Origin: Candidatus Micrarchaeota archaeon
GTDB taxonomy: Archaea; Micrarchaeota; Micrarchaeia; Anstonellales; Bilamarchaeaceae
NCBI GenBank assembly: GCA_964588555.1
Contig: CAZPPT010000006.1
Span: forward strand, 12,092 to 76,091
Direction: 5' to 3'
Length of the DNA stretch: 64,000 bases
Shown: piece after piece, positions 1 to 64,000 of the stretch
Layout: each line of letters starts with the position of its first letter
Position numbering within the stretch: position 1 is the first letter of the stretch
Notes under the pieces: generated by a model
What the model was told of the DNA's origin: nothing
The model's input: only the letters and a program-made list of their open reading frames with translations
Databases searched by the model: none
Program-made: the position numbers and the translations under genes

Positions 1-278
1 CCCCCGATCTTACTTACTAGCTGGCTTACGTCAAATGAAATACTCACTAAGACACTGTTGATGAGCACGCCAAATACGCTAAATATGACAACAAACCCAA
101 GCACAAAGAAGATGCTATTAAGAAATACCTTCATGCGCGCATCTGTGCGCACCTCGCTTTCCTTTAGGCTTACCCCTCCAAGATACGACAAGAATGCCGG
201 GATAAGGGGCAGTACGCACGGCGAGACGAATGACGCGATGCCTGCAATGAATGCAGCGACTGCGGTAATTTCGACCAT

Positions 279-797
279 TTAATTCCCCTCCGCAAGCTTC
301 GTCTTTATCTCGTCCTTTGAGATAGGCGTAAGCAGCCGTTCCCTTACATCGCCGTTTTTATTAAGGATAATTGTCGTGTGTTGGTAGCTCACACCAAACG
401 TTCGTGCCGCTGCACGGTCCTCATCGGTTGTCTTATCATCATTGAAGTGTACCTCAAACCCGATCGCATTTGCATTGTCCAGCTCGTTAAATGCAGCAAG
501 TATCTTAGGCCGGTCCGCATTGCAGATCGGGCACCAGTTGGCGTAAAAGTAAAGGTAGATCGTTTTCCCATCGCCCGAGGCCTTGTTAAAATCCGCTTCG
601 TTATATCTTAAATAGGGCGTGGTGGCACCTGCAATCATTTCCCCGGTGTATCCATCCATATTATCTTGCGTTGTTTTCTCGTTAGGCATTGTGTTGCCAT
701 CGGTACTTTTCTCCATGGCCGGTTCTTGCCCTGTACCAGTGCACCCTGCGGCAAGCATGGCGAGCACAATTATCAAGCTCAATGCAATTTTTTTCAT
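279..797 (-). CDS. Thioredoxin-fold thiol-disulfide oxidoreductase, lipoprotein (TlpA/ResA-like)
   Basis: Lipobox-like N-terminus LAAGC. WCPIC active-site motif in a thioredoxin-like fold. Confidence 0.75.
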   Translation of the reverse strand: MKKIALSLIIVLAMLAAGCTGTGQEPAMEKSTDGNTMPNEKTTQDNMDGYTGEMIAGATTPYLRYNEADFNKASGDGKTIYLYFYANWCPICNADRPKILAAFNELDNANAIGFEVHFNDDKTTDEDRAAARTFGVSYQHTTIILNKNGDVRERLLTPISKDEIKTKLAEGN

Positions 798-807
798 AGT
801 CGATCCC

Positions 808-1098
808 TTACTTATATGGTTTTAGTGTTATGAATAATAATGCACCAAGCCCGACGCCTTCCAGGAGATTGATTATGAGTATGGCGCCCGCAAGCTCTGT
901 TGAGCATTGGGGGGTCATGGTTGTCTGCACATGTATTGCATATACGTTTTGGATAAGGAGGAGTACTGCAAATATGATGAGCCCGCTGCAGAAATGCGAC
1001 CTGATCCGTTTGTAATTATTGACGTATATGAAGAGAAGCGAGGCAAGAATGAGGGCAGTTATTACGGTTATTGCAATTGCCCAATCTATCATCACCAT
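808..1098 (-). CDS. Small hydrophobic membrane protein (hypothetical)
   Basis: 96-aa ORF, largely hydrophobic. No recognisable motif. Confidence 0.3.
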   Translation of the reverse strand: MVMIDWAIAITVITALILASLLFIYVNNYKRIRSHFCSGLIIFAVLLLIQNVYAIHVQTTMTPQCSTELAGAILIINLLEGVGLGALLFITLKPYK

Positions 1099-1124
1099 AG
1101 TACATCACCAGTATTTTTCATTTA

Positions 1125-1439
1125 TTAATGTTCCCCCAAATCTTCCTTTTCCAAACGATCCCATATTTTTTCAAATATCTTCATTTTTGTCTTTGCAAAA
1201 TCAGTAAGGTAATAAAGCTCACCGTACTTTCCCTCTTGCGATGTCCGTGCGAGTCCGTTTTCCACAAGTATCTCAAGATGGTGCTTTACCGTCTTATAAT
1301 CGAGCCCAGTATCTTTAGTGAGCTGGTTTGCATTTGCCGGGCCTGCTAAAAGTATGTAGAGGATCTGCAAGCGGTTCGGCCCGCCCCGTGTGCCTGCCAC
1401 AAGGTGCCATAGTATGTTGTCTGCTTCGTCAAATGCCAC
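1125..1439 (-). CDS. ArsR-family winged-helix transcriptional regulator
   Basis: HTH segment ANQLTKDTGLDYKTVKHHLEILVENGL and wing typical of ArsR/SmtB. Confidence 0.6.
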   Translation of the reverse strand: MAFDEADNILWHLVAGTRGGPNRLQILYILLAGPANANQLTKDTGLDYKTVKHHLEILVENGLARTSQEGKYGELYYLTDFAKTKMKIFEKIWDRLEKEDLGEH

Positions 1440-1483
1440 GTATAGTATACCCCATCAAAATTTAAAAGAGAAGGTTTCATTGT

Positions 1484-1675
1484 ATGTGCATGGACGTTCC
1501 GTTTGAGGTTGGCGACGTTGTTGAGCTTGAGTTCATTGCCATAAACTCGCATGGTGAAGGAATTGCAAAGAAGGACGAATTCGTCATTTTTGTCCCAGGA
1601 GTAAAAAAGGGCGAGCGTTGCAAGGTAAAAATTATGGAAATAAAAAGGACGTATGCAATCGGCCATAAGAAATGA
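1484..1675 (+). CDS. Stand-alone TRAM domain protein
   Basis: 63-aa protein with VGDVVELEFIAINSHGEGIAKKDEFVIFVPG...GERCKVKI, the small archaeal TRAM beta-barrel pattern. Confidence 0.6.
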   Translation: MCMDVPFEVGDVVELEFIAINSHGEGIAKKDEFVIFVPGVKKGERCKVKIMEIKRTYAIGHKK

Positions 1676-1678
1676 GCT

Positions 1679-2158
1679 TTACGACCCAACATTCGTTTGC
1701 TGCCTTGCCGCCCAGAGGCGGATTGCAAGCGGCACCTCATCCAATATTTTTCGCTCTTCGTCGCTCAGCAGATGGCCTTGTTTGCGGCGGGCATCTATCT
1801 TGGCCGCAAGCCGCGCCATGTCCGTAACGACCTCAATGGTTTGCGCACGGCTAATCTGTGGTGCCCTAAGGGCGTCATCCCGTCCTTTATCTTCAGGATG
1901 GGGCGGGTATATTCTCGCTCCTTTCGGGACCCGATCCAGAAGCGCAATATCCCCCTCCTGGGTTTTTCCTGACCTTAGCCTAAGCTCCGCCTCCCCTGCT
2001 TCATATGCAAGGGCAATTGCCAAGGGGTCGTAAAATGGCGATGTCCGCCTTTTTTCCGGTTCTTTAGTGAGCAATCTAAGTTGGTTTAATGCAGCGGTCT
2101 GGATCACGACTAATGCGGATGCAGTAATCGCCCTTCGTTTCATGCGCATAATGGTCAT
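1679..2158 (-). CDS. Hypothetical protein co-directional with and downstream of sigma-like gene 1
   Basis: 159-aa ORF with no recognised motif. Its only notable property is position next to the sigma-like cluster. Confidence 0.4.
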   Translation of the reverse strand: MTIMRMKRRAITASALVVIQTAALNQLRLLTKEPEKRRTSPFYDPLAIALAYEAGEAELRLRSGKTQEGDIALLDRVPKGARIYPPHPEDKGRDDALRAPQISRAQTIEVVTDMARLAAKIDARRKQGHLLSDEERKILDEVPLAIRLWAARQQTNVGS

Positions 2159-2206
2159 TCTCGGATGAATTTTATAAACTTTATCGCTTTGATACCTACA
2201 ATCTCA

Positions 2207-3178
2207 CTATATGAATTCCATTTGTCCGTGTGCCTCCATTAGTTTGCCATGCGTGATGCGCATTAGTTTTCTAAGCCTATGTGCACTGTATCTGGCCGCT
2301 TCGGGGACAAATTTTTGCCCGATCTCTTCTATCCCGTATCCCTGTTCCCGAAGTGCGGCCACTCTTACCTGCCATTCAATTACCCCACTTATCATGAGAA
2401 GCCGCTCAAAATCGGCGCGCAATTCCACACGCCGTATGTCTTCAGACGCTGCCATGATATGGCGTAGCCTTCGCATGTGCCGTTCAGCCCTTGCATCGAG
2501 TGACGCAACACCATATGCATTCTGCATGCATCGGGCTTCGTCATCAAGCTCCTTTCTTTGCAGCGCATAATCTTCTTCTGAAAATAACCTAAGTATCCGT
2601 ACTGCCTCCTTATTTCTAAATCCAAGCGTGGCGAGTTCGTCTACCGTGGGCTTTCGCTTGTGCGCTTCAAAGAATTTGATGATTGCCTCCTTTATGGCAT
2701 GCGTCATATATGTATGATGCGGGATGTGGAGTTTTGGTGCCATGGTTCGGAGGAGTCGCTGCATCTCACGTTGTATTGCAGGGATCGCGAAGGTGGAAAA
2801 CTGCGCTCCTTTTTCCGGCTTAAAATATTCCGCAGCGCGGATCAATGCAACCATGCCTGCATTTGCAAAGTCCTCAAACGTAATACCATACCGTGCCCCT
2901 CTTTGTTCAAAGCCATTTTGCCGTATTGTTGAGCTGACAAGGCGGGCGTTATGGAGTACTAACTGGTCCCGTGCGCGTTTCCCGTGCCGGATTGCGTTGC
3001 GAAGTTCGGTTATTTTTGCCGGGTCGGCTTCAGTACTCAGCTTCTTTTGCGCGCTTCGTGCTGCCTGTACTGCGTGTGCAAGCCGGATGCTCTCCGGGCC
3101 TTCAAGTGCATGGTATCTGTCGAGAATAGTTCCGATAGGATACGGGGAGATTTTATTTGCATTGGATTTTTTCCGCAT
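2207..3178 (-). CDS. Sigma-70 family RNA polymerase sigma factor homologue (paralogue 1; regions 1.2-2-3-4)
   Basis: Region 2: NAGMVALIRAAEYFKPEKGAQFSTFAIPAIQREMQRLL, which matches the consensus GNxGLxKAVEKFDxxRGxKFSTYAxWWIRQAI. Region 3-like KLHIPHH, compared with consensus IRIPVH. Diverged region 4 HTH GIEEIGQKFVPEAARYSAHRLRKL. Confidence 0.75.
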   Translation of the reverse strand: MRKKSNANKISPYPIGTILDRYHALEGPESIRLAHAVQAARSAQKKLSTEADPAKITELRNAIRHGKRARDQLVLHNARLVSSTIRQNGFEQRGARYGITFEDFANAGMVALIRAAEYFKPEKGAQFSTFAIPAIQREMQRLLRTMAPKLHIPHHTYMTHAIKEAIIKFFEAHKRKPTVDELATLGFRNKEAVRILRLFSEEDYALQRKELDDEARCMQNAYGVASLDARAERHMRRLRHIMAASEDIRRVELRADFERLLMISGVIEWQVRVAALREQGYGIEEIGQKFVPEAARYSAHRLRKLMRITHGKLMEAHGQMEFI

Positions 3179-3227
3179 CTGCTTATTAGGTGGCGTTATA
3201 TATTAAAAGGAGGGTATCAGAATTCAA

Positions 3228-4373
3228 CTATGCCGCCTTTCGTTTTCCCTTAAGCCATGTTTTATCCATTGCACGGGAGCCGTTCCTTTTAATGGCGTGG
3301 TTTCCTTCCTTAAGCAACTCGTCATCTATGCTCCCAATCATTTTTTCCTCCTTTAGTATATCAACAATGGTCTGCAGGTTCGTGCCGCTTACCTGCGAAA
3401 GCGTTTTATCGGAAATGGCGTGCAATCCCATTTGTGGCACCCCTGCCTCCAAAAGATACCTTCTTTTGTGCTCCAAGCTCCAAAATTCACGCCCTGGCTT
3501 TTTGCGGCCTGTTTTTTCCGCAAGCCTTTCAAGTATGCGGTCCTTCCGACTCTTGACCGCTTGCTTTGTTATTGTTCGTGAGAACAGTTTTCGGTCACCG
3601 GCGATCTCTTGGAGTTCAAAGCCGACCGCGCATCTTGCAAGTATCCCTTTCTCCTGGGCCGTGATGTCATCCCGCCTAAAAATCTCCATTAGTTCGATAT
3701 GCGCACCGATACGGTTATCCCCTGTTGGGTCACGGATCACTTCTTTTAATTGCATTGTTTCATCGCCTTCATATATCAATCCATCAATAGTTCCAAGCCC
3801 ATGGCTGTTTTTGAATTCTAGGTATAACGATTCCCATTTTTCTCGTTCTTTTCCATAATCATCGCTTAGCTTGCCAAGTATTTCCTTTGCCCGTTTGGTT
3901 TTGAGCCCGCGTTTTTCTATTTCTTGTTCAGTTGGTTTTCTTCCAAGCAGGTGCATCATTTCAAGTATGCGGTCAAGGATGGAGATGGCACTTCCAAGCG
4001 TGCGCGCTACTCTTACCTGCGGGCCTTGATAAGCAATCAGGTTTCGTACATTGTTTTGCATATTGATAAAACAAAATGCCCTTAGTTGCCCCTTATCAGG
4101 TTCAAATTCCTTGCATGCCTGCATGACCCCTTCTGCCGCTGCCTGCAGTATGTCTTCAGGCAGTAACCCACGTCGTTTTGCGCGGAAATATAGTTCTGAC
4201 CTTTTTATAAGGTGGACATACTGGAGGGCATGGAGCGTGAGTTTTTCACGGGCGGCAGGGTCATTTGTTTTTCCATATGCCCTCACTTCCTCATCAGTAA
4301 GCGGCAGGTAGTTTTTTGCATAATTGGAAGCCATGCGGCGCATGGGTGAACCTGATACTTTGTTACGTTTCAT
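3228..4373 (-). CDS. Sigma-70 family sigma factor homologue (paralogue 2)
   Basis: Region 2: AAAEGVMQACKEFEPDKGQLRAFCFINMQNNVRNLI. Region 4-like: ILARCAVGFELQEIAGDRKLFSRTITKQAVKSRKDRILERL. Sits in tandem with paralogue 1. Confidence 0.7.
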   Translation of the reverse strand: MKRNKVSGSPMRRMASNYAKNYLPLTDEEVRAYGKTNDPAAREKLTLHALQYVHLIKRSELYFRAKRRGLLPEDILQAAAEGVMQACKEFEPDKGQLRAFCFINMQNNVRNLIAYQGPQVRVARTLGSAISILDRILEMMHLLGRKPTEQEIEKRGLKTKRAKEILGKLSDDYGKEREKWESLYLEFKNSHGLGTIDGLIYEGDETMQLKEVIRDPTGDNRIGAHIELMEIFRRDDITAQEKGILARCAVGFELQEIAGDRKLFSRTITKQAVKSRKDRILERLAEKTGRKKPGREFWSLEHKRRYLLEAGVPQMGLHAISDKTLSQVSGTNLQTIVDILKEEKMIGSIDDELLKEGNHAIKRNGSRAMDKTWLKGKRKAA

Positions 4374-4415
4374 ATCTTAATTAGTATAGTGTTAGTAATT
4401 TAAACTGTATGGTCA

Positions 4416-4784
4416 TTAAAGCCTGACGAGCACGTCATTCCCCTCAATCTTTACCTCGTATTTTGGTATCGGTTCAGATGCCGGAGGGGCCGTATTCTTG
4501 CCAGTTGCAATATCAAATCGTGCACCGTGCCACGGGCATTCTATTTCATTTCCGTCTACCTCCCCTTCATCAAGCGGCCCATCTGCATGCGTACATTTGG
4601 CCCCGATGCCATATACCTTCCCGCCGGTGTTAATAAGCACTATATCCTTTCCTTGCACGCTTACCTTGTGTGCAGTACCGGGCTTTATCTCAGCAAGAGT
4701 ACAGACTTTTATGAAATTGGGCATATGATTCACCGTATCGTAATGCTTGTTTGATATTAAAATAGTTCCCTTCAAGATTTGCAT
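4416..4784 (-). CDS. Rieske [2Fe-2S] ferredoxin domain protein
   Basis: Two Rieske boxes, CTHADGPL and CPWHGARF (CxH...CxxH). Confidence 0.75.
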   Translation of the reverse strand: MQILKGTILISNKHYDTVNHMPNFIKVCTLAEIKPGTAHKVSVQGKDIVLINTGGKVYGIGAKCTHADGPLDEGEVDGNEIECPWHGARFDIATGKNTAPPASEPIPKYEVKIEGNDVLVRL

Positions 4785-4795
4785 ATAAATTTAAT

Positions 4796-6748
4796 ATGTA
4801 CCACCTAACTGTTGCTTGTGGTACCATGCCAAAAAGACTAAAAAAACCCAAAAATTATTCCCATTCACCGCGTGAACATGTCGATGCCATCCTTAATTCC
4901 CATGCATTATTCGACCATAGGTTAAATTTTTTGTTCGCCGACATCGTACGGGAGGGCAGGCAGGCAAGACGCGTGTTGCAAGAACTTTCAGGCAACCTTC
5001 GTGAGCCGCTTGTTTCGAAGCTTGAAGAGGCGGCCCTGCATGGGGAGCGTGCAGCTGAGGCCATGATTCTTCATAACGTTGGACTTGTGGCCGGATTTAT
5101 TAAGAAATGTGTTTTTGGCAACCCTCGAATACGTCGTATAGCCAAGCGCAGCCATATCGAGTATGAGGACCTTGTGCCAATTGGGGTAGTCGGCCTCCAA
5201 AAGGCCGTTGAACGCTATGATCCTGAAAGGGACGTGCTTTTTTCCACCTATGCACGATACTGGGTCCGCCAAGCCATTTTTATGTACCTTGCTGATAATG
5301 GGTCGCACATCCGCGTTCCCCGGAGCTTAATCGGCCAGCTACGGAAGACCGAGAAGATTATCGCGTTTGTCGAAATGCATAGGAGAAAACCGACAAAGGA
5401 GGAATTAAATGCGGTGCTTGGCGAGGCAAGTGTCGAGGCCGAACAGATTCTTGATAGTTTTGATGATCATGACCTTGAACGTGTGAGGGATGATGTACGC
5501 AAGAAACGAAATGGGGTGACAGCAGCCGGCCAAATTTTGTCCTTGTCAATGCCCGTCGGTGAAAATGAAGGCCAGACCCTTGGCGACCTGCTTGCAAGCC
5601 AGGGTTCAGACCCAGAATCTTCATTGTTTAGGCGTGAGTTTGCCACTGCTGTCCTGGAAGCCGTTTCGTCATTATCCAAGCGCGATCAGGTCATTGTTGA
5701 AGGGAGGCTTTTTCATAAACGGGAACTCCGTGTAATTGGGGAAGACTTATGCGTTTCGGGCGAGAATGTGCGCCAGCTTGCATTTCTTGCGTTTCGGCGG
5801 CTGATTGAGCACATGCGCAGCTCTGCGATTGATTCGGGCTACGTGAGCGCCTTTATTTGTTATCTTACGCAGGAATCAGGTATCCTTAAGCAAACTGCCA
5901 AGTTTAAGGAAAAAATTGAATACCTGAAAAGTGAGCCTGACCTGCCTCATCGGCTTGCATTGGATGCAGGGTCAGGGCTTTACATGCTCCCGCCACTTTC
6001 ATTTCTACGTCAAATTATCCCTGAGTTGCGCACGGCGGGGATTCTTAATGGCCTGCATATTGACCTTCTTATACTTTTATATTCGCGGTACGCTACTGAA
6101 AAACAATCGTGCGCCGAAATCGCTTTACGTGAAAAAGAACGGCGCAGCCCAAAGGAAATGCCTGCAAGGCGTGTTTACGTTACCGCGGATAAGAAAATCA
6201 ACTATCTTGTTTCAGAAGGCTTTTCTAATGATACGGCCGCAGATCTTTTGGGGCTGGGCACATCCGTATCATTTGAGGCATTACAGTTTGCAATCCCTAG
6301 GCTAAAAGAAGCCGGGCTTGCCCCTTTTATTACTGAACGAATGCTCGTAAACGCGACCCGGCTCTATAAACGGGTTGGCACGGATGATGCAAAATGGGCG
6401 TACTGGCTCCACAAGCAGAGGAGAACTGCCGGACTTGCAACAGGGTCAGCGAGGAGGCCGCACGCACATAAGTCTTTAGGAGAGAAAATAGCATATCTTG
6501 AAGAACAGGGGATCGATCCACAGGGACTTTTAGAAGGCCGGCCAAACATCCGCTCCGTTCCCCTTACGTTCTTACGAGTGTTTATTCCCCTTCTTGCGCA
6601 AGCGCGCCGTCTTGAGGATATTTCAAGCCCGCTTTTGGTGGCGGCATACAAGGAATCAAGGAAACGCCGTTCGTCAGATGCGCTTTCTAAGTGGCTTAAG
6701 GGATATCATGAAAGAGGGGCATATTCATCCAAAACGCCAATCAGCTGA
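4796..6748 (+). CDS. Sigma-70 family sigma factor homologue (paralogue 3) with a ~320-aa C-terminal extension of unknown function
   Basis: Region 2: IGVVGLQKAVERYDPERDVLFSTYARYWVRQAIFMYL. Region 3 HIRVPRS. Region 4: RELRVIGEDLCVSGENVRQLAFLAFRRL. An alternative start is MPKRLKK at 4826. Confidence 0.75.
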   Translation: MYHLTVACGTMPKRLKKPKNYSHSPREHVDAILNSHALFDHRLNFLFADIVREGRQARRVLQELSGNLREPLVSKLEEAALHGERAAEAMILHNVGLVAGFIKKCVFGNPRIRRIAKRSHIEYEDLVPIGVVGLQKAVERYDPERDVLFSTYARYWVRQAIFMYLADNGSHIRVPRSLIGQLRKTEKIIAFVEMHRRKPTKEELNAVLGEASVEAEQILDSFDDHDLERVRDDVRKKRNGVTAAGQILSLSMPVGENEGQTLGDLLASQGSDPESSLFRREFATAVLEAVSSLSKRDQVIVEGRLFHKRELRVIGEDLCVSGENVRQLAFLAFRRLIEHMRSSAIDSGYVSAFICYLTQESGILKQTAKFKEKIEYLKSEPDLPHRLALDAGSGLYMLPPLSFLRQIIPELRTAGILNGLHIDLLILLYSRYATEKQSCAEIALREKERRSPKEMPARRVYVTADKKINYLVSEGFSNDTAADLLGLGTSVSFEALQFAIPRLKEAGLAPFITERMLVNATRLYKRVGTDDAKWAYWLHKQRRTAGLATGSARRPHAHKSLGEKIAYLEEQGIDPQGLLEGRPNIRSVPLTFLRVFIPLLAQARRLEDISSPLLVAAYKESRKRRSSDALSKWLKGYHERGAYSSKTPIS

Positions 6749-7061
6749 TGTCCCGGTGCGCCTGATACATAAATGCGGCATCCTCATGGTACTTTGCAAG
6801 TATTGAAATGACAAGGCCAAATATCTCGGTTGAGTTTATCTCATTTCTTCCACTGATCGTTTTCTTCAGTTCGCTTACGACCTGTTCGGCAAGTTTTTCA
6901 CATTCCCGTTCCTTAATGTCACAGCTTGCACACGATGCATAAATAGAGCCATATACCTTCCGTTCGTCAAATGGTTCGTTGTGTCCCCGTCTTTTTACTA
7001 CGAGTGGTTTAGGCCGCGGTATTGTTTTTTCCTTTTTAATTTTCTTTTTTGTCTTTACCAT
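6741..7061 (-). CDS. ATP-cone domain protein
   Basis: VVKRRGHNEPFDERKVYGSI...LAEQVVSEL pattern, an NrdR/ATP-cone-like regulatory domain. Confidence 0.5.
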   Translation of the reverse strand: MVKTKKKIKKEKTIPRPKPLVVKRRGHNEPFDERKVYGSIYASCASCDIKERECEKLAEQVVSELKKTISGRNEINSTEIFGLVISILAKYHEDAAFMYQAHRDIS

Positions 7062-7070
7062 CCGACCACC

Positions 7071-7781
7071 CTAATTTAGGTTAATTGTACCATTTGCAAT
7101 TAATATCAGGAGCCATCCAAGGACCACAAGCGTTATCCCTATCGCAAGCCGCATATGTGCGCGGGATGCGCTTTTCCATTTTGCAAGGTCCTGTACCTTG
7201 GTACCAAGCATGACTGCAACCAAAATTGCGATGAGCGGCGCAACAAAAATTATGTTATATAATATAAGAAGAAGGAATGCCGTAAAGTCAAAACTTTGCG
7301 AAAGCAAGAGGATAATCGCAAGGTATGGCCCGCCGGTGCATGGTAATTCAACGGCTGCGACAAACGCCCCAAGAAGGACAACTCCTGGCCCCGAGATATT
7401 CTCCATCATCTTTTTGATGTCCTTTGCCCGTTCCGGCGGTATTGCAAGCGAAAGCCCCTGCCCGTACCAGAAGAAATCCTTGATCTCGATGATGCCGCCT
7501 ATCACAATAACTGTTCCGACAATGATTGCTATGTATTCCGCAACCCATAACGGTATATACTGGAAAAATGCAATAAGCCCAAGCCCGGCAAGAAGATATG
7601 TAAAAAATATTGAAAATACATAGAGTGCCCCATACATGAGCATCTTTTTCTTTAGTTCTGAATTTGCAATCATAAGCGATACTAAAAGAATCATGACCCC
7701 AATTGCACAGGGGTTGATCGAATCAATAAGAGCAGTAACCACTACGGTCCCAATTTCAGGTAATCCGGTGCCAACGCTCAT
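7071..7781 (-). CDS. ccdA: CcdA/DsbD-family thiol-disulfide transporter (cytochrome c-type biogenesis protein-like)
   Basis: Polytopic membrane protein with the two conserved Cys in INPCA and LPCTGGPY. Confidence 0.75.
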   Translation of the reverse strand: MSVGTGLPEIGTVVVTALIDSINPCAIGVMILLVSLMIANSELKKKMLMYGALYVFSIFFTYLLAGLGLIAFFQYIPLWVAEYIAIIVGTVIVIGGIIEIKDFFWYGQGLSLAIPPERAKDIKKMMENISGPGVVLLGAFVAAVELPCTGGPYLAIILLLSQSFDFTAFLLLILYNIIFVAPLIAILVAVMLGTKVQDLAKWKSASRAHMRLAIGITLVVLGWLLILIANGTINLN

Positions 7782-8590
7782 TGTACTTCCCTCATTTCGC
7801 CCTTTTCTATCGCAATACGGTATGTTTCACAGATGCGGTCTGTCCTTTCCTTTTGGGGCGCAAATTCAATTATGATGCAGTCGCCGGGCGGTACGTCCAT
7901 GTAGGGTGCAGGTACGACGTCCTGCGGATCTGTCACCTTTCGTTGTTCATAAATAAAATCGGTCTTTTTTCCGGGTTCACCGTTGATCACGCGATACTGA
8001 AAGACCTGTATTATACCATTCTGGTTTCCGCACATTTCCCCGTCCTTCCAGGTTTGCAATCCGCCGTTCGTGGGCACCGTCAATTCCCCGCCCTCAAGCT
8101 TTCCGCCGATAAGTTCAAAGAAAACGGGGAGCGCGGCGTCTGTCCTTATTTCATGGACGACACCTTCAATATGGAGGCGCCTATCATTGTGTTCATGGTA
8201 TAACGGGCTTCCAACTTTGTTCTCAAGTCCCACGGGGTCGATGAGATTGACTTCTTCACTGCATGCCCATATCTCCAGGTCTGCATGCCAATGCACTGGC
8301 CCTCCTGTTTCTGAAACCATGTTGAGGTACACCGTTGTTGCTGCCATATAAAATGTTGCAACTGTTATTGGTGCAGCAATCACGATAAATAGTATCTTTT
8401 TGCCCGTTTCGCCTATCCGGTGCGTAATCATAAGTGCGATAACAATTGAAATTCCTGAGATCGCGGCCGCACCATATATGATGATTACCGGGTCAGGTAA
8501 GCCAAGCCGTTCCCACACTGAGAGTTTCGCTTCTGTTTCATGTGCAGCAGAAATTGCCATAAGTAAAAGGAAAACAAGTGCAATCCGCAT
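7778..8590 (-). CDS. Membrane-anchored His-rich extracytoplasmic protein, paralogue A (uncharacterised)
   Basis: N-terminal TM segments then HWHADLEIWACSEE...LYHEHNDRRLHIEG. Shares an HWH...H.H...FF.I.G core with 55679-56278. Overlaps the ccdA start by 4 nt (ATGA). Confidence 0.5.
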   Translation of the reverse strand: MRIALVFLLLMAISAAHETEAKLSVWERLGLPDPVIIIYGAAAISGISIVIALMITHRIGETGKKILFIVIAAPITVATFYMAATTVYLNMVSETGGPVHWHADLEIWACSEEVNLIDPVGLENKVGSPLYHEHNDRRLHIEGVVHEIRTDAALPVFFELIGGKLEGGELTVPTNGGLQTWKDGEMCGNQNGIIQVFQYRVINGEPGKKTDFIYEQRKVTDPQDVVPAPYMDVPPGDCIIIEFAPQKERTDRICETYRIAIEKGEMREVQ

Positions 8591-8668
8591 AACGAGTACT
8601 CGCCACTACTAATTAAATATATTTCTGTTACTATTTCTATTGTTTCATAAGCAATTAGCTTATGCCAT

Positions 8669-9020
8669 CGGGCCCATAGCTCAGTCCCGCCTTTTCAAAA
8701 AAGGCGGCCCAAAACCGTCTTGTTAGGGGCTGGGAGCAACTTGGTAGAGCGATGGACTCTTAGCTTTCGGAGAAATGCGCTTAACGAAAACGTTTTTGCC
8801 CGCCTTTTCCAAAAAGCGGAAATCCATGTGTCGAGAGTTCAAGTCTAGCCCTTTTCTTAAAAAGAAAAGGTCTAGTACCCCAAAAGAAACGGCTGTTTTC
8901 TATTTTGGGCACTTTTTAGAAACTGATGACGGACTTTTCTGTTTTTCGGGCTCGCCCTTTTTCCACATGAGAAAGGCGCAAGATTCTAAAAAGGGCGAAA
9001 GAACCAATCTCTCTGGGCCC
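8669..9020 (+). tRNA. tRNA-Lys(CUU) with three introns: D-loop (8685-8739), canonical 37/38 (8762-8820), and T-loop/T-stem (8844-9007)
   Basis: The four exons are GGGCCCATAGCTCAGT, TTGGTAGAGCGATGGACTCTTA, ATCCATGTGTCGAGAGTTCAAGT and CTCTCTGGGCCCG. They fold to a 7-bp acceptor, D stem GCTC/GAGC, anticodon stem ATGGA/TCCAT, loop CUCUUAA, T stem GAGAG/CTCTC, discriminator G and then TTTT. Confidence 0.7.
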
Positions 9021-9032
9021 GTTTTATCTTAT
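9021..9032 (+). terminator. Oligo-T terminator after tRNA-Lys
   Basis: TTTTATCTTATTTTTGTTTTATTTT run immediately 3' of the discriminator. Confidence 0.4.
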
Positions 9033-9072
9033 TTTTGTTTTATTTTATATAAAATTATGTTTTATAAACTGT

Positions 9073-10128
9073 TTGTTCCATATTATTTTCATGTCTACCT
9101 TACGTTCACGGCAGTATGACCTGGTATTTCATAACGGCATCATAACGCCTAAAAACCGCGTGCCATTTCGCCTGGCACGTATCCCAGTACACGGAAATCG
9201 CCTTGAAGAGAGCATACTGGTACACCCCCGTTATGTCCCCACGGGGACAAAACACGAAATTGTTCGGTTGCATGGTTTTTCCCTTGGCCGCGTGATATAC
9301 GTTATCCTCGATGAGCCAATTAAAATCGGTGAAAAAGAATATTTCTTCCTTAGCATAAAGGGTACTGGTGCTGATATTTCCCATACTACGAAAACAACTA
9401 GAAAACGACGGTTGCTCGCAATCGATCCTGGTAAACAGCCCTACACCCCTTCAGCTGAAGTCGTTTTTCCAATTACGCGCTCTGACTATTGGCAGCGTAT
9501 CTGGGGCGGCCTTGATCTGGAAGCGGCCCATCTTGAGTTTCAGAAAGCACAATTTTTAATTGATTGCGGGCTTCCATTTAGCCCGCATCTTTCGGTCAAT
9601 CCATTCCCGCGGGAAGTCAATAATGCCATTGCACAACAAAACGGACAGTCGCCCCTTTCAGACTACGCTGAGTCATTTGCCGAGCTTGTCCGCGCAGTTG
9701 CATGCCCCATCCGGCTTCAACCTCAGTTTTACCGTAACGTTTCGGATTTTGTTCGTAGGCCGTACTTATCTACTATTGCAGCGGCAGATGCACAATTTGT
9801 CAAGCTTGTCCTTCTGCTTGCTGCGGCCGGCACCCGCCTTGTTTATCATGGGGTTTTTTCACACAATCGTTACCTTGACGGCACATTTACTGATGCTGAG
9901 AACTTCCATCTTGAACCCTTGGTTGATAAACAAAAGGACACCCCTATCAGTTCGCTTATTTATGATACGTTCCAACTGCTATCCGATTGTTTGGATTATC
10001 AGGCTGCATGCTACTATGTCGTGCAGCTTTATCATCATCTGGATGTCATTTCTAGGCCGACGGATGAGGTAGGTGAACTGGTTTTAGGCCTTCGTAACGT
10101 TTATCGTTCGGTTGCACGGGAGACTTAA
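9073..10128 (+). CDS. Hypothetical protein
   Basis: 351-aa ORF with normal composition. No confident motif. Confidence 0.45.
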   Translation: MFHIIFMSTLRSRQYDLVFHNGIITPKNRVPFRLARIPVHGNRLEESILVHPRYVPTGTKHEIVRLHGFSLGRVIYVILDEPIKIGEKEYFFLSIKGTGADISHTTKTTRKRRLLAIDPGKQPYTPSAEVVFPITRSDYWQRIWGGLDLEAAHLEFQKAQFLIDCGLPFSPHLSVNPFPREVNNAIAQQNGQSPLSDYAESFAELVRAVACPIRLQPQFYRNVSDFVRRPYLSTIAAADAQFVKLVLLLAAAGTRLVYHGVFSHNRYLDGTFTDAENFHLEPLVDKQKDTPISSLIYDTFQLLSDCLDYQAACYYVVQLYHHLDVISRPTDEVGELVLGLRNVYRSVARET

Positions 10129-10600
10129 ACCTTGCGCAACTTATTGCCTTAAAAATACTAATATTTACTATATTTTTATAGCCCCGTCGTATAGTAAACT
10201 TTTTAGGAAAAAGTTTTGACAGCATGGCAAAAAAATGCTGTCAAATTTTGACGCGAATACGCGCCAAAGTTTAATCAAAAACTGGCTCGCTAAAAAGTTT
10301 CTACACTGGTCAAGTATGCGAGGTTCTGGTTCTATCTATGCCAGAATGGCTAAACCGTGCCAATTGCTTGTGGTTTGGCATAGCTAGAGGAGATCCCTTG
10401 TGACATCGGTTCGAAAGCCATTACTTTTGACTTTGAAAACCAAATGGCAAAAGTAAAGGCCTTGGTCAAAAGCCCTGCAGCTTTAACTATCCCAAAACGG
10501 GAAACTGGAAACGCAGGACTGACTTTTCCGGTCGGGGCTATATTTTTATTTATTCCCTTCCATAAGATGTAGTTTTATTTTTACTGCTTTTGGTGTACTC

Positions 10601-11008
10601 ATGCGCTTTGATGAAGAACTTAAAAAGAGGGTAGAGGGGGAGTCCTGGGAATACATCGCGCAGCTTGGCTCATTGTTCGTGATCGAGTTCGATACGGATA
10701 CCAAGGTTACACGAAAGCTAAAAAAAGAGCTTTCAGTCATAAAACACATCATTTGCGGGCACCTTAACAACGGCGGCGCCGAGCGTTTCATCACGCCGGC
10801 CCTCTTCGTACGCCTTGTGCAGGCGATACTTAAGTTTGAAAAAGATTTTGAGAAACATAATATACGCAGGAAGGAATTCCTTGTGTTCCTCCGGGCTCTT
10901 TTACATAAGCTCAAAAAGGAAAAATTGCATGCAAGTAAGCCGCTTGAGCGGGAGATGACGTTTAAGAAAATGAAAGATATTATGGAGAATGGTAATGGAC
11001 ATCTATAA
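10601..11008 (+). CDS. Hypothetical protein
   Basis: 135-aa ORF co-directional with the downstream pgi-like gene. The competing minus-strand ORF looks compositionally poor. Confidence 0.35.
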   Translation: MRFDEELKKRVEGESWEYIAQLGSLFVIEFDTDTKVTRKLKKELSVIKHIICGHLNNGGAERFITPALFVRLVQAILKFEKDFEKHNIRRKEFLVFLRALLHKLKKEKLHASKPLEREMTFKKMKDIMENGNGHL

Positions 11009-11699
11009 AACACCGGTTAAGATCGAATTGATGGAAAAAGATTTACACGTAAATGGGACAATGCATCCGCACGCAGTCCGCACGCTCGCCCAGATGTCGG
11101 ATGTGCTTCGTACTGCAAGTGCGCTTTCAGATCGGCCACTTTATTACATGTATCGGGCCGTTTATTCACGCGCCCCCCTTCGCTATGACATTACGTATGT
11201 CCCCGCGGCCTTTATCGGTTCCGAATACGTAAAAACGTATGGTCACTACCATCCAATTGCCCCCGACGGGCTTGCGTATCCTGAAGCATACCAGGTGCTT
11301 GCGGGCGAGGCATTATTTCTCCTTCAGAAAAAAGAATCGCACGGTATTTCGGTGCTTCTTGTCGAAGCAAAGGAAAAGGAGGTAGTGCTTTTCCCCCCTG
11401 GCTATGGTCATGTGAGCATCAATCCGGGCAAAAAGGACCTTCTTCTTGCAAACATTGTTTCGGACAGTTTCAAAAGCGATTACAGCGAGTATAAGAAAAA
11501 TCGCGGTGCCGCATGCTATTATACTACGCGGGGCGTGGTGAAAAACGTCCTTTACAAAAACACCACGGTCGAGCGCATCTCTGCACTAGACCTCAATGCG
11601 CGCTATCATTTCGTTTCTGATGACTTACTGGCCGAACTTCATTCTAACCCGAAAAAGTTTGAGTTTTTGGAGAAGCCGAGTCTGCTTTTTAGGAAATGA
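10989..11699 (+). CDS. pgiA: Cupin-type glucose-6-phosphate isomerase (archaeal cPGI)
   Basis: TYGHYHP and FPPGYGHVSINPG motifs, the cupin metal-site pattern of Pyrococcus-type PGI. Confidence 0.6.
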   Translation: MVMDIYKTPVKIELMEKDLHVNGTMHPHAVRTLAQMSDVLRTASALSDRPLYYMYRAVYSRAPLRYDITYVPAAFIGSEYVKTYGHYHPIAPDGLAYPEAYQVLAGEALFLLQKKESHGISVLLVEAKEKEVVLFPPGYGHVSINPGKKDLLLANIVSDSFKSDYSEYKKNRGAACYYTTRGVVKNVLYKNTTVERISALDLNARYHFVSDDLLAELHSNPKKFEFLEKPSLLFRK

Positions 11700-11781
11700 G
11701 GGGGCATATGCGATTTTATCTAAGCGTCTTGCGCCAGTACATTTCACTTGACCATGAAATCACAAAAGCAGATAGACCGAC

Positions 11782-11802
11782 GGCGTTTGTGCCGTTTCGG
11801 AA
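11782..11802. repeat. 20-bp direct repeat GGC(G)TTTGTGCCGTTTCGGAA (copy 1) flanking the hicBA cassette
   Basis: An exact 17-bp core TTTGTGCCGTTTCGGAA recurs at 12327-12346. The core contains the palindrome CCGTTTCGG. Confidence 0.5.
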
Positions 11803-11846
11803 AAATTGACCTAAAACCATATGCTTAAATTTCTTCATAGGCATAA

Positions 11847-12083
11847 TTGTATGGTGAACACATGAAGAAAAGTTTTCATATTGTCTTAGAAAAGCAGGAT
11901 GAAGGTGGCTACACCGTATACGTACCAGAACTTCCTGGTTGCATTTCACAAGGAGAAACAGAAAAAGAGGCGCTTGAAAACATTAAAGAAGCTACTGAAC
12001 TCTATTTAGAAGAACTAAATGCATCCCAAATGGAAAATACTTTAAAGCGAATTAAAGTTATCGAACCTCATGCAAGCTTGTGA
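11847..12083 (+). CDS. hicB: HicB-family antitoxin (UPF0150)
   Basis: HIVLEKQDEGGYTVYVPELPGCISQGETEKEALENIKEA, the canonical HicB N-terminal domain. Confidence 0.7.
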   Translation: MYGEHMKKSFHIVLEKQDEGGYTVYVPELPGCISQGETEKEALENIKEATELYLEELNASQMENTLKRIKVIEPHASL

Positions 12084-12303
12084 TTTTATGAAACTTCCAA
12101 CAGATGTCAGTGGTTGGGAGCTTGCAAAGATCGCAGTGCGTTTAGGTTTTGAAATACGTCGCCAAAAAGGAAGTCACCTTATTCTGAAAAAAGGAGAAAA
12201 ACTGCTTGTTATTCCTCAGCATAAAACCTTAAAGAAGGGTACCCTTTTACAAATTCTAAAAACAATGGAACTATCAAGAGAAGACCTTGAAAAGTTGCTT
12301 TAA
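12070..12303 (+). CDS. hicA: HicA-family mRNA interferase toxin
   Basis: GWELAKIAVRLGFEIRRQKGSHLIL...VIPQHKTLKKGTLLQILK, the YcfA/HicA fold motif. Overlaps hicB by 14 nt. Confidence 0.7.
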   Translation: MQACDFMKLPTDVSGWELAKIAVRLGFEIRRQKGSHLILKKGEKLLVIPQHKTLKKGTLLQILKTMELSREDLEKLL

Positions 12304-12326
12304 TCTGCTTTCAGATTCAGTTAACC

Positions 12327-12346
12327 GGCTTTGTGCCGTTTCGGAA
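12327..12346. repeat. 20-bp direct repeat (copy 2) flanking the hicBA cassette
   Basis: Same as 11782-11802. Itself flanked by the CAGTTAAC inverted repeat. Confidence 0.5.
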
Positions 12347-12506
12347 CAGTTAACTTTCCTTCTTTTCCTCAATGAATCATTTCCATAGTTTTTTATAGAC
12401 TATGCGCTTGCCTTCTATCCTTTCTTCCCCTTCAATATCCTTGGTAATAATGGGCAACTCGTTTTTGCTTCCGTTTTGTAACTATATCGTTTTTTCAGAA
12501 AACTAT

Positions 12507-15215
12507 TTATAGCTCAACCATTTCAACTTTCTGCGCTTTACCTGAAGCTAAATGCTCGTTTCCGCCGCCATTTCCGCCAAGTCTGGAAAGCACGTTCTTA
12601 AGAAGTTCATTTGCCTTGTATTTTGAGTTCTTGCCCGTAGCACATACGACATTTCCCTGTTTGTTCATAAGTACTGCAGCACTGTCATCGCTGTCAACGA
12701 CCTTTCCGCCAATTTTCTTGAGCGCGTCAGGACTTATATCAAGGATCCGCATTGCTACTTTTTCTTTTCCGTGTTTGATGATTTCGTGCGCCTCGTCATC
12801 AATCAACCTTCCAGTAAGCGTCTCGATCGTTTTGCGCTGTTCCTTCCATTCGGTAAAGAACCGTTCAACCGTCCTCGGTAGTTCGGTTTCGCCCACCATT
12901 AATTTGCCCGCAGTCTCCCGCAACAGCGCTTCGCGTTCCTGCATGTACTGAATAGCAACATCTCCGCATTTATAGGTCAGCCGTTCGATGCCGTCCTGGA
13001 TGCTTTCGCGTTTGACGATCTTGAATGCGCCGATTTCGCCTGTCGTTTTAAGCATATGGTGCGTTCCGCCGCATGCCTCGCTGTCTACTTCGCCCATGCT
13101 TACGACCCGAAGCTCCTTTCCGGGCACCGCCCCTCCCTGGTAGAGCGTAAAACCGTAGGTCTGTTCAGCCTGTATGCGTGGCAGCACCTCTACCTTGATC
13201 GGCATGTTTGCAAGGATAAATCGGTTTACCAGCAACTCGATTTTATCTACTTCTTCTTGCGTAATTTTACGGTAATGCGTAATGTCGAGGTGCGCACGTT
13301 CCTCATCCTTGTGCGAGCCGCCCTGCCATGCATGCCGCCCAAGCACGTGCCTGCATGCCGCAGTAACTAAATGGGTTGCGCTGTGGTGGCGCGTAATTGC
13401 CCTTCTCCGTGCAAAGTCAACTGTGCCAGTTACCTTTTGCCCTTTCCTGAATTTCCTTGGGTCAGCAACCTCATGAAGGACTACGCCTGCTTCTTTGGTT
13501 GTGTTTGTAACTGCAGCTTCGTTTAGCTTCCCCGTATCTCCAACCTGCCCCCCGCCTTCAGGGTAAAATGCAGTTTGGTCAAGGACGACGTGATTGCCAA
13601 CTACGCCCAGTACCTGTGCAGTAAATGTTTCCTTTTCAGTATAATAGAGCTGCTTTGTCTTTGGCATATCTGAGACGTCAAGTGCGCTTTTCTTTTTTTC
13701 CTGGACGCCCTCCTCTTTTCCCCGTACGAGGGAATAGAAGTTGCCGGGCATCTCGACCTCCACATCGTTCTCGCGTGCCGCCTCGACCACCGAGTCGGGG
13801 GGTATGCCGTTACTTTTGTAAAGCGTAAATAGTTCATCAGCGGTGATCCTCCCATTTCCCCCCGCCCGCTCCTTAAGCGGTGCCTGTCCGCCTGTGCCCT
13901 TTGCCTTTTTGATGATATTGACCACAATGCTTCGTGCCTTTTCCTTTGTTGCGCCGTATCTTTTTCGTTCTTCTTCGATCACTGCAAGCGTTGTGCCGAC
14001 ACCTTCATTGAGGTGGGGAAACATGTATTCAAGATGCCTTGCATGGCCCGTAAGGATCCGTTCGAAGTCAAGGTCGAATTTGTATTTTTCCTCAAACCCA
14101 AATACGCGCCGCAAAATCATCCGCAGGTTGTATCCTCCCCCTGCATTGCTTGGGAGCATGCCGTCGGTAACGGTAAACAAAAGGGTAAGCAGGTGGTCTG
14201 CGCTTGCATACAATGCTTGTAATGGGTCAAGTGCATTAAACAATTCTTCTTTGGAAACTCCCAGCATCTTTGCAACCCGCCTTTTCTCAGCTTCAAGGTC
14301 GCCGACCTCATCCTCATTAAGTGAGCCTGAAATTTTTGCATATCTGAGGAACAGGTCACGGTCAATGTCAACCTCATTTGCTTTTTTCATTTCCTTTATG
14401 ACGTCGCCAAACACGACCTCATAACTTGTCGGGTCGCCATTTGTGATCCATGCTAACCTGCTCAATCCGGCGCCCATATCGATTACTTTTGTTTTCAGTT
14501 CCCGGTATCCTGTTTCGAGAACCTCGTATTGCATAAACACGCAGTTGCCAAGCTCCAGGCCGCGTACAAAGTATTCCATGCTTGGGCCGAAATTCCCCCC
14601 GCCGTTCCAGACATCTTCAATAAACACGAGCTCGCTTTCAGGTATGCCAAGCTGCTTTAGGTACGCGATGTCATGTTCAATTGCCTCGTTTTTCCAGTAG
14701 AACAGCCCTGTTTTTTGGTTGTTAAAAGCGAGTTGGCCGACCATGACAAAATTTGTATAATGCCGCCCGCTCACGCCGACGTTGCTCACGTCCCCGAATC
14801 GGATGCACGGCTGTGGGACAATTACGGGGTTTGCCGGCGGGTCCAGTTCCCCCGTAACCACATACGGCTGGAAATCATTGATGCTTGCAATGGTGAAGTA
14901 CAGGTCATCGCGCCATCGTGCAACTGTTGGATACGGCCTTACATAGCCGTGCCCTGTTTTCTTGAAGTATTTTTCAATAACCTTCCAGGTATCCACATAG
15001 CCCAGTTTCTTTTTTACCGGCGTATCCCCGATAAACTGGTAGCCGATGCAGCCAGGATCGCCACAGTGCTTCCGCTCTTCAATACTCCAGAAGTTGCGTG
15101 CGCACTTCTCACATTTTCTTCGCTTAAATGAACGATTTTCCAGGCATTCCAACCTGTAGTGCTTCTGCCAGTCCTTTGCAAACTGGGCGCGTAATTCGTC
15201 TTTATTGATTTCCAT
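12507..15215 (-). CDS. alaS: Alanyl-tRNA synthetase, archaeal type
   Basis: VARWRDDLYFTIASINDFQP...PQPCIRFGDVSNVG archaeal catalytic core. Editing-domain HSATHL and CxxxH. C-terminal GGNGGG. Confidence 0.9.
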   Translation of the reverse strand: MEINKDELRAQFAKDWQKHYRLECLENRSFKRRKCEKCARNFWSIEERKHCGDPGCIGYQFIGDTPVKKKLGYVDTWKVIEKYFKKTGHGYVRPYPTVARWRDDLYFTIASINDFQPYVVTGELDPPANPVIVPQPCIRFGDVSNVGVSGRHYTNFVMVGQLAFNNQKTGLFYWKNEAIEHDIAYLKQLGIPESELVFIEDVWNGGGNFGPSMEYFVRGLELGNCVFMQYEVLETGYRELKTKVIDMGAGLSRLAWITNGDPTSYEVVFGDVIKEMKKANEVDIDRDLFLRYAKISGSLNEDEVGDLEAEKRRVAKMLGVSKEELFNALDPLQALYASADHLLTLLFTVTDGMLPSNAGGGYNLRMILRRVFGFEEKYKFDLDFERILTGHARHLEYMFPHLNEGVGTTLAVIEEERKRYGATKEKARSIVVNIIKKAKGTGGQAPLKERAGGNGRITADELFTLYKSNGIPPDSVVEAARENDVEVEMPGNFYSLVRGKEEGVQEKKKSALDVSDMPKTKQLYYTEKETFTAQVLGVVGNHVVLDQTAFYPEGGGQVGDTGKLNEAAVTNTTKEAGVVLHEVADPRKFRKGQKVTGTVDFARRRAITRHHSATHLVTAACRHVLGRHAWQGGSHKDEERAHLDITHYRKITQEEVDKIELLVNRFILANMPIKVEVLPRIQAEQTYGFTLYQGGAVPGKELRVVSMGEVDSEACGGTHHMLKTTGEIGAFKIVKRESIQDGIERLTYKCGDVAIQYMQEREALLRETAGKLMVGETELPRTVERFFTEWKEQRKTIETLTGRLIDDEAHEIIKHGKEKVAMRILDISPDALKKIGGKVVDSDDSAAVLMNKQGNVVCATGKNSKYKANELLKNVLSRLGGNGGGNEHLASGKAQKVEMVEL

Positions 15216-15223
15216 GGGGATAC

Positions 15224-16096
15224 CTAAATTACGTTTTTATAATACTCTTCATAATCAGCTTTTAATCCCTTATGGAGGGGCGTAAATGCAATGCCATGTT
15301 CTTTTAGTTTTTGATTGGAGCAGAAAAAGTTTTCATTTGCAAATGGAAACTCGTTTTCATTAAACTGCGCGCCATCTGTGTTTGGGTTATATTGTACGAG
15401 CGGCGTAACGCCCACGGTCTTTGCCATCTCATGAACAAGCCCGTTAAGGGTAATCGCCCCATCACCTGCGCAGTTATATGCCCCCTTGATTTTTTTCTCC
15501 GCCAAGAGGGCTAGTGACCGCACAACATCCTGCACGAAAACAAACTGTACAACCGCATTTCCATTGCCCGGAAGAACGATCCTCTCATGCCGTTTCAACT
15601 TCCCATAAATAAACCGCTCGCGTTCGACGTAATTGTTCGCACCAAGGATGTATACCGGCCGAAGCGTAGCGTACTCCACACCGCTTTTCTCCAAGACTCG
15701 TTCGCACGCTACCTTTCCTTCATTGTATGCTCCCCATACCGGCCACTGCCCAAGCGGCGAGTTTTCGGTGAGCGGAAACACCTCGCTTTTTGCGTATGAG
15801 GCAGCGGTCCCGACATTGACGAAAAAATCAAAATCAAGCTCACCAAGTGCCCGCTCTGTTTGTTCGCCGCCGTATGCACAGGTATCAATGACTGCATCAA
15901 AATGACCTTCGACGGAGAAGCCGCTGTCTCGGTCGCCTTTGATGTGTGTAACTTCCTTTGGGTAGTCAACTTTATGCGTGCCCCGGTTGAAAACGGTAAT
16001 GGCATGTCCGTTTGCGATAAGTGCGTCAATGAGGCGCGGCCCGATGAAGCGGGAGCCGCCTATGATAAGAATGTCCATATGCGTTATTTTTGGCAT
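15224..16096 (-). CDS. NAD-dependent epimerase/dehydratase (SDR family)
   Basis: Rossmann motif ILIIGGSRFIGPRL and a YxxxK-type SDR fold. Confidence 0.75.
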   Translation of the reverse strand: MPKITHMDILIIGGSRFIGPRLIDALIANGHAITVFNRGTHKVDYPKEVTHIKGDRDSGFSVEGHFDAVIDTCAYGGEQTERALGELDFDFFVNVGTAASYAKSEVFPLTENSPLGQWPVWGAYNEGKVACERVLEKSGVEYATLRPVYILGANNYVERERFIYGKLKRHERIVLPGNGNAVVQFVFVQDVVRSLALLAEKKIKGAYNCAGDGAITLNGLVHEMAKTVGVTPLVQYNPNTDGAQFNENEFPFANENFFCSNQKLKEHGIAFTPLHKGLKADYEEYYKNVI

Positions 16097-16165
16097 TATA
16101 AATAAAAACGCAACCTATCCCTGCTTTTAATAACATTTATAAACATCCTTTGACATAATTAATCC

Positions 16166-17233
16166 ATGACCACACGGAACACGTTTCGAAGCACGAGCGT
16201 AGCCCATGCGCGGGCAATTTTTGGACGCGTTTCCTGTAGCTATGCCACGTGGGGGACAAGGCGTTTGCCCCTTGCCGAGGATCCCTCCACACGCCGCTTG
16301 TTCATACGGCACGCCATACGGCTTGGCGAATTTATGAGCCGGCTTAGTGTAGATAAGGATCGTCGGAGCATCGAAATTGTTGCAGTGTATCACCCCGATT
16401 TTGCGACCGCAGCGCGTGCCCTTGGGATTCTCAAGAACGACATGGATTCCTGCGCCAATATTGCGCAGCGATCAGGGCATTACCATATTCGATTAGCTGC
16501 ACTTCAGTCACTCGCATCACATCCAGAACGACTTTCGGTCATTGCACGTACCTCGCGAGACGTGCCGACAGCGCTTGCAGCGCTTGGCTTATGCACCAGC
16601 GAGGGGGTAAAAGTTGTGTATGCATGTACTGCAAGCGAAGTGACCCATGAAGAAAAAGACGCCGCCTTACCGGAAGTGCGCCGCTCAGCCCTCGCCCGCA
16701 TTGCACGAGATGTTCATCATTTGTCAGTAACCGGTGAGCGTGACCGGGCGCTTCTTACGAGAATCTTTATGCTTTTTCCGGATATGCGTGACAATGTGAT
16801 GGCAAAGGTACATGAGGCTCCGGATAAATTTGATTCACTCTTTTGGCACGCCGCGTATAGTCCTGATCCTGCATTTAGGAAGATGGTCCTTGACAAACTT
16901 GGGAAAAACGAATTGACATGCGCGTATTTTATCCATTATTTTATTGGTACTGCCCATAAGGGCGAGAAAGGATACGAAAGTTCAATTAGGCATATGGCGG
17001 ATTCCATTAACCTTCTTTATTTCAGTAATGATTGTGCCGTACTTACAGCAGTTGCCATGTATTCTACTGACCGGGAGAAGGCACTTGAGGCAGTCGACTT
17101 CCTTGGGGAAAGCCTCGCAGTACGTGGGCTCCAGCAAGTTGAGGCCGCCTCCCGTATGGCCGAAGTGCGCCTCTATGCCGCCGATGTCCTTGCCGATGTC
17201 AAAGCTATTGCCCATGGCAAGTCGTTCCCCTAA
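16166..17233 (+). CDS. HEAT/PBS-lyase-like repeat protein
   Basis: Repeated (D/E)xRxxAAxALxxI-type helical repeats, for example IRLAALQSLAS, VRRSALARIARD and VRLYAADVLADV. Confidence 0.5.
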   Translation: MTTRNTFRSTSVAHARAIFGRVSCSYATWGTRRLPLAEDPSTRRLFIRHAIRLGEFMSRLSVDKDRRSIEIVAVYHPDFATAARALGILKNDMDSCANIAQRSGHYHIRLAALQSLASHPERLSVIARTSRDVPTALAALGLCTSEGVKVVYACTASEVTHEEKDAALPEVRRSALARIARDVHHLSVTGERDRALLTRIFMLFPDMRDNVMAKVHEAPDKFDSLFWHAAYSPDPAFRKMVLDKLGKNELTCAYFIHYFIGTAHKGEKGYESSIRHMADSINLLYFSNDCAVLTAVAMYSTDREKALEAVDFLGESLAVRGLQQVEAASRMAEVRLYAADVLADVKAIAHGKSFP

Positions 17234-17423
17234 GGATACGGGGTTTCCAAGTAAAAAACGTAATTTTTATATGGCGGGAAATTTGCATTAATTGTATTTA
17301 CGATTTGAATAGTTGTGGCAATTCGGTAAAAACTTTATTTTATGTCTCGACTAAGTTATTACTAGGTTAAAGAAATTTTAACCTAATAGAAACATATAAA
17401 AACAGTCGCTTCGTTACATACCC

Positions 17424-18063
17424 ATGGATACTAAATTTGCACTCAAATACGGTCGGATTAAGCAAATCCTAAACGATGTGGCAGGATGCGCAGCGCAGCA
17501 ACTTGTATTGGTTGGGGGTACTGCACTTGCGCTTTTTTATCTTCATCATCGGGTCAGCGTTGATCTTGATTTGAAAAACTGGGTTCATACCCCGTTCTTG
17601 CAACGAAACCCAGTTTTTCAAAGTTGTGACCGAATGGGGCATACCCTGCCAGCTTGCTGCGGGATCCCTTCGGTCACATTGATTTTGTCCCCTTACAGGG
17701 AGATGACATACGACACAAGGAACTGCTCAAAGGTTGCCTGACAAAAAAGGGATACCGGACGATTGCAGGAAATTACAAAAACCAGTTTGTTGTACAGTTT
17801 GAAGATACGAGCATAAAGGTGGAGGTTTTTACCCCTACAAACACGATAAAAAATGTCTCTTAATTGAAGCATATGCAAATCGTAGGCACGTACGTGATTT
17901 ATACGACATTGTTTTTATTCTGAAAAATAACAAAAGCAATTTTGAGCGCATACAAAAACTCGTTACTATGTATGGCAAACCCAAAGCAGAGGAAGAGCTT
18001 GACCACCATATAGAAAACGACGATAACTATCAGTTCTTTAAGGATGTGATGAAGCATGTTTTC
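17424..18063 (+). pseudogene. AbiEii/DUF1814-family nucleotidyltransferase toxin gene, disrupted by a 120-bp element insertion plus frameshifts
   Basis: N-terminal LVGGTALALFYLHHRVSVDLDL is the AbiEii NTase motif. The reading frame breaks at the repeat insertion (17565-17686). The product resumes in two other frames, IDFVPLQGDDIRHKELLKG... and ...RRHVRDLYDIVFILKNNK (the RDLYD motif). Confidence 0.5.
17565..17686 (+). mobile_element. ~120-bp structured repeat (MITE-like), copy A, inserted within the AbiEii pseudogene
   Basis: About 90% identical to 37406-37528. Internal long hairpins AAAAACTGGGTT/AACCCAGTTTTT and TGTGACCGAATGGGG/CCCTTCGGTCACA. Ends TTGATTTG...ATTGATT. Confidence 0.5.
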
Positions 18064-18583
18064 TAAACAGGGCATAACATTTAGCCAACTCCGTGAAGAG
18101 GGGTTTTCATCTCAAGAAATCAAAAACTTGAGTGCCTCTCTCAAGCTATTCCCCACGCCCTTTAAGGGCATTTATTATGTTCCCGGTCCAGAAGAGCGAA
18201 AAGCATGGTTTATCGATAAGCCGCTTCTGACGCTTAGAAAAATACTGCAGCTTTTTCTAGGCACCGAACGCTTCTATTTTAGCTGTAGGACTGCTGAAGA
18301 ATTTTGGGGCGTTAAATGGCAACCTCTTGGTGAGGTCCATGTAGTAAATGCAAAACGGAGCGGAAAAGTAGATCTACGTATCCGAGTTAAAAGAAATGAA
18401 AATAAAAGAACGTATCGCGCGAAAAAGATCGCCACTATTCTTTCGTTTTACGGTAACGTGATTATTTTCCACAAAGTCAAATCTATCGAAGGCGCAAAGC
18501 TCAAATACACGCCGTACGGTACGTTTGCAATGAAGGGACAGCTCAAAAAGGACAAGAAGCGGTTCCGGGAGAAATCGGATTAA
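18056..18583 (+). CDS. Possible AbiEi-like antitoxin/regulator (weak)
   Basis: N-terminal ITFSQLREEGFSSQEIKNL...FKGIYYVPGPEE resembles the AbiEi wHTH (G.L.rv.rGvY) pattern. Basic C-terminus. Confidence 0.3.
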   Translation: MFSKQGITFSQLREEGFSSQEIKNLSASLKLFPTPFKGIYYVPGPEERKAWFIDKPLLTLRKILQLFLGTERFYFSCRTAEEFWGVKWQPLGEVHVVNAKRSGKVDLRIRVKRNENKRTYRAKKIATILSFYGNVIIFHKVKSIEGAKLKYTPYGTFAMKGQLKKDKKRFREKSD

Positions 18584-18900
18584 AAAGCAAACCTATATAT
18601 AGTGGGAAATTCATAATAATTGTAGTTATGATTTGAATAGGTGTAAAAATATGGAACGGGGTTTACTTCATAGAGCAGGATTTACTTCATACGGCTTGAT
18701 TCAAAAGGCCGGCTAGTTCTACCACTTGCGATACGTGAGGCACTCGGCATCCCAACCAACGGGTCTGTTTTGATTAAGATAATTGCGAGCGATAGCTCGT
18801 CCGTTACGCTTTCTCTTTCAAAACCGACAGAGGGCGACAGTGCTAATTCTATTCCATTTTCAAAGAATGGGAAATACCTACGGGGGGATCGATATGATCG

Positions 18901-20208
18901 GTGAATTACTTCATCAATATGACGTATGGAAGATTACAAGATATTGACATTGCACGATTCAAGAATCGCGCGGCTATCTCAAATGAGGTAAAGGAGCGCG
19001 TGCGCCAAATTGTTGAAAACGTACGCACCCGCGGAATAGATGCGGTTTTGGAATATACAGAACAGTTCGACAGGATTCGGCTTGATTCAAAGACAATTCG
19101 GGTGACTCGAACGGAAATCGGTAGTGCGTACAAAAAAATAACAAACAACGAACTAGAAGTAATCAAAGAATCAATTAAACGAGTGCGCGCGTTTCACTTA
19201 GGACAGAAAAAAGCGATCCAAAACATAGATTTTGAGACTCAAGACGGGATAACCTCTCTTCGTTGGCTTCCGATTCCACGCATTGGGGTCTATGCGCCGG
19301 CTGGAAAAGCACCGCTTCCATCCTCAGTTATAATGGCAGCGATTCCCGCGCAAATTGCCGGAGTTAAGGAGATTATTCTGTGCTCCCCTCCACAAAAGAA
19401 CGGCGAGATCGACCCTTCAATTTTAGTAGCTGCAAACGAATGCGGGATTACTGAAATCTATAAAATGGGCGGAGCGCAGGCAATTGGAGCGCTTGCATAC
19501 GGATGCGGGCTATTTGACGGCGTTGATCTTATTGCCGGCCCAGGGAACGTATATACTGCTTACGCAAAGGATTTTGTGGCGAGTGAAGGGCTTGTAAAAA
19601 CTGATACGCGCGCAGGGCCAAGCGAAGTAGTGGTCATAGCAGATGAGACGGCAAATCCTTCGTTTGTTGCAACTGACATGCTCGCACAGGCTGAGCACGG
19701 TGCAAACTCTTCGGCGATTTGTATCGCTACCTCAAATCCTGTTGCGGAAATGGTACTTGCGGAGCTTAATGAGGGGATTTCACTCATGCCAAAAGCAGAC
19801 GGCATAATACAATCGCTTAAGCAATATGGGGCCATTCTTGTTGCACAAGATACTGAAGAAGCAATCTCATTTGTTAATTCATTTGCACCCGAGCACGTAG
19901 AGGTTTATACGAAGGACGCAGAAGAAATCGCGCCGCTCATAGCAAATGCAGGCGCAGTGTTCATCCAAACGAGCGAAGTATTCGGAGACTACGGCATGAC
20001 AGGAAGCAACCACATCCTGCCCACCGGCAGTGCCGCGCGTTTTAGCTCAGGCGTGAGCGTTTACACGTTCATGAAGTACCAGCTTGTAGAGAAAATGAGT
20101 CAAAGTGCACAGCAAGCGCTTGCTCCAAAGACCGCTCTTTTTGCGCGCCTCGAACAGCTTGAGGCACACGCAAACGCCGCAGAGATGCGAGGTAATCAAA
20201 ATGTTTGA
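18901..20208 (+). CDS. hisD: Histidinol dehydrogenase
   Basis: 435 aa with characteristic ...QAEHGANS... and C-terminal HisD motifs. First gene of the his operon. Confidence 0.9.
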   Translation: MNYFINMTYGRLQDIDIARFKNRAAISNEVKERVRQIVENVRTRGIDAVLEYTEQFDRIRLDSKTIRVTRTEIGSAYKKITNNELEVIKESIKRVRAFHLGQKKAIQNIDFETQDGITSLRWLPIPRIGVYAPAGKAPLPSSVIMAAIPAQIAGVKEIILCSPPQKNGEIDPSILVAANECGITEIYKMGGAQAIGALAYGCGLFDGVDLIAGPGNVYTAYAKDFVASEGLVKTDTRAGPSEVVVIADETANPSFVATDMLAQAEHGANSSAICIATSNPVAEMVLAELNEGISLMPKADGIIQSLKQYGAILVAQDTEEAISFVNSFAPEHVEVYTKDAEEIAPLIANAGAVFIQTSEVFGDYGMTGSNHILPTGSAARFSSGVSVYTFMKYQLVEKMSQSAQQALAPKTALFARLEQLEAHANAAEMRGNQNV

Positions 20209-21877
20209 TATTGAAACTATTGCAAAAAAATCAGTTCGATTGATGGCACCGTACGAGACGCCACCACTACGCGAGGCCGAAGCCAAACTGAATCAGAACG
20301 AGTCCCCACTTGACATTCCAGGGGAACTAAAAATAAAAATTGCAAAATCAATTCGCACCACCCCACTTAATCGCTATTTTGATGGGGGTTCGCTCCAGTT
20401 GTGCGAAGCGATTGCAAGGAAATACGGCGTTCGTGCAGAAAACGTTATTGTAGGCGCAGGAATCGACGAACTTCTTTATTATTTAGTGCTTGCCTTTGTC
20501 GAGCCTGGAGACCGCATCGTCCGTCCGGTACCAAGTTTTTCTATGTACGAGATTTGTGCAAGGGTCTCGAATGCAATCGACACGCCCATTATGCTTGATG
20601 AGTCGTTTGAACTTAATGGGGAATTTGTCGCTGCGGCAACGAATGCAAAAATCACGTTCATATGCACGCCGAATAATCCAACCGGTAATTCAATAGACAG
20701 AGCACGGATAAAAGAAATCCTCACCACCACGAGCGGCATTGTATGTATCGATGAAGCATATGCTGAATTTGCGAAGGAAAACTGCCTTGGTCTTCTTTCG
20801 TACCCAAACGTCATAATTATGCGCACCTTTTCAAAGCTCTATTCAGGCGCAGCACTTCGTCTTGGCTATGCGGTCGCAGATGCAAGAATTATCGAGTATA
20901 TGAACCGTGTGCGGCTTCCGTGGAACATAAGCGCCGTTTCGCAGGCCGCAGGCGAGATACTCATCCAAAACGATCGATTATTTGAACAACGGAAAAAAAG
21001 AATACTGAAAAACCGCGACCAGCTTCTAAAAGATCTTCAAAAAATTGTGTCCGTATATCCTACTGATTCGAACTTCATCCTCTTTAAGGTTGACAATTCA
21101 AAGAAGATTTTTGATACGCTGCTTGAGCGAGGCGTCCTTGTACGTGATGTAAGCAATGCGCCTGGCTTGAAGGGCTGCCTTCGGGTAACTGTTGGGACTG
21201 CAAATGAAAACAAGAAATTCATTTCCCTTTTGCGCGCCGTTCTTTCAAACCAAAAACCGGATGCACTCATTTTTGATATCGACGGCGTGCTTGTTGACGT
21301 TTCTCAATCGTATCGCGAGGCGATCAAGCGCACGGTTGAGAAAGAGACTGGCAGAATGCCGACTGACGGGGAAATCGAAGCGGTGAAGCAGAAGCCATTC
21401 TCTAATAACGATTGGGCCGTCACGTATGCACTTGCAACCGGATTCAAGGGCGACCTTTCTACGATTGACCGTACAAGCGCGTTATTCATCAAATTAAGAA
21501 ATAATTTTCAATCTGCGTATCGCCTGTTTCGGGATAAAGAACCGCTTCTTATAGAACGTGCGCTCATCTCTGAGTTTCAGAAACGAGCTATTAAAATTGG
21601 TTTTGTCACTTCCCGCCCCCGGACTGAGGCGTTGTATGCATTAGGGCGGATCGGCGGCGTTGACCCGGATTTCGTTGTTGCGCAGGAGGATTGCGATGAG
21701 GAAAAACCATCGCCAAAACCGATCCAGGCGCTCCTTCTGCGCATGCAGGCCAAGAATCCGTTGTATATCGGAGATACGATTAATGATAAACTCGCAGCAG
21801 AGCGTGCACGCATATCATACGAACCAGTCGATGCAACACAAAATGTAAACGATATTTTACGGAGGTTATTGAAATGA
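20201..21877 (+). CDS. hisC: Histidinol-phosphate aminotransferase fused to a C-terminal HAD-superfamily phosphatase domain (putative histidinol-phosphatase)
   Basis: Aminotransferase class I/II core (...TPNNPTGN..., SKLYSGAALRLGY). C-terminal HAD motif I IFDIDGVLVD and motif IV IGDTINDKLAA. The start is taken at MFDIET, overlapping the hisD stop. Confidence 0.85.
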   Translation: MFDIETIAKKSVRLMAPYETPPLREAEAKLNQNESPLDIPGELKIKIAKSIRTTPLNRYFDGGSLQLCEAIARKYGVRAENVIVGAGIDELLYYLVLAFVEPGDRIVRPVPSFSMYEICARVSNAIDTPIMLDESFELNGEFVAAATNAKITFICTPNNPTGNSIDRARIKEILTTTSGIVCIDEAYAEFAKENCLGLLSYPNVIIMRTFSKLYSGAALRLGYAVADARIIEYMNRVRLPWNISAVSQAAGEILIQNDRLFEQRKKRILKNRDQLLKDLQKIVSVYPTDSNFILFKVDNSKKIFDTLLERGVLVRDVSNAPGLKGCLRVTVGTANENKKFISLLRAVLSNQKPDALIFDIDGVLVDVSQSYREAIKRTVEKETGRMPTDGEIEAVKQKPFSNNDWAVTYALATGFKGDLSTIDRTSALFIKLRNNFQSAYRLFRDKEPLLIERALISEFQKRAIKIGFVTSRPRTEALYALGRIGGVDPDFVVAQEDCDEEKPSPKPIQALLLRMQAKNPLYIGDTINDKLAAERARISYEPVDATQNVNDILRRLLK

Positions 21878-22458
21878 GGGTTGGAGAGGTAAAACGAAAA
21901 ACAAACGAAACAGACGTCACTGTGCAAGTTGGTCTTGATGGCACCGGTAATTCCAAGATTGCAACTGGCATCGGATTTCTTGATCACATACTTACGCTTT
22001 TTTCAAGGCACAGCCTCATCGACCTCACCCTAACTGCAAGAGGGGATCTAGAAGTTGATGACCACCACACGGTAGAAGACATTGGTATTTGTATGGGTCA
22101 AGCACTAGCGCAAGCACTCGGTGAAAAGCGGGGAATAAGCCGTTACGGCTTTTTCATCCTCCCCATGGATGAGTCGCTTGCGCAGGCTGCAGTTGATTTT
22201 TCTGGAAGGCCATACCTTGTGTTTGATGCACGGTTCGATCGTGAGATGGTGGGTGATCTTTCCACAGAACTTGTACGCGAGTTCTTCTATGCAGTAAGTG
22301 TGAATGCAAAAATGAACATCAACATGCGCGTGACTGGCGAGAACACGCACCACAAAATCGAGGCGCTCTTCAAGGCGTTTGCACGTGCTGTGCGCACGGC
22401 CGTTGCAATTGACGGGCGGGCAAAAGATGAAATTCCAAGTACAAAAGGAGTGATTTAG
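21874..22458 (+). CDS. hisB: Imidazoleglycerol-phosphate dehydratase
   Basis: DHHTVEDIGI and HH...E metal-site motifs. Confidence 0.9.
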   Translation: MRVGEVKRKTNETDVTVQVGLDGTGNSKIATGIGFLDHILTLFSRHSLIDLTLTARGDLEVDDHHTVEDIGICMGQALAQALGEKRGISRYGFFILPMDESLAQAAVDFSGRPYLVFDARFDREMVGDLSTELVREFFYAVSVNAKMNINMRVTGENTHHKIEALFKAFARAVRTAVAIDGRAKDEIPSTKGVI

Positions 22459-23274
22459 ATGGACCAAATACGTTTGGCAATACCAAATAAAGGAAGATTA
22501 TACCAAAAGACGCTTGAACTGCTTGAACGGGCAGGTATACGGGTGCCTGAGAACGGCCGGAAGCTCTACGTGCGCACAAATATCGAAGATATTGTTGTCA
22601 TCTTTGCGCGTGCGCAGGATATTCCGTGGTATGTCGCGACAGGCGCAGCCGACATCGGCATCTCGGGAGAAGACATGATGAGGGAGAGTGGCGCGACCGT
22701 TGAGCGACTCCTTAAGCTTAACTTTGGAAGCTGCACTATTGCGCTTGCGAGTAAGGATGGGAAAAAAGCTCGTATTGCAACAAAGCTCCCGAATATCGCG
22801 CGTAGTGCGTTTCCGGACTCAGTTATTGTCCCCATGAGCGGTGCTTGTGAGCTTGCCCCGCAGCTTGGCATTGCTGATGCAATAGTTGACCAGGTAAGTA
22901 GCGGGGATACGCTTAAGGCAAATAATCTTAAAATCGACCAGGTGCTCTTTGAGTCAAACATATACCTTATTGGCAATGCGAGGAGTATGAAAGATAAGAG
23001 AGTTGAAGAACTCACGCTTGGTTTTGAGGGAGTGCTTACTGCAGAAGAGAAGCGCTATATTATGTTTAATGTAACGAGCAAGCGCGACCTTGCAGAGGCA
23101 GTTAAGGTGACCCCCGCAATGGAAAGCCCGACCGTACTTAAGCTTGCAAAGAAGGGCGCCTATTCGATACACTCAGTTATTGATGTAGCGGAGCTTATGC
23201 CTGCGCTTTTACGTATAAAGAAGGCTGGTGGGAAGGATATTTTAGTACTGGATATGTCGAGGGTGGTTGATTAG
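22459..23274 (+). CDS. hisG: ATP phosphoribosyltransferase (long form)
   Basis: MDQIRLAIPNKGRL N-terminus. Contains a C-terminal regulatory domain. Confidence 0.9.
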   Translation: MDQIRLAIPNKGRLYQKTLELLERAGIRVPENGRKLYVRTNIEDIVVIFARAQDIPWYVATGAADIGISGEDMMRESGATVERLLKLNFGSCTIALASKDGKKARIATKLPNIARSAFPDSVIVPMSGACELAPQLGIADAIVDQVSSGDTLKANNLKIDQVLFESNIYLIGNARSMKDKRVEELTLGFEGVLTAEEKRYIMFNVTSKRDLAEAVKVTPAMESPTVLKLAKKGAYSIHSVIDVAELMPALLRIKKAGGKDILVLDMSRVVD

Positions 23275-23872
23275 CATGATTGCAATTGTTGATATGGGAA
23301 ACCGCGTAAATGTAAAAAATGCGTTTGCAAGAATTGGTGCTCAGGTAGCCGTTACCCGCAAGAAGAGCGTACTAAAAACTGCTGACGCAATCGTACTTCC
23401 GGGCGTTGGGGCATTTGGTGCTGGCATGAAACGGTTGGAACGAAAGCGAACCATTCTTGCTGATCTTGTTGACGGAGGTACCCCTTTTCTTGGCATTTGT
23501 TTAGGCATGCAGCTTCTTTTCGAGACGAGCGAAGAAAGTAGTGGCGTGCGCGGTCTAGGGATTCTAAAAGGAAGTGTACGACGATTGAGCGCTTCAGCCA
23601 ATTTGATTGTTCCGCACATGGGCTGGAATAAGGTGGAAAATACACGAGGCCCGCTTTTCGATGGTATGGATAATTTTTACGCATATTTTGTGCACTCGTA
23701 TTACGGTGTACCAAAAGACAGCTCAGTAGTTGCGGGGACTACGCGCTATGGTACTCTTTTTCCATCAGCCCTTGCCGGAAAAAACCTCTTTGCAACCCAA
23801 TTTCACCCTGAAAAAAGCGGTAAAACCGGCATTGTAATTCTTAGAAATTTTATTCAAGAGGTGAAACGATGA
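23267..23872 (+). CDS. hisH: Imidazole glycerol phosphate synthase, glutaminase subunit
   Basis: Class I GATase: GVGAFG, catalytic Cys in GICLGMQ, and HPEKS. Confidence 0.9.
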   Translation: MISMIAIVDMGNRVNVKNAFARIGAQVAVTRKKSVLKTADAIVLPGVGAFGAGMKRLERKRTILADLVDGGTPFLGICLGMQLLFETSEESSGVRGLGILKGSVRRLSASANLIVPHMGWNKVENTRGPLFDGMDNFYAYFVHSYYGVPKDSSVVAGTTRYGTLFPSALAGKNLFATQFHPEKSGKTGIVILRNFIQEVKR

Positions 23873-24573
23873 AAATCATCCCTGCAATTGACCTACTCAA
23901 TGGAAAATGTGTACGTCTTGTTCGTGGAGAAGAGCGAAGCGCAGTTGTGTATGATAAAGACCCGCTTGTACTTGCGAATGAATATATGGAGAGAGGCGCG
24001 CGCCGTATACACGTCATAGATCTTGACGGCGCCTTTACCGGCACTATGAAAAATATGGAAATAATCCGTGAACTCGCAGCGCGTTTTCCTTTACAGGTAG
24101 GGGGAGGAATACGTACAGAAAAGACGCTCGGTGAGCTTCTTGAAGCAGGTGTACAAAAAGTAATCCTTAGCACACTTCTCCTTAGAGATAAGGATGCTGC
24201 TACTGATATAAAGAGGCGCTATGATGACCGAATTATCGGATCATTTGATTTTAGCAATGGTGCACTAAAATACGCAGGATGGACAAAAGAGTCCGCCTCT
24301 CAACTTGCGGATGTTGTGCGCGGGCTAAGCGAGATTATTGTAACTGATATCGAACGAGACGGTACACTTACCGGGCCGAATATCAGGCTCTTGGAATCAA
24401 TAAAGCGGCGCACTGATGCAGTGATTATTGCAGCAGGAGGCATCCGGGACGTCTGGGACCTCTATGACCTAAAGCGCATCGGCATGGGCGGTGCAATTAT
24501 TGGCAAGGCTTTTCTGGAAAATCGGCTTGCGCCCGATGAATCATTTAGGTTTGAGCAATTTGGGGGTGAGTAA
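23869..24573 (+). CDS. hisA: ProFAR isomerase
   Basis: KIIPAIDLLNGKCVRLVRG and GGGIR motifs. Confidence 0.9.
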   Translation: MKIIPAIDLLNGKCVRLVRGEERSAVVYDKDPLVLANEYMERGARRIHVIDLDGAFTGTMKNMEIIRELAARFPLQVGGGIRTEKTLGELLEAGVQKVILSTLLLRDKDAATDIKRRYDDRIIGSFDFSNGALKYAGWTKESASQLADVVRGLSEIIVTDIERDGTLTGPNIRLLESIKRRTDAVIIAAGGIRDVWDLYDLKRIGMGGAIIGKAFLENRLAPDESFRFEQFGGE

Positions 24574-24574
24574 T

Positions 24575-25333
24575 ATGCTATGTAGGAGAATCATTCCATG
24601 TCTGGATGTAAAAAACGGGCGTGTCGTAAAGGGTACGAACTTTATGAATCTACAAGATGCCGGCGACCCGGTAGCGCTTGCTCGTTACTACTACGGGAAA
24701 GGAGCTGACGAGCTTATATTTCTTGACATTAGTGCAAGTATTGAGAAGAGGGCCACAATTGTCGAGCTTGCACAGCGCGTTTCAGAAGAAGTTTTCATCC
24801 CATTTACGATTGGGGGCGGAATCAGCTCAATAAATGACATGGAAAAGGCGCTCAAAGCAGGTGCTGACAAGGTTGCACTTAATACTGCCGCACTTAGGAA
24901 TCCGCGGCTTATCCGCGATGCCGCCTGGGAATTTGGCACACAAGCAATTGTCGTTGCAATCGATGCAAAAAAAGAAAATGGGGCGTGGCACGTATACTCT
25001 TATGGCGGGAAGGAAAAAACAAATCTTGATGCTATTGGATGGGCGAAAGAGGTAGCTGAGCTTGGCGCAGGTGAATTATTAATAACGAGCATTGACCGCG
25101 ACGGCACGAAAAAAGGCTTTGATATTGTTCTTCTTGCACAAATGGCAAAAGAAGTATCTATCCCCGTAATTGCTTCAGGCGGTGCAGGCGAAAAAGGCGA
25201 TTTTCTTGACGTCTTTACCAAAACGCGTGTAACGGGAGCGCTTGCCGCAAGCGCCTTCCACTACAAAAAATTATCAATTACAAAACTAAAGCGCTACCTG
25301 GCGCAAAAGGGAGTGTTAGTCCGTGAAAATTAA
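24575..25333 (+). CDS. hisF: Imidazole glycerol phosphate synthase, cyclase subunit
   Basis: LCRRIIPCLDVKNGRVVKG...GADKVALNTAA...IASGGAG. The start is taken at the internal ATG at 24575. Confidence 0.9.
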   Translation: MLCRRIIPCLDVKNGRVVKGTNFMNLQDAGDPVALARYYYGKGADELIFLDISASIEKRATIVELAQRVSEEVFIPFTIGGGISSINDMEKALKAGADKVALNTAALRNPRLIRDAAWEFGTQAIVVAIDAKKENGAWHVYSYGGKEKTNLDAIGWAKEVAELGAGELLITSIDRDGTKKGFDIVLLAQMAKEVSIPVIASGGAGEKGDFLDVFTKTRVTGALAASAFHYKKLSITKLKRYLAQKGVLVREN

Positions 25334-25892
25334 GTATGGTTCCGATGGCTTGATTCCATTCATTGCCCAGGATGCACTTACAGGCGCAGTCCTATCGCTC
25401 TTCTACGCAAATGAAGAGGCAATAACGAGGATGAACGAAACTGGATTCGTATGGCGCTATTCAAGAAGTAAGAAGCGCCTTATGCAAAAGGGGGAAGAAA
25501 GCGGCAACACGATGAAGGTCGTTTCAATGGCGTATGATTGCGATTCTGATGCGTTACTTGTACAGGTTGAAGTAAAGGGGCCTGCCTGCCACACCGGAAC
25601 GAAGTCCTGCTTTGGCGACATTTCTGCAAACATGCTTGAAAAACTTGCAATTGTTATCCGTGACAGGAAACTAAATCCAAAAAAAGATTCGTATACATCG
25701 AGTATTGTAAATGACCGAGATAAAATTGTAGAAAAGCTTCGTGAGGAGTGCGAAGAACTCATTGATGCAAAGGAAAAGGACGCAATCAGGTGGGAGGCCG
25801 CTGACCTTCTTTACTTTATGCTCCTGTACCTTGAGAATTGCGAGGTGTCATTTGAAGCGGCGCTCACTGAGCTTAAGAGAAGAAGAAAATGA
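25323..25892 (+). CDS. hisIE: Bifunctional phosphoribosyl-AMP cyclohydrolase / phosphoribosyl-ATP pyrophosphatase
   Basis: HisI core (GLIPFIAQD...CHTG) followed by a HisE helical domain (EELIDAKEKDAIRWEAADLLYFM). Confidence 0.85.
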   Translation: MKIKYGSDGLIPFIAQDALTGAVLSLFYANEEAITRMNETGFVWRYSRSKKRLMQKGEESGNTMKVVSMAYDCDSDALLVQVEVKGPACHTGTKSCFGDISANMLEKLAIVIRDRKLNPKKDSYTSSIVNDRDKIVEKLREECEELIDAKEKDAIRWEAADLLYFMLLYLENCEVSFEAALTELKRRRK

Positions 25893-26067
25893 TACCTTGT
25901 TAAAGGTTTGATGAAAATGATATTGTAAATTTCGATAAAAAAGGCGGCAAAAATGCTTGGAATGCTCTATAAATTTATCGAATTACTAAATGATAGGAAG
26001 ACCAACTATATCTATATGGCTGAAGAAAAAATTGAAGCAGAAGCAAAAGCTGCAAAAGAGGTATGAT

Positions 26068-27297
26068 ATGAAACTCGCCCCAAAAGGAATGAGGGATATC
26101 CTTCCGGAAGACGCACTTCTTCGTGAAGACGTCATTGCCACGTTCAAAAGCGTATTCAGGCTCTACGGCTTTGTGCCGCTCGAAACGCCTGCACTTGAAT
26201 ACCTCGCAACGCTTCGTGCAAAGGGAGGGGAGGAAATCGACAAGCAGATATTTGTGCTTGATGACAAGGAACTTGGATTACGGTTCGATCATACCGTGCC
26301 ATTGTCACGGGTTGCGGCAAACAATGCATTCACCAAGCCGTTCAAGCGCTATGTCATTGGCCCGGTGTGGCGAAAGGAAGAACCGCAAAAAGGGCGCTTT
26401 CGGGAATTTTATCAGGCAGATGTCGACACGGTCGGTACTAAAAATATGCGCGCCGAGGCAGAGGTACTTGCCGTTGCGCGCACCGTTGCAGTGAAGCTTG
26501 GGTTTGACTCGCCGCGCATTCTTATCAACAATAGGAAAATCCTCGATGCACTTGCACTGGAGCTCGATGTCCAAAGTAAAAAAGAGGCGATTTTTCGATT
26601 ACTTGACAAGATCGACAAGGTCGGAGAAGACAAAGTAAGGCAGGAAATGAGCGCAGTCATCGGAGAGGAAAAAACAAAGCGCTTATTTGAGATCTTTGAT
26701 ACGCGGGGCGATAATAAAAAGAAGCTCGCAGTTGCAAGAAAAATAAGCGAGGAAGGGGCACGAGAACTTGAGGAAATAATCTCATTATCCGAGTTTCCCA
26801 TCGAGGTTGATTTAGCGCTTGTTCGCGGATTAGGCTATTATACCGGCCCGGTATTTGAGATAAAGGCAAGTGATACCATTGGAAGCATTGCCGGCGGTGG
26901 GAGATATGACAATTTACTTTCTGTTTATGGCCAGGCAGATTATGCGGTTGGGATCAGTTTTGGCATTGAGCGCATCATCACACTTTTAAAAGATCGTGAG
27001 GCGTCAGCTAGAAAAACAATCACGCGCGTATTTGTTGCGTGTGTAAAACCAGAATTCTACCAGGAAGCAGTCAAAATCGCAGACGAATTTCGCAGAAACG
27101 GGATTCCGGCAGAAGCCGACCTAAATGAGCGCAACCTGCGAAAGCAATTGGAATATGTCAATTCGCTTGGGATTCCGTACCTGGTCGTGGTAGGGGGGCG
27201 GGAGGTTAAGGAGAATACATTTGTGCTTCGAGACATGCTTACGGGAAAAGAGGAGAAGCTCGCGCGTGCAGGGCTTATAAACCGCTTACGCGATTAG
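26068..27297 (+). CDS. hisS: Histidyl-tRNA synthetase
   Basis: MKLAPKGMRDILPED N-terminus. Class II motifs and a C-terminal anticodon-binding domain. The ORF extends upstream to 25990 but is Lys-rich junk there. Confidence 0.9.
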   Translation: MKLAPKGMRDILPEDALLREDVIATFKSVFRLYGFVPLETPALEYLATLRAKGGEEIDKQIFVLDDKELGLRFDHTVPLSRVAANNAFTKPFKRYVIGPVWRKEEPQKGRFREFYQADVDTVGTKNMRAEAEVLAVARTVAVKLGFDSPRILINNRKILDALALELDVQSKKEAIFRLLDKIDKVGEDKVRQEMSAVIGEEKTKRLFEIFDTRGDNKKKLAVARKISEEGARELEEIISLSEFPIEVDLALVRGLGYYTGPVFEIKASDTIGSIAGGGRYDNLLSVYGQADYAVGISFGIERIITLLKDREASARKTITRVFVACVKPEFYQEAVKIADEFRRNGIPAEADLNERNLRKQLEYVNSLGIPYLVVVGGREVKENTFVLRDMLTGKEEKLARAGLINRLRD

Positions 27298-27352
27298 TCT
27301 ATCCTACAACGATCCTGGACGGGCTCATTTTTGCCGAGGCGGTCGATCCTCA

Positions 27353-27691
27353 CTAGTAATTTCCCTGTTTTTGTCTTTTGGTTATTTGCACGTTTCCGTC
27401 ACAAAATAGTACGGCAGTTCCGTCGAACGGGACCGTGCGCTCAGTTCCACCACGTATGCCATCCACGTATTCTGCAATGATTGCATATCCCATGTTGTAT
27501 CGGTTTCTGGGATAGGCCCTTAGTACTTCATAACGTGCGCCAGCAGTCCTAATGACCTTGTTTTCTTCAAGCACGGATACGGTCGGCCCTGCCGGATCAA
27601 TACGTGGCGTACACGCGCTTAGGGCGGTTGCAAGCGCGGCTATCCTGGTGAAATTTCGTACTGCGCCGTATCCCGGTTTTAATTTTTGCAT
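27353..27691 (-). CDS. Hypothetical lipoprotein
   Basis: N-terminal ALATALSAC lipobox-like segment. Confidence 0.4.
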   Translation of the reverse strand: MQKLKPGYGAVRNFTRIAALATALSACTPRIDPAGPTVSVLEENKVIRTAGARYEVLRAYPRNRYNMGYAIIAEYVDGIRGGTERTVPFDGTAVLFCDGNVQITKRQKQGNY

Positions 27692-27753
27692 ATGTTGTTG
27701 ATATGTACATGGATTTATAAATTAATTGGTAAATAATTGTATTTGGTGATATA

Positions 27754-28614
27754 ATGAAGGTCATGCAATTAGGGGTATTTTTATTGCTCTTAACAAGCGC
27801 TCTTTTGGCAGCAACTGGTTTTCAATCGGTTTCCGTTAATCCAGCTTTTCCTGTTAATGAGATCAGCAAGGCATGCCAGGATGAACCCGCAGGCTTTAAC
27901 ACGCTCTCAGTCGGCCAGAAATTGTACGTACATAACGGGGTGCAACTAGGGCTTACTTCAATTAAGCCAATGACATCATCTTCGGGTCAGCAGTATTTTG
28001 ACGCAGAGGTTGATTTATATTATAACGGTGTTCTTCAGCCAAGGGCGGCGCAAACAGCTGGCAACCCAAATCCGCACTTTGTTGGCACTGCAAAAGAATC
28101 TCACTATCAACTCGAGTATTACTTTCGGTCTACGCCACGCTTTGTCTATTTGATCTTACCTACAAGCGTGACTTCCACAAAAGCTACGTTTGAGTTTTTC
28201 TACAACTCCCAGTCGACATTTTTCGGAACCACATTCAGGCCAAGCCAGCCATATTCGATAAGCAACGGCTATTCATTGCGGCTTGACAGGATCACGCCTG
28301 ATTTCTATACGCCGTTTCCGAATGCACCACACTGGAAGCTTGATAAGCTTGATTTTAGTGTTATTAACGGTGCAGGTACGGCAGTACGGCAGGTTGCGAT
28401 GATGGAAAACGCTTCGACATCATTTGAGGTTCCAGGATATAAGTACCACGTAGTCCTTAACCGTACGCAGACTGACCTACGGGGTCAATTTATTGATGGC
28501 AAATACTTCTATCGCAGATATAACCCATGCCCCCCCAAGGACGATTATGTCATAACCATCAAGGATGCACCAGTTGAACCTAAAAAACCTGAAGAACCGC
28601 CACAGGCCGGCTAA
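27754..28614 (+). CDS. Secreted hypothetical protein
   Basis: Signal peptide MKVMQLGVFLLLLTSALLAA. Pro/Glu/Lys-rich C-terminus. Confidence 0.45.
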   Translation: MKVMQLGVFLLLLTSALLAATGFQSVSVNPAFPVNEISKACQDEPAGFNTLSVGQKLYVHNGVQLGLTSIKPMTSSSGQQYFDAEVDLYYNGVLQPRAAQTAGNPNPHFVGTAKESHYQLEYYFRSTPRFVYLILPTSVTSTKATFEFFYNSQSTFFGTTFRPSQPYSISNGYSLRLDRITPDFYTPFPNAPHWKLDKLDFSVINGAGTAVRQVAMMENASTSFEVPGYKYHVVLNRTQTDLRGQFIDGKYFYRRYNPCPPKDDYVITIKDAPVEPKKPEEPPQAG

Positions 28615-28678
28615 TTTTTTTCTTTTACTTTTTTCCAAACATCTATAAATTGTATTCGCTAATCTTTATCGTGGCTCC

Positions 28679-30001
28679 ATGGTTGTAGGAAAAATCCGTG
28701 AAAACATCTATCCGATTACGCTTGCGGCAGTTGCGCTTCTTTTTATCGTCTTACTTTTCTCCATAGTGCGAACCGCGCTCTTTGGGGAGGTGGACCTCCA
28801 CAAGTACGCATTCTTTGAGATCAGCCTCCTTTTGCTCATTGCGGTCATTGCGGAAATCGGCGTCATCCATTCCAAGCAGCCAAGCGCGATACTCCTCCTT
28901 CTTGTCGGTGTGCTTATGAGCGAAAGCGTGCTTGGATTTCATATCTTCAAGGACGAGCACCTAATCCAGCTTTTTGCCCAGCTTGGTGCAATATTTTTAC
29001 TCTTTAAGGTCGGCCTTCATTCAAGCTTTAAGAGTATCTTTTCAAGAGAGAACGCACTTGTCGCGATCCTTGGCATCGTTGTCCCGTTTGTCGGGGGCTT
29101 TGGGTATGCGACGCTTACGGGAGGAAATTTTGTCTATGCGATGTTTCTTGGCGCCGCGCTTACCGCCACAAGCGTCGGGGTTACGGTTTCGATACTTAAG
29201 GAAAAAAAGCTCATGAATGAAAAATTTGCAGAAGTGATTATTGGCGCAGCAATCATTGACGACGTACTTGGCTTACTTGTATTGTCATTTGTGCTTAATG
29301 TTCCGGCAGGATATGAACTACCGCAGATCATCGATCTTTTTACAAGCGTTTTTACGGTCGGTATTACGGATGAATTCCTTGCATTTGCAATGCCGCTTGG
29401 GAGAGTTGTCCTTATTACGGCACTCTTTTTACTTGGCGGGATAATCGCGGGCCAATGGTTCGTGTCCCGTGTTCTTGATCGCCTTGAGATCGGCACGACC
29501 ATATTTCTTATTGCAATTGCATTTTTGCATTTCTATTCGTACATCGCAGAAGTAATCGGCCTCTCAGCAATTGTCGGCGCATTTATTGCAGGGCTACTTC
29601 TTACAAAAAGCAGGCACATTAAGGACCTTGAGGAAAAGGTGTATGCACTTGAAACGATGTTTGTGCCAATTTTCTTTATCTCACTTGGGCTACTTGTCAA
29701 TGTGCATGATGTTGCAGAGTTCTTTATCCCCATTGTTGTCATTAGCATTATCGCAATACTTACCAAGGTGCTTGCATGCAGCGGAGGCGCGCTTGCAACC
29801 AAAATAAAACCCATCGAATCAGCGATCATCGGCTTTGGCATGGCGCCGCGCGGAGAGGTTGCGCTTATCGTTGCCTCAATTGGTTTAACCCGCGGAGCGC
29901 TTGCCCCGCCAGAGTATGCCGTCATTACTGCCGTTGCGCTCATCACGACGATACTCCCGCCGTTTGTCATGAATTCCCTGATTGCGAAGGTGAAACAATG
30001 A
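28679..30001 (+). CDS. Monovalent cation:proton antiporter (CPA2/Kef-type)
   Basis: 12-13 TM helices with the Na_H_exchanger pattern (IGAAIIDDVLGLLVLSFV). Confidence 0.75.
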   Translation: MVVGKIRENIYPITLAAVALLFIVLLFSIVRTALFGEVDLHKYAFFEISLLLLIAVIAEIGVIHSKQPSAILLLLVGVLMSESVLGFHIFKDEHLIQLFAQLGAIFLLFKVGLHSSFKSIFSRENALVAILGIVVPFVGGFGYATLTGGNFVYAMFLGAALTATSVGVTVSILKEKKLMNEKFAEVIIGAAIIDDVLGLLVLSFVLNVPAGYELPQIIDLFTSVFTVGITDEFLAFAMPLGRVVLITALFLLGGIIAGQWFVSRVLDRLEIGTTIFLIAIAFLHFYSYIAEVIGLSAIVGAFIAGLLLTKSRHIKDLEEKVYALETMFVPIFFISLGLLVNVHDVAEFFIPIVVISIIAILTKVLACSGGALATKIKPIESAIIGFGMAPRGEVALIVASIGLTRGALAPPEYAVITAVALITTILPPFVMNSLIAKVKQ

Positions 30002-30513
30002 TCCGTGCCAAATACCTGATCCTTAAGGACAAACAGTTCTTTGAACTGCAAGATGGCTCGCTTCGCCTTTTAGGTCCCGCCGTTGAGATTGCTAAACACC
30101 TCAAAAAGGAAGGGTTTGAATTACTCCATATCATTGATCATGACGCAGAACGCGGGGTGGAAACGAATTTTGATGTGTACGACAAGCTTACCTATATTAT
30201 TAACGTTGAGGTAGAATGCGAGAAGGTCCATTTCATTAAGCGATTGATCGCACTTAATGTGAGGGTCGTCGTTTCATTACCAAGCGCGATCAACTTAACC
30301 GAATTTAAGGATAAAAAAAGACTGCTCGTCGGGAAAATAAGGGATTCGAATTTTGATGGTTCCATCGGAGACGTGCATGATATCATTGTTGAACGCGCGA
30401 GTTCGAGTTTCGATCTAATTAAAAAATATGAAAAACTTGGAAAACGGGTTATTATTTACAAAAGGGATTTTGAAAAGAAGATGGAACCATTTGTGTTTGG
30501 GGTTATTGATTAA
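29998..30513 (+). CDS. HisA/HisF-like (beta/alpha)-barrel paralogue with degenerate catalytic positions
   Basis: KYLILKDKQFFELQDG...ELLHIIDHDAERG...VRVVVSLPSA parallels the HisA sequence AIDLKDGKCVRL...WLHLVDLDGA...VQVGGGIR. The catalytic Asp and the GGGIR loop are not conserved. The ATG overlaps the antiporter stop. Confidence 0.4.
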   Translation: MIRAKYLILKDKQFFELQDGSLRLLGPAVEIAKHLKKEGFELLHIIDHDAERGVETNFDVYDKLTYIINVEVECEKVHFIKRLIALNVRVVVSLPSAINLTEFKDKKRLLVGKIRDSNFDGSIGDVHDIIVERASSSFDLIKKYEKLGKRVIIYKRDFEKKMEPFVFGVID

Positions 30514-30919
30514 ACGTTTCAGGTCCTTCCCCATCAAAGTAAATCCCGAACTGCGCCATGGCTTTTGCCAACTCACGGCAGGATGTACGCCCCAAATTTT
30601 TGATCTTAAGTATCTCATGTCTTGTTTTATCGGTAAGCCCTTCAGCAGTAATCCCTTCACACGCTAGCGCTTCTGTCAGTCTTGTTCTTATTGGTTTTTG
30701 TGGTACGTTGGCAATAATCTGGGCGAGTGTTGGGCCTGTGCGTACCGTCGTACCCTGACTTATTACGGATTCCAATTTACTAAGTTCGCCTTCGTGCTGT
30801 CCGCGTACTGCCGCTATTAAAACTTTTTTAACTTCTTTATCCTTGATTCTATCGATAAGTGCACGTAATTTCCCGTGTTTTCTTTCATCTTCACTTGTTC
30901 GGGTATATGTAAATGCCAT
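30503..30919 (-). CDS. Stand-alone RNA polymerase alpha-subunit C-terminal-domain-like (HhH) protein
   Basis: TRLTEALACEGITAEGLTDKTRHEILKIKNLGRTSCRELAKAMAQFGIYF matches the alpha-CTD pattern RSANCLKxxGIxTxGDLxxxTEEELLKIxNxGKKSLxEIxxxLxxxGL. Confidence 0.5.
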   Translation of the reverse strand: MAFTYTRTSEDERKHGKLRALIDRIKDKEVKKVLIAAVRGQHEGELSKLESVISQGTTVRTGPTLAQIIANVPQKPIRTRLTEALACEGITAEGLTDKTRHEILKIKNLGRTSCRELAKAMAQFGIYFDGEGPETFNQ

Positions 30920-31008
30920 ATATTTCTACTATTAGTAACTATTTAAAAAACTTGCTAAAAAAGGAAAAATTTGTTTTATTGTCAAAGAGCCAAAATCGCC
31001 ATCTAGAC

Positions 31009-31707
31009 CTATTTTGTCTTTGAATACACGACAAACCCGTTCTTTGTAATCTCCGCAGGATAGATTTTCGAAGAATGCGCCGCCCCTTTCATCTTTATTA
31101 TCTCAATCGCACGGGTCCGTTCGCGTTCCTTTGGCGAAAACAAGTAATAAATGTGGATCCATCCGTCAGTAAAGCTCTCAATGCCGTATCGTGTCGCAGG
31201 AAGCACGTCCTGTGTCGTAGCGGGCACGTCCTCAGATATGATGAGCGTTGTCGTTTGCCATTTGCGTATGTTCTCCATAAGCTTAATGAACCCCTTTTTG
31301 CGCTCGTCATCATTGTTAAAGAAGAGCGCCACCGGCATGACGGAGTCGATTACCACGCGCCGTACCCCTATCCGGTTGATAAGTTCCTGTATTGCACTGT
31401 TCTGTGCAAGAAATTGGTCAACCTCAAGTACGGGGTAATCAAGGAAAAGAAGCTTCTTATTCTTCTCCAACTTGTCAAGTTCCCATGAATAGCTTGACAT
31501 GTGGAAGTATACTGAGGAATGGGTTTCCTCTATTGCAATATAAAGGCCTGGTTCTTTTGATTCAAGGATGCCATTGACAAGAAACTGCATTGCAAGGGTG
31601 CTCTTGCCTGCACCGGTCGGCCCAGTGACTGCGATTACTGAATTCTTAAGAAGCCCGCCCCCAAGGACTCCGTCAAGGCCTGGAACGCCGCTTTTTATCT
31701 TTTCCAT
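31009..31707 (-). CDS. KaiC/RadA-like single-domain RecA-superfamily ATPase
   Basis: GVPGLDGVLGGGLLKNSVIAVTGPTGAGKSTLAMQF (Walker A) plus a Walker B and KaiC-like fold. The start is taken at MEKIKSG. Confidence 0.7.
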   Translation of the reverse strand: MEKIKSGVPGLDGVLGGGLLKNSVIAVTGPTGAGKSTLAMQFLVNGILESKEPGLYIAIEETHSSVYFHMSSYSWELDKLEKNKKLLFLDYPVLEVDQFLAQNSAIQELINRIGVRRVVIDSVMPVALFFNNDDERKKGFIKLMENIRKWQTTTLIISEDVPATTQDVLPATRYGIESFTDGWIHIYYLFSPKERERTRAIEIIKMKGAAHSSKIYPAEITKNGFVVYSKTK

Positions 31708-31711
31708 CGGT

Positions 31712-32197
31712 TCACCCTTCTTTTTTCTCAAGCAGTTTTTTGCCCATTGCCGCACGGTCCTGGACATACCGGTTGAATTGTTCACGCTCCTCCTTTGTCG
31801 AAACCCGTTCTGTGATGTACTTTTTTATACTAAACCAGTTTGCCGCCATGTTTACAAGAAGGGCATGTGCCTTGTCAAGGCTTAACCGTATCTCGTTTGG
31901 CTTCTGGATTTCAACAGTAAGCGGGTTGAATAATGCGCAGATGTTAAGGAGCGCCTCAAAGTCCCGTGTCAGTACCTTTACTTCGATTGTTGTTGAAAAC
32001 TTGCCCTCGTGTTCGATCGGTTCCTCGATTTCGCCATAGGCGGTTACCACGCCGTCCTGCTTGAGGATCGAGTCGACAAACGATGTCGCAAGGTGTTTTA
32101 CTTTATCGCTTTCGTTTGCATGGAGGTCAAAGTAAAGTATAGTAAGTACCCCCCCTTTTTGTACGGTGTCCTTTGTCAGCTTTTCTATGTCTGTCAT
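31712..32197 (-). CDS. Hypothetical protein, operonic with the KaiC-like ATPase
   Basis: 161-aa ORF immediately upstream and co-directional. Confidence 0.45.
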   Translation of the reverse strand: MTDIEKLTKDTVQKGGVLTILYFDLHANESDKVKHLATSFVDSILKQDGVVTAYGEIEEPIEHEGKFSTTIEVKVLTRDFEALLNICALFNPLTVEIQKPNEIRLSLDKAHALLVNMAANWFSIKKYITERVSTKEEREQFNRYVQDRAAMGKKLLEKKEG

Positions 32198-32229
32198 GAT
32201 ATACTAATAAGGAGCGTATATTATAAACA

Positions 32230-33069
32230 TTGCGAGACACTATTTTTATCATGGATACACGCAGAGACTTATTTATACGCAAGACGCGTGAAAGCGTCAA
32301 GGAGGCATTGCAAAGCCGGGATCGCCTCATTTCGAACGTCCAACGGAGTATCGACGAGCTTATGCGGGTCAAAAACTTCATCAGTGAACGCCTTGAGGAA
32401 TGGTATGCCGTTTATTTTCCTGAGTTGTATATCGAGGACAAGACGAAATATGCGCGCTTTGTGCTTGCATTTGACAAGGAAAATCCAGACCCGTCAGTAA
32501 TCGGCCCGCTTCTTGGCGAGAAAAAAACCCAATTCATCATCGACAAGGCAAAGACAAGCCTTGGCGCCCAGATTACCCTAGAGGACTTGCAGATGTGCAA
32601 GAACCTTGCAAAAACGATTATGGATATCGAGGCCCGCATTACTGAATACGAAGCATACCAGGAGCGCCTTTGCGAGGAACTTTGCCCAAACCTCGCACGC
32701 GTAGGCGGCGCGCCTATTGCGGCAAAGCTTATCTCACATGTCGGGTCGCTTTCAAAGCTTGCGCTTCTTCCGGCAAGCACCATCCAGGTGCTCGGGGCCG
32801 AGAAGGCGCTGTTCAAGCACCTTAAGAATAAGCGTATCGCACCCCCAAAGCACGGCATCATATTCCAACACGTCCATATCTCAAGCTCGCCAAAGGCAGT
32901 ACGGGGCAAGATTGCACGCGCACTTGCAAACAAGCTTGCATTGGCGGCAAAGGCAGATGCGTTTACCCATGCATCTATCGGAAACACACTTAAGAAGGAC
33001 TTCGAGCGACGCTACCAGTCGGTCATGGAGCGCCATGCCAAAGAAAAGGCAAAGGTAAAAGGGGCATAA
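32230..33069 (+). CDS. Nop56/58 (Nop5)-like C/D box snoRNP protein, short form
   Basis: Nop domain LGAEKALFKHLKNKRIAPPKHGIIFQHVHISSSPKAVRGKIARALANKLALAAKADAF. Not followed by a fibrillarin gene. Confidence 0.7.
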   Translation: MRDTIFIMDTRRDLFIRKTRESVKEALQSRDRLISNVQRSIDELMRVKNFISERLEEWYAVYFPELYIEDKTKYARFVLAFDKENPDPSVIGPLLGEKKTQFIIDKAKTSLGAQITLEDLQMCKNLAKTIMDIEARITEYEAYQERLCEELCPNLARVGGAPIAAKLISHVGSLSKLALLPASTIQVLGAEKALFKHLKNKRIAPPKHGIIFQHVHISSSPKAVRGKIARALANKLALAAKADAFTHASIGNTLKKDFERRYQSVMERHAKEKAKVKGA

Positions 33070-33705
33070 ATGCGGATCCTTGCATTTTCCGACCTTCATG
33101 ATGACGAAGAGGCACTTCTTTTGCTGAAAAAATACGCTGACCGTATTCGTTTTGACCTTGTTTTGGTTGCAGGTGATATTACAAACAAAGGCGTTTCGTA
33201 TTGCGAAGACCTCATTACATTTTTTCCGCGCGCTTTCCTCGTTCCCGGAAACAACGAACCGGCGAACGTTATGGAATTTTTAAAAAATACTAAAAACTAC
33301 GTCCATGAGAAGCGGGTTGAGATTGGTAATGGGCTCAATGTTGTCGGTTTTGGGTATAGCAACATCACGCCGTTTGGCACACCGAATGAATACAGCGAAG
33401 ATGAGATATATGCCCGCATGAACAAGCTTGCGATCGACCAAAACACGATCCTTCTTCTCCACTGCCCCCCATTTGGTTTTTTTGATACAGTACGTGGAAA
33501 ATCAATTGGCAGCACTGCAATCAAACGTATCATTGAAGAAAAACAACCCTTGCTTGCAATCGCAGGCCACGTACACGAATACGAAGGAAGCGCAAGATTA
33601 GAAAACACAACCATTGCAAAGGTGGCTACTGCCCAAGTAGGCAAGGCACTCTCCATTACCATCGAGGCCAGAACCGTTTTTGTCGATAAAATTTCAATCA
33701 CGTGA
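33070..33705 (+). CDS. Calcineurin-like metallophosphoesterase
   Basis: Motifs AFSDLHD, GDITNKG, GNNE, HCPP and GHVHE. Confidence 0.7.
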   Translation: MRILAFSDLHDDEEALLLLKKYADRIRFDLVLVAGDITNKGVSYCEDLITFFPRAFLVPGNNEPANVMEFLKNTKNYVHEKRVEIGNGLNVVGFGYSNITPFGTPNEYSEDEIYARMNKLAIDQNTILLLHCPPFGFFDTVRGKSIGSTAIKRIIEEKQPLLAIAGHVHEYEGSARLENTTIAKVATAQVGKALSITIEARTVFVDKISIT

Positions 33706-34111
33706 TCCGATGGAGTTTCGCATCCGCAAACTTCGTGAAAGTGAGTATTCGAAAACACTTGCCCTCATCAGGTCGCTCTTTCCGCATCACTTGGTCGTAG
33801 TGGCGTCGGATGACCATGTTTTAGTTGCAACACGTGGTTCTCACATCATTGGTTTTATTCACTACTGTATAGCAGGCACAAAGGGAACCATACGGGGATT
33901 TGGGGTTGAGCCATCGTTTCGAAACCGTGGGATTGGAAAGGAGCTCCTCACACGCGCGCTTACTGTTCTTGAGAAACAGGTACGGTCGATCTACCTAAAA
34001 ACAACACCTGATAATCCGGCACTTTCCCTCTATCAGGGCGTTGGTTTTATTTCCTATCAGCCTTCCCGGCAGGGCAAATACGTGTATTTAGTTAGAAAAA
34101 GTAATAACTAG
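33680..34111 (+). CDS. GNAT-family N-acetyltransferase
   Basis: GFGVEPSFRNRGIGKELL acetyl-CoA binding motif A. Confidence 0.7.
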   Translation: MSIKFQSRDPMEFRIRKLRESEYSKTLALIRSLFPHHLVVVASDDHVLVATRGSHIIGFIHYCIAGTKGTIRGFGVEPSFRNRGIGKELLTRALTVLEKQVRSIYLKTTPDNPALSLYQGVGFISYQPSRQGKYVYLVRKSNN

Positions 34112-34872
34112 GTTTTCTTTAACCTAAAATATGCCTCCCCAAGCATTTCGGTAAGGTCGCTTGTGCAGAAGTTAAACCCCATTTTTTTTCTCAAGAGCCC
34201 TGCAGCATAACCGTTTACGTATGCAGCTGCACATGCAGCCTCAAAGAGGCCGTTCTTGCATGCAAGTGCCGCAGCAAGCCCGGCAAGCGAATCGCCCGTG
34301 CCGCCTTTTGTCATGCCCGGGTTATGGAGCGTATTGACGAACACGCGCGCCCCATCGCTGATTATGTCCCCGTCATGCCCTTTTTTGAGAATGACGCATG
34401 AATGTTTTTTTGCCATCTTTTTTACGTTTTCCTTAGTTCCGCGCACCCCGAATAAGCGGGCAAACTCCCCTTCGTGCGGCGTAATGAGGCAACCTTTTGG
34501 GACATGGTCCTTAATGCAGTTGAGCCCGCCTGCATCAATTACCATCTTTCGTGGATCTGCCGGTTGCTCAATGCTCACGCATTGCGGCCCAAGGCCGACG
34601 CCAAAGAGCGTACAATCAACTTTTTCAGGGATGTCCTCCTCAACTACGATTACTTCAGGTACTTGTTTTACTGCCTCAATAAGGTACATGTCGCGTTCTG
34701 CAGGGAGAAAATAAAGGAGGTCCACAAACCGCCGCGCCGCGTGGATTGAAAAGAGGGGCGCACCATGGTATTGGGCACTGCCACCAATAATAAGAAGCCT
34801 GCCGTTTTCCCCTTTATGGGATGCAGGGGGTGAGACGTACAACTCGCCGATCATTTGTTTAATCGTTTTCAT
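34108..34872 (-). CDS. nnrD: ADP-dependent NAD(P)H-hydrate dehydratase (YjeF C-terminal / NnrD)
   Basis: LLIIGGSAQYHGAP, ILKKGHDGDIISDG and GGTGDSLAG motifs. Confidence 0.75.
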   Translation of the reverse strand: MKTIKQMIGELYVSPPASHKGENGRLLIIGGSAQYHGAPLFSIHAARRFVDLLYFLPAERDMYLIEAVKQVPEVIVVEEDIPEKVDCTLFGVGLGPQCVSIEQPADPRKMVIDAGGLNCIKDHVPKGCLITPHEGEFARLFGVRGTKENVKKMAKKHSCVILKKGHDGDIISDGARVFVNTLHNPGMTKGGTGDSLAGLAAALACKNGLFEAACAAAYVNGYAAGLLRKKMGFNFCTSDLTEMLGEAYFRLKKT

Positions 34873-34933
34873 GCTCCTCGTTTCTATTAAACCTGATACT
34901 TATTTAAACTCGAGTATCGCAAGTACTAACTCC

Positions 34934-36247
34934 ATGCGAACTGCAAAGGTCGGCCTTGAGGTCGAACTTTTTACCCTGGATATGTCTGGAAAACTAGTAA
35001 ACAGGGCAGATGAGCTGATACATGCCGTTTCTGATAAGAAATGCCGCGACCACATACGCCCGGAAATCGGCACGGCAATGATAGAGGTCGGTGCAGTGCC
35101 AAAACAAAGCGCCCGCGCAACCGCGCTTGCGTTTTTTGACTGTTTTGAGGAACTCCTCCATGAAGCGGAAAAACTCCAGATACTCCTTTTACCCCTTGGT
35201 GCGCACCCTGCAAAGACATACACAATGCTTCGCTCAAAACCTTGGTATGATGCCCAGCGGCTCATCGTCGGAAATGATGCATTTGCCAACTCTGCAAAGA
35301 TCGCAGGTTTTCATTTCCATTATACGCTTCCTGCACGTATCGTAACAACTGAACGCATCCGAACGCTTAAGCGTTCACAATCTCGGGACATTTTCATTAA
35401 TCAATACAATTTCCTTATTGCTTCTGACCCCGCACTGCTTCTCTTCTCCCAGTCAAGCCCGTTCTGGCAGGGATTCCATTATGGCAAGGACTGTCGGGCA
35501 ATTGTGTATCGCGATTTTGAGGTCATAAAGGGGGCTTCGGCGCTTCGCGGGCTTTATTATCACCTGCCGTTTCTTGGCTCGCTTCCGGATTATGAGTTCA
35601 CCCTTGAGGATCTTCGGTTTCAGGCAGATGACCGTAAATCCGAGTGGATCAGGCTTTTACAGCTTAACCGCTTCAAACAGATTACTGAGATTACGGGCGT
35701 TCCGGCACTTAAGTTTATATGGGGGCCACTTCGGGTAAACAAGATTGGTACATTTGAATACCGCGGCCCTGACATGAATCATTTTTCAGTCATTTTCAGT
35801 ATTGCTGCGCTCCTGCGTTATGCACTTTCGGCCCTTGAGATGCAGGGGCTGCGTGCAGTGCCGTCAGATATCGGCATAACAGAACCGTTCAAAATTGAAG
35901 GCGACACTATCTATCTGCCACCACATGCGACGCTTAAGCATCTTGAGTATCAGGCAGCGGTAAACGGCTTTGACAGTAATGCAATTACGCACTATGCACG
36001 CAGGTTCCTTTCATGCATCCAACGAATCTCCGCACTTAATAAGTCGCCCCTTATAAAGCCGATCCGTACTATGGTAAGGGAGAAAAAAACCGCGTCTGAC
36101 CGGCTTCTTTCGCTTGTCAAAAAAAGCGGCCATGACCTGGACATGCCCGTGCCGGACTCATTCCTTGAATTTCTTGCATGTTCTGAGGCAAAAAAGGTAC
36201 GCAAGGATATTGATGAGTTGCGGGGGCGGATCTTAAGCCAGTTATAA
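34934..36247 (+). CDS. Glutamate--cysteine ligase family 2 (GCS2/YbdK-like carboxylate-amine ligase)
   Basis: VGLEVELFTLD N-terminal acid-cluster motif and GCS2 fold-length protein. The ORF extends to 34871. The start is taken at MRTAKVG to avoid overlap with divergent nnrD. Confidence 0.6.
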   Translation: MRTAKVGLEVELFTLDMSGKLVNRADELIHAVSDKKCRDHIRPEIGTAMIEVGAVPKQSARATALAFFDCFEELLHEAEKLQILLLPLGAHPAKTYTMLRSKPWYDAQRLIVGNDAFANSAKIAGFHFHYTLPARIVTTERIRTLKRSQSRDIFINQYNFLIASDPALLLFSQSSPFWQGFHYGKDCRAIVYRDFEVIKGASALRGLYYHLPFLGSLPDYEFTLEDLRFQADDRKSEWIRLLQLNRFKQITEITGVPALKFIWGPLRVNKIGTFEYRGPDMNHFSVIFSIAALLRYALSALEMQGLRAVPSDIGITEPFKIEGDTIYLPPHATLKHLEYQAAVNGFDSNAITHYARRFLSCIQRISALNKSPLIKPIRTMVREKKTASDRLLSLVKKSGHDLDMPVPDSFLEFLACSEAKKVRKDIDELRGRILSQL

Positions 36248-36619
36248 CGTTGCGGGCATGTTCTTTATCCGATATCCCTCAAGGATCGTCGAGGTACGCT
36301 TTATTTTCATTCGTTGTTCTTCATTAATGGTTCGGTCAAGAAGAAGCTTGTCCACGTATTTTCCGAAATCCGCAAGCGTTGTCGTGCCGTTTCCCATCAT
36401 CCTTTCAAGTACCCGTACTACCAGTTCCTTGCCCTTGCTGTCGCTTCCCCATATGGTGAGGGCAAGGGATATCTCATTTATAAAATGAACCTTGTCGCTC
36501 TCGCTCATGTCCCTCCAGCACGCAAGCATCCGTTTCTTTGCTTCGGTTGAGACTCGGTCAAAAACATCCATTAGTACACCCGCTACACGACACGCTTTAC
36601 TAGTTTTGGGGTCGGCCAC
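36242..36619 (-). CDS. Hypothetical protein
   Basis: 125-aa ORF, no motif. Confidence 0.4.
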   Translation of the reverse strand: MADPKTSKACRVAGVLMDVFDRVSTEAKKRMLACWRDMSESDKVHFINEISLALTIWGSDSKGKELVVRVLERMMGNGTTTLADFGKYVDKLLLDRTINEEQRMKIKRTSTILEGYRIKNMPATL

Positions 36620-36843
36620 TTCACACGCCCTGCCTCAAGTTCCCGCGCGAGCGCTTCTGCCGCACGGACTGCGGATGCGTCAACCTCAATTTCCCCCCCG
36701 CCTTTGCGCGCTACATTAAGCAATTCGTTCATGGTGACCTTACTTGGTCCCTTGCCTGCCTGCACAAGAGATGCAACTTCGTTTATTAATTTGGCAAGCG
36801 GGTTTGGTTCTTCACGTTCCTTGCGTTTCTGCGCCGTAGTGAC
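36583..36843 (-). CDS. Hypothetical small protein
   Basis: The ORF extends to 36903 into tRNA-Phe. The start is taken at MVTTAQ. Confidence 0.3.
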   Translation of the reverse strand, partial: VTTAQKRKEREEPNPLAKLINEVASLVQAGKGPSKVTMNELLNVARKGGGEIEVDASAVRAAEALARELEAGRVKWPTPKLVKRVV

Positions 36844-36880
36844 CATGTGCCTAGTATCTGCACTATAATTTATAAAAAGA

Positions 36881-36991
36881 TGCCACGGGCCTGGTTTGAA
36901 CAAGCGACCCCACCGTTCCAGCTTTTGGGAAAAGCTGGACCAAAACCAGCTATTCAGAAAGAACTTCAGCGGTGTGCTCTCCCGAGCTGAG
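36881..36991 (-). tRNA. tRNA-Phe(GAA) with canonical 37/38 intron (~47 nt)
   Basis: Minus-strand read: GCCACGG TA GCTC AGCTCGGGA GAGC A CACCG CUGAAG [intron with hairpin CCAGCTTTTCCCAAAAGCTGG] A CGGTG GGGTC GCTTG TTCAAAC CAGGC CCGTGGC A. Confidence 0.8.
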
Positions 36992-37097
36992 CTACCGTGG
37001 CATATAATAAAGTAAGTTCGTAAGGAAATAAAAAGATATTGGTGGCAATCGTGAGTCCGTAGGGGGGATTTATATACCTAATATGTGTTAATTATTA

Positions 37098-37390
37098 GTT
37101 AATGAGGGGCATGAGAGTTCGCTCTGACCTTTCAATAGGGAAGGTACAAGGAAACCGACGGTTTCCTTGAGTGAGGAAGTTCTGTCCACGAAAAGGAATG
37201 AGTGTTTAAGGCACAAAAGGACGAAACAGAAACGATACTGCTACGCAGCTGAAACGGTCGTCCTGAATTCCAATGATCGTGCAAGGCCTTTGCGCCGCTA
37301 TAAGTCCAAAGCTTTGCCGTCTTGGGCAAATTTTGTCCGCAAAGCGGACAGTCTCTCTTAAAATACAAAAGACAGACTATGCCCCTCATT
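37098..37390 (+). ncRNA. Structured ncRNA candidate, possibly a reduced RNase P RNA
   Basis: 5' GAGGGGCATGAG and 3' ATGCCCCTC form a terminal helix. Internal GAGGAAGTTCTGTCC and distal GGACAGACT could form a P4-like pairing, with ACAGAAA present. No convincing long ORF. Confidence 0.3.
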
Positions 37391-37405
37391 TTCACCTATT
37401 TTCGC

Positions 37406-37528
37406 TTTTGATTTGAAAAACTGGGTTCATACCCCGTTGCTTGCAACGAAACCCCGTTTTTCAAAGTTGTGCCCGAATGGGGCATACTCCGCCAGCTTGC
37501 TGCGGGGTCCCTTCGGTCACATTGATTG
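37406..37528 (+). mobile_element. ~120-bp structured repeat (MITE-like), copy B
   Basis: Second copy of 17565-17686. Several stem positions are mismatched relative to copy A. Confidence 0.5.
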
Positions 37529-37570
37529 TGAAACACCCCTTTAAATAAATTTTCATACATAATTTATAAC

Positions 37571-38965
37571 ATGGTTCGTCAAGTTCAGTCCCCTAGTGTT
37601 CGACAGGTCGTCAATCCAAAAATACAGGGAACGTTGCAATCACCTTTTGAAAGAGATCCCCTTATTGGCAAAGTCGTTTGTGGGCAGTTTGCCCTTGAAA
37701 AGAAGGTCTCAGGAGGTGGGATGGCAAATGTCTATGTTGCGCGCAACCGTACCTTGGGCACTCATCTTGCAGTTAAGGTTTTGAGGGAAGACTTGCCTGA
37801 TGCGTATGCACCTGATCGACTTAAGCTCGAGGCTGCGGTAATGGCAACAATACACCATCCCAACGTCGTACGGATTTTTGACCACGGGGAAGTGGAAGGT
37901 TTACCCTACATCGCCATGGAATATCTGTACGGAGGTTCGCTTGCAGACATGAGGCAGGATCGAATAACTGCACAAAATTCTGGCCCTTACTTATCATTAA
38001 GCGAGTCTATTGAAATTATCTTGCAAATATGCCAGGCTATAATACCACTCCATAGGCTTGGCCTTATCCATCGTGATTTGAAACCTGCAAATATTCTCCT
38101 TGATATAAGCCCAGGCGTGGAAAAACCGATAATAAAGGTATGTGATTTTGGACTTGTTGCACGCCATGATATGTATGAAGTATCGGCTGCACTTTTACCC
38201 TTGGTCACTTCAGTTGGTGACCTTACCCCCCCAGGTGCAAGCGCCGGTACCCCTTCTGCCATGGCACCCGAACAATTTATGGGAACACATTCATTTACTA
38301 CTGACGTTTATGCCGTATGCGCCATGCTTTATGAATTCGTATCTGGAAAGCGGCCGTACGGTAACCCCGCCCCCGATACTACTGTCACGGAATGGTATGC
38401 GCTTAAAAACAAGCCCGTGCGGCCACTACGTGAAGCAAACCCTGAAGTTACGGTGCACCCTCTTCTTGAATCAATTGTCATGCGTGGCCTTGCTATTGAG
38501 CCTGCAGACCGCTTTCAGACAATTTCAGAATTGCACGATGCGCTTCTTGGGGTTCAATCAGCCATACGCAGCCCGGCTCACTCACCCTCGATTCAGGTCC
38601 CTGCTTCCGCACCATCCCTTCAACTGCGAAGTTCACTGTGGCAGTATACACGGTATGTTGCGATCGGGGCGCTTCTTTCAGCTGGGGCAGCATTTCTTTC
38701 ATTTTCACAGGGCACTCAGTCGATTCCGGTTACGCCGACTCCTGCGCCTGTGGCGACATCGTCGGTCATGATCGACTGCAATCCTATCGGCGCACAAGTC
38801 TTTGATGAAACAGGCATGCTTCTTGGCACCACGCCTTTGGAGATTAATCCAACCCTTTTAAAATCGTCTTTTATAACTATTAAAGCAGCTGGGCATACCA
38901 AAAAGTCAATTGTTATCTCCAAACAATCTAATGGCTTTATATATGTTGATCTATCTAAAGAATAA
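37571..38965 (+). CDS. Hanks-type Ser/Thr protein kinase with TM segment and C-terminal PEGA domain
   Basis: GGGMANVYVAR...AVKVL (subdomains I/II), HRDLKPANILL (VIb), DFGL (VII), then a TM helix and a PEGA-like VMIDCNPIGAQVFDETGMLLGTTPLE. Confidence 0.8.
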   Translation: MVRQVQSPSVRQVVNPKIQGTLQSPFERDPLIGKVVCGQFALEKKVSGGGMANVYVARNRTLGTHLAVKVLREDLPDAYAPDRLKLEAAVMATIHHPNVVRIFDHGEVEGLPYIAMEYLYGGSLADMRQDRITAQNSGPYLSLSESIEIILQICQAIIPLHRLGLIHRDLKPANILLDISPGVEKPIIKVCDFGLVARHDMYEVSAALLPLVTSVGDLTPPGASAGTPSAMAPEQFMGTHSFTTDVYAVCAMLYEFVSGKRPYGNPAPDTTVTEWYALKNKPVRPLREANPEVTVHPLLESIVMRGLAIEPADRFQTISELHDALLGVQSAIRSPAHSPSIQVPASAPSLQLRSSLWQYTRYVAIGALLSAGAAFLSFSQGTQSIPVTPTPAPVATSSVMIDCNPIGAQVFDETGMLLGTTPLEINPTLLKSSFITIKAAGHTKKSIVISKQSNGFIYVDLSKE

Positions 38966-39019
38966 GTATTTAATTGTGCTATACTACTATTTTAAATATT
39001 TTTCCTGTATATTTGTACC

Positions 39020-40396
39020 ATGCAAATTCAGACTGAGGCTTTTTGTCGAAATACTACGCGACTCCGCTCGCCACGGGTACGCAACCCATTTAGCGGCGTT
39101 TCGCCAGCACCGGATACAAGCCTTATTGGTCAGCGCATAGAATACTTTCGTATTGTTGAACTGGTTGCCGAAGGGGGTATGGGTGCAGTTTACCGTGCAC
39201 AGCACATAAAACTTGGCTACGACGTCGCAATAAAAGTCCTTCACGCATCTCTTGTAACTGACCCGGTGATGATACGGCGTTTTCGGCGTGAGGCAGAACT
39301 ATTAAGTAGCATGAACGACCCCCATATCGTACGGGTTCGTGAATATGGATTTTACCATGATCTTCCTTATATTATTATGGATTATCTTGCAGGGCAAACT
39401 CTCGATGAAGTACTACGTGCCCAGACTCATATACATTCGGATCGTGCCGTATCAATTTTGCTTCAGATATGTGCTGCCATCGCGCCGCTTCATGCACGCG
39501 GCATCATTCACCGTGACCTTAAACCATCCAATATCATACTCCAAAACGGTGACGCAGTGAAACTTTTTGATCTTGGCGTAGCGCGAGAGATCACTGCATC
39601 AGAACCGCCCATGCCATCGGTAGCATGTTTTGTAACCGGCATGACCCCTCACGGCAATATCATTGGTACGCCTTCCTATATGCCGCCCGAACAATTCAAG
39701 GGATTATATAATTTCGAAAACGACATTTATTCGTGGGGGGTAATTGCATATCAAATGCTCGCTGGCGTTCTACCGTACGTATGCGACCGGATCGACATAT
39801 ACTCAGTTGCAAAGCAGGTCCCACCAGTACGCCTTCGTGAGCGTGTGCCGAGCGTCCCTCCCGTGCTTGAATCAATCGTCATGCGCGCCCTTGACCCCGA
39901 CCCAACACGTAGGTTTCAAACTGCAGGCGAGCTTTATGCCTGCCTTGCTGAATTTCAGTCAGGAAATGCTGCAGCACGTTCTGCCTTTCTAGACACTGCC
40001 AAGCAGGCTATGCATACACTACGCGTTAAGCACCCAGCTATCGGCAGCTTTGTTTCCATTTCACTTATCTCGGCAGCTGCAACTGTTGCGGCTTTGTTTT
40101 CCTTACCTAGCAACATCGTATCCAACTCTGCAACGTATCAGCCATTACCTGTCCAGGCATCAACTTATCCTACAGTTATGGTCGACTGCAATCCTATTGG
40201 CGCACAAGTCTTTGATGAAACAGGCACGCTTCTTGGCACCACGCCTTTGGAGATCTCATTTGGTCCTGATATGAATTTGCGCGACGTGACAATCAGGGCA
40301 GATGGCTATAAAGAGCGCCAGGTTACCCTCTCCACTGAAGGGCAGGTTGTTTCGGTTGTGCTTGAGCGGCCGTTGGTGCTTCTTGCAGGTGAATAA
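39020..40396 (+). CDS. Hanks-type Ser/Thr protein kinase, tandem paralogue, with PEGA domain
   Basis: GGMGAVYRAQH...AIKVL, HRDLKPSNIIL, DLGV, and C-terminal VMVDCNPIGAQVFDETGTLLGTTPLE. Confidence 0.8.
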   Translation: MQIQTEAFCRNTTRLRSPRVRNPFSGVSPAPDTSLIGQRIEYFRIVELVAEGGMGAVYRAQHIKLGYDVAIKVLHASLVTDPVMIRRFRREAELLSSMNDPHIVRVREYGFYHDLPYIIMDYLAGQTLDEVLRAQTHIHSDRAVSILLQICAAIAPLHARGIIHRDLKPSNIILQNGDAVKLFDLGVAREITASEPPMPSVACFVTGMTPHGNIIGTPSYMPPEQFKGLYNFENDIYSWGVIAYQMLAGVLPYVCDRIDIYSVAKQVPPVRLRERVPSVPPVLESIVMRALDPDPTRRFQTAGELYACLAEFQSGNAAARSAFLDTAKQAMHTLRVKHPAIGSFVSISLISAAATVAALFSLPSNIVSNSATYQPLPVQASTYPTVMVDCNPIGAQVFDETGTLLGTTPLEISFGPDMNLRDVTIRADGYKERQVTLSTEGQVVSVVLERPLVLLAGE

Positions 40397-41716
40397 TTAC
40401 ATCCGTAGTCCAGGTATCTTGCCGCCCTTCATCATCTTTTCTAATTGAGCACGAAATCCGCGGTTGTTTTTATACATCTTTATCATTTTTTCCATTTTTT
40501 CAAACTGTGATAAAAATTCGCGTACCTCGTTTTCAGTTGTACCGCTTCCCTTCGCAATACGTGCTATACGTGTAGCGTTCTTTCGTATGATCGACGCATC
40601 CTTTCGCTCGCCGGGGGTCATGGAATTGATCATGGACTCAAATTTTTTCATCTTTTCTTCCCCTTGGTGAACCATCTCCTTTGGAACATCGGCTGCACCC
40701 AGCATGCCAAGTACGTTACCCAACGGGCCTAATTTCTTTGCCTGCTTAAGCTGGTCATAAAATGTTTGTACTGTAAACTCTTCCTGCTCCAGTCGCTTTG
40801 CATCTTCTTCTGTAATAATCGTCTTAACCTTTTCCATAAGCCCCGCAATATCAGGGACACCAAGTAACCTTCCAACGTATTTGTCCGCATGGTAAATCTC
40901 AAGGTCTTCAACTTTTTCGCCAACTCCGATGAATGCCGTTTTTGCATTTGTCGAAGCTACTGCACTAAGCGCCCCCCCTCCCTTGCCCGACCCGTCCATC
41001 TTGGTAATAATGACCCCGCTTATCCCGATTGCATTATTGAATTCCTGTGCCTGCTTTCCTGCCACCTGGCCGATATCCGCGCTTACGACAAGGAATGTTT
41101 CGTCTGGCTTAAGCACGTTATTTATTTCCTTTAATTCAGTTATGAGTGTCCCGTCAAACGCGCTTCGTCCAGCCGAATCGACAATAACGATGTCCTCGCG
41201 TGCATTCCTGAGTGCCTCATTTACAATTCGTGCTGCATTTTTCTCGCCCTTGATCGTAAAGAAATTTGCATTTACCTTTTTTGCAAGCTGTTCGAGTTGC
41301 TCCTGTGCCGCAGGCCGGTCGACATCCGCCCCGACAACAAGCACACTTAATCCCCGTGACTTGTAAAAGTGGGCAATTTTCCCCACACTGGTAGTTTTTC
41401 CACTTCCAAACAATCCGCATAACAAAATGTTGTGCTTACCGAGCCGCGGCTCATATCCTGTACCCATGAGTGCCACAAGCTCTTCGTATACTACCTTGAG
41501 CACGTGTTCCTTAAGGCTTAATGCCTCAAGCTTTTTTGTTTTAAGTGAGCGCTCTTCGATCCGTTTTGAGATTTCAAACACTAGCTTGACGTTGACATCG
41601 TTTGCAATAAGTACCCGTTGTAAATCCTTTATGAGCGCCTTTACCGCATCCTCATCGACATACGGTTTACCGGTAAGCTTTGAGAGCGCTTCGCGTAGTT
41701 TCTTGCCTAAATCCAT
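40397..41716 (-). CDS. srp54: Signal recognition particle protein SRP54
   Basis: N domain, G domain (GLFGSGKTTSVGK, DxAGR) and a Met-rich M domain at the C-terminus. Confidence 0.9.
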   Translation of the reverse strand: MDLGKKLREALSKLTGKPYVDEDAVKALIKDLQRVLIANDVNVKLVFEISKRIEERSLKTKKLEALSLKEHVLKVVYEELVALMGTGYEPRLGKHNILLCGLFGSGKTTSVGKIAHFYKSRGLSVLVVGADVDRPAAQEQLEQLAKKVNANFFTIKGEKNAARIVNEALRNAREDIVIVDSAGRSAFDGTLITELKEINNVLKPDETFLVVSADIGQVAGKQAQEFNNAIGISGVIITKMDGSGKGGGALSAVASTNAKTAFIGVGEKVEDLEIYHADKYVGRLLGVPDIAGLMEKVKTIITEEDAKRLEQEEFTVQTFYDQLKQAKKLGPLGNVLGMLGAADVPKEMVHQGEEKMKKFESMINSMTPGERKDASIIRKNATRIARIAKGSGTTENEVREFLSQFEKMEKMIKMYKNNRGFRAQLEKMMKGGKIPGLRM

Positions 41717-41760
41717 GCCAATCTAATGTATGGAAATTGTTAAATAGGGATATAAAAAAA

Positions 41761-42031
41761 TGGACCTGGAGGGACAAACGCCGCACAATTAGCGAACCCG
41801 TTTTGGGCCGCCTTTTTTGAAAAGGCGGACTCGCACCCTCGGCCCCCTGAATTTGCGGTTTTCAGTTTCGCGTTCTTGGTTCTGAAAACGTGCGAATCAG
41901 GTGCTCTGCTGTTGCTCTGCGCAGTTAGCGACCCACTCTTGGGCCGCAATTGTTTTCGGATGAAAACAATGCGCATTGTCGGACACGACAATCGCGCCTT
42001 TTGGTAAAATGCGGAACTGAGCTACAGGCCC
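41761..42031 (-). tRNA. tRNA-Ala(CGC) with three introns (D-loop, 37/38, T-loop); G3:U70 present
   Basis: Minus-strand exons: GGGCCTGTAGCTCAGT ... GAGC A CCTGA TTCGCA [intron] TCAGG GGGCC GAGGG TGCGAGT [intron] CCCTC CAGGTCC A, then T7. The acceptor GGGCCTG/CAGGTCC gives the G3:U70 Ala identity pair. The exact D-loop splice is unresolved. Confidence 0.6.
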
Positions 42032-42100
42032 ATAAACATAGATATTGGCAACAAAAACCTATTTAAACACCTCTCTACAAGAAATTATTCTCTTATTTTT

Positions 42101-42221
42101 GCGACTGTAGTCTAGCAAACTTTTTGGAAAAGTTTGATCAAAACACTTCCTTCAAGTTTGGGCGTTGGTAGGATTCGAGATTGCCAATCTCGTGACCCGG
42201 GTTCGAACCCCGGCGGTCGCA
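42101..42221 (+). tRNA. tRNA-Gly(GCC) with a ~48-nt D-loop intron
   Basis: GCGACTG TA GTCT AGC[intron 42117-42164]TTGGTA GGAT T CGAGA TTGCCAA TCTCG TGAC CCGGG TTCGAAC CCCGG CGGTCGC A. Confidence 0.75.
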
Positions 42222-42274
42222 TTTTACTATTTTAAATATTTACGCGGGTATAACGTTTAATTTTAAAACCTACT

Positions 42275-43384
42275 TTGCCAACGTATTCTATGGTCAAACA
42301 CTCACTTGCCACAATCGGCTCACATTCTGCACTTGATGTTGCTGACGGCGCACATGCTGAAAAAATATACGGCATTGTCGTTGCACAACGCGGCCGTGAA
42401 AAGACCTATTTACAGTATTATAAAAAGCGAAAGCGCGCAGGAAAGGAAATTGGCTGCATTGATGAAGTTGTTTTGGTCAATAAATTTAGCGAGATGGCAA
42501 GCGATCCGGTCATCTCTCTTCTTAAAAAAAGAAATGCGATTTTTGTTCCGAACCGAAGTTTTGCCGTATACGTCGGCTATGATGCAATTGAAAACAAGTT
42601 TGATGTGCCTATTTTTGGAAACAAATATTTGCTTCGGGCTGAAGAACGAAACGCACCAAACAACCAATATGATTTATTGAAAAAAGCGAATGTCCCAACG
42701 CCCCAAAAAATAAGCTCGCCAGATAAGATTGACCGGTTAGTATTGGTTAAGGTAAACGAAGCGAAACGGACGTACGAGCGGGCATTTTTTACTGTGTCAA
42801 GTTACGATGAATACAAAACAAAGAGCGAATCGCTTATGCGTGCGGGAAAGATACATAAAAATGATCTCGAGCGAGCGGTAATTGAGGAGTTTGTCATCGG
42901 CGCACATTTTAACTTCAATTTCTTTTATTCCGGAATTCATGACGAACTTGAGTTGTTAGGAGTTGATACGAGACGCCAGACCAATCTTGACGGTTTCTTA
43001 CGGATGCCTGCAGATATCCAAAGCGATGTTCTCAAATCGCAGCAACCTTCGACGATCGAGGTCGGCCATATCGCGTGCACCATACGCGAGAGCCTCCTTG
43101 AGTCGGTATTTGAACAAGCAGAACGTTTTGTTGCAACAGTGCAAAAGGAATACAAATACGGAATTGTTGGGCCATTTGCGCTTCAGGGGGCGATGGTTGA
43201 GCGGGACGGAAAAGAGGAGTTTACCGTATTTGACGTTTCATTTCGGATGCCCGGGTCGCCAGGAACGAGGTACACGCCCTATTCCCATTACTTGTTTGGA
43301 GAAAACATAAGCTTTGGACGAAGAATTGCAATTGAGCTTAAGGAAGCAGAAAAGAAAAAGATGGTTGCGGAGATTACTACGTAA
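42275..43384 (+). CDS. purP: 5-formaminoimidazole-4-carboxamide ribonucleotide synthetase (archaeal PurP, ATP-grasp)
   Basis: IATIGSHSALDV N-terminal motif and length/pattern of the archaeal PurP (DUF1246/DUF1297) family. Confidence 0.7.
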   Translation: MPTYSMVKHSLATIGSHSALDVADGAHAEKIYGIVVAQRGREKTYLQYYKKRKRAGKEIGCIDEVVLVNKFSEMASDPVISLLKKRNAIFVPNRSFAVYVGYDAIENKFDVPIFGNKYLLRAEERNAPNNQYDLLKKANVPTPQKISSPDKIDRLVLVKVNEAKRTYERAFFTVSSYDEYKTKSESLMRAGKIHKNDLERAVIEEFVIGAHFNFNFFYSGIHDELELLGVDTRRQTNLDGFLRMPADIQSDVLKSQQPSTIEVGHIACTIRESLLESVFEQAERFVATVQKEYKYGIVGPFALQGAMVERDGKEEFTVFDVSFRMPGSPGTRYTPYSHYLFGENISFGRRIAIELKEAEKKKMVAEITT

Positions 43385-43468
43385 TCGTTCTATGTACTCC
43401 CAATAACGTCGCAAATTTTTCAATAGCTTTAAAAATACAAAAGAATATAATGTATTCTAGGTGAGGCT

Positions 43469-43780
43469 ATGGAAAACATGGTTGTAACAACCGTCAGACT
43501 ACAAAAAAACCTTCTCAAAGAAGCAGATAAATTGGCAGAAAAAGAACTGAGTGACAGAACCACTATTTTACGTCAGGCAATCGCAAAGGGATTACAAGCA
43601 CTAAAACTTGAATACGCACTTACGCTCTATCAGCAAAAAAAAGTAAGCATCGGAAAGGCACGTGAAATTGCAGATATAACTTTTTGGGAATTCATGGATG
43701 TTCTTAAGGAGCGCAATATAGGCTTTATTACTGATGAGGAAGATCTTGAGCGGCAACTACGAGAATTAAAGAGGAGATAA
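43469..43780 (+). CDS. UPF0175-family antitoxin-like protein
   Basis: Small helical protein (LTLYQQKKVSIGKAREIADITFWEFMDVLKERNI) typical of UPF0175 partners of PIN-like proteins. Confidence 0.55.
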   Translation: MENMVVTTVRLQKNLLKEADKLAEKELSDRTTILRQAIAKGLQALKLEYALTLYQQKKVSIGKAREIADITFWEFMDVLKERNIGFITDEEDLERQLRELKRR

Positions 43781-43781
43781 G

Positions 43782-44279
43782 ATGAATGTAGTTGTCAATG
43801 CTTCTCCTCTAATTTTTTTAGCAAAACTTAATAAAATTGAATTACTTAAAATGCTCTTTGCCCAAACATTTACAACAGACGATGTCTTGGAAGAGGTATA
43901 TGGAGGGCTACAAAAAGGCTATCAAGACGCTATTCAGATAAAAGAAGCAGTTCAAAATAATGACCTCCGAATTCTTAAAATTAAGCAAAAACTTGCATTT
44001 GATGTCGTGCTTGGACGAGGCGAACAGTCTGTATTAGAAGCTGCATTATCATACACAATTCCCACGGTGCTTTTAGATGATTTAGACGCAATAAAAATAG
44101 CGCGTTATCTTAAACTGGAAGTTATAAGTACGCCATTTATTTTACTTCGTGCACTTCAAGATAAAAAATTACAACCTGATGATTTTGTAGATCTTTTTGA
44201 ACGTCTTGTAGAGAAATATAATTATCGTATCTCACCGGTTCTTTATAAGAAAATACTTGATTCTGCCAAGAAGATCTAA
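43782..44279 (+). CDS. PIN-like nuclease domain protein (DUF3368-type), toxin partner
   Basis: Starts 2 nt after the UPF0175 gene. N-terminal VVNASPLIFLAKL PIN-like strand with acidic residues downstream. Confidence 0.55.
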   Translation: MNVVVNASPLIFLAKLNKIELLKMLFAQTFTTDDVLEEVYGGLQKGYQDAIQIKEAVQNNDLRILKIKQKLAFDVVLGRGEQSVLEAALSYTIPTVLLDDLDAIKIARYLKLEVISTPFILLRALQDKKLQPDDFVDLFERLVEKYNYRISPVLYKKILDSAKKI

Positions 44280-44338
44280 TTTGGGAGGAGGTAACTTCCA
44301 TCGGGAATCTTTTTAAGGTATGTCTACGGTATCTCCCC

Positions 44339-45238
44339 ATGGCAAAGGAACTCACGCGCATCCCGCTTCACCTTTTCTCATTTAAGAAAATTGAGGGGTT
44401 CAAACGTCTTAGTTCGATAGGAAAGGCGCTTCGCGTGTTTCGAAAAAATATCGATGACGATTTGGCCGGCCTTGATGTTCGGGTAAATGGGGACCTTTAT
44501 CTTGTCGCCTCGTTTTTCTCCGCATTTTTCTACGGAATTTTCATGGGTGCAACTGTATTTCTTATCACTTACCTCATTCCATCGCAGCGTGCACTCTCCC
44601 AAACATTTGGGATCGGGATCGGCTTTCTATTGTTTTTCATGATGTTTATGCTTCATGTCATGCACCCATCTATAATCAGGAAAAAGATTGCAGGAAGGCA
44701 AAGTAAGGACTTGCTCTTTGCGCTTCGTGAGATTATTATGAACGTTGAAAGCGGCGTGCCCCTTTTTGACTCGATGAAAAATGTGTCTGTTGCAAACTAC
44801 GGGTATGTCTCGGAGGACTTTGCGATGGTGGTGCGCAAGATCGAGTCAGGCGTCTTTGAGCGTGACGCAATACGCGACTTGGCAATCCAGAGCCAAAACG
44901 AGTACCTCCGCCGTGCGGCATGGCAGATCGTGAACGCGCTTGAGACCGGTTCAAAGGTCGGAAATGCGCTTGTCAGCATCACAAGCGTGCTTGAAAAGCA
45001 GATCAACCGCGAGATCAAGAACTATTCGGCAAGCCTTAACTTCATCATGCTCATATATATCCTTGTCGCAGCCGCGATCCCGTCGCTGGGGGTCACATTT
45101 TTAGTCCTCCTTTCCTCATTTAGCGGCGCAGGGATCAACTCGACAACCGTCTTTATGATACTTGGCATGTCTTTTTTTGTGCAATTTATCATGCTCGGGT
45201 ACTCCAACGCAACGCGTCCAGCAATATTTGGTGGGTAA
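44339..45238 (+). CDS. TadB/FlaJ-like type IV pilus/archaellum assembly membrane protein (T2SS-F family), N-terminal half gene
   Basis: T2SSF-like cytoplasmic domain (VNALETGSKVGNALVSITSVLEKQ) flanked by TM helices. Confidence 0.6.
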   Translation: MAKELTRIPLHLFSFKKIEGFKRLSSIGKALRVFRKNIDDDLAGLDVRVNGDLYLVASFFSAFFYGIFMGATVFLITYLIPSQRALSQTFGIGIGFLLFFMMFMLHVMHPSIIRKKIAGRQSKDLLFALREIIMNVESGVPLFDSMKNVSVANYGYVSEDFAMVVRKIESGVFERDAIRDLAIQSQNEYLRRAAWQIVNALETGSKVGNALVSITSVLEKQINREIKNYSASLNFIMLIYILVAAAIPSLGVTFLVLLSSFSGAGINSTTVFMILGMSFFVQFIMLGYSNATRPAIFGG

Positions 45239-46228
45239 ATGGCACTTGAGAAACTCTACAAAAGCATTGGGACCAAGATGCCAAAATCAGTCCATAACTG
45301 GCTTGCACAGAAATTGCGCTTTGCAGGGACAGACGTTTCGACTGAGCACTGGTTTGGGAGCCGCTTTGCCATAATTTTTCTTTTTAGCCTTCTTGGGGCG
45401 CTTGGGTACCTGGTATACAGCAAGAAAGCATATCTTGTTGCCACGGGCGTTTTTCTCGTACTTATGGCCCTTCTTTCGCTTTTGGTATATGTGAACCTCT
45501 TCTTTGCAATTACGTCTCGTACTAAAAAGGTGGAGGAGGTACTTCCTGACTTTCTTATGCTTGTGGTATCAAACCTCCATGCAGGGATGGTGCCGTTTAT
45601 CGCATTTGTACAGGCAGCCCGCCCTGAATTCGGGCCGCTTTATGATGAGATCAAGGGCGCTGCAGCCCGCGTGGGCGGAAAGCGGAGCCTTGATGCGGCG
45701 CTTCTTGACCTGAGCACCCGCTTTGATTCTGAACTTTTCAAAAAATCAGTCAACCTTTTCCTCAAAGGGATCAAGTCAGGCGGCCAGCTTGCAAAGCTCC
45801 TTTCAGAAAACGCAGAAGAGATCAGGCGCATCCAGGACCTTCGTGCCGAACTCATCACGACTACGCAGACCTATACGATCTTCCTTGCATTTATCGTCGT
45901 CATCGTCATGCCGTTTTTACTTGGGGTGAGCGTTAATTTCCTTAACACGTTTACCGAGATCCGCTCGCAGGTTGACCGGCCGGACGCCTCCGCAAGCCAG
46001 GCAGTTGCCATTTTTTCAGGGGAATTCGGCATTACGCCTGAGGAGATGAAAAGTATCGGGTTTGTAACGCTTGTCATCACGTGCCTTATCGCATCAATGT
46101 TCATGGGCGTTGTGAGCTCGGGGAAGATGCTCTACGGGCTTAAATACTACCCCATCCTCCTTATCGGCTCGCTTATCTTCTTTGTGCTTACGCAGGAAGT
46201 GCTTAGGAGCCTGATCAGTATAGGGTGA
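45239..46228 (+). CDS. TadC/FlaJ-like assembly membrane protein, second half gene
   Basis: Second T2SSF-like repeat (FKKSVNLFLKGIKSGGQLAKLLSENAEEIRR) with TM helices. Start is adjacent to the previous stop. Confidence 0.6.
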   Translation: MALEKLYKSIGTKMPKSVHNWLAQKLRFAGTDVSTEHWFGSRFAIIFLFSLLGALGYLVYSKKAYLVATGVFLVLMALLSLLVYVNLFFAITSRTKKVEEVLPDFLMLVVSNLHAGMVPFIAFVQAARPEFGPLYDEIKGAAARVGGKRSLDAALLDLSTRFDSELFKKSVNLFLKGIKSGGQLAKLLSENAEEIRRIQDLRAELITTTQTYTIFLAFIVVIVMPFLLGVSVNFLNTFTEIRSQVDRPDASASQAVAIFSGEFGITPEEMKSIGFVTLVITCLIASMFMGVVSSGKMLYGLKYYPILLIGSLIFFVLTQEVLRSLISIG

Positions 46229-46268
46229 TTAGAAATTGTTTGAAGTAAGGCCAGCTTTATTTTTCCTT

Positions 46269-47158
46269 TCAGCGTTTCAGCCTGCCTTTATTTAATTTAT
46301 TATGGAGTTTTAGTCGTTCAAACGGGCTTTTCAATTTTGTATCTCCTGTCCCCCGTAACCCGCGCGCTTCAGCATGTCTATCTGGATCAACTGCGTCACT
46401 AGCAGCTTCCAAAGTGCGCGATGCAGCACGCCGTAAACGTGTCCCTAATCCGTCCCGTAGTACATCTTCATGCGTTGCATCCCAACTGCTTTGGTACCCC
46501 TGCGTGTCCCGTTGGGTATAGCCACCTAGCCCCAGGCTTTCACGATAATTAAAATACCCGGACCAATTGATATTAGAAGCTCCGGTTGATCCAGAGCCAC
46601 CCCTCGTTGTATATGGTGGCACATCACCTGTGAATGCATGTACGGCCCAGCGTATTCTGGTACTGAGACTTACCTTTGGGGCTATTTGAACATGTCCATG
46701 CCTGATACGGCTAAATAGATCCCATTCACCACCCGTGGTGCTTGCAGGTTGAGAAGTTGCGCCATCTGCGGTAGTTGCCCTGCAACCGGTTCGGGGTTTA
46801 CCTTTGGCTCTTCTACGATCATATGAGTGCATTTTCCACTGTCTTCGTTTCGTTCCATTTTTACAAAAATTATCTTTTTTTCTTTTTTATCCACTTCAGG
46901 CGTTATCCCTGATTTTGGTTCAAAAATTACGGTGAATGTTGCATATTTGGGAGGGGCTACTAATTTTGAATAATGGTCATCTGCCCCTTTTGGTTCGTAC
47001 TTTGCAATCGTTGCATAGACGCCCCCTGCAGTACTTACAGCATGTTCAAAATTACTTGCAAATTCCCTTGGCGGTCCCACTACTGTTACTTCATGGATTG
47101 CACCTGCATAACTTGCCTTGCCAATATAAATCTCATGCTTTTTTTCCATGGCATACAT
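46269..47158 (-). pseudogene. Hypothetical gene with apparent internal frameshift (two overlapping ORFs 46682-47158 and 46269-46832)
   Basis: The N-terminal ORF has good composition. It continues in the -1/+1 frame as a Gly/Ser/Thr/Arg-rich C-terminal region. Could be an authentic frameshift, a sequencing error or a pseudogene. Confidence 0.3.
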
Positions 47159-47218
47159 ATAATTGGTTATGTTTAAAACAATTTATAAATGTTGTTTTTT
47201 TAGTTAAAAAATGTATGA

Positions 47219-48250
47219 TCATTCCCGTATCACAAACTTCAGCAACGCCGCAACCTTTCCCAAGCCCTTTAACCGCGCACCGCCATCGCTTTCGCTTGAG
47301 AATATGATGACGCGTGCCTTGTTTTTCTCAGCCGTTTCGGTCACTTCTTCTGCTTCCTTTGAGGTGCGCAGGTATTCATCAAGCACTAGAAGCGTGTCAA
47401 TTGCATACGCCTCTGCCGCCTTTGTTACCTCAGTAATCCCGTAGGCGGCAAGGCCGCTGTCCTTATTAATTTGGACCATGACCTTTTCAATTAATTCAAG
47501 CTCGCGCGCAATGCGTTCCTCACCAATAATCCGCTCGATTACCCCATTTTTGAAGAGCTCGTTTACTCCTGAACGCTCGGCGTAACTACAACTCTCAAAA
47601 GAAATCCGCTTCAAAAGTACTGGGTTCTTTTTCTGTATGAAATCGCGCAAATTATCTTTGGTAAACCCAGGACCGGCAACAATGTAGCGCTCTTCATTCT
47701 TTTCTATCTCACTTACAACCTTTCCAAAATATTCGCGTGTTCTATCTTCATAGTTTTCATCACGCTTACTTCCAGTAAAGTGAAATTCCGGGCCATATTC
47801 AACACCATAACCACGAACAATTGCGGTGAGTGCCTTTTCGTCATCAAGCACAACGATCCGAACGCGCGGCTTCTTTGTCTCCATCTCAGCCTGTTTTAAG
47901 CGATTCAACTGATATGTTTTCCATTCCTTGGTAATGCTGAGCTTTTGCTTAAGCTCAGCCTCGATCGTATGGTACCTGCCAAGTTGCACAAATTCCTCGG
48001 GGTGGCCCCCAATAATCTTGCCAAGCATCCGGAGCCTATTAAGCGATTTTGAGAATTCGACCTGCTCAAGTGAAATAGAAAGAGTTACGTGCTTTCTTTC
48101 TTCCCGGTCATTAATTTTCACGCTTCGCATGGTGCTTCCGGTAATTTTGTCACCTGGCCCAAGCACTTTCTCAAGGTGCCAGAGGTCTTCAAGGTTCTCA
48201 AGGATGAGGCGCAGCTCGCCTGTTTTTCTGTCGTGACCTAAAATCCGCAT
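47219..48250 (-). CDS. pelA: Pelota (aPelota/Dom34) ribosome rescue factor
   Basis: MRILGHDRKTGELRLILENLEDLWHLEKVL... N-terminus and the eRF1-like domain 2/3 pattern. Confidence 0.85.
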   Translation of the reverse strand: MRILGHDRKTGELRLILENLEDLWHLEKVLGPGDKITGSTMRSVKINDREERKHVTLSISLEQVEFSKSLNRLRMLGKIIGGHPEEFVQLGRYHTIEAELKQKLSITKEWKTYQLNRLKQAEMETKKPRVRIVVLDDEKALTAIVRGYGVEYGPEFHFTGSKRDENYEDRTREYFGKVVSEIEKNEERYIVAGPGFTKDNLRDFIQKKNPVLLKRISFESCSYAERSGVNELFKNGVIERIIGEERIARELELIEKVMVQINKDSGLAAYGITEVTKAAEAYAIDTLLVLDEYLRTSKEAEEVTETAEKNKARVIIFSSESDGGARLKGLGKVAALLKFVIRE

Positions 48251-48601
48251 ACTACATGATTATGGGACACTGCTTTATAATGTTCCCCCGGTCCAACTAT
48301 CGTATGCAGTTGCAACATGTACAATGCCAGGGTAAGGTGAGGCAGACGCGCGTACAGCGTCCGCTGCAAGTGCCTCCATGGGCATATGAGATGCCAGTTG
48401 CCATTATAGATAAGACCGGAAGTGATGGCCGTAAAAAGAAGGAAACCGATCGTCCGGTGCTTGAACTTCCGCTTGAGGAACCTCCCATAAAAAAATCGCC
48501 ACCCCAAAGAAAAGAAGGCGAAACCCCCATCGTCATACCCATGTACGGCCCAGGAGAATCTCGCGAAGAAGGCGAAGGGCCCAAGGAAAGGCACGGGCCC
48601 A

Positions 48602-49207
48602 TTACAATCCAGCTGTAATCTTCTCTAGAAAATATGCATGAAATTTTTTCGTAGAAAGTTCCGGATGAAAGCACGCAGCAAGGTAATATCCCCCATTTTT
48701 TTCCTGCTCGCATGCAAGGATCTCACCATTATCTTGCGCAAGTACCCGCACGTTTGAATTTATCTTAGTTATTTTTGGCGCGCGGATAAACACTGCGTGA
48801 ATTGCGCCAAGTTTCGTTTTAATGTCCTTTTCAAATGATTCCGACTGCCTCCCGTACGCATTACGGTCAACCTCAATATCCATAAGCTCAAGCGTCCGTT
48901 GGCTTGCCTCTTTATTATATATCTTTTGTGCAAGCATGACCGTGCCTGCACATGTTCCAAATAAGTACTTAATACGCTTTAGTTCCTCGAATATCCCTTC
49001 GCGCTCACATAATTTCCCAAGCACGGTGCTTTCGCCGCCCGGGATGATGAGCGCGTTGATGCGTTCGAGTTCGCCTTTAGTCCGTACCTCTATAACGTTT
49101 ACATCCCGCCCGATTTCTTGCGCTGCCTTTTTTATCGCATTTACGTGTTCAGAAACATCGCCCTGGAGCGCAAGTACCCCAACCTTTATGGAATGCATAT
49201 AGTACAA
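48602..49207 (-). CDS. pdxT: Pyridoxal 5'-phosphate synthase glutaminase subunit
   Basis: IKVGVLALQGDVSEHV...IIPGGESTV...catalytic Cys in GTCAG...HPE. Confidence 0.85.
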   Translation of the reverse strand: MYYMHSIKVGVLALQGDVSEHVNAIKKAAQEIGRDVNVIEVRTKGELERINALIIPGGESTVLGKLCEREGIFEELKRIKYLFGTCAGTVMLAQKIYNKEASQRTLELMDIEVDRNAYGRQSESFEKDIKTKLGAIHAVFIRAPKITKINSNVRVLAQDNGEILACEQEKNGGYYLAACFHPELSTKKFHAYFLEKITAGL

Positions 49208-49318
49208 TTACCGGCAATTTTTAAGAATGGATGTCGATTTTTGCTCGGTTTAGCCCGAACAAAAGGTATTTAAACTTTATTTTCATTCTCTTTGCCAGCA
49301 TTTATTTGAGGTGCATAT

Positions 49319-51322
49319 ATGAATTATAGGATTGTATTGATCGTGGCTCTTCTTTTTGCCTTTGCGGGCATAAGTTTTGCCGGTGAGTTTACGAACTCCA
49401 CGAATAGGTATGTAAATATCACCTGTAAGGGTGAAGGAACCGCCTATGCATATAACCTTAGTGGCATTGACCCATCCGCTGTTTCGGGCAACGGGACAAG
49501 CTACTTCGTGCTTGCGGGTAACGCAACACGCGGTGAAGCGGTGAACCAGACCAACACGGGCGCATGCGTTGATATTTCAGCAAGCAACGTTGTGCTTGAC
49601 CTTAACGGGACGACGATCGTTCTTTCCGGCCAGGTATCCGGTGCGCCAATTATTGGTATAAATATAACCAACGGGACGTCAAACGTTACTATCGTAAACG
49701 GCATCATTAACGTGAGTACGACCGGGGTGACAGAAGCGACTGCAAATTACGTCGGCATTCTGATTAACGGCTCAACAAACATTACGATACGAAACGTAAC
49801 TATAAACCCGATGTCCTCAGTGGATGTGCCGGTGACCACGAGCGTGGGTATAAACATAACCACGAGCACAGCGACAACTTCAGGAACCGGTGGCGGATTA
49901 AGCGCATATGGTACGGTCAACCTTACAAGACTTAACATTTCGAACGCCACCACTGCAGGTATCGTTATAGAGAATTACAGCAATGTTGACATCACCGACG
50001 CCTGGTTTGCATCAGGCATTGGTACGTGGCTTAGTACTGCGCCACTTATCATGGCGTCCTGGCAAAACGCTACTGCAGAAACAAACGTTGCAACTGCCAT
50101 GTTCAACATGAGTACGAACGTGACGCTTGATTTCTACGGAAACCTCAGTGCATACTTGCAGACCTCGCGTCCAATCAGCACCGGACCAAGCGGCACTGCA
50201 GTCGGTTCAAGCAGGTCGTACCTGACAATTGACAAGATGGTTAACCTGACTGGGTCTACTGGCGTAACGGTTGCAAACGTAACGCTGTGGTTTAGTTCAA
50301 GCGACATCAGCCCCTATAGCAGCGGGGATATCACCATACACAAAACAAGCGACAGCGTGTCATGGGACGGCCCGCATGCAAGCACCCTTGACTTGATCGG
50401 CAGCGGTTCAATTACTGCGACAAACGCAAACACATTCGGTGCGTTTGCTCTGTTTGGGTACACTGTCCCAGGCCAGTCGAGCGGTTCAACAAACACGCCA
50501 AGCTCATCAAAGAGCTACGTTGCAACGCCTGATGTCGAGTACTCCTGTACTGACAACAGCCTGAAGGTAAAAACAACAAGTTCAGTACAAGGGGCAACAG
50601 TGACCATGCTGTATTATTGCAGTCCTGGATGCGGTTCATGTAATGCGCCAAACCAGGGTTCATATGCCGCAACTGTTGATTCCGACGGCGTCGCAACCTT
50701 TGATTACAAGGGTCAGGGCGAATATCAGTTTGATATAAGTGGCCTAAGTTCAGACAGCGACTATCGTTCAACCGTTTGGTATGATGCGAGCTGGTCCTGC
50801 TACAAGCCAGACGAGGCATGTCAGGTAAGCGAGCCTGAACCTGAGCCGGCCGTAGCCGAGGAACCGGTTGCTTCAGAGGAGTTGCCACCAGTACCACCAG
50901 AAAACCAGGAAGAAGTAGTACAGCCGCATGAAGAAGTGCCTGCTTCGGAACCTTCTTCTGATGCAGAAATGCAAACGGCATTAAAGGCAATATCTGACGC
51001 AGACGGAGCAATTAAGGCTGCACAAAACGAGAATAAGGACGTAGGTGCGGCACGAAAGAAGCTTGAAGATGCAAGCGCTGCACTTAACAGCAAGGACTAC
51101 GCACAGGCGTCACGCCTTGCAAATGAGGCAGTGTCCCTTGCAAAATCAGCAAAGGTTGCTGCGGCACAAGCGGCAGAGCCTGAGGCAATGGAGGAAAAAC
51201 CGCCAGCCGAAGCGCCACAACAGGGCGGTCTTGACGGCGGCCTTATTGTCGGAGTCATCGTGCTCCTCTTAATCGTTGGGGCAGGGTACTTCTGGATGTC
51301 AGGCAAAAAGAAGGGGAAATAA
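49319..51322 (+). CDS. Cell-surface glycoprotein candidate (S-layer/adhesin-like) with parallel beta-helix-type repeats and C-terminal TM anchor
   Basis: Signal peptide, then more than 35 N-x-S/T sequons in repeated NGT/NVT/NIT segments. Acidic PEPEP linker. Coiled segment. C-terminal TM LIVGVIVLLLIVGAGYFW plus KKKGK. Confidence 0.55.
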   Translation: MNYRIVLIVALLFAFAGISFAGEFTNSTNRYVNITCKGEGTAYAYNLSGIDPSAVSGNGTSYFVLAGNATRGEAVNQTNTGACVDISASNVVLDLNGTTIVLSGQVSGAPIIGINITNGTSNVTIVNGIINVSTTGVTEATANYVGILINGSTNITIRNVTINPMSSVDVPVTTSVGINITTSTATTSGTGGGLSAYGTVNLTRLNISNATTAGIVIENYSNVDITDAWFASGIGTWLSTAPLIMASWQNATAETNVATAMFNMSTNVTLDFYGNLSAYLQTSRPISTGPSGTAVGSSRSYLTIDKMVNLTGSTGVTVANVTLWFSSSDISPYSSGDITIHKTSDSVSWDGPHASTLDLIGSGSITATNANTFGAFALFGYTVPGQSSGSTNTPSSSKSYVATPDVEYSCTDNSLKVKTTSSVQGATVTMLYYCSPGCGSCNAPNQGSYAATVDSDGVATFDYKGQGEYQFDISGLSSDSDYRSTVWYDASWSCYKPDEACQVSEPEPEPAVAEEPVASEELPPVPPENQEEVVQPHEEVPASEPSSDAEMQTALKAISDADGAIKAAQNENKDVGAARKKLEDASAALNSKDYAQASRLANEAVSLAKSAKVAAAQAAEPEAMEEKPPAEAPQQGGLDGGLIVGVIVLLLIVGAGYFWMSGKKKGK

Positions 51323-51362
51323 CTTTCCCTCTTTTTCTTCTTTTTATTTTTTCTTTTTAGGT
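51323..51362 (+). terminator. Oligo-T archaeal terminator region
   Basis: CTTTCCCTCTTTTTCTTCTTTTTATTTTTTCTTTTT directly after the stop. Confidence 0.4.
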
Positions 51363-51416
51363 TTTTAGCATATGTGTAGCACATCGCCTTTAAAAACTTC
51401 TATAAATTATTTATAT

Positions 51417-52058
51417 ATGCGGGCAGCAGTTTTGTGGAGTGGGGGCAAGGACTCATATCTTGCCTTATGGTATGGTAAGAAAGAATACAATGTCTTACTT
51501 CTTGTAACCTTTGTGCCCAAAAACCCTTCGTTTAAGGCACACCCGTTGAAACTATTGGAACTGCAGGCAGCCTCGCTTCGGATCCCGCTTATTCAATTGC
51601 AAATAGATGAACCATTTCAAAGCGGGTATGTCCAGGCAATAAAAAAATTGAAGGCGGATTTTGATATCGATGTGCTGATTACCGGGGATATAGCCCCTGT
51701 CGATCAGATGGTAAATTGGATAGATGAATGTGCAAGGGAAGCGTCGGTTTACGTGTATAAACCATTGTGGCAGAAAGATAGGTCTATTCTTTTGGACACG
51801 CTTATCGGACTTAATGCCACCGTAATTTTTTCCATGGTAAGGGTACCCTACTTTGATGCGCAATGGGTAGGAAGGCGCATTACGAAGGAACTTGTTACCG
51901 AATTGGAAGCGATACGAAAACAAAATGGGCTTGACCTCTGCGGAGAAAACGGCGAATACCACACGCTTGTTTTAAACGGCCCCCATTTTGCGTATCCGCT
52001 TGAACTCCGGAATATGGCGCATAGGACTGAAGGCGTTATGCATTATTTAATCGTATGA
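51417..52058 (+). CDS. PP-loop ATPase of the diphthine--ammonia ligase (Dph6/MJ0570-like) family
   Basis: MRAAVLWSGGKDS PP-loop (SGGxDS) at the N-terminus. The ORF extends to 51372. The start is taken at MRAAV. Confidence 0.55.
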   Translation: MRAAVLWSGGKDSYLALWYGKKEYNVLLLVTFVPKNPSFKAHPLKLLELQAASLRIPLIQLQIDEPFQSGYVQAIKKLKADFDIDVLITGDIAPVDQMVNWIDECAREASVYVYKPLWQKDRSILLDTLIGLNATVIFSMVRVPYFDAQWVGRRITKELVTELEAIRKQNGLDLCGENGEYHTLVLNGPHFAYPLELRNMAHRTEGVMHYLIV

Positions 52059-52138
52059 TGTTTTCCTTCAATAAATTTTACTGCCTGTCTATTTACCTTA
52101 ATTGTGTATTTTTAAACACTTTTGTTTATATTAAGCTT

Positions 52139-52885
52139 ATGGCACGTCAGAACCTGATTAAGCGGGGCGTATACCTGGCAAGAAATGGAATATCTGCCAC
52201 TCGTATTTCTCAGCGTGAATTAGACACTTTTAAGGAAGCATTGGGGGGAACCCCCACAATTGACTTACTCGGCTTAGCAAAGGAATCTAACGCAGCTGGT
52301 ACTCTTGGCGTGGTTTTGTGTAATGGGATTACAACCAACTGTTCCATTACTGTATTTACTGTAGTGGACCTGGGTATGGCGCAACCGGGAAGGGCTGAAG
52401 AAGGACGACGGCATGGAATTGGGATTTTTTTCCTAACGGACATATTTTGGGGATCCAGGAGTCCGTTTATTGGAAGTGCGATCGTGAACGCATTTCGCTC
52501 AAAAGAACATTATATCGATACAGAACTTGTGTATGTGGCGCATATACGGTTTCAGCCAGACCTAAGAAACCTAGTTGGCGAAGTAAACGGGTTTTATAGG
52601 GCACTTAAGGAAGTGCGGAACACGCTTCGGTCAAACGGACATGCTTCCCTGATGGAAAGATTAATTAATTTGGATAGGGCAGAAAAGGCGATGCAGGGCA
52701 TACGGCTACAAGATGAGGGATATCGTGATCTAGAAAAAATAGGGATTTATGGCCTTAAAGTTGCCGTTCTTCATGCAAATCTTGAAATCGACCGTGTTCG
52801 CACTGAAGTGTTGGGATCTGTGGGGGCTATTGGAAACATAAAAGATGCAATAGCTATTGTCGACGATAGGGAGATATGCGGCTAA
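52139..52885 (+). CDS. Hypothetical protein
   Basis: The ORF extends to 52055 with a hydrophobic junk N-terminus. The start is taken at MARQNL. Confidence 0.35.
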   Translation: MARQNLIKRGVYLARNGISATRISQRELDTFKEALGGTPTIDLLGLAKESNAAGTLGVVLCNGITTNCSITVFTVVDLGMAQPGRAEEGRRHGIGIFFLTDIFWGSRSPFIGSAIVNAFRSKEHYIDTELVYVAHIRFQPDLRNLVGEVNGFYRALKEVRNTLRSNGHASLMERLINLDRAEKAMQGIRLQDEGYRDLEKIGIYGLKVAVLHANLEIDRVRTEVLGSVGAIGNIKDAIAIVDDREICG

Positions 52886-53310
52886 TGGAGGATATTTTCC
52901 TCAACAAACGTCACGAATTCCTCATAAAACGGGATAAACTCGCTTACCAGTATTTCGTATGCGGAATCGGTCTCTGCCTCGCCGTAGTTATATAATATGC
53001 GGTTTTTGAACCCGTATAACTCAATCAATTGCGTTGCAAGTGCCGGTGGGAATGCGCCTTTTTGTTCAAGCGCCCGCACCATGGTCGAAAAATCCGCAAT
53101 CGATGTCGAAGTTATCTCGTGTGTTTTGCACAGGAGCGCGACGATGTCCGTCGATGCGTCCGCGATCTTTTCGCAGAGCCGTTCAGCGGCATTGCGGTAG
53201 ATGTGGTTTTTGCGGTACGCATCCGCATCATCGGGCAGGGATTCATGCAGCTGTACGAGGTAATCCAATATGAGATTGCATCTCTTTTCTATCTTTTCCT
53301 TGATTTCCAT
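52882..53310 (-). CDS. HEPN-domain protein (HepT-like toxin)
   Basis: All-helical 142-aa protein with an R(x)4-6H-like region (YRNAAER...). Overlaps the downstream MNT gene by 22 nt. Confidence 0.6.
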   Translation of the reverse strand: MEIKEKIEKRCNLILDYLVQLHESLPDDADAYRKNHIYRNAAERLCEKIADASTDIVALLCKTHEITSTSIADFSTMVRALEQKGAFPPALATQLIELYGFKNRILYNYGEAETDSAYEILVSEFIPFYEEFVTFVEENILH

Positions 53311-53675
53311 TGTTCAATCCTCTCCCGTAACGTCTTTTGTGCGGTTTTATGGTGCGGCATAAAACGTCCGCATGCCTTTTGCCAGAACAGAAAATATTCA
53401 AGAAGGGCGGCATGATCCTTTACATAGTGCGCATGGTTTTTACGGATCACCTCGTATTTGATGACCTCCGGGAGATCCTCAAAGAATTTCACGTCAATGC
53501 CGTCGTTTCGTGCAATCGTTCTCAAGACTTGTTCCTTGGCCTTTACGTCAATGCCTGGCGCAACGATACAGATGTCCGTATCTGAATACGCGTGGCTTGT
53601 TTTGTCAAGTGAGGAACCGTATTGGAGCACCGCAAGTATCTTGTCCTTGTACTGGTCAATCCCGCGTAAATCCAT
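53289..53675 (-). CDS. Minimal nucleotidyltransferase (MntA-like antitoxin)
   Basis: LQYGSSLDKTSHAYSDTDICIV is the G[SG]x9-13Dx[DE] NTase motif. The ORF-track N-terminal extension to 54032 is rejected. Confidence 0.6.
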   Translation of the reverse strand: MDLRGIDQYKDKILAVLQYGSSLDKTSHAYSDTDICIVAPGIDVKAKEQVLRTIARNDGIDVKFFEDLPEVIKYEVIRKNHAHYVKDHAALLEYFLFWQKACGRFMPHHKTAQKTLRERIEQWKSRKR

Positions 53676-53694
53676 GAAATAATAGAAAATAGAA

Positions 53695-55050
53695 ATGTTT
53701 AATAAACTCCCCGGCGTTTTGATACCTATGCGCGTAATGGTAGTAGGCGATGATGCAGTAGCGCACGCATGCTTGGAACAGCTTGCAACCCATGCCGACG
53801 TCTCTGCGATAATGGAGCACCGTAATCCGGGTATTGCCAACCTGACACGGCGCGCGTTCATATCCGATTTTTCAAATGTGGAAATGGTGGGTGCATGGGC
53901 GCTTAAGGAAGAAAGCGACCTCGTATTTATCACAAGCGAACATGCAATACATTCCGGCCTTGCGGACGTACTTCTTGAAGGGGGGCTCTCCGTCGTTGCG
54001 CCGACATTGAGCGCGGCAATTATTGGGAACAACCGCCCCTATGCGCGTAACCTTATGCATACACATGGCCTTTATCCGCACTATTATGTGTGCAAGTCAA
54101 TAAAGGAAGTAAAAAATGCAATGCGCGAATTTGGCTACTGTGTTCTTAAGTCAATCATTCGGACCGATTGGAGAGGGACCAAGTTTGAGGATCAGCGTGC
54201 AAAAGATGCGCTTGTTGAACGCGATGCACGTGCATTGTTAAAACAGCACGGCTCAGTCATTATCGAGGAATATGTGGATGGTGAAGAGTTTACCCTCACT
54301 GCGGTTACTGACGGCAGGAGAGTTGCGATGCTTGCACCAGTACAGGTCGCAAAACACGCCCAAGAAGGCGATGTTGGCGCCAATACGGAAGGTATGGCAA
54401 GCTATTCAACTGGGAAAACCCTCCCCTTCCTTTCAGAACGCGAGCTTTTCAGGGCAAAATCCTGTCTTGAAAAGGCAATCACCGCATTACATAAGACGGG
54501 TGCGCCCTACCAAGGCATCATCCAGGGCAGGTTTATGATAAGCGCAAAGGCGCTTAAGCTTCTTGACCTTCGGGCAACGTTCGGCAATCCTGACGGCATC
54601 AATTGCATGCGCCTTCTCAAAAGTGATTTTGCAGTTATCCTCAAAAGCATTGCGGATGGCGCACTTATTGAACCTGCGATGCATGACCGTGCAAGCGTCG
54701 TTAAATACGCTGTCCCGCTTTGGTACCCTGAAATGGGAAAACGGCGCAAAAGGCAAGAACTCTTCATCCATCAGCGCCTTCCAGGTCCCGCAAGGTATTA
54801 TTTTGAGGACGTCGAAACAAAAGGCGAAAAACTTTTCCTTACTTCCAACCGTGCTGTTGCGGTATGTGCAACTGCGGATACGCTTGAAGCTGCAAACGGT
54901 TCTGCTGAAATTGCCCTTGGCGGTATTATGGGGCCGGTAAGGTGGCGCACCGATGTTGGGACACAGCAATATGCGGACATGCATACAAAGCGTACAGAGG
55001 CGCTGCGAAGCTCATTTCGTTATATGCAGCCCAAAATACGTTCTACGTGA
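53695..55050 (+). CDS. purD: Phosphoribosylamine--glycine ligase
   Basis: MRVMVVGDDAVAHA N-terminus and ATP-grasp central domain (EEYVDGEEFTL). Confidence 0.75.
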   Translation: MFNKLPGVLIPMRVMVVGDDAVAHACLEQLATHADVSAIMEHRNPGIANLTRRAFISDFSNVEMVGAWALKEESDLVFITSEHAIHSGLADVLLEGGLSVVAPTLSAAIIGNNRPYARNLMHTHGLYPHYYVCKSIKEVKNAMREFGYCVLKSIIRTDWRGTKFEDQRAKDALVERDARALLKQHGSVIIEEYVDGEEFTLTAVTDGRRVAMLAPVQVAKHAQEGDVGANTEGMASYSTGKTLPFLSERELFRAKSCLEKAITALHKTGAPYQGIIQGRFMISAKALKLLDLRATFGNPDGINCMRLLKSDFAVILKSIADGALIEPAMHDRASVVKYAVPLWYPEMGKRRKRQELFIHQRLPGPARYYFEDVETKGEKLFLTSNRAVAVCATADTLEAANGSAEIALGGIMGPVRWRTDVGTQQYADMHTKRTEALRSSFRYMQPKIRST

Positions 55051-55672
55051 TCTCTATACGGACTGCGTCTCCTTCTTTTTTACCAAGTTTCTTTCTTAGT
55101 GAAACTGGTGCTATGATCTCAAGTATGTCCATTCCATGGTGGGTTCGCTCAGGTATGATGACTGCCCCCCTAACGGAATCAACGGTACATGGGTATGCAA
55201 AAACTGCGCCAAATGTGCGGTTCTTTTCTTTCCATCCGTCAATGACAATTGAGGTTGATGCGGCAAGGCGTTTTCGCATATCAATACTTGGTGCATCGAG
55301 CCTCACGTTAAGCGTGCCTAAGAACGGGTCAAACCCAAGCTTTTCATTGAACTGGCTTTTGAACCCTTCGAGCGCGACATAATATTTGCCTTCGCCAAGC
55401 CCGTCTATGATCTTGCCCGTAAGGCGAAGCGTGCTTCCGGAAAGGCAGTGCTCAATTGCCTGTGCAAGTTCCTTAAGTTCATTAATTCCCTGCGGGGTGA
55501 GGAGAACGGTGTTTTTTTCCCGTTTTATCTTGCCTTCGTTTTCCAGGATGATAAGCAGGCGCGACGCGTTCTGCTGTGACATCGAGAGCGCTTCCCCCAT
55601 CTCCCGCGTTGATATTGTGACGGGTCCCGTGTGCGCCCCTTTTTTAAGAAGAAATAAAAGAATCGTGTTCAT
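55043..55672 (-). CDS. ribK: CTP-dependent riboflavin kinase with N-terminal winged-helix domain (RbkR-like)
   Basis: N-terminal HTH (TREMGEALSMSQQNASRLLIILENEGKI). C-terminal MJ0056-type domain (GTLNVRLD...PERTHHG.DILEIIAP). Confidence 0.7.
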   Translation of the reverse strand: MNTILLFLLKKGAHTGPVTISTREMGEALSMSQQNASRLLIILENEGKIKREKNTVLLTPQGINELKELAQAIEHCLSGSTLRLTGKIIDGLGEGKYYVALEGFKSQFNEKLGFDPFLGTLNVRLDAPSIDMRKRLAASTSIVIDGWKEKNRTFGAVFAYPCTVDSVRGAVIIPERTHHGMDILEIIAPVSLRKKLGKKEGDAVRIEIT

Positions 55673-55678
55673 GGCATC

Positions 55679-56278
55679 CTAGTCGAAGGTGATTACGATC
55701 TGGTCTCCATCGCGCATGAAATATCTGTCAAAATCCGCGTTTGGCATTCCATTTACGGTCATTTTCACGGTACCATCCGGACCGTTGCACTTGTCAAGTA
55801 TGCATGTGCTGTTGAATTGTTTCCCCCATATCTTAAAAAAATAGCCAAGCGTAAGGACCGACGGTTTTGCCTTTGGCGAGGATTCAAGGTGGAGCTTCGT
55901 GCCATCTTCGTTATACTCCCCGCCATCGCCTGTTTCAACATGGGTGTGTATTGGTGAGATGCCCATCGCACCGGTGAGGTGGCGATCCAGTATGTTTCCG
56001 GAGCTGATGCCAAGGTCGTTGGGGATGGGTTCTTCCTCGCCATTAATAAGTATCTTCAATCGCGTATGCCAATGTATTGCGCCTTGAGGCACTACGTACC
56101 CCGGAGGGGGTTGTGGGGCATTCGGGTCTTCAGCCGTGCCGCCAGGTACGCTAAGAAAGTAAAAAATGCCGATGATGAGGACTGCGAGTCCCCCATATAC
56201 AATAAGGTTACGGTTATGCATACCATGTGTAGGCTCGTTTTTATTTAAAAATGTAATCCCCATTGTCTTAACATGCAT
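55679..56278 (-). CDS. Membrane-anchored His-rich extracytoplasmic protein, paralogue B
   Basis: Single TM then IHWHTRLKILINGEEEPIP...IHTHVETGDGGEYNEDGTKLHLES...FFKIWG. Same core as 7778-8590. Confidence 0.5.
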   Translation of the reverse strand: MHVKTMGITFLNKNEPTHGMHNRNLIVYGGLAVLIIGIFYFLSVPGGTAEDPNAPQPPPGYVVPQGAIHWHTRLKILINGEEEPIPNDLGISSGNILDRHLTGAMGISPIHTHVETGDGGEYNEDGTKLHLESSPKAKPSVLTLGYFFKIWGKQFNSTCILDKCNGPDGTVKMTVNGMPNADFDRYFMRDGDQIVITFD

Positions 56279-56887
56279 TCGTTTAAGTATGACCGCCTCT
56301 CAATCGCCGTATTTGACGAAGTCTATGAACCGGCTGAGGACAGCTTTCTTTTGGCAAATGCAGCAAAACGAATCCGGGGGGATGTGCTTGAGCTTGGGTG
56401 CGGCACAGGCATCGTTTCACTTACTGCTGCGCGTGCACATAAAAATAACCGCGTTATCGCAATCGACATACATAATGAAGCGGTCAAAAATACCGCGTAC
56501 AATGCGCGAATTAATAAACTAAATAACCTAACAAGCGCAAAAAGCGACCTCTTCTCATCAAGGCTCATCCGTGGCAAACGCTTTGATTACATCCTGTTTA
56601 ACCCGCCATACTTGCCAACGGTCCCTGATGAACGCCTTACGGGTGCCATTAACCACGCCTATGACGGCGGCCCCGACGGGAGGCGCGTACTTGACCGTTT
56701 CCTTGCACGTTTCGCACAATATCTTAAAAAGAACGGCACCGTGCTTTTGGTGCATTCTTCGCTTCAGGGTATTGATAAAACCAGCCACATTCTCAAATCC
56801 CAAGGTTTTCGCATGCGCATGCGAAAGCGTATTTCATTCTTTTTTGAGGAGTTATATCTGCTATCCATCGTCGAAAGCAGGCAGTAA
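56273..56887 (+). CDS. HemK/Mtq2-family protein N5-glutamine methyltransferase
   Basis: VLELGCGTGIVSL (motif I) and NPPY catalytic motif. Confidence 0.7.
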   Translation: MHSFKYDRLSIAVFDEVYEPAEDSFLLANAAKRIRGDVLELGCGTGIVSLTAARAHKNNRVIAIDIHNEAVKNTAYNARINKLNNLTSAKSDLFSSRLIRGKRFDYILFNPPYLPTVPDERLTGAINHAYDGGPDGRRVLDRFLARFAQYLKKNGTVLLVHSSLQGIDKTSHILKSQGFRMRMRKRISFFFEELYLLSIVESRQ

Positions 56888-56943
56888 GGTTTTTAAACGT
56901 TCTCTTTGAAATACCCTCACGTGCCTCGGCACGAAAATGGAGG

Positions 56944-57642
56944 ATGAAAAAAATGGGTGTTGAAGATCTTGGTGGAATAATAGTCCAATCAATTAATGAA
57001 AGCTTCATAAAAATGGTAAACGACACTGCGGCACTCCTGCCGGGCTTGGTCACGCTGGTGTTACTCTTCATACTTGGTTACATATTGGGGACGCTCCTAA
57101 AGGCGTTTGTAAAGCAGTTCCTCAACAGCATCAAGTTTGAAAAGTACCTCAAGGCACACGGCCTTGAAGACTCGCTTGGAAAGGTTGAGTTGACCGAAGT
57201 GATTGCACAGATTTTCAAGTACTACCTGTGGCTTCTTGTATTGCAGATAGCACTTACGCAGCTTGGGCCGGGCTTGAGCGCACTCACCGACTTTATCCGG
57301 GAGATGATCTTCATTGCACCGGTAGTCCTCGGTTCAGTTGCGCTTGTTGTCGTGGCTGCAATCTTTGGCGAATGGGTACGCGAGAAAATCGTGGAAGTTG
57401 GTAAGGAGCCATACCTTAAAACGCTTGGGAAGTTGTTCAAATATTTCATCATCTTCCTTGCAATTATCGTAGGCCTTGACACACTTAACTTCCAAACCGC
57501 AATCATCAAGATGGTCATCATGGCCGTGCTTGTCGCAGTGGCGGTCGGGTTTGGTTTGGCAGTCGGGATTGCGTTTGGGCTTGCAGGGCAGGATACGGCA
57601 AAGGACCTTATCAAGTCTGCGAGGAACACGTTCCACATCTAA
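56944..57642 (+). CDS. Integral membrane protein (hypothetical)
   Basis: Five to six predicted TM helices. No motif. Confidence 0.5.
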   Translation: MKKMGVEDLGGIIVQSINESFIKMVNDTAALLPGLVTLVLLFILGYILGTLLKAFVKQFLNSIKFEKYLKAHGLEDSLGKVELTEVIAQIFKYYLWLLVLQIALTQLGPGLSALTDFIREMIFIAPVVLGSVALVVVAAIFGEWVREKIVEVGKEPYLKTLGKLFKYFIIFLAIIVGLDTLNFQTAIIKMVIMAVLVAVAVGFGLAVGIAFGLAGQDTAKDLIKSARNTFHI

Positions 57643-57690
57643 ATTTTTCTTTTTTTATTTTCTTTTTATTTTTCTTTCGAGATCGTTTGA
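57643..57690 (+). terminator. Oligo-T terminator region
   Basis: AAATTTTTCTTTTTTTATTTTCTTTTTATTTTTCTTT. Confidence 0.4.
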
Positions 57691-57733
57691 AAGCAAGTAA
57701 CTTATTTTAAATTGTTGTAATAATGATTATCGC

Positions 57734-58516
57734 ATGACACAAAACGCAGTTCATCTTGAGCTTAAGCGCATGGTTGTTGAACGAGGAAAATATGCGCATT
57801 CAATGCAAGGAAAAGTCCCTGTAGAATTAAAAGGCGCAAAGGATACGGTAACAGGCGTCGATAAAGAAAATGGTGCGGCAATCCGGGACGCGCTTAGAAA
57901 GATCGATCCGACGCTTAGTTTTCTTGATGAAGAAGCGGGCACCTTAAGCGGAACGGGGCATGTCCTTATTATCACTGACCCGCTTGACGCAACGACCAAT
58001 TTTACGCTCGGAAGATATGAGTATGCGGTTATGGGTGCTGCGCTTGAAAATAACGAGGTTGTCTATGCAGTCATCACAGTACCTGCACATGGCGAGGTCT
58101 TCACTGCGGAAAAAGGAAAGGGTGCATTTCTTAACGACAAGCCGATCCGTGTGCGGGAGCCTGCATCGCTTGCTGAAGCGGTTATCAGCTGCAACCGAAG
58201 TAATTACCCAAATGATCAGGCAATCGAATTTGGATTAGGCATCCTACGGATACTTGCAAAAAATGCCCGCTCGTGGAGGAATTTCGGTACTGCCGGTTAC
58301 GAATATGCAGATGTTGCATGCGGCCGCCTTGACGGCATTATCACGCCAATTGCGGAAAGTGTGCATGTTGCGGGATACCTTATTATGGAAGAAGCAGGGG
58401 CACGAGTAACTGATGAGGTTGGGAACCGATCAACACTTACATCCAAAATGATTGTTGCCGCGCACCCGAATATTCACGACGAGCTCCTTAAGATTGTACA
58501 GAGCATATGCCAATGA
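57734..58516 (+). CDS. suhB: Inositol monophosphatase / fructose-1,6-bisphosphatase family protein
   Basis: FLDEEAG, IITDPLDATTNF (DPxDxT) and YADVACGRLDG (WDxAAG-like) motifs. Confidence 0.8.
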   Translation: MTQNAVHLELKRMVVERGKYAHSMQGKVPVELKGAKDTVTGVDKENGAAIRDALRKIDPTLSFLDEEAGTLSGTGHVLIITDPLDATTNFTLGRYEYAVMGAALENNEVVYAVITVPAHGEVFTAEKGKGAFLNDKPIRVREPASLAEAVISCNRSNYPNDQAIEFGLGILRILAKNARSWRNFGTAGYEYADVACGRLDGIITPIAESVHVAGYLIMEEAGARVTDEVGNRSTLTSKMIVAAHPNIHDELLKIVQSICQ

Positions 58517-58603
58517 ACGTACGCCTCTAATTTCTTGTAAGCTCAAGCGGCCCTGCGCCGTAGAAAATATAGCTTTATAACCGTTTCAAGCACTAATATA
58601 TTC

Positions 58604-58990
58604 ATGAAAGCGCCCGAAATAGCGTCCATTGCAAACAAGCTCGAATCGCTCAAAAACATTAAGATCGCAATCCTTTTCGGTTCCCGGGCAAAAGGAACTG
58701 CACGGGCAGATTCTGATATTGATATTTGTGTGATGGGCACAACAAAGGATGCGGAGGAAAAGGCGCTTGAATATGGATTTGTTAATGTTGATATTGTCCC
58801 CTTTCATCGCATTCCCCTCGCAGTTCAATACAGGGTTTTCAAGGATGGGAAAATTCTTTTTTCGAAAGATGATACATTATTACAAAAAACCAAATTTTGG
58901 ACGATAAAACGTTATTTGGATGAAAAGCACTGGCGTGACAAATTTACGAAGAAGGTGCTCGCAACAAATATAAAGAAGGAGGCAAGCTGA
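58604..58990 (+). CDS. Nucleotidyltransferase-domain protein (orphan MNT-like)
   Basis: ILFGSRAKGTARADSDIDICV NTase motif. Confidence 0.65.
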   Translation: MKAPEIASIANKLESLKNIKIAILFGSRAKGTARADSDIDICVMGTTKDAEEKALEYGFVNVDIVPFHRIPLAVQYRVFKDGKILFSKDDTLLQKTKFWTIKRYLDEKHWRDKFTKKVLATNIKKEAS

Positions 58991-58991
58991 T

Positions 58992-60215
58992 ATGAAAGCA
59001 GTCGTACTTGCAGCAGGGCAGGGGGTGCGCTTAAAGCCGCTTACTAATACGCGGCCAAAGGTGATGCTCCAGGTTGCAGGAAAGCCGCTTTTGCACCATC
59101 TTCTTTTGGAACTTAAAAAGGCAAAAATCACCGAAGTAGTCATTGTAGTTAGATACATGAAGGAGAAGATAATCGACTATTTCAAAACTGTTGACCTGGG
59201 GATGAAAATAACCTTTGTCGAGCAAGGAGAAAACAACGGTACTGGTGCCGCACTTCTTGCAGCGGAAAATAAGATAGATGATGATTTTATTGTGCTAGCC
59301 GGGGACATGGTAACTGAAAGCGGAGCAATAAAAGATGTCATCCAAGCACATGAAAAGGGGGTAACCCTTGCGCTTAAACACGTTAGCAAACCGCAAGGGT
59401 ATGGGGTAGCGCACGTAACAAATGGGAAAGTTACCAGTTTTGAGGAAAAACCAACAAAACCAAAGAGCGACCTTGCAAACATCAGTATCTATGGCATGGG
59501 CCGTGATGTGTTTGACCAGGTACGAAAGCTAAAGCCAAGTATCCGTGGCGAATATGAGCTTACTGATCTATTGGTCGGTGCCCGCGCCGTCATTACAGGC
59601 AGGTTTTGGCTTGACGTCGGCTACCCGTGGCATCTTTTTGCCGCAAACGAGTGGCTTCTTGGAAAGATGGATGCCCGAAACGAGGCGGTTGAGAACTCTA
59701 CCATTAATGGCCGCGTCATCATGGAAAACGGGGCACGCGTGTTTGACAGCTATGTCGAGGGAACATGCTACATTGGGGAGGGAAGCATCATTGGGCCGCA
59801 TGCGTGCATCAAAGGGGCGACAAGCATCGGCAGGAATTGTGAAATTGGCGATTCTACGACTGTGAAAAACAGCATTCTTTTTGACGGTGTGAAGGCAAAG
59901 CACCTTTCATATATCGGGGACAGCGTGATTGGCGACAATGCCAATTTTGGCGCAGGGACGCAAGTTGCAAACTACCGTTTTGATGAGAAAAACGTCCTTG
60001 TGATAGCAGAGCGCGGCTGGGTCAATACCGGAAGGAAAAAGCTTGGCGCCATTGTCGGGGACAACGTAAAGTTTGGCGTCCTTTCATGTACCATGCCCGG
60101 GAAGCTTATCGGTGAGAACTGTTGGATCGGCTCAGGGGTCACCGTGAACCAGAACATCGAGCCGGATACGCACGTGTTTGTTGAGCAGAAACTAATACTG
60201 GCGAAGAGGAAATAA
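58992..60215 (+). CDS. glmU: Bifunctional sugar-1-phosphate nucleotidyltransferase / left-handed beta-helix acyltransferase (archaeal GlmU-like)
   Basis: N-terminal MKAVVLAAGQGVRLKPLTNTRPKVML NTP-transferase motif. C-terminal hexapeptide repeats (IGDSTTVKNSILFDGVKAKHLSYIGDSVIGDNANFGAGT). Confidence 0.8.
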   Translation: MKAVVLAAGQGVRLKPLTNTRPKVMLQVAGKPLLHHLLLELKKAKITEVVIVVRYMKEKIIDYFKTVDLGMKITFVEQGENNGTGAALLAAENKIDDDFIVLAGDMVTESGAIKDVIQAHEKGVTLALKHVSKPQGYGVAHVTNGKVTSFEEKPTKPKSDLANISIYGMGRDVFDQVRKLKPSIRGEYELTDLLVGARAVITGRFWLDVGYPWHLFAANEWLLGKMDARNEAVENSTINGRVIMENGARVFDSYVEGTCYIGEGSIIGPHACIKGATSIGRNCEIGDSTTVKNSILFDGVKAKHLSYIGDSVIGDNANFGAGTQVANYRFDEKNVLVIAERGWVNTGRKKLGAIVGDNVKFGVLSCTMPGKLIGENCWIGSGVTVNQNIEPDTHVFVEQKLILAKRK

Positions 60216-60500
60216 TTATTTCCATTCCTGATCGTATTCATTATCCCATAATTCTTTCATTTTAGGTTTCTGAATATAGCTAAGAAATTGATTGTCACGT
60301 TTAGATTGTTTCGCTATTTGTATAATAATCTCATCACCCGCCTTCACCTCATACTCCTTCGCAAACGATCCCTGGTTAATCGCAACTTCGATCCGCTTGT
60401 AATCGTCCTTCATGATCAGTTCTTCTCCCTTTGGAACTTCTCCAAACGTACGAATGAACGGAACCAAAACGCGCTTCTTATTAACTTGTCCCGGATAGAT

Positions 60501-61511
60501 ATGTTCTTAAAAACAAACCATAATAATGCATTTATGGCAATTTATAGACCAGCCGTTAATGACATGAAAAAATTGGCAGAACAAGGGACTCACCGGCAGG
60601 TTTGTGAATTTCTTCAAAAACACGGCCATGACACGCGTGCAGTAAGCGTATTGGTTGAACACATGAAAGAACCACGACAACGGGAAGCGCGGGCATGGGA
60701 ATTGGAGCCGGATAACCTTGTGTTTTCTCTTCGAAGTTATTTCTGTGTAATCCTACGGGCAAAAAAAGGAAACTTGTTAGGGTACTTTGGCGTGCCTCAA
60801 GAAAATCCATTTTTTGGAGAAAACAGTGATGTTTATTCATTTTTTAGAGCAGAATCACGGTATGTAGATGGGGTTGCCGTATTTAAAGGCGAAGAACTTA
60901 GTTCCCCATTAATTTTAGGGGGGTACTTCTATTTTGCCTTTGATTATGCGCATTTGCATGATTTTGTACCAAAAGAACATGCGCTGGAACATGAAGAGTT
61001 ATCTCATGACTCAACAAAGGTAAGACCAAGAAACCTAATAGCGGCCGTAAAAGAAGCGTTTGAACCAGTTGTAGCAAATAATCCCCGGATGGAGGAAAAA
61101 CTAGCAAACCTTCCTGCCTTGCCACTGTTTGAGCCAGAAGTATTAATCTATAGGGATATCACCGTATGCATGGCTGGGTTAAGAGAAATGGCTGAGCGAA
61201 TGGACAGACTAGTTGGGCTTTTTAGGAAGCATCCTCAATTACACGATTTAAAGAAGCGATATCGACAAGAAAAATTCGGCCCGTTTGCTTCGCCATTAGA
61301 ATTCTATAGATATTGTACTCAAATAGATGCTGAAATATCTGCGGCAATGCCTGGCATAGGGTGGGGGCCAGAGGCCGACGAAATGTACGTGGCAATGAAA
61401 AATGCAAAAATGAGTTCAGAACTGGGATGGGATTACGAAAAGAGCAAACGGGAACTGCCAAATATAAAAGCAGAAATAAACAGACTGCTCGATACAATAT
61501 TTCCTGAATAA
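60501..61511 (+). CDS. Hypothetical protein
   Basis: The ORF extends to 60288, but that region is Leu/Arg/Phe junk overlapping a minus-strand small ORF. The start is taken at 60501 (MFLK) or 60534. Confidence 0.4.
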   Translation: MFLKTNHNNAFMAIYRPAVNDMKKLAEQGTHRQVCEFLQKHGHDTRAVSVLVEHMKEPRQREARAWELEPDNLVFSLRSYFCVILRAKKGNLLGYFGVPQENPFFGENSDVYSFFRAESRYVDGVAVFKGEELSSPLILGGYFYFAFDYAHLHDFVPKEHALEHEELSHDSTKVRPRNLIAAVKEAFEPVVANNPRMEEKLANLPALPLFEPEVLIYRDITVCMAGLREMAERMDRLVGLFRKHPQLHDLKKRYRQEKFGPFASPLEFYRYCTQIDAEISAAMPGIGWGPEADEMYVAMKNAKMSSELGWDYEKSKRELPNIKAEINRLLDTIFPE

Positions 61512-61518
61512 AAAAAAT

Positions 61519-61901
61519 GCACGGGACAAGATTTGTTCCTCCAAGCCTTTTTAGTTGAAGCCTTTTTAGAATCATAAGCCTTTCTCGTATGAAAAAGGCT
61601 TCATCCAAAAACATGGAAACCACGTTTTTGTGAACTTTTTTCTAAAAAGTTCAAGGCTTGACCCAAAAACAGAAGAACCTGTTATTGGTTTCTAATAAGG
61701 ATAGTACGCCCGTTTCTTTTGGGGTACTAGACCTTTTCTTTCCAAAAGAAAAGGTCTAGGCTTGAACTTGTGTAGGCACTAAGCCACCGAACCCTGAATC
61801 CGGCGCAGAACCACAGTTTCCCGTTTCCCGTAGCCAGTTTTGTTTCCACAAGACTGAAAACTCGAGACTGAAAACTGATTTGGCCGCTCTGCCACCCGTG
61901 C
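61519..61901 (-). tRNA. tRNA-Leu(CAG) with two introns (D-loop ~70 nt; T-loop ~165 nt)
   Basis: Minus-strand exons: GCACGGG TG GCAG AGCGGCCAAA[intron]CTGC G CCGGA UUCAGGG TTCGG TGGCTTAGTGCCTAC ACAAG TTCAAGC[intron]CTTGT CCCGTGC A, then T8. Long variable arm with GGC/GCC stem. Discriminator A73. An extra GCACGGG copy at 61945-61951 is unexplained. Confidence 0.55.
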
Positions 61902-62111
61902 GAACGAAGTGAGCGCGGGGCATTGTTCAAGTTGAACAATCCAACCCGTGCGTCAAACTTTTCCTAAAAGTTTGATCAAAACGCTCTTTTTATCCAAAAC
62001 TGATTAGGTAAGGAAACTAACAGGTGTAGAGAAGAGTTTTAAACCTTATTCTATATACAATAGTATCGTATTCTAGTGAAAGTCTGATTATAATTTGTAA
62101 TCTATTTAGAG

Positions 62112-63773
62112 GTGAATTGTATGACTAAGCAAGTAGGTGGAGAACAAGTGTATGTATTGCCCGAAGGCTCACAGCGTGTTTTAGGACGCGATGCAATGCG
62201 CGTAAACATAGCAATCGGCTATGCAGTCGCAAACATCGTAAAGACAACTCTGGGCCCAAAAGGTATGGACAAGATGCTTGTAAGCGACTTAGGGGACATC
62301 GTCATCACAAACGACGGCGCAACAATTTTGGAAGAGATGAACGTTGACCACCCGGCAGCAAAGCTCATGGTTGAAGTAGCAAAGACGCAGGACAAGGAAG
62401 TCGGCGACGGCACTACTACGAGCGTCGTAATTGCAGGAAACCTCCTCAAACGAGCAGGGGAGATGCTTGACAACAGCATCCACCCGACAACCATCATCAA
62501 GGGCTACGAGCTTGCAGCACGCAAGGCTGAAGAAACATTAAATGCAGTGGCTGAAAAGGTAACGCTTGAAGACACCGCAACGCTTAATAACATTGCAATG
62601 GTTGCCATCGGCTCAAAAGGGATCGGCACTGATGCAGAAAAGCGAAAGATAGCTGAAAGTATCGTCAAGGCGGTCACGCAGGTAGCTGAAAAGCGAAACG
62701 ACAAGATCGTCGTTGACCAGGAACTTATCAAGATTGAAAAGAAATCGGGAAGCGAAGTCGCAGCAGAGCTTATCGAAGGCGTCCTTATTGACAAGGAAAT
62801 TGTGCACGCAGGCATGCCAAAGACGGTCAAGGATGCAAAGATTGCACTCCTTGACGCGGCACTCGAAATTGAGAAGACTGAGACGGACGCAAAAATCGAG
62901 ATTACCTCACCCGACCAGATGGAGGCATTCCTCAAGCAGGAGGAAAAAATGCTCCGCGAGATGGTCGACAAGATCGCAAATACGGGGGCAAGCATCGTAT
63001 TCTGCCAAAAGGGCATTGACGACCTTGCACAGCATTACCTTGCAAAGAAGGGCATTGCGGCAGTACGCAGGGTAAAGAAGAGCGACATGGAGAAACTTTC
63101 ACGCGCAACCGGTGCGGCAATCGCATCAAGCCTTGAGGACATAAAGAAAGAGGACCTCGGGTTTGCAGGGCTTGTTGAGGAGAAACGAGTCTCAGGTGAG
63201 GCAATGGTGTTTGTCCGCAACTGCAAGAACCCCCGAAGCGTCACGCTCTTTGTCCGCGGTGCAACAGAGCACGTCGTAAGCGAAGTAGAACGTGCAGTCG
63301 TTGACTCGCGCGGTGCGGTATCAAGCGCACTTGAAGAGGGGCACTTTGTCGTCGGCGGCGGAAGCGTTGAGATGGAATTAAGCAAGGCGCTTAACAGCTA
63401 TGCAGTTGAGATTGGCGGCCGTGAACAATTGGCTGTCCAGGCATTTGCAGAGGCGCTTGAGGCAATCCCGAGGACCTTGGCGGAAAACGCAGGTATGGAC
63501 TCAATTGATGCAATCGTAACGCTTAAGAACAAGCACAAGAAGGATGACGGCAAATACTTCGGCGTTAATGTCTGGAGTGGGCAGGTCGAAGAGCTCAAGT
63601 CGAAGGGCGTCTATGAGCCTGCAAAGGTAAAAAGGCAGGCAATTGCAAGTGCAACTGAAACAACCCGGTTAATTCTAAGAATCGACGATATCATTTCAAG
63701 CCGAGGCAAGGGCGGCGGTATGCCACCTGGCGGTCCTGGCGGTATGGGCGGCATGGGTCCGGACATGGAATAG
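62112..63773 (+). CDS. ths: Thermosome subunit (group II chaperonin)
   Basis: [32 protein letters not shown]...[10 protein letters not shown] equatorial motifs and a C-terminal [16 protein letters not shown] tail. An alternative start is MTKQ at 62121. Confidence 0.9.
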
Positions 63774-63822
63774 TTTTTTTTATTTTTTCCTTTTCTTATT
63801 TTTGTTTTTTAAATTTACGTGT
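63774..63822 (+). terminator. Oligo-T terminator region after ths
   Basis: TAGTTTTTTTTTATTTTTTCCTTTTCTTATTTTTGTTTTTT. Confidence 0.45.
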
Positions 63823-64000
63823 ACTAATTATAACATGGCAAGTAGCGAAGATACTTTTTGGAAAAAGACAATCGAACAATCATTACAGAGAGCGTGGGAA
63901 AGAAAGGATGCGATCTGGGATACATATATGCCAAATCGTTCTCTTTATTAACATTTCTATGTATATGTACTCATATGAGCAGTGTAAACATCTCAATTAC

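Follow-up and report, generated by a model that had tools for sequence, protein, structure and literature searches.

Three diverged sigma-70-like paralogues in a Micrarchaeota chromosome

Genes, promoters and setting of the locus

The 64-kb window, by which we mean the whole stretch of DNA analysed, carries three intact ORFs (323-650 aa) that the first-pass annotation had assigned to the sigma-70 family, and all three were found where it had placed them. They are accompanied by a Rieske gene and a short ORF:

1679..2158, minus strand: 159-aa ORF, on the same strand as sigA and 48 nt downstream of it, preceded by a TATA-like box of its own at -20
2207..3178, minus strand: sigA, a 323-aa sigma-70-like paralogue with regions 1.2-like, 2, 3 and a degenerate region 4, devoid of region 1.1
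3228..4373, minus strand: sigB, 381 aa, the most degenerate of the sigma-like paralogues
4416..4784, minus strand: Rieske [2Fe-2S] gene encoding a small soluble protein, between sigB and sigC
4796..6748, plus strand: sigC, 650 aa, a sigma core with a C-terminal repeat tail
4796..5845, plus strand: sigma core of sigC (residues 1-350), regions 1.2, 2, 3.0, 3.2 and 4

The motifs quoted earlier were recovered in sigA (FSTFAIPAIQ), sigB (RAFCFINMQ) and sigC (FSTYARYWVRQAI). The presence of a Rieske protein within the trio was likewise confirmed (Pfam Rieske, 71.4 bits), and the real start of its gene is probably M21 at 4724. As a Rieske gene is absent beside the sigma-like genes of the related contigs L081, L082 and L166, this protein is probably a bystander in the cluster. 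The 159-aa ORF (codon-usage z = -1.11) matched no Pfam family and showed no similarity to the sigC repeat module; it is a possible candidate partner.

The archaeal character claimed for the window was corroborated by the thermosome, pelota, PurP and AlaRS genes, the last of which (TIGR03683, 912 bits) encodes a protein 54-76% identical to that of Micrarchaeota MAGs. ARAGORN detected no tRNA in the window, and Rfam gave a single tRNA match of 60 nt. GC content is flat across the window, the codon usage of the three sigma-like genes is native (z = 0.00/-0.18/-0.44), their tetranucleotide signature is typical (r = 0.883 versus 0.894 ± 0.022) and both flanks of the cluster continue into archaeal genes. 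No phage genes, integrase or att-like repeats were found at the locus. Compared with 80 other Micrarchaeota AlaRS loci, the region 1-10.5 kb shows no synteny.

Each sigma-like gene is preceded by a TATA box:

3186..3207, minus strand: sigA promoter element, TATA box TTTAATATATA and CCACCTAA box, with its end 8 nt upstream of the ATG
4397..4404, minus strand: sigB TATA-like box TTTAAATT, located 31 nt before the start, with no CCACCTAA box
4790..4808, plus strand: sigC promoter element, TATA box TTTAATATGTA and CCACCTAA box, located between the divergent Rieske and sigC genes

These boxes lie at -30/-31 (sigA at -30), and those of housekeeping genes in the window at -29 (AlaRS), -31 (pelota) and -25 (thermosome). 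The sigA transcript is predicted to be leaderless. The true start of sigC is likely the second ATG, at 4826, since the TATA geometry fits it. The window contains just two instances of the composite pattern of TATA and CCACCTAA boxes (0.00 expected), one at sigA and one at sigC, and this 19-22-nt element is common to the two genes despite the 32% identity of their proteins. The common CCACCTAA box implies that sigA and sigC are co-regulated. The search for enriched -35/-10-like sites of the sigma-70 type that had been proposed gave a negative result in the window (19 versus 18.6 ± 4.8).

Composition, codon usage and TATA-box geometry all match the window, and contamination, chimerism or recent transfer of the trio is therefore very unlikely. 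The earlier view of these genes as intact paralogues rather than contamination is thus borne out by the flat GC, codon usage, tetranucleotides and archaeal TATA boxes.

Sigma-70 cores and the repeat tail of sigC

Profiles, fold and window context support the proposal that genuine sigma-70-superfamily genes reside in this archaeal chromosome, and the membership of sigA, sigB and sigC is confirmed. The suggested Pfam check was successful in part: Sigma70_r2 was matched above its cutoff of 24 by sigA (37.8 bits) and sigC (42.4 bits), but not by sigB (20.2 bits), while sigC fell slightly under the cutoffs for r4 (22.7; cutoff 24.1) and r3 (20.7; cutoff 25.3). The NCBIfam sigma-70 superfamily model TIGR02937 gave 77.7 bits for sigC (cutoff 42.9), and PHROG_351 ('RNA polymerase sigma factor') gave 82 bits for sigA, 58.5 for sigB (residues 34-339) and 146 for sigC. 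The AF2 model of sigC (overall pLDDT 76; 85-97 in regions 2 and 4) matched sigmaA chains of holoenzyme structures in Foldseek (E = 1e-10, ~330-380 columns). The paralogues are deeply diverged, with pairwise identities of 25-32% (sigC/sigA 32% over 192 aa); the best match of sigB within the comparison set is sigA, and no close relatives of the three proteins were found among ~15 billion public proteins.

The loss of canonical residues is graded, sigC being the best kept, followed by sigA and then sigB. The sigC protein keeps D403, F427, Y430, W434, R436, Q437, E585, R588 and Q589, with W433 replaced by Y, i.e. most of the DNA-melting/-10 residues and some of those that read the -35, and its sigma finger (LSLSMPVGENEGQTLGD) is well conserved. 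The equivalents of W433/W434/Q437 are lost in sigA and sigB, together with those of R584/E585/R588/Q589 in sigA and R584-Q589 in sigB. The beta-prime-binding residues Q406/E407/N409 of region 2.2 are replaced in all three proteins. The signatures, earlier called 'unmistakable', deserve this description in sigC only, as the DNA-reading residues are gone from sigA and sigB and the latter is below the Pfam threshold.

A novel 320-aa C-terminal domain had also been claimed for sigC. The extension is indeed novel, but it comprises ~300 aa and consists of three copies of a ~85-aa five-helix module rather than one domain (P0013 and P0015 are archaeal relatives presented below):

5891..6142, plus strand: module 1 (residues 366-449), five helices starting K-I-E-Y-L, from AF2 helices and motif alignment
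6185..6430, plus strand: module 2 (residues 464-545), from AF2 helices and BLAST to P0013 repeats
6476..6712, plus strand: module 3 (residues 561-639), from AF2 helices and hhalign to the P0013/P0015 repeat profile

The AF2 helices of module 1 span residues 366-379, 385-392, 401-413, 422-432 and 439-449, and a linker of low pLDDT (451-461) comes next. Those of module 2 span 464-473, 478-485, 493-505, 514-527 and 531-545, again with a linker (547-558) after them. Module 2 matched the P0013 repeats in BLAST (E = 3.9e-4). Module 3 is the copy nearest to the P0013/P0015 modules, the repeat profile of which matched the tail at residues 560-607 (hhalign E = 4.1e-4). The tail of sigB (residues ~300-381) bears a weak resemblance to one module copy (hhalign E = 0.032).

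Archaeal relatives and possible roles

Other archaeal contigs likewise encode sigma cores with the repeat module attached. This architecture is shared by P0013 (644 aa), which has three repeats, and by P0015 (448 aa), which has one. P0015 and a 451-aa orthologue occupy a conserved slot, L1-L10/P0-L12/P1-sigma-IF2B; one such slot, flanked by the ribosomal stalk operon and IF-2B, lies on a 41-kb contig that also encodes TFB, aIF2-gamma, S6e, archease and SBDS. The L166/L082 relative is placed within a core ribosomal-protein neighbourhood. Syntenic orthologues are 47% identical, versus 84-98% for neighbouring genes, and the sigma-like gene of this ribosomal-slot lineage has been retained, yet its evolution is 5-8 times faster than that of the genes around it. 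The orthologue pair, which belongs to a lineage other than that of the trio and in which dS (1.7) is saturated, has a dN/dS of ~0.24 (core and tail), versus 0.06-0.12 for neighbours. Another database relative, P0039, adjoins a DEAD/Helicase_C/MZB gene.

The explanation that we prefer, if only tentatively, is that the three proteins are sigma-derived regulators exapted to archaeal transcription and not classical sigma factors. The cluster would then be specific to its lineage and consist of three paralogues that diverged long ago within an archaeal sigma-like family, whose layout is a sigma-70 core devoid of region 1.1, often followed by one to three ~85-aa five-helix modules. The genes are native to the Micrarchaeota (DPANN) chromosome, and ordinary archaeal TATA-box promoters would drive their transcription. 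The classical sigma role for a bacterial polymerase would have been lost, and the proteins may act as sigma-fold DNA-binding regulators, either in parallel with the archaeal TBP/TFB/RNAP machinery or directly on it. With -10/-35 reading residues kept and the autoinhibitory region 1.1 absent, sigC may be a sequence-specific DNA binder, to which the helical repeats could add contacts with nucleic acids or partners; sigA and sigB, whose reading residues have been lost, might be modulators or partners. The analysis shows the family membership, native residence, architecture, pattern of divergence and promoter elements of the trio, from which we infer a regulatory role and DNA binding without core polymerase. 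According to Dombroski and colleagues, sigma-70 lacking region 1.1 can reportedly bind promoter DNA in the absence of core. Archaeal regulators are mostly bacterial-type HTH proteins.

Service to a bacterial-type RNAP, proposed in the first-pass annotation, finds no support in the 64-kb window: -35/-10-like sites are not enriched and Q406/E407/N409 are replaced. The related archaeal contig with TFB beside a sigma-like gene also argues against it.

The -10 melting residues and sigma finger of sigC exceed the needs of a simple HTH regulator and hint at a polymerase-coupled role. It is conceivable, albeit rather unlikely, that the proteins are working sigma factors of the archaeal RNAP, docking on its clamp coiled-coil and dock/flap (where the B-linker and B-ribbon of TFB dock) and opening or selecting a subset of promoters, with TFB or in competition with it. 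In their topology, sigma 2 and sigma 3.2 are analogues of the B-linker and B-reader of TFB, and the family co-exists with TFB. The full sigmaA-like fold of sigC, its finger and its retained residues (F427, Y430, W433 changed to Y, W434, R436, Q437 and E585/R588/Q589) fit such a role, and the altered region 2.2 patch could have re-adapted to the clamp helices of archaeal A' rather than been lost. However, the melting motif varies among family members, even between syntenic orthologues (it is present in sigC, P0013 and P0015, and gone from sigA, sigB and the L166 orthologue), the window shows no excess of -35/-10-like sites, and we know of no sigma factor working with an archaeal RNAP.

We regard as unlikely that the trio is cargo of a DPANN virus, provirus or mobile element, i.e. 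takeover or auxiliary genes now residing in a variable chromosomal island. Two 'rpoS'-annotated genes have been described in DPANN viruses, one of them in a prophage (PMC12647753), the top profile score is to a phage family (PHROG_351), the genes evolve fast and have expanded locally, and the region lacks synteny with other AlaRS loci. Against this, an integrase, capsid, terminase, adjacent tRNA and att repeat are all absent, composition and codon usage are fully native, and the L166/L082 relative lies among ribosomal-protein genes. The sigmas in IMG/VR are all of the ordinary phage kind (25-37% identity) and lack the repeat module, and BFVD has no match to the sigC tail.

The graded residue loss, the accelerated evolution of the orthologues and the absence of close relatives from public proteins would also fit relaxed constraint, under which the genes would be functionless, decaying relics of an old, duplicated bacterial transfer. 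This seems very doubtful, as the three ORFs are intact, each with a TATA box, the dN/dS of the orthologous pair is ~0.24 in both core and tail, and the promoter element is kept between paralogues at 32% identity. DPANN genomes are small and streamlined, which also counts against relics. The likelihood of an assembly chimera or spliced bacterial contamination is next to negligible: beyond the family itself, the nearest matches in the databases are primary sigma factors of bacteria, but compositional discontinuities are lacking, promoters and flanks are archaeal, family members occur on independent archaeal contigs, and mis-binning has been excluded for DPANN sigma genes (Castelle et al. 2021, PMC8204110).

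Comparison with known systems

The present case is that of a tiny Micrarchaeota symbiont with three intact, native-looking sigma-70 relatives, one of them bearing a new repeated tail.

Bacterial group 1/2 sigma-70 factors (cyanobacterial SigA, PDB 8h3v, 9dvs and 8gzg; RpoD) have the same domain order, 1.2-2-3.0-3.2-4. They gave the best PDB sequence matches (77 bits), the fold match over ~330-380 columns and the best NCBIfam model (TIGR02997, 99 bits), although all equivalog scores are far under cutoff (99 versus 384.5). The FSTYA-x-YW-x-RQ motif and E-x-x-RQ are retained in sigC. In contrast to these factors, the window proteins have no region 1.1 or non-conserved region, their Q406/E407/N409 are replaced, sigA and sigB are devoid of DNA-reading residues, sigC carries a 300-aa repeat tail, and the host is an archaeon with TBP/TFB-type promoters.

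MzaA, a sigma-70-domain protein of the MZA anti-phage system, gave weak sigma-domain matches (NCBIfam 75.8 bits, PADLOC 48 bits), but the score is far under the cutoff (800) and the match is limited to the sigma domain. In the neighbourhood of the trio, neither an MzaB-like helicase nor any other defence gene was found. For the C-terminal module of sigC only, the closest known system is that of mTERF-type helical repeat proteins.

The 'rpoS'-like genes of DPANN viruses (PMC12647753, 2025) are, compared by description, also divergent sigma-70 homologues tied to DPANN, whereas the window locus has no viral context. Sigma-70 family genes of DPANN archaea are already known as 'fam00359', with unknown function and no anti-sigma factors found (Castelle et al. 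2021, PMC8204110), and the phenomenon is thus not unprecedented. That study stresses Woesearchaeota and gives no architecture. Both cases concern sigma-70-classified genes in DPANN genomes; compared by description, the present one differs in its Micrarchaeota host, in the three-gene paralogue cluster, in the fusion of the core to a repeated C-terminal module and in the measured evolutionary rate.

Sigma-70 paralogues in an archaeal locus

The first-pass annotation had reported three sigma-70-like ORFs, here called sigA, sigB and sigC. All three were found where it had placed them, with a Rieske [2Fe-2S] gene between sigB and sigC:

2207-3178, minus strand: sigA, 323 aa
3228-4373, minus strand: sigB, 381 aa
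4416-4784, minus strand: Rieske protein, 122 aa
4796-6748, plus strand: sigC, 650 aa

All three proteins belong to the sigma-70 superfamily. The proposed search for Pfam sigma domains supported this in part: Sigma70_r2 (PF04542, cutoff 24) was detected in sigA (37.8 bits) and sigC (42.4 bits), whereas sigB (20.2 bits) and the r3 and r4 regions of sigC (20.7 bits versus a cutoff of 25.3 and 22.7 versus 24.1, respectively) scored below the thresholds, and neither Sigma70_r1_1 nor r1_2 matched any sigma-like protein of the window. The superfamily model TIGR02937 (NCBIfam, cutoff 42.9) was exceeded by sigC (77.7 bits) and not by sigA (37.4 bits) or sigB (24.5 bits). PHROG_351 ('RNA polymerase sigma factor') matched sigA, sigB and sigC with 82, 58.5 and 146 bits, respectively, and in sigB the match extended over residues 34-339, i.e. 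the whole sigma length. The specific NCBIfam equivalogs (RpoD, RpoS, SigF, FliA) were all far under their cutoffs for sigC, and its classification as a primary sigma factor (RpoD/SigA equivalog) was rejected, the best score being 99 bits with TIGR02997 versus a cutoff of 384.5.

The solved structures closest to sigC are cyanobacterial SigA and RpoD chains. Its AlphaFold model (mean pLDDT 76; >85 in regions 1.2-2 and 4) was aligned by Foldseek with the sigmaA chains of Thermus thermophilus and mycobacterial holoenzyme structures (E = 1e-10, ~330-380 columns), and sigC is predicted to adopt the sigma 2, sigma 3 and sigma 4 fold seen in such structures.

Exactly three sigma-like copies are present in the 64-kb window, and they form a cluster of diverged paralogues. 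The identity is 32% over 192 aa for sigA and sigC, 26% over 161 aa for sigA and sigB, and 25% over 115 aa for sigB and sigC; within the comparison set the best non-self match of sigA is sigC, and that of sigB is sigA. This pattern fits old local duplications.

The archaeal character of the window, as first described, was confirmed by the presence of AlaRS (TIGR03683, 912 bits), thermosome, pelota and PurP genes. SRP54 is also encoded, and the AlaRS is 54-76% identical to that of many Micrarchaeota (DPANN) MAGs. The GC discontinuity at 2.2-6.8 kb that would have indicated a chimeric contig was not found, the GC content being flat (0.46-0.49). Synonymous codon usage of sigA, sigB and sigC (z = 0.00, -0.18 and -0.44, measured against 68 genes of the window) and tetranucleotide correlation (0.883 versus 0.894 +/- 0.022 for all equal-sized windows) are likewise ordinary for this DNA. 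Judged by composition, contamination or chimerism at 2.2-6.8 kb is very unlikely; the sigma-like genes are native residents of an archaeal genome.

TATA-like A/T-rich boxes were located at -30 of sigA and -31 of sigB, with the same geometry as at AlaRS (-29), pelota (-31), thermosome (-25) and many other genes. For sigC this geometry fits only if the second ATG (4826) is the start. As the called start codons of the Rieske gene and sigC are just 11 bp apart, the former probably starts at M21 (4724). The TATA positions point to these internal ATGs, 4724 and 4826, as the starts of the two genes, which would leave a divergent promoter region of ~100 bp. Leaderless transcripts are predicted, with a TSS at about 3178 for sigA and about 4819 for sigC. 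Two copies of the 8-mer CCACCTAA are present in the 64-kb window; each follows, after 0-3 nt, the same TATA box, TTTAATAT[A/G]TA, giving the composite TTTAATAT[A/G]TA-N(0-3)-CCACCTAA:

3186-3207, minus strand: composite element in front of sigA
4790-4808, plus strand: composite element in front of sigC

These two copies compare with 0.00 expected by chance for a pattern defined post hoc, from the data. The sigB promoter has no such box. The preservation of ~19 nt between paralogues sharing 32% identity argues for a common cis-element between the TATA box and the predicted start, and the common box implies co-regulation of sigA and sigC, with autoregulation as a possibility. The composite element may be a shared operator or a promoter-proximal element.

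Several other features of the window were recorded. Rfam gave a single 60-nt tRNA match (42162-42221, 32.8 bits, full model covered) and nothing credible over 1-12 kb, and ARAGORN found no tRNA in the whole 64-kb window; the tRNAs encoded here may be unusual or interrupted. Two small low-GC ORFs (0.38 and 0.335, GC3 0.32 and 0.22; window mean 0.47) lie at 43469-44279, and two genes for eukaryotic-type Ser/Thr protein kinases (Pkinase, 116 and 148 bits) stand side by side at 37571-38965 and 39020-40396.

The repeat module and its relatives

The C-terminal extension of sigC, previously described as one novel domain, does exist; it consists, however, of three repeats. In the AlphaFold model, the last ~290 residues form three five-helix units (366-449, 464-545 and 561-639), connected by linkers of low confidence, and every unit opens with K-I-x-Y-L-x-x-x-G. 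Members of the family were recognized by a sigma core followed by one or more modules of the form K-I-x-[FY]-L-x-x-x-G ... I-P, an architecture that sigC has.

In an exhaustive HMMER scan covering 1.84 billion cluster representatives, nothing closer to sigC than 26% identity came to light. The top relative, P0013 (644 aa), was aligned by phmmer over residues 48 to 609 and shares the architecture of sigC, with three nearly identical modules; a second one, P0015 (448 aa), carries a single module. The tail of sigC matched the repeats of P0013 with E = 3.9e-4 (BLAST), and the P0013/P0015 module profile matched it, on repeat 3, with E = 4.1e-4 (hhalign); the sequence support for homology of the tails is modest but consistent. 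The module is possibly mTERF-like. The sigma-plus-repeat architecture is new and common to other archaeal contigs. In sigB, the tail gave E = 0.032 with the module profile (hhalign) and a non-significant E = 1.3 with the sigC tail directly (BLAST), and for this reason it is only possibly a module copy; in sigA the module is absent. DUF5343 (PF17278, Pfam cutoff 27) was detected in the P0013 tail (33.8 bits over three stretches) and not in that of sigC, and our literature search found no published work on this domain.

Word-index protein searches returned only the query itself and bacterial sigma factors, and no match with the repeat profile, the family-alignment version of this search having missed known family members. 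No matches were obtained when metagenomes were scanned with the P0013/P0015 alignment or with sigA.

A 159-aa ORF (1679-2158, minus strand) with no detectable family is located directly downstream of sigA and has a GC content (0.537) above that of its neighbours. It was rejected as a relative of the repeat module; a partnership with the sigma-like proteins is conceivable. P0013 lies on a short contig, preceded by a gene for a 375-aa ankyrin-repeat protein (L081:45-1172).

Residue erosion and evolutionary rate

The window proteins were aligned with bacterial sigma factors and E. coli sigma-70, whose numbering is used here; the E. coli sequence was checked against the bacterial hits and against the numbering at nine landmark residues. 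In sigC, D403, F427, S428, T429, Y430, W434, R436 and Q437 are retained, W433 is replaced by Y, and T440 and R441 are missing. Its region 3.2 is well conserved (LSLSMPVGENEGQTLGD), and region 4.2 keeps E585, R588 and Q589 and has lost R584. By contrast with this near-canonical protein, sigA (FSTFAIPAIQRE) and sigB (LRAFCFINMQNN) are devoid of the tryptophan pair, Q437 and all of the -35-reading residues. The positions of Y430, W433, W434 and Q437 read Y, Y, W and Q in sigC, F, P, A and R in sigA, and F, I, N and N in sigB.

E. coli genetics has established that Q406, E407 and N409 in region 2.2 contact the beta-prime clamp helices. These positions are occupied by P/I/V in sigC, N/A/M in sigA and Q/A/A in sigB, i.e. 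the core-binding set is kept by none of them. D403 is present in all three proteins and region 1.1 is absent from all. Core-binding residues are eroded, as are DNA-reading residues in most members. Sigma-70-type -35/-10 sites, a search for which had been proposed as a check, show no enrichment over 1-12 kb (19 versus 18.6 +/- 4.8 expected), and no RNAP subunits were seen among the ORFs scanned in the 64-kb window.

P0015 immediately follows an archaeal stalk operon (L1, L10/P0 with RL10P insert, L12/P1) and precedes an IF-2B-family gene, and the same gene order was found around a 451-aa orthologue on a 41-kb NCBI contig (L166; GCA_976012905.1, CDMARG010000041.1):

L082:3629-4975: P0015 gene, between the L1-L10-L12 stalk operon and the IF-2B gene
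L166:11353-12708: 451-aa sigma-like orthologue, between the L1-L10-L12 stalk operon and the IF-2B gene

The L166 contig further encodes TFB, aIF2-gamma, S6e, archease, CysRS and SBDS. The shared synteny and the presence of TFB indicate that the family is chromosomal and vertically kept, alongside TFB, in at least one archaeal lineage. The two orthologues are 47% identical, versus 84-98% for the flanking genes, with a dN of 0.415 versus 0.008-0.09 in the neighbours; dN/dS is ~0.24 (in core and tail alike) versus 0.06-0.12, a rough ratio because dS is saturated. The sigma-like gene is therefore retained while evolving fast. Moreover, W433, W434 and Q437, all present in P0015 (FTTYAYWWVNQ), are missing from the L166 orthologue (FSNYAYLSIRGR), which suggests that selection keeps the gene without preserving canonical promoter-melting chemistry.

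Possible roles and comparison with known systems

Based on these observations, we tentatively suggest, at somewhat less than even confidence, that the three proteins derive from sigma factors and have been exapted as regulators in the archaeal system. With no region 1.1 and with its reading heads retained, sigC is a plausible sequence-specific DNA binder; sigA and sigB might act as modulators.

Alternatively, though we regard this as unlikely, sigC might engage those sites on the archaeal RNAP that TFB uses. In the fullest version of this idea, slightly less probable still, the bacterial sigma fold would have been domesticated as a second layer of promoter selectivity: sigC would sit on the clamp coiled-coil and dock domain, replacing or joining TFB, its retained -10/-35 heads would read DNA, the possibly mTERF-like C-terminal repeats would serve as an extra nucleic-acid clamp, and the degenerate sigA and sigB would compete with it in the manner of anti-sigma factors.

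The sigma-like genes might also be cargo of a virus, provirus or other mobile element. 'rpoS'-like genes were reported in 2025 in DPANN viruses and one prophage (PMC12647753), and the 1-10.5 kb segment has no synteny to the AlaRS loci of 80 other Micrarchaeota: when the three proteins and eight neighbours were compared with these loci (1.3 Mb) by tblastn, no matches were obtained, and synteny is limited to the two genes adjoining AlaRS. Nothing corresponding to 1-10500 occurs within 10 kb of AlaRS in the 80 loci and, in one of them (L002), hisD/hisC are placed on the opposite side of AlaRS, which points to a local rearrangement or a variable region. However, the neighbours of the cluster are genes for thioredoxin, ArsR, TRAM, an unknown ORF, Rieske, ATP-cone and membrane proteins, and no integrase, capsid or terminase gene, adjacent tRNA or att-like repeat was found near it, and on these grounds a prophage was rejected. 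IMG/VR contained only ordinary phage sigma factors (25-37% identity, no tail); the viral scan with sigC gave no match, and that with the family alignment only generic phage sigmas.

An MZA-type defence role was rejected, as MzaA scored 75.8 bits versus a cutoff of 800 in a match limited to the sigma domain, and none of the neighbouring genes encodes a helicase. The gene for one database relative, P0039 (a sigma-70 match), is immediately followed by a DEAD/Helicase_C/MZB gene in an MZA-type anti-phage locus (L163:311-3927), so an association with defence exists for some of the closest sigmas in the databases.

The presence of sigma genes in DPANN archaea is in itself already known, such genes of the sigma-70 family (fam00359) having been described by Castelle et al. 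2021 (PMC8204110), above all in Woesearchaeota; in that study mis-binning was excluded, anti-sigma factors were not found, and the mechanism was left open. In the searchable literature we found no description of the Micrarchaeota three-gene cluster, of a repeat-module fusion defining an archaeal subfamily, of ribosomal-operon synteny next to TFB, or of the rate and motif-erosion pattern and the shared promoter box. Binding and in vitro transcription studies could draw on the natural gradation from the near-canonical sigC to the degenerate sigA and sigB. The locus also provides a previously undescribed sigma-fused repeat module and a candidate shared operator (CCACCTAA), and it bears on how bacterial genes are integrated into the regulatory networks of DPANN symbionts.

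Nowhere do bacterial transcription, with sigma, and archaeal/eukaryotic transcription, with TBP/TFB, differ more sharply than in their initiation factors. Proteins of the sigma fold with a stable place in archaeal genomes, behind predicted TATA promoters and beside TFB and ribosomal genes, raise the question of what role such a fold plays without a bacterial core. A second, sigma-based layer of promoter selectivity would, if true, be the first case of sigma-dependent transcription outside Bacteria and organelles.

Follow-up and report, generated by a model that had tools for sequence, protein, structure and literature searches.

A tRNA-Lys(CUU) gene interrupted by three introns, two at non-canonical positions, in a Micrarchaeota-like archaeon

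Within the window (the whole stretch of 64,000 nucleotides that was analysed), a tRNA-Lys(CUU) gene was located in which three insertions interrupt an otherwise canonical tRNA of 74 nt (Table 1). We consider it very probable (about 85%) that this gene is functional, that it yields a single precursor of ~350 nt, and that a broad-specificity endonuclease cuts out the insertions as three protein-spliced bulge-helix-bulge (BHB) introns, after which the exons are ligated. The three introns lie in one colinear gene at positions 15/16, 37/38 and 58/59, the first and last being non-canonical sites in the D-loop and T-loop. Exon-intron anatomy, orthology, covariation, BHB-compatible pairings and shared intron modules were observed directly in the compared sequences. 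The preliminary description of the locus had proposed a tRNA-Lys(CUU) split by three introns, including D-loop and T-loop insertions, and this held up: ARAGORN recognises the spliced form, and the orthologs have identical or compensated exons and variable introns. Its insertion lengths (55, 59 and ~164 nt) were exact, and its span of 8669-9020 identified the right locus, with coordinates that are corrected here.

Structure of the tRNA-Lys gene

The spliced 74-mer was called tRNA-Lys(ctt) by ARAGORN, and the version spliced in the preliminary description was likewise called Lys(CUU). It has stems of 7, 4, 5 and 5 bp, a 7-nt anticodon loop with U33 and CUU, and G18G19 in the D-loop and U54, U55, C56 and A58 in the T-loop; CCA is not encoded. 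The unspliced locus received no ARAGORN call, either with or without the intron option, and the region 8500-9200 gave no tRNA-like Rfam match even at E<=10. The 3' exon completes both the T stem and the acceptor stem and is followed by a T-run, as had been described; the T-runs at 9022-9035 are likely the transcription terminator of the gene. Four T5 runs occur inside the gene (8793, 8913, 8942 and 8958, the last three within intron 3), and these could terminate archaeal RNA polymerase early. On the 5' side, direct sequence comparison showed an A/T-rich, TATA-like block to be conserved upstream of the orthologs L002, L060 and L062; judged from the sequence, this block may serve the divergent protein gene starting at 8590, not tRNA-Lys.

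Table 1. Coordinates of the features described in the text. Positions are those of the window unless another contig is named; a slash within a bulge marks the cut.
Feature	Coordinates	Strand	Description
tRNA-Lys(CUU) gene	8670-9021	+	introns of 55, 59 and 164 nt
TATA-like block	8609-8628		A/T-rich, TAATTAAATATATTTCTGTT
Lys exon 1	8670-8684	+	acceptor 5' strand GGGCCCA, U8 A9, D-stem 5' strand GCUC, A14 G15
Lys intron 1	8685-8739	+	55 nt, position 15/16 (D-loop)
Hairpin in Lys intron 1	8687-8707	+	perfect, 9 bp, CCGCCUUUU-CAA-AAAAGGCGG, then CCCAAAAC; module orientation B
Lys exon 2	8740-8762	+	remaining D-loop, D-stem 3' strand, anticodon stem 5' strand, C32 U33 CUU A37
Lys intron 2	8763-8821	+	59 nt, canonical position 37/38
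Hairpin in Lys intron 2	8800-8819	+	stable, CCGCCUUUUCCAAAAAGCGG; abuts 3' splice-site bulge AA/A; competes with the BHB; module orientation A
Lys exon 3	8822-8842	+	A38, anticodon stem 3' strand, variable loop GUGUC, T-stem 5' strand GAGAG, U54-A58 (UUCAA)
Lys intron 3	8843-9006	+	164 nt, position 58/59 (T-loop), several hairpins
Lys exon 4	9007-9021	+	AUCUCUCUGGGCCCG: A59 U60, T-stem 3' strand CUCUC, acceptor 3' strand UGGGCCC, discriminator G73
T-runs	9022-9035	+	UUUUAUCUUAUUUUU, directly after G73
tRNA-Gln(CUG) gene	10180-10540	+	introns of 112, 65 and 111 nt
Gln intron	10195-10306	+	112 nt, 15/16, 11-bp inner helix
Gln intron	10330-10394	+	65 nt, 37/38, strict BHB
Gln intron	~10415-10525	+	111 nt, near 58/59, junction approximate
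tRNA-Phe(GAA) gene	37001-36881	-	47-nt intron at 37/38
tRNA-Ala(CGC) gene	42031-41761	-	G3:U70; introns of 105, 39 and 55 nt at 15/16, 37/38 and 58/59
tRNA-Gly(GCC) gene	42101-42221	+	D-loop intron of ~47-49 nt
tRNA-Leu(CAG) gene	61901-61518	-	introns of 69 nt (D-loop) and 229 nt (T-loop, 58/59; paralogous to Lys intron 3)
Hairpin module copies (...CTTTT-loop-AAAAG...)	8687-8715, 41800-41828, 42116-42143, 61953-61982		also in introns of L019, L012, L025, L060 and L064
Divergent neighbour gene	7778-8590	-	protein-coding
SRP54 gene	40397-41716		
ORF overlapping the Lys gene	8775-9119		114 codons
ORF with sigma-70 region 2 match	2207-3178	-	
ORF with sigma-70 region 2 match	3228-4373	-	match below the Pfam cut-off
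ORF with sigma-70 region 2 match	4796-6748	+	also sub-threshold matches to sigma-70 regions 3 and 4
L064 tRNA-Phe(GAA)	3587-3833 of L064	+	3 introns: 30/31 38 nt, 37/38 54 nt, 58/59 82 nt
L063 tRNA-Phe(GAA)	2297-2493 of L063 (reverse-complement positions)	-	2 introns: 30/31 37 nt, 58/59 86 nt

Other identities were considered for the inserted sequences. At a permissive Rfam threshold the introns matched no known RNA family. A self-splicing group I intron, whose catalytic core takes up roughly 100 nt or more, was rejected, as there was no such Rfam match at the gathering threshold in the window or, in 8500-9200, at E<=10; in a published survey table, every group I intron listed for archaea is in an rRNA gene (PMC6125680). 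A C/D-box RNA in intron 3 was also rejected on reading the sequence, which has a single UGAUGA, only an overlapping CUGA, and no second box pair.

Over the first two introns and the initial 48 nt of the third, an independent Logan assembly was 100% identical to the window. The Logan contig (SRR5011273_65647, L001) ends at window position 8890, inside intron 3, at a 32-nt stretch (8861-8892) that is repeated in the tRNA-Leu intron, and exact intron repeats may break short-read assemblies at these tRNA genes.

Exon-intron junctions

A BHB motif has two 3-nt bulges, cut between the second and third bulge base, and a 4-bp helix between the bulges. In this central helix the four exon bases 5' of the 5' bulge pair with the four intron bases 5' of the 3' bulge. 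At intron 1, four Watson-Crick pairs join GCUC 8679-8682 (the D-stem 5' strand) to the intronic GAGC 8734-8737, with bulges AG/U and AA/C and short flanking helices of 1 and 2 bp. At intron 3, GUUC 8837-8840 forms four Watson-Crick pairs with GAAC 9001-9004, the bulges are AA/G and CA/A, and the outer helix has 4 bp. Introns 1 and 3 have the strict BHB form (hBHBh', with helices on either side of the two bulges and their 4-bp helix; relaxed forms are HBh' and hBH). Intron 2 offers at best a relaxed motif: CUCU/GCGG, its central helix, pairs at three of four positions, two of them G.U, and the outer helix is the 5-bp anticodon stem. A consensus fold of six orthologous 37/38 introns led to a shifted 3-bp helix. 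BHB folding at the junctions, to which the preliminary description had looked for confirmation, was compatible with the motif at introns 1 and 3 and gave at best a relaxed form at intron 2.

The junctions were fixed by BHB geometry together with the orthologs, BHB scoring by itself not being discriminating here. A strict scan of 8660-9030 (full 4-bp helix, flanks of at least 2 bp) returned 45 matches, mostly chance pairs of A/T-rich hairpins, and overlooked the junctions of introns 1 and 3, since each has one short flank. With the junctions adopted, the D-loop reads AGCUUGGUA and the T-loop UUCAAAU, and L016, the ortholog without introns, has exactly these two loops. The positions first proposed were ~16/17, 37/38 and ~60/61; the second stood, and the other two were 1-2 nt off, giving the D-loop AGUCUUGGUA and the T-loop UUCAAGU, neither of which matches any ortholog.

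When the whole precursor and mini-substrates were folded without constraints, the acceptor stem formed. In these folds the Gln 37/38 intron alone showed a near-textbook BHB, and the Ala D-loop intron formed the GCUC/GAGC central helix; for Lys intron 1 a continuous helix across the 5' site was preferred.

Comparison with orthologous genes

Orthologs of the tRNA-Lys gene were found in other Micrarchaeota genomes with an exon-3 pattern and homologs of the neighbouring gene. L016 has no intron; L012, L019 and L025 have one, at 37/38 and homologous to intron 2 of the window; and L023 has two, in the D-loop and at 37/38. Two introns are also present in L002 (the same record as L013) and L062, at 22/23 and 58/59, the latter (39 nt in L002) with the GUUC/GAAC helix of intron 3 of the window. 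Three introns were found in L060 (GCA_023247345.1), of 51 nt in the D-loop, 48 nt at 37/38 and 42 nt at 58/59, where the 58/59 intron is without the GUUC/GAAC helix. Intron 2 of the window is homologous to the 37/38 introns of L012, L019, L023, L025 and L060. The spliced forms of L002, L023 and L060, which were the forms tested, pass ARAGORN, and in both L002 and L060 the tRNA-Lys gene adjoins a homolog of the same neighbouring gene as in the window.

The mature tRNA of the window has a mean column identity of 96% in comparison with L002, L060 and L016. All 21 pairs of the cloverleaf are kept in each of the four distinct aligned mature sequences, and four pairs have changed on both sides. Two of these changes, A7:U66 and A50:U64, are specific to the window and tie the distant exon 4 to exons 1 and 3; A7 is the sole difference of exon 1 from the orthologs and is compensated by U66. 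The preliminary description had stressed the completed stems. The pairing was confirmed, but the acceptor stem and T-stem alone are insufficient, since a loose scan with these two stems gave ~90 chance matches in the window. Chance was ruled out because all 21 pairs are kept and pairs have changed on both sides in the orthologs.

A second scan of metagenomes, with an exon-3 pattern, retrieved bacterial tRNAs, one chance match and the already known L002 sequence, and a 24-nt piece of intron 3 had no exact match in metagenome and viral contigs. Downstream of tRNA-Lys in L019 (~3772-3990), L023 (~3703-3900) and L025 (minus strand), one to three units of ~70 nt were observed, each ending in a copy of the tRNA 3' end (...GCCCCAGGCCCG) and foldable into a long stem. 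These units may be att-like duplications from integrated elements, or tRNA-like minihelices.

Further tRNA genes

By following exact matches to the Lys introns, other tRNA genes were located in the window (Table 1). All six window genes are interrupted, by 13 introns in total, each spliced form passes ARAGORN, and T-runs follow each gene. Three of the six (Lys, Gln and Ala) have three introns, at the same three sites, and share the 5' bulge AG/U at 15/16. Intron length ranges from 39 to 229 nt, with five of the 13 exceeding 100 nt. Default ARAGORN detected none of the six genes, and with the intron option only one, tRNA-Phe, which was miscalled as Leu(GAG); Rfam found only the 3' part of tRNA-Gly (42162-42221).

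The 229-nt intron of tRNA-Leu has the GUUC/GAAC helix at the same position as Lys intron 3. The preliminary description had considered a T-loop intron of 164 nt unusual. This is so in comparison with the <100 nt given for archaeal tRNA introns in a review (PMC4033280) and with the 39-86 nt of T-loop introns in relatives; the intron is, however, not unique in the window, the longer one of tRNA-Leu occupying the same position.

Two of the genes had further peculiarities. In its spliced form, tRNA-Ala shows two odd loops: the D-loop AGCAGCA lacks G18G19, and the T-loop UGCGAGU has G at position 55. Degeneration of the gene, additional processing or co-variation of the elbow may lie behind this. 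For the same gene, a reading with two D-loop introns and a micro-exon, worked out by hand, was rejected for want of a BHB. The 5' acceptor sequence of tRNA-Leu, GCACGGGT, is duplicated 50 nt upstream (61951-61944); an intron reading of the duplicated GCACGGGU upstream of tRNA-Leu, again tried by hand, was rejected on the same ground.

Gene order around SRP54 is not conserved, and no ortholog of tRNA-Ala or tRNA-Gly was recovered. In relatives whose SRP54 protein is 80-83% identical, the SRP54 loci contain tRNA-Phe genes whose intron number ranges from one to three; the T-loop introns there measure 82-86 nt. The genes of L063 and L064 (SRP54 80-82% identical for both) are listed in Table 1, and their long T-loop intron is conserved between the two. 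Genes with several introns are thus widespread in the related genomes sampled, and among the genomes compared this one alone has the very long introns.

Sequence relationships among the introns

Nucleotides 3-31 of Lys intron 1 are identical to positions 41800-41828 of the Ala T-loop intron (29/29 nt). Both introns are 55 nt long; their 3' parts, by which each pairs with its own exon, differ. A paralogous pair at one position is formed by Lys intron 3 and the T-loop intron of Leu, which have a 32-nt exact match and extended homology. On sequence comparison, the tRNA introns of this genome appear as sequence families that have spread among tRNA genes.

A hairpin module is also shared among introns. 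In seven genomes the 37/38 introns of Lys and Phe have the form GTTTTGG-N-hairpin at their 3' end. The reverse complement, hairpin-CCAAAAC, occupies the 5' end of introns in the D-loop or T-loop of Lys, Ala and Gly. When reverse-complemented, Lys intron 1 aligns with the 37/38 intron of L019 over 32/39 nt, including flanks outside the palindrome. Outside introns, one copy of the module was seen 5' of tRNA-Leu and one in an intergenic spacer of L007 (6171-6200). The window contains 17 distinct perfect hairpins of at least 8 bp, and eight of them fall within the tRNA introns, which account for 2% of its length. We found no published description of a tRNA-intron module shared as its reverse complement.

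Two further repeats were observed. Several introns have a short tandem motif, (C/A)NGGAAAC, in their 3' parts (window 61830-61812, 10495-10511 and 41872-41859; also introns of L063 and L065), examples being ACGGGAAACGGGAAACTG in Leu and ACGGGAAACTGGAAACG in Gln. In L007 (5850-5970), two copies of a ~45-nt hairpin element (GTTTCATACAGACTTG...GATGTATGAAAC) stand between an ATP-cone gene and a ribosomal protein operon.

Source organism

The best named matches of the divergent neighbour gene were to Candidatus Micrarchaeota (56% identity), and SRP54 matched at up to 83% identity, the named proteins among its matches being nearly all from Micrarchaeota. Other window genes encode archaeal housekeeping proteins (AlaRS, HisRS, thermosome, Nop5 and an eRF1-family protein). 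From the archaeal gene set and the Micrarchaeota best matches, it follows that the window comes from a Micrarchaeota-like DPANN archaeon. The remark in the preliminary description that three-intron genes occur in 'a few small-genome archaea' was apt: by its SRP54 and the proteins next to the Lys gene, the window belongs to Micrarchaeota, the lineage of ARMAN-2. Among the ~50 window ORFs scanned against Pfam, none was an endonuclease, RtcB or other ligase gene. Three ORFs in this otherwise archaeal neighbourhood matched sigma-70 region 2, which is of bacterial type (Table 1).

Discussion

Transcription of the Lys gene as one unit, its cleavage and ligation, and the type of enzyme are what we infer from the anatomy and from knowledge of the phylum. 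One precursor of ~350 nt would be transcribed, ending at the T-runs. Pairing between exons and introns would then present the cleavage sites in 3-nt bulges 4 bp apart, in strict form at introns 1 and 3 and relaxed form at intron 2. A broad-specificity splicing endonuclease, for example of the epsilon2 type as in ARMAN-2, would cut at each pair of bulges; the four exons would then be sealed into the 74-nt tRNA by an RNA ligase, for instance RtcB. Points against this splicing model are the weak BHB of intron 2, with one mismatch and two G.U pairs, the short flanks of intron 1 and the continuous helix preferred across its 5' site in unconstrained folding, the four internal T5 runs, and the absence of an endonuclease or ligase gene among the ~50 window ORFs scanned.

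It is very unlikely that the gene is instead dead, a tRNA-Lys(CUU) inactivated by three insertions of a repetitive hairpin element and left unspliced and unused. The insertions do carry near-perfect palindromic hairpins that recur in the window, the module occurs in both orientations as expected of DNA-level insertion, and the internal T5 runs and weak intron 2 motif would suit such a gene. Nevertheless, all 21 stem pairs are intact, two of them through compensatory change in the window's own lineage, and excision at the BHB-defined sites restores exactly the loops of the intronless ortholog. Orthologous introns moreover persist across genomes in which the neighbouring protein is only 55% identical, and the six window tRNA genes, all interrupted and including Phe(GAA) and Gly(GCC), cannot all be dead.

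Expression in pieces is highly improbable as well. Under this explanation transcription would stop at the T5 runs in intron 3, and the 3' exon would be transcribed apart and joined in trans, as in split tRNAs. Three T5 runs do lie in that intron, the 164-nt spacer is longer than a usual cis intron (PMC4033280), and split tRNAs are found in a DPANN archaeon, Nanoarchaeum equitans (PMC4033280). Against it, the exons are colinear and ordered within 352 nt, no promoter-like element was seen before 9007 on reading the sequence, and the two termini of intron 3 pair both together and with exon sequence in the manner of a cis BHB intron; in L002 this site carries a cis intron of 39 nt that forms the same helix. 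As for a chance assembly of tRNA-like pieces or a small protein gene, the many matches of the loose stem scan and the overlapping 114-codon ORF give them next to no weight against the ortholog comparison, which refutes both: column identity between the exons and those of bona fide orthologs is 96%, compensatory changes are present, the locus adjoins the same neighbouring gene in L002 and L060, and the ORF has no Pfam match and crosses intron and exon alike.

The splicing model has its closest precedent in ARMAN-2 (Candidatus Micrarchaeum acidiphilum), in which 56% of tRNA genes are disrupted, one of them by two introns in a single T-loop (Fujishima et al. 2011, PMC3239211). Its epsilon2 endonuclease cleaves strict and relaxed motifs in vitro, the relaxed ones at 59/60 (PMC3239211), and is also treated in Hirata et al. 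2012 (PMC3488258). The window resembles ARMAN-2 in its phylum, in its canonical and non-canonical sites including the T-loop (53/54 and 59/60 in ARMAN-2), in its mixture of strict and relaxed BHB motifs, and in the large fraction of tRNA genes interrupted. It differs in that the two assayed ARMAN-2 substrates carry introns of 13 and 25 nt, compared with 39-229 nt here, and in that its recurrent sites are 15/16 and 58/59 and half of its tRNA genes (3/6) have three introns. Since heavily disrupted tRNA genes and a broad-specificity endonuclease have been described in this lineage before, the Lys gene joins a known kind. Beyond the Lys gene itself, the length of the introns, the intron load of the window and the presence of the module in both orientations stand out.

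Haloarchaeal tRNA-Trp has a long BHB intron at 37/38 that carries a C/D-box guide RNA. Like Lys intron 3, it is an archaeal protein-spliced tRNA intron of >100 nt; it differs in lying at 37/38 and encoding a known small RNA, whereas Lys intron 3 lies in the T-loop and matches no Rfam family. The published archaeal maximum is three introns per tRNA gene (PMC3239211, PMC8450103), and the highest cited density for a whole genome is 71 introns in 46 genes (PMC8450103), to be compared with 13 in six genes in the small sample of the window. Thermoproteales likewise have up to three introns per gene and similar introns in different tRNAs and positions, as far as Sugahara 2008 and Fujishima 2010 are summarised in a review (PMC4033280). 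Within that summary of Fujishima 2010, transposed intron families are recognised by such sharing, and the 29/29-nt match of Lys and Ala and the 32-nt match of Lys and Leu are of the same kind. The Thermoproteales differ in lineage and presumably in endonuclease type, and the window introns are longer and their module is also found reverse-complemented. The split and tri-split tRNAs of Nanoarchaeum equitans and Caldivirga maquilingensis (PMC4033280) have similar BHB-like junctions and the same enzymes, but their pieces lie at separate loci with their own promoters; a split or permuted Lys gene was rejected, its exons being in order on one strand within 352 nt.

The two orientations of the module raise the idea that the introns in this clade of Micrarchaeota go back to a small palindromic DNA module (CTTTT-loop-AAAAG with a GTTTTGG/CCAAAAC flank) that enters tRNA genes either way and is tolerated through its removal by a broad-specificity endonuclease, introns thus arising by DNA-level insertion and not reverse splicing, in a genome with the highest known intron load (~2 per gene, up to 229 nt). 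We hold this wider proposal to be doubtful; the independent events that speak for a DNA-level origin are few, and such an origin should be read as a lead and not yet as a result.

According to published work, DPANN genomes with incomplete tRNA sets point to undetected disrupted genes that need manual curation (PMC5829648). For annotation, the window displays the form of such genes, all six of which default ARAGORN missed. For enzymology, endonuclease specificity could be probed with the T-loop introns of 164 and 229 nt and with the weak 37/38 motifs. The graded series of zero, one, two and three introns in one orthologous gene, together with the shared intron families and the module present in both orientations, is material for studying how archaeal tRNA introns spread. 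If the DNA-module proposal is true, new archaeal tRNA introns would arise by insertion of DNA and not by reverse splicing of RNA.

Follow-up and report, generated by a model that had tools for sequence, protein, structure and literature searches.

We wondered why an archaeal genome should encode a protein that resembles the C-terminal domain of the bacterial RNA polymerase alpha subunit (alpha-CTD), and what such a protein might do there. Alpha-CTD is regarded as typical of RNA polymerase (RNAP) from bacteria (and plastids), and archaeal RNAP is not known to possess a counterpart. The gene lies in a stretch of 64,000 nucleotides, analysed here as a whole and referred to as the window. The first-pass annotation had described its product as a stand-alone alpha-CTD-like helix-hairpin-helix (HhH) protein and, because of a sigma-70 cluster in the same window, had taken it to strengthen the idea of an imported bacterial-like transcription initiation toolkit.

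The gene was found as proposed, as an open reading frame (ORF) of 138 codons for amino acids on the minus strand whose translation is identical with the earlier one, including the C-terminal string TRLTEALACEGITAEGLTDKTRHEILKIKNLGRTSCRELAKAMAQFGIYF. Two overlapping plus-strand ORFs (30428-30667 and 30558-30758) are short shadow ORFs. GC content of the gene is 0.432 versus 0.464 for the window, and its GC3 of 0.345 is about two standard deviations low compared with window genes longer than 150 aa (0.477±0.065). The protein is basic (pI 9.4), as are its three homologues described below (pI 10.0-10.2). Exact-protein look-up returned no record for it. Features of the locus are the following:

30503..30919, minus strand: gene for the two-domain protein (N-domain, linker, alpha-CTD-like domain), taken from the ORF list; ATG start, 138 aa
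30752..30919, minus strand: N-terminal helical domain, about residues 1-56, placed by AlphaFold2 helices, HMM and conserved motif
30722..30751, minus strand: predicted flexible Gly/Thr/Pro-rich linker, about residues 57-66 (SQGTTVRTGPT region), placed by pLDDT and alignment
30506..30721, minus strand: alpha-CTD-like (HhH)2 domain, residues 67-138, placed by Pfam, NCBIfam, PDB profile, hhalign and structure comparisons
30554-30682, minus strand: Pfam match to PF03118, residues 80-122
30503..30513, strand not applicable: 11-nt convergent 3'-3' overlap with the HisA/F-like gene (29998-30513, plus strand), from gene coordinates
30942..30947, minus strand: TATA-like box TTTAAA, putative archaeal promoter 28 nt upstream of the ATG, from sequence
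30957..30969, minus strand: oligo-T tract (TTTTTCCTTTTTT) after the stop of the KaiC-like gene, putative terminator, from sequence

To begin with the C-terminal half, residues 80-122 matched positions 23-66 of the 67-position Pfam model RNA_pol_A_CTD (PF03118) with E=3.7e-5 and 23.8 bits. This score exactly equals the gathering threshold of the family (23.8 bits), so that the match is borderline while reaching the cut-off. Other HhH-clan families of Pfam (HHH_5, XPF/ERCC1, RuvA domain II, RadA/Rad51 N-terminal) gave no match to the protein at E<=10. NCBIfam rpoA equivalogs matched via their C-termini only (best E about 2e-5), with scores of 12-24 bits that lie far below the whole-protein cut-offs of 228-523 (e.g. 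23.6 versus 277). When PDB was searched with phmmer, 23 of 27 hits were RpoA, the best being Bacillus subtilis alpha-CTD (1z3e_B, E=0.009). With a profile of the four-member family, PDB yielded about 50 RpoA chains (best E=5e-6), and other HhH families were absent from the matches. Finally, hhalign comparison of the family C-domain with an alignment of E. coli alpha-CTD and 90 PF03118 modules, the latter taken from strong PF03118 member proteins, yielded 98.9% probability and E=3.4e-17 over 62 columns.

Structural modelling is in agreement with these searches. The AlphaFold2 model of the protein has mean pLDDT of 67.5, with 76-85 in the C-domain. The latter is predicted to be compact and helical, to contain two helix-hairpin-helix motifs and to fit solved alpha-CTDs on superposition. 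On 1lb2, 3n4m and 1z3e, modelled coordinates superpose with rmsd of 0.9-1.3 Å (about 1 Å) over 50 residues, at 27-34% identity; the layout of motifs is the same and in both cases the domain follows a flexible linker. In a structure search of PDB with this model, the top ~40 matches were all RpoA, whereas XPF and DisA appeared only at ranks 43-50 (XPF at 45 with probability 0.16, DisA at 43 and 50), with E>=0.41 and probability of 0.16-0.60. Foldseek E-values of this model exceed 1e-3 because the domain is short. An independent model of the homologue P0013 reached pLDDT of 86-95 in its C-domain; its top 50 PDB matches were all RpoA (TM up to 0.78, normalised to target), with neither XPF nor DisA among them. 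Both the Pfam match and the fold, which fits alpha-CTD and not repair-type HhH, bear out the original assignment, and the C-terminal half is confirmed to be a true alpha-CTD-type domain, as in bacterial RpoA, rather than a generic HhH.

The description of the protein as stand-alone holds as well. The N-terminal domain by which alpha dimerises and assembles (alpha-NTD) is missing: Pfam detected neither RNA_pol_L nor RNA_pol_A_bac in the protein, and residues 1-72 contain no Pfam domain at all. In contrast to RpoA, this alpha-CTD-type domain thus occurs without alpha-NTD and in an archaeal host, and the protein is not an RNA polymerase subunit.

What precedes the domain is a novel, previously undescribed N-domain without relative in Pfam or PDB. 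Four helices are predicted in it (residues 9-14, 16-24, 28-38 and 43-56), at low confidence (pLDDT 57-63; 61-74 in the P0013 model), and its conserved motif reads E-R-[RK]-x3-L-R-x-[LI]-[IV]-[DN] ... R ... L-x-K-[LI]-E. The linker that joins it to the C-domain is gapped and length-variable in the family alignment, and pLDDT falls below 50 at residues 54-61 of the model. In a set of 72 sequences, the N-domain HMM matched two proteins only, each at its N-terminus: P0005 (residues 3-47) and P0023 (residues 6-51), both with E about 9e-6 and 17.8 bits, the next-best E being 0.63. Since these two proteins carry three and two alpha-CTD modules, respectively, the window protein shares its architecture of N-domain plus alpha-CTD module(s) with uncharacterised multi-module proteins. 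A uteroglobin-fusion match of the N-domain profile in PDB (E=0.009, split into sub-threshold pieces) was marginal and was judged to be due to chance. The motif P-x3-R-x-V-F-x-L had been a lead to a degenerate sigma region-4/LuxR-type HTH; this was rejected as unsupported, for Pfam HTH search of six isolated N-domains gave nothing at E<=10 and hhalign against region 4 of the sigma-like protein of the window gave 0.2% probability.

The family proved to be very rare and lineage-specific. In a word-indexed search of 5.8 billion protein clusters, the protein matched only itself. Exhaustive HMMER search of 1.84 billion representatives retrieved 37 hits, most of them proteins with 2-11 tandem modules; only P0013 (131 aa) and P0016 (140 aa) matched over full length. 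Profile search added P0038 (135 aa), which brings the full-length family to four members among 5.8 billion clusters. The three homologues are 34-37% identical to the window protein. Both domains and length are kept throughout the family, whose alignment contains 22 invariant columns, and the MAFT start is common to the window protein and P0016. No relative was detected with the family profile in 185,579 GTDB representative genomes, nor was any found on IMG/VR contigs; scanning of JGI metagenomes only returned P0013 once more, as a second copy. No further alpha-CTD-like and no sigma-like genes occur in the 317 kb of the 83 loci that were fetched.

Outside the full-length family, the closest relatives by sequence have 1-11 modules and are strong members of PF03118. 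Metagenomic proteins with free or tandem alpha-CTD modules (P0002, P0003, P0005, P0023, P0027), which are the best sequence matches in the 1.84 billion representatives, resemble the window protein in having PF03118 without alpha-NTD, and P0005 and P0023 also share its N-terminal ERRK..LR..ID domain. They differ from it in that they carry 2-11 modules or lack the N-domain. The extremes are P0002 (1031 aa, 11 modules, PF03118 E=5.8e-139) and P0027 (97 aa, one module). P0025 is proteobacterial by the look of its sequence. The class also includes the hypothetical protein of NCBIfam NF005841/PRK07758 (95 aa), whose cut-off of 115 the window protein misses with a score of 15.7. It thus appears that alpha-CTD modules, up to 11 in one protein, occur free or in tandem in a sizeable class of uncharacterised proteins. 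On this class, as on free alpha-CTD-like proteins or archaeal alpha-CTD in general, nothing was found in the literature.

Further, we examined the host and the surroundings of the gene. Its neighbours are archaeal (Nop5, KaiC-like ATPase, HisRS, Na/H exchanger), and other archaeal genes of the window encode eRF1, diphthamide synthase, CTP-dependent riboflavin kinase, PurP domains and a thermosome. Thermosomes of Candidatus Micrarchaeota MAGs match that of the window with up to 83% identity, and the one of a Ca. Bilamarchaeaceae MAG with 80%. The window therefore comes from an archaeon of the Micrarchaeota (DPANN), in agreement with its earlier designation as archaeal. The convergent neighbour is a 171-aa HisA/F-like protein (29998-30513, plus strand) with orthologues common in Micrarchaeota. 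It belongs to a conserved block, (his operon) - HisRS - ... - Na/H exchanger - HisA/F-like - [slot] - KaiC-like(-) - MJ0538(-) - Nop5 - metallophosphoesterase - GNAT, in which the alpha-CTD-like gene occupies the slot. In related loci the slot contains an M24 peptidase (L078, L079, L080) or an unrelated 250-aa ORF (L081), or is empty (L082); in L083 six unannotated plus-strand ORFs come after the HisA/F-like gene, and no KaiC-like gene occurs within the fetched locus. Since the slot is empty or filled with other genes in related genomes, the alpha-CTD-like gene is a lineage-specific insertion.

All four family members adjoin the same convergent HisA/F-like gene on independent contigs, those of the other three being 570-1487 bp long. 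The HisA/F-like neighbour in L003 is 48% identical to that in the window, and the 11-nt convergent 3' overlap, with its CAATAA core, recurs in L001/L002 and L003/L077. The shared neighbour and overlap rule out an assembly chimera and indicate that the gene was inserted once, in the ancestor of a narrow lineage. A search for insertion scars and mobile-element signatures in its surroundings found short repeats at chance level only, and no Rfam elements were detected.

The insertion appears to be transcribed on its own. Boxes of the type TTTAWA peak across the window at -30..-26 from start codons (9 of 25 occurrences), and the TTTAAA box of the alpha-CTD-like gene, at -28, falls into this peak; in L001 the same hexamer precedes the orthologue at about -29. 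Because oligo-dT tracts are archaeal termination signals, the T-rich tract behind the KaiC-like gene may act as a terminator. Taken together, the tract, the box and its window-wide peak suggest a separate transcription unit with an archaeal-type promoter and, presumably, a leaderless or short-leader mRNA.

The reading to which we give slightly better than even credence is that of a free two-domain protein, with an alpha-CTD head of bacterial or phage derivation, which acts apart from polymerase. Its ancestry would most likely lie in the bacterial/phage class of proteins that lack alpha-NTD and contain one to many alpha-CTD modules. From this class, an ancestor of a narrow Micrarchaeota (DPANN) lineage probably acquired it in a single event; we infer both the donor and the direction of this transfer from the fact that alpha-CTD is otherwise bacterial. 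The gene would have entered with the HisA/F-like gene on one side and the KaiC-like/MJ0538 pair on the other, and would have gained an archaeal TATA promoter. The head of the protein, tethered by the short linker, may bind the minor groove or backbone of DNA via R80 (equivalent to R265 of E. coli) and the G-x-x-S hairpin (G110, S113), while the N-domain might, as a guess, provide self-association or docking of a partner. The outcome would be a small nucleoid-associated, regulatory or adaptor protein, independent of polymerase. In favour of this reading are, besides domain identity and the missing alpha-NTD, the module-bearing relatives, the N-domain in common with P0005 and P0023, the small phage proteins described below, the Micrarchaeota host with its variable slot and common neighbour gene, the TATA box, the low GC3 and the basic pI; the threshold-level Pfam score and the low confidence of the N-domain models weigh against it.

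The residues that such binding would require were mapped by aligning the family to the sequence of E. coli alpha-CTD. In E. coli, the DNA-binding 265 determinant comprises R265, N268, G296, K298 and S299, with N268 and K298 needed for binding of UP elements, while the acidic 261 determinant (D258, D259, E261) contacts region 4 of sigma-70. R265, G296 and S299 correspond to R80, G110 and S113 of the window protein, and all three are invariant in the four members. N268 is represented by E83 in the window copy and by Asn in the other three members, and K298 by T112, Lys being found only in P0016. D258, D259 and E261 correspond to P73, Q74 and P76, with basic residues in the other three, so that the window copy has no acidic 261 determinant. 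Judged from this alignment, binding of DNA by the window copy is uncertain, since N268 and K298, both replaced, are needed in E. coli.

These replacements lead to the first alternative, an adaptor that has lost DNA binding, in which the alpha-CTD surface binds protein, as in contacts with Spx or CAP, and the N-domain serves as anchor. Alpha-CTD is a well-known protein-interaction hub, and its solved complexes with Spx (1z3e) and CAP (1lb2) are among the top structural matches of the model; N268E may mean that the window copy acts mainly via protein contacts. On the other hand, Asn is kept at the N268 position in the three homologues, the equivalents of R265, G296 and S299 are present in all four proteins, and the strongly basic character of the whole family is a better fit to nucleic-acid binding. 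We therefore consider a pure adaptor unlikely, though it fares best among the alternatives.

The toolkit idea supposes that the alpha-CTD-like protein works with sigma-70-family proteins of the same genome; it might, for instance, touch region 4 of sigma and the DNA further upstream, in the manner of alpha-CTD at UP elements. The sigma-70 cluster on which it was built does exist: three paralogues are encoded at 2207-3178 (minus strand), 3228-4373 (minus strand) and 4796-6748 (plus strand). One of them, of 650 aa, contains regions 2, 3 and 4 and passes the cut-off of the TIGR02937 superfamily (77.7 versus 42.9). Both types of genes are bacterial-type in an archaeon. Sigma-70 homologues have already been reported to be widespread in DPANN, and no anti-sigma factor or partner is known for them (Castelle et al. 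2021, PMC8204110), which counts in favour of the idea. However, the alpha-CTD-like gene is located 24 kb from the cluster, in a transcription unit that appears to be its own with an archaeal TATA box, and its linkage to sigma genes is not conserved. As an insertion specific to its lineage, it occupies a variable slot of an otherwise conserved block, and its family of four, with no relative in GTDB representative genomes, stands against the wide distribution of DPANN sigma homologues. The acidic residues that would face sigma are replaced by P/Q/P or by basic residues, and no bacterial RNAP core is present as a tether. PMC8204110 makes no mention of any alpha-CTD-like family in its text or in the supplements examined. 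A joint toolkit is thus currently unsupported, what connects the two being presence in the same genome, and we regard it as improbable.

Less probable still is a role as HhH DNA-binding head, supplied in trans, for the adjacent KaiC-like/RadA-paralogue ATPase (31009-31785), in imitation of the N-terminal HhH of RadA/Rad51. It is true that the alpha-CTD-like gene lies directly downstream of this KaiC/RecA-superfamily ATPase on the same strand, with a gap of 89 bp, and that alpha-CTD modules of relatives give weak matches to RAD51D_N. The KaiC-like/MJ0538 pair is, however, conserved in relatives without the alpha-CTD-like gene, which makes this role unlikely. In L001 and L003 the upstream ORF is a different one, on the opposite strand; the oligo-T tract and the separate TATA box lie between the two genes, and no RadA/Rad51 chain occurs among structural or sequence matches.

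Only a slight chance is given to a hybrid module, in which the free alpha-CTD-like head and the sigma-70-family proteins would together read promoter-upstream DNA and recruit or modulate archaeal RNAP, the head being dimerised or docked via the novel N-domain, within the narrow Micrarchaeota lineage. If true, it would mean bacterial promoter-recognition parts at work on a eukaryote-like transcription machine.

Finally, a generic HhH protein of repair type, or a spurious or decaying ORF with coincidental likeness to alpha-CTD, is scarcely credible: although the Pfam score merely equals its threshold and Foldseek E-values are above 1e-3, independent methods all converge on alpha-CTD only, the four orthologues keep length, both domains and motif residues at 34-37% identity, start codon and promoter are conserved, and the PDB family profile, hhalign and P0013 model effectively refute this reading.

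Returning to the free protein that acts apart from polymerase, the domain itself is known, and free alpha-CTD-module proteins are already present in databases, where they appear uncharacterised; the archaeal host, the N-domain and the altered determinants are new. If it was acquired as proposed, the module by which alpha contacts DNA and activators can be separated from the subunit, passed on and retained in a cell whose machinery is of the TBP/TFB type. Extreme rarity of the family limits the immediate impact, and its role is a predicted one. For DPANN genomes, it adds one more bacterial-type transcription-related protein to the reported sigma-70 homologues, which occur in the same window and represent a different, widespread family (PMC8204110).

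As for phages, no sequence similarity was detected by tblastn in 50,697 phage records, and no PHROG was matched. The best viral structural matches (best BFVD E=7.2e-4) are small proteins of 111-139 aa from uncultured Caudovirales, annotated as "RNA polymerase, alpha subunit, C-terminal" (e.g. A0A6J5MNY7, 128 aa); Rhodococcus phage Finch has another small protein so annotated (A0A2P1JY10). These phage proteins share the size class and layout of the window protein, with a helical region at the N-terminus and an alpha-CTD fold after it.

The stop region of the alpha-CTD-like gene overlaps that of a convergent neighbour encoding a HisA/F-like protein. The same overlap is found in L001 and L003, two metagenome contigs in which alpha-CTD-like family members also lie beside a HisA/F-like gene.

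29998-30513 (+), HisA/F-like "half-barrel" gene, 171 aa
30503-30513, convergent 11-nt overlap of the alpha-CTD-like and HisA/F-like stop regions, with a CAATAA core
L001 692-702, the same overlap
L003 946-956, the same overlap

The overlap is strictly conserved although the proteins of these lineages share just 35-48% identity. Similarity of the HisA/F-like protein to His_biosynth is weak, and genuine hisA and hisF are present in the nearby his operon, distinct from this gene. In Micrarchaeota (the window and related loci L078-L083), the HisA/F-like gene is kept downstream of genes for HisRS and a Na/H exchanger. The histidine genes, identified by Pfam matches, represent a notable biosynthetic capacity in a DPANN genome.

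~18900-27300, histidine biosynthesis set (HisG, Histidinol_dh, IGPD, Aminotran_1_2, GATase/SNO, two His_biosynth, PRA-CH)
25990-27297, HisRS, following the biosynthesis genes

The genes for a KaiC-like ATPase and a member of the MJ0538 family (31009-32197, (-)) form a conserved pair, which adjoins Nop5 in every Micrarchaeota contig examined except L083. Since orthologues of the ATPase are 229-235 aa long, the GTG start listed for it (258 aa) is probably placed too far upstream.

Outside the window, relatives of the alpha-CTD-like protein (P0002-P0037) include a large class of uncharacterised proteins with 2-11 alpha-CTD modules in tandem, on which a literature search found nothing. Some of them (P0002, P0024) have a signal-peptide-like N-terminus, and in P0006 (1396 aa) the modules are fused to a ResIII helicase domain.

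This Micrarchaeota genome also carries a cluster of three sigma-70-family paralogues (2207-6748), among which a Rieske protein gene is located.

2207-3178 (-), sigma-70-family gene 1
3228-4373 (-), sigma-70-family gene 2
4416-4784, Rieske protein gene
4796-6748 (+), sigma-70-family gene 3, 650-aa product

The 650-aa protein contains regions 2, 3 and 4 and passes the TIGR02937 cut-off; its C-terminal extension of ~300 aa is unannotated.

A tandem pair of paralogues (458-464 aa; 37571-38965 and 39020-40396, both (+)) shows 38% mutual identity. At the level of the whole window, there are also two Pkinase and two T2SSF matches. ARAGORN detected no tRNA across the entire window. An Rfam tRNA match of only 60 nt (42162-42221 (+), 32.8 bits), with a Gly-GCC-like anticodon loop and a poor acceptor stem, could represent an atypical, split or degenerate tRNA. 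In the related Micrarchaeota contig L082, the gene for DNA polymerase II large subunit (DP2; 7726-12477) contains an intein bearing a LAGLIDADG endonuclease domain.

Follow-up and report, generated by a model that had tools for sequence, protein, structure and literature searches.

Divergent tRNA-Ala(CGC) and tRNA-Gly(GCC) Genes with Three Introns and One Intron in a Micrarchaeota Genome

The Locus

The stretch of DNA analyzed here, called the window, is 64,000 nucleotides long and corresponds to positions 12092-76091 of contig C6 in a genome of 1.43 Mb (39 contigs, 92% complete). It contains two tRNA genes that point away from each other and are flanked by an SRP54 gene and a PurP-like gene (Table 1). 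The minus strand carries a gene for tRNA-Ala(CGC) that is divided into four exons by three introns. The plus strand carries a gene for tRNA-Gly(GCC) with a single intron in the D-loop. Two tandem genes for eukaryote-type Ser/Thr protein kinases are located upstream of SRP54 (Pfam Pkinase, E=3e-33 and 5e-43).

Exon 1 of tRNA-Ala reads, from 42031 to 42017, GGGCCUG, UA, GCUC and AG. Intron 3 of the same gene begins with a hairpin, CCGCCUUUU/AAAAGGCGG, which is followed by a CCCAAAAC tail. The Gly intron is also composed of a hairpin and then a tail, in this case GAUCAAAAC. CCA is encoded by neither gene.

The mature 5' ends of the two tRNAs are separated by a spacer of 69 nt (42032-42100). A preliminary description of this DNA had put the gap at 80 nt and the length of the Gly intron at 48 nt; both figures need correction, the mapped intron having 50 nt. 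The spacer contains a TATTTAAA box, about 33 nt upstream of position 1 of tRNA-Ala and about 37 nt upstream of position 1 of tRNA-Gly. Several more of the genome's tRNA genes have a similar TATTTAAA box 30-40 nt upstream, and the box in the spacer may be one bidirectional promoter or TATA element that serves both genes. At the other end, a T-run closes nearly all surveyed tRNA genes of the genome.

Table 1. Features of the tRNA-Ala(CGC)/tRNA-Gly(GCC) locus, its neighbors, and related features elsewhere in the genome. Positions are those of the window unless a contig is named.
Feature	Position	Strand	Description
Kinase genes (two, tandem)	37571-40396	plus	Eukaryote-type Ser/Thr protein kinases
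SRP54 gene	40397-41716	minus	Flanks the tRNA-Ala gene
T7 run	41754-41760	minus	Directly 3' of Ala A73; likely archaeal transcription terminator
tRNA-Ala(CGC) gene	41761-42031	minus	271 nt; four exons and three introns; ARAGORN on spliced 72-mer, cloverleaf search
Ala exon 1	42017-42031	minus	Positions 1-15: acceptor 5' strand, U8 A9, D-stem GCUC, A14 G15
Ala intron 1	41912-42016	minus	105 nt; D-loop 15/16; three-hairpin module
Ala exon 2	41891-41911	minus	Positions 16-37: remainder of D-loop, D-stem GAGC, anticodon stem 5' strand, UUCGCA
Ala intron 2	41852-41890	minus	39 nt; canonical 37/38
Ala exon 3	41830-41851	minus	Positions 38-59: anticodon stem 3' strand, variable loop GGGCC, T-stem GAGGG, T-loop UGCGAG
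Ala intron 3	41775-41829	minus	55 nt; T-loop 59/60
Ala exon 4	41761-41774	minus	Positions 60-73: U60, T-stem CCCUC, acceptor 3' strand CAGGUCC, A73
ORF	41740-41991	minus	83 codons, TTG start; overlaps Ala exons 2-4 and introns
TATTTAAA box	42060-42067		Near-palindromic, TATA-like; between the two genes
tRNA-Gly(GCC) gene	42101-42221	plus	121 nt; two exons and one intron; TTTT directly after A73
Gly exon 1	42101-42115	plus	Positions 1-15
Gly intron	42116-42165	plus	50 nt; D-loop 15/16; hairpin then GAUCAAAAC tail
Gly exon 2	42166-42221	plus	Positions 16-73
PurP-like gene	42275-43384	plus	Flanks the tRNA-Gly gene
Other tRNA-Ala genes (two)	contig C3 115144-115348; contig C1 69249-69413		Same D-/T-loop pair as tRNA-Ala(CGC) (also noted over L084-L111)
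tRNA-His leader hairpin	contig C11, about 32082-32115		T-run/A-run hairpin outside introns
tRNA-Leu(GAG) leader hairpin	contig C3, about 20020-20050		T-run/A-run hairpin outside introns
tRNA-Leu(UAA) leader hairpin	contig C2, about 125020-125046		T-run/A-run hairpin outside introns
tRNA-Ser(GCU) leader hairpin	contig C14, about 27051-27075		T-run/A-run hairpin outside introns

Identification of the Two tRNAs

The tRNA-Ala assembles only when three insertions (in the D-loop, at 37/38, and in the T-loop) are removed, as had been proposed in the preliminary description. This is seen both from the exon map and from the spliced RNA, a molecule of 72 nt that ARAGORN calls as tRNA-Ala(cgc) under default settings. 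The features listed earlier for the minus strand are all present: the acceptor stem GGGCCUG/CAGGUCC with its G3:U70 pair, the anticodon CGC, and the T stem GAGGG/CCCUC. To these can be added the discriminator A73, the D-stem GCUC/GAGC and the anticodon stem CCUGA/UCAGG. The plus strand holds the divergent tRNA-Gly(GCC) with a D-loop intron that had also been reported there; its spliced product of 71 nt is called by default ARAGORN as tRNA-Gly(gcc).

ARAGORN thus recognizes the spliced sequences, but the unspliced locus is called in neither default nor intron mode. In the entire 64-kb window ARAGORN reports no tRNA in either mode, and lowered thresholds yield only wrong folds. The single Rfam tRNA match in the window (42162-42221, plus, 32.8 bits) takes in three quarters of tRNA-Gly, from the 3' side. 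When 41700-42300 was scanned against Rfam with E allowed up to 10, no other credible family appeared and the Ala gene stayed unmatched.

For this analysis a cloverleaf search was written that tolerates insertions in any of the three loops (D, anticodon and T) and demands stems without mismatches. It scores the Ala gene at 21 and the Gly gene at 20. Because no locus of the reversed-genome control reaches 20, this result is beyond chance. Across the genome, 14 loci score 20 or more (none in the control), and 26 score 18 or more (four in the control).

A fold without introns had been named as an observation that would speak against this reading. None was found, and the assembly contains no uninterrupted copy, nor any other copy, of tRNA-Ala(CGC) or tRNA-Gly(GCC). 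A partial survey (28 of about 45 expected genes) likewise found no second gene with a CGC or GCC anticodon. Each of the two tRNAs is therefore probably the product of the sole gene for its anticodon. Both genes are confirmed as real tRNA genes, and they had been read correctly from the start.

The rest of the tRNA gene set looks much the same. Only nine loci of the whole genome lie at or above the Rfam tRNA cut-off. The survey kept 28 genes. About four of them lack introns, and at least six contain three each (Ala-CGC, Arg-UCG, Val-CAC, Asp-GUC, Gly-UCC, and Lys-UUU). Since most surveyed genes are interrupted, the Ala/Gly locus is ordinary for its genome. The survey covers introns in the three loops and stems free of mismatches, a definition that leaves out tRNA-Glu(CUC), for example. 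That gene (contig C20, 8168-8350, plus) has introns in the anticodon-loop and the T-loop and is detected by neither Rfam nor the cloverleaf survey. With no ARAGORN call in the window, and with nine Rfam loci in a genome that needs about 45 tRNAs, metagenome-assembled genomes of Micrarchaeota can be expected to look poor in tRNAs and to receive calls of spurious ORFs such as 41740-41991 in place of the genes.

Splicing Motifs

The rule for bulge-helix-bulge (BHB) motifs was applied with a central helix of 4 bp, each cut falling 2 nt 3' of the helix on its own strand. Every one of the four introns has a strict or relaxed BHB. The central pairs formed are 4/4, 3/4 and 3/4 for Ala introns 1 to 3 and 4/4 for the Gly intron.

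Ala intron 2 has a strict hBHBh' motif and is like a canonical 37/38 intron in its 3-nt bulges, its outer helix of 5 bp and its inner helix of 8 bp. It is unlike one in that its central helix (3/4) contains one U-C mismatch. The other three introns are non-canonical in position. In Ala intron 3 the central helix also has 3/4 pairs, the bulges are AG/U and UG/U (cut at the slash), the T stem serves as the outer helix of 5 bp, and an inner helix of 4 bp is possible.

The two D-loop introns have relaxed HBh' motifs with no outer helix. In Ala intron 1 an intronic GAGC pairs with the D-stem GCUC (4/4), with bulges AG/U and AA/C and an imperfect inner helix. In the Gly intron an intronic GGGC pairs with the D-stem GUCU (4/4), with bulges AG/C and GU/U and an inner helix of 6 bp. 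Without an outer helix, cleavage at these sites would hinge on recognition of the relaxed motif. We know of no demonstration that the EndA of ARMAN-2 cleaves relaxed motifs at 15/16; at 59/60 such cleavage has been demonstrated.

Evidence for the tRNA-Gly motif can be provided by comparison. In eight tRNA-Gly(GCC) orthologues the introns at 15/16 span 37-148 nt and are unrelated in sequence. The tetranucleotide 3-6 nt 5' of the 3' splice site nevertheless pairs with GUCU at all four positions in all eight, and is GGGC, GGAC, AGAC or GGAU. By chance this would be expected at a rate of about 0.02 per genome, and the comparison thus supports the motif strongly.

A different register for Ala intron 1, which would leave the D-loop AGUUCCA, was rejected: only 3/4 central pairs form, and this D-loop occurs in no orthologue. 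Self-splicing introns of group I or II were rejected as well, since the introns here have 39-105 nt compared to more than about 200 nt, and none of the intron families in Rfam gives a match even with E raised to 10. Box C/D motifs were sought in the introns by eye. No UGAUGA was found, and an intron-encoded box C/D sRNA is thus unlikely.

Orthologues and Junctions

Both spliced products equal uninterrupted orthologues in length and architecture. In the sister genus g13, three genomes have an uninterrupted tRNA-Ala(CGC), also of 72 nt, with the D-loop AGCAGCA and the T-loop UGCGAAU. Its differences from the spliced product are confined to the acceptor, anticodon and T stems. For tRNA-Gly(GCC), genomes G018 and G039 contain uninterrupted genes with the D-loops AGUGGUUA and AGCCUGGUA, compared to AGUGGUA in the spliced product from the window.

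The tRNA-Ala(CGC) orthologue of G002, a genome of the same genus, has identical exons. The introns in its D-loop and T-loop exceed those of the gene in the window in length and are not related to them in sequence. It has no intron at 37/38 and reads UUCGCAUUCAGG without interruption across the predicted junction of Ala intron 2. The absence of the intron in this orthologue fixes that junction.

Intron content varies among members of the genus. Only the gene in the window has Ala intron 2, and a T-loop intron in tRNA-Gly(GCC) occurs in G001 and G002 alone. The tRNA-Gly(GCC) genes of these two genomes are 279 nt long in G001 (contig C63, L010 1337-1615) and 437 nt in G002 (contig C20, L009 1049-1485). 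Their D-loop introns have 148 and 134 nt, and the additional T-loop introns, missing from the gene in the window, have 63 and about 230 nt, respectively. Judging from the sequences of these same-genus genes, intron turnover is fast at conserved sites.

The tRNA-Ala Elbow

All three tRNA-Ala isoacceptors of the genome share an unusual elbow. The D-loop has 7 nt of the form AG-Y-AG-CA, with A18 G19 and no GG doublet, and the T-loop is UGCGAGU, with G55. Every other credible tRNA gene in the genome survey has the T-loop UUCRA.

The same pair is common among relatives. Of 23 readable tRNA-Ala genes, 20 have A18 with G55, three have the canonical GG and UUC, and none is mixed; genus g6 contains both states. 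This looks like a coupled exchange, specific to tRNA-Ala, in which A:G replaces G:U as the tertiary pair 18:55. A literature search on an A18/G55 tRNA elbow found nothing relevant.

Processing Machinery

Contig C2 encodes an EndA of 394 aa that matches PDB 4FZ2, the epsilon2 enzyme of ARMAN-2, over its full length (E=5e-131) and is an epsilon2-type splicing endonuclease. Its relatives in GTDB species genomes (62 loci, 47-90% identity) belong nearly all to Candidatus Micrarchaeota/Micrarchaeia, including Bilamarchaeaceae and Anstonellaceae, and the host is thus a Micrarchaeote. The ARMAN-2 enzyme cuts strict and relaxed BHB motifs in vitro, including those at 59/60 (PMC3239211). RtcB (555 bits) and an archaeal CCA-adding enzyme are encoded in the genome too.

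A candidate for the RNase P RNA is found in the window at 37139-37387 on the plus strand. The match to RF00373 is weak (35.5 bits against a cut-off of 84, E=8e-9). As it is the sole match in the genome, the RNase P RNA is probably divergent or reduced.

A second, smaller EndA-like gene of 160 aa lies on contig C10 at 30555-30794 (L020:1459-1941, minus). Its product contains the tRNA_int_endo catalytic domain of Pfam (34 bits) and, among PDB entries, is most similar to the alpha4 enzyme of M. jannaschii, 1A79 (E=4e-10).

A Model for Expression

The favored reading, to which we assign a probability of about 0.9, is that the locus holds two functional archaeal tRNA genes that are divergently transcribed and spliced in cis to a 72-nt tRNA-Ala(CGC) and a 71-nt tRNA-Gly(GCC). 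The exon map, the motifs, the match to orthologues, the enzyme genes and the intron families are observed; that the genes are transcribed, cut and ligated, and in which order, we infer from sequence. Among public sequencing runs, none of RNA is listed as containing the locus. The single metatranscriptome from the same study gave no match to it, nor did the DNA runs X2 and X3, and X4 gave just a fragment of a foreign tRNA; these results speak neither for nor against expression.

Transcription would run in both directions, possibly from the shared TATA-like box, and the precursors would end at the T-runs. The intervening sequences would then fold with the flanking exon into strict or relaxed BHB motifs. 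The epsilon2-type endonuclease would make one cut per strand, 2 nt 3' of the central helix of 4 bp. The exons would be ligated by RtcB, the leader removed by RNase P, and the 3' end finished by the CCA-adding enzyme.

In the D-loop introns, the central helix would be formed by the 5' strand of the D-stem and an intronic decoy of its 3' strand. Because the decoy occupies the 5' strand, the D stem could form only after splicing.

Alternative Explanations

The genes may be real but at least one junction may lie off the map, for instance if Ala intron 1 were shifted by 1 nt or if the 105-nt insert were removed in two steps. A slide of 1 nt would give the D-loop AGUAGCA, as in the other two tRNA-Ala genes, and the motif of this intron has no outer helix and an imperfect inner one. 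The BHB rule, however, yields AGCAGCA, which is exactly the D-loop of the uninterrupted tRNA-Ala(CGC) in g13, and a misplaced junction is unlikely. Somewhat less probable still is that tRNA-Ala(CGC) is a decaying pseudogene, with GCG codons read by tRNA-Ala(UGC) and with the insertions and G55 as signs of erosion. A CGC isoacceptor is dispensable in some organisms, and U55 is nearly universal in T-loops. Taken alone, G55 would suggest a decaying gene, as would the T-loop UGCGAGU with a D-loop that has no GG doublet, and the mismatch in each of two central helices (3/4 each) points the same way. The pattern of conservation argues otherwise. The exons are identical to those of the G002 orthologue while the introns have diverged, the differences from the sister genus fall within stems, and the length of the gene is kept. 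The D- and T-loop pair is a trait of the lineage, being present in 3/3 tRNA-Ala genes here and 20/23 in relatives and never mixed, and both the promoter box and the terminator are intact.

Two further explanations have hardly any probability. The minus strand could encode the 83-residue protein of ORF 41740-41991, either instead of the tRNA or besides it, as an open frame with a TTG start does exist. But the frame crosses three tRNA exons and is broken in G002, and the protein has no Pfam match. Its similarity in tblastn is limited to common tRNA and intron DNA. For lack of a Pfam match, by its overlap with exons and introns, and because its similarity comes only from tRNA and intron DNA, the ORF is spurious, in agreement with the preliminary description. 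The other possibility is a split or permuted tRNA whose pieces are joined in trans. Such tRNAs are known in other archaea with broad-specificity endonucleases (PMC3239211, PMC4090602). Here, however, the exons of each gene follow one another in order on a single strand, over 271 nt (Ala) and 121 nt (Gly), and the Ala gene has one promoter-like box upstream, one T-run downstream and no internal T-run of 5 or more.

Intron Families

Three of the four introns belong to repeated families, whose members elsewhere in the genome occupy different positions and different tRNAs and occur in either orientation. Ala intron 3 has about 16 related copies. The tRNA-Ala(GGC) gene on contig C3 has the same T-loop intron (55/55 identical), and the 37/38 intron of tRNA-Leu(UAA) is 88% identical to this 59/60 intron over 42 nt. 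The three-hairpin module of Ala intron 1 is 80% identical over 79 nt to the anticodon-loop (37/38) intron of tRNA-His(GUG), and an additional copy is present on contig C30. The closest relative of the Gly intron is the anticodon-loop (37/38) intron of tRNA-Glu(CUC) on contig C20 (93% over 44 nt). The Gly intron also resembles the reverse complement of the anticodon-loop intron of tRNA-Val(UAC). Ala intron 2 has no relatives in the genome. By these similarities, three of the four introns are copies of modules spread among the tRNA genes of the genome.

A hairpin with a T-run and an A-run as its arms recurs in these modules. Such hairpins had been noted at the locus before, and three introns have them: the first and third of tRNA-Ala and that of tRNA-Gly. 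Genome-wide there are 41, compared to six in a shuffled genome. Just over half of them (21/41) fall in surveyed tRNA genes, which make up 0.42% of the genome, and most bear a CCCAAAAC-like tail.

Read along the transcript, the module runs from hairpin to tail at the 5' ends of introns and from tail to hairpin at the 3' ends. A comparison of 50 introns yields 46 pairs with similarity in the same sense and 29 with similarity in reverse complement, and the similarity between intron pairs reaches past the palindromic hairpin.

Relation to Known Systems

The locus is new, but its kind is already known, as disrupted tRNA genes have previously been published for Micrarchaeota. In ARMAN-2 (Candidatus Micrarchaeum acidiphilum) they occur together with an epsilon2 endonuclease (Fujishima et al. 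2011, PMC3239211; Hirata et al. 2012, PMC3488258). The tRNA genes of ARMAN-2 are highly disrupted, and the published maximum for archaeal tRNA genes is three introns per gene. The genome studied here shares with ARMAN-2 the phylum (judged from the EndA relatives), the type of enzyme, introns at both 37/38 and 59/60, and the presence of several introns in one gene. Disruption is more extensive here, with about 4/28 surveyed genes uninterrupted, whereas 56% are disrupted in ARMAN-2. The introns are also longer here (up to about 190 nt) and the D-loop 15/16 site recurs.

The other related case is that of the transposing tRNA introns of Thermoproteales, from work of 2010 as summarized in PMC4090602. 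Going by that summary, the two systems share up to three introns per gene and an intron content that varies between close relatives. The highly similar introns at different positions of non-orthologous tRNAs found here (Gly/Glu, Ala/His, Ala/Leu) are a further likeness to the Thermoproteales introns as summarized. Measured against the same summary, the systems differ in phylum and in enzyme, which is alpha2-beta2 in Thermoproteales and epsilon2 here. A further difference from what is summarized there is the module of a T-run/A-run hairpin and a CCCAAAAC-like tail, which here occurs in both orientations relative to transcription.

The locus leaves the known picture of archaeal tRNA introns unchanged. 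It does provide a cleanly mapped three-intron gene with junctions verified by orthologues, of which few are on record for the lineage with the epsilon2 endonuclease. The locus also illustrates how an intronic decoy of a D-stem strand is used at the D-loop 15/16 site. The turnover within the genus, together with modules common to several positions and orientations, is raw material for the study of how archaeal tRNA introns spread.

A Possible Mobile Element

The module consists of a 9-bp stem with T-run and A-run arms, followed by CCCAAAAC or GAUCAAAAC. One speculative interpretation is that this hairpin and tail form a small mobile DNA element that seeds BHB introns, in either orientation, in nearly all tRNA genes of the clade. 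Its target sites would then, just as tentatively, be the D-, anticodon- and T-loops. Insertion in either orientation would be explained by the two-fold symmetry of the BHB motif.

If an element of this type exists, the locus would record recent events, such as the appearance or disappearance of Ala intron 2 among members of the genus. The Gly intron held in common with tRNA-Glu and the identical T-loop introns of two tRNA-Ala genes would also be recent. Introns would then spread independently of orientation, which to our knowledge has no description for archaeal tRNA introns.

Copies of the T-run/A-run hairpin also occur outside introns, in tRNA leaders 2-4 nt upstream of the mature 5' end (Table 1). 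These leader hairpins could be insertions of the element beside genes, or they could be part of leader processing. The one in the tRNA-His leader has a GATCAAAAC-type tail.
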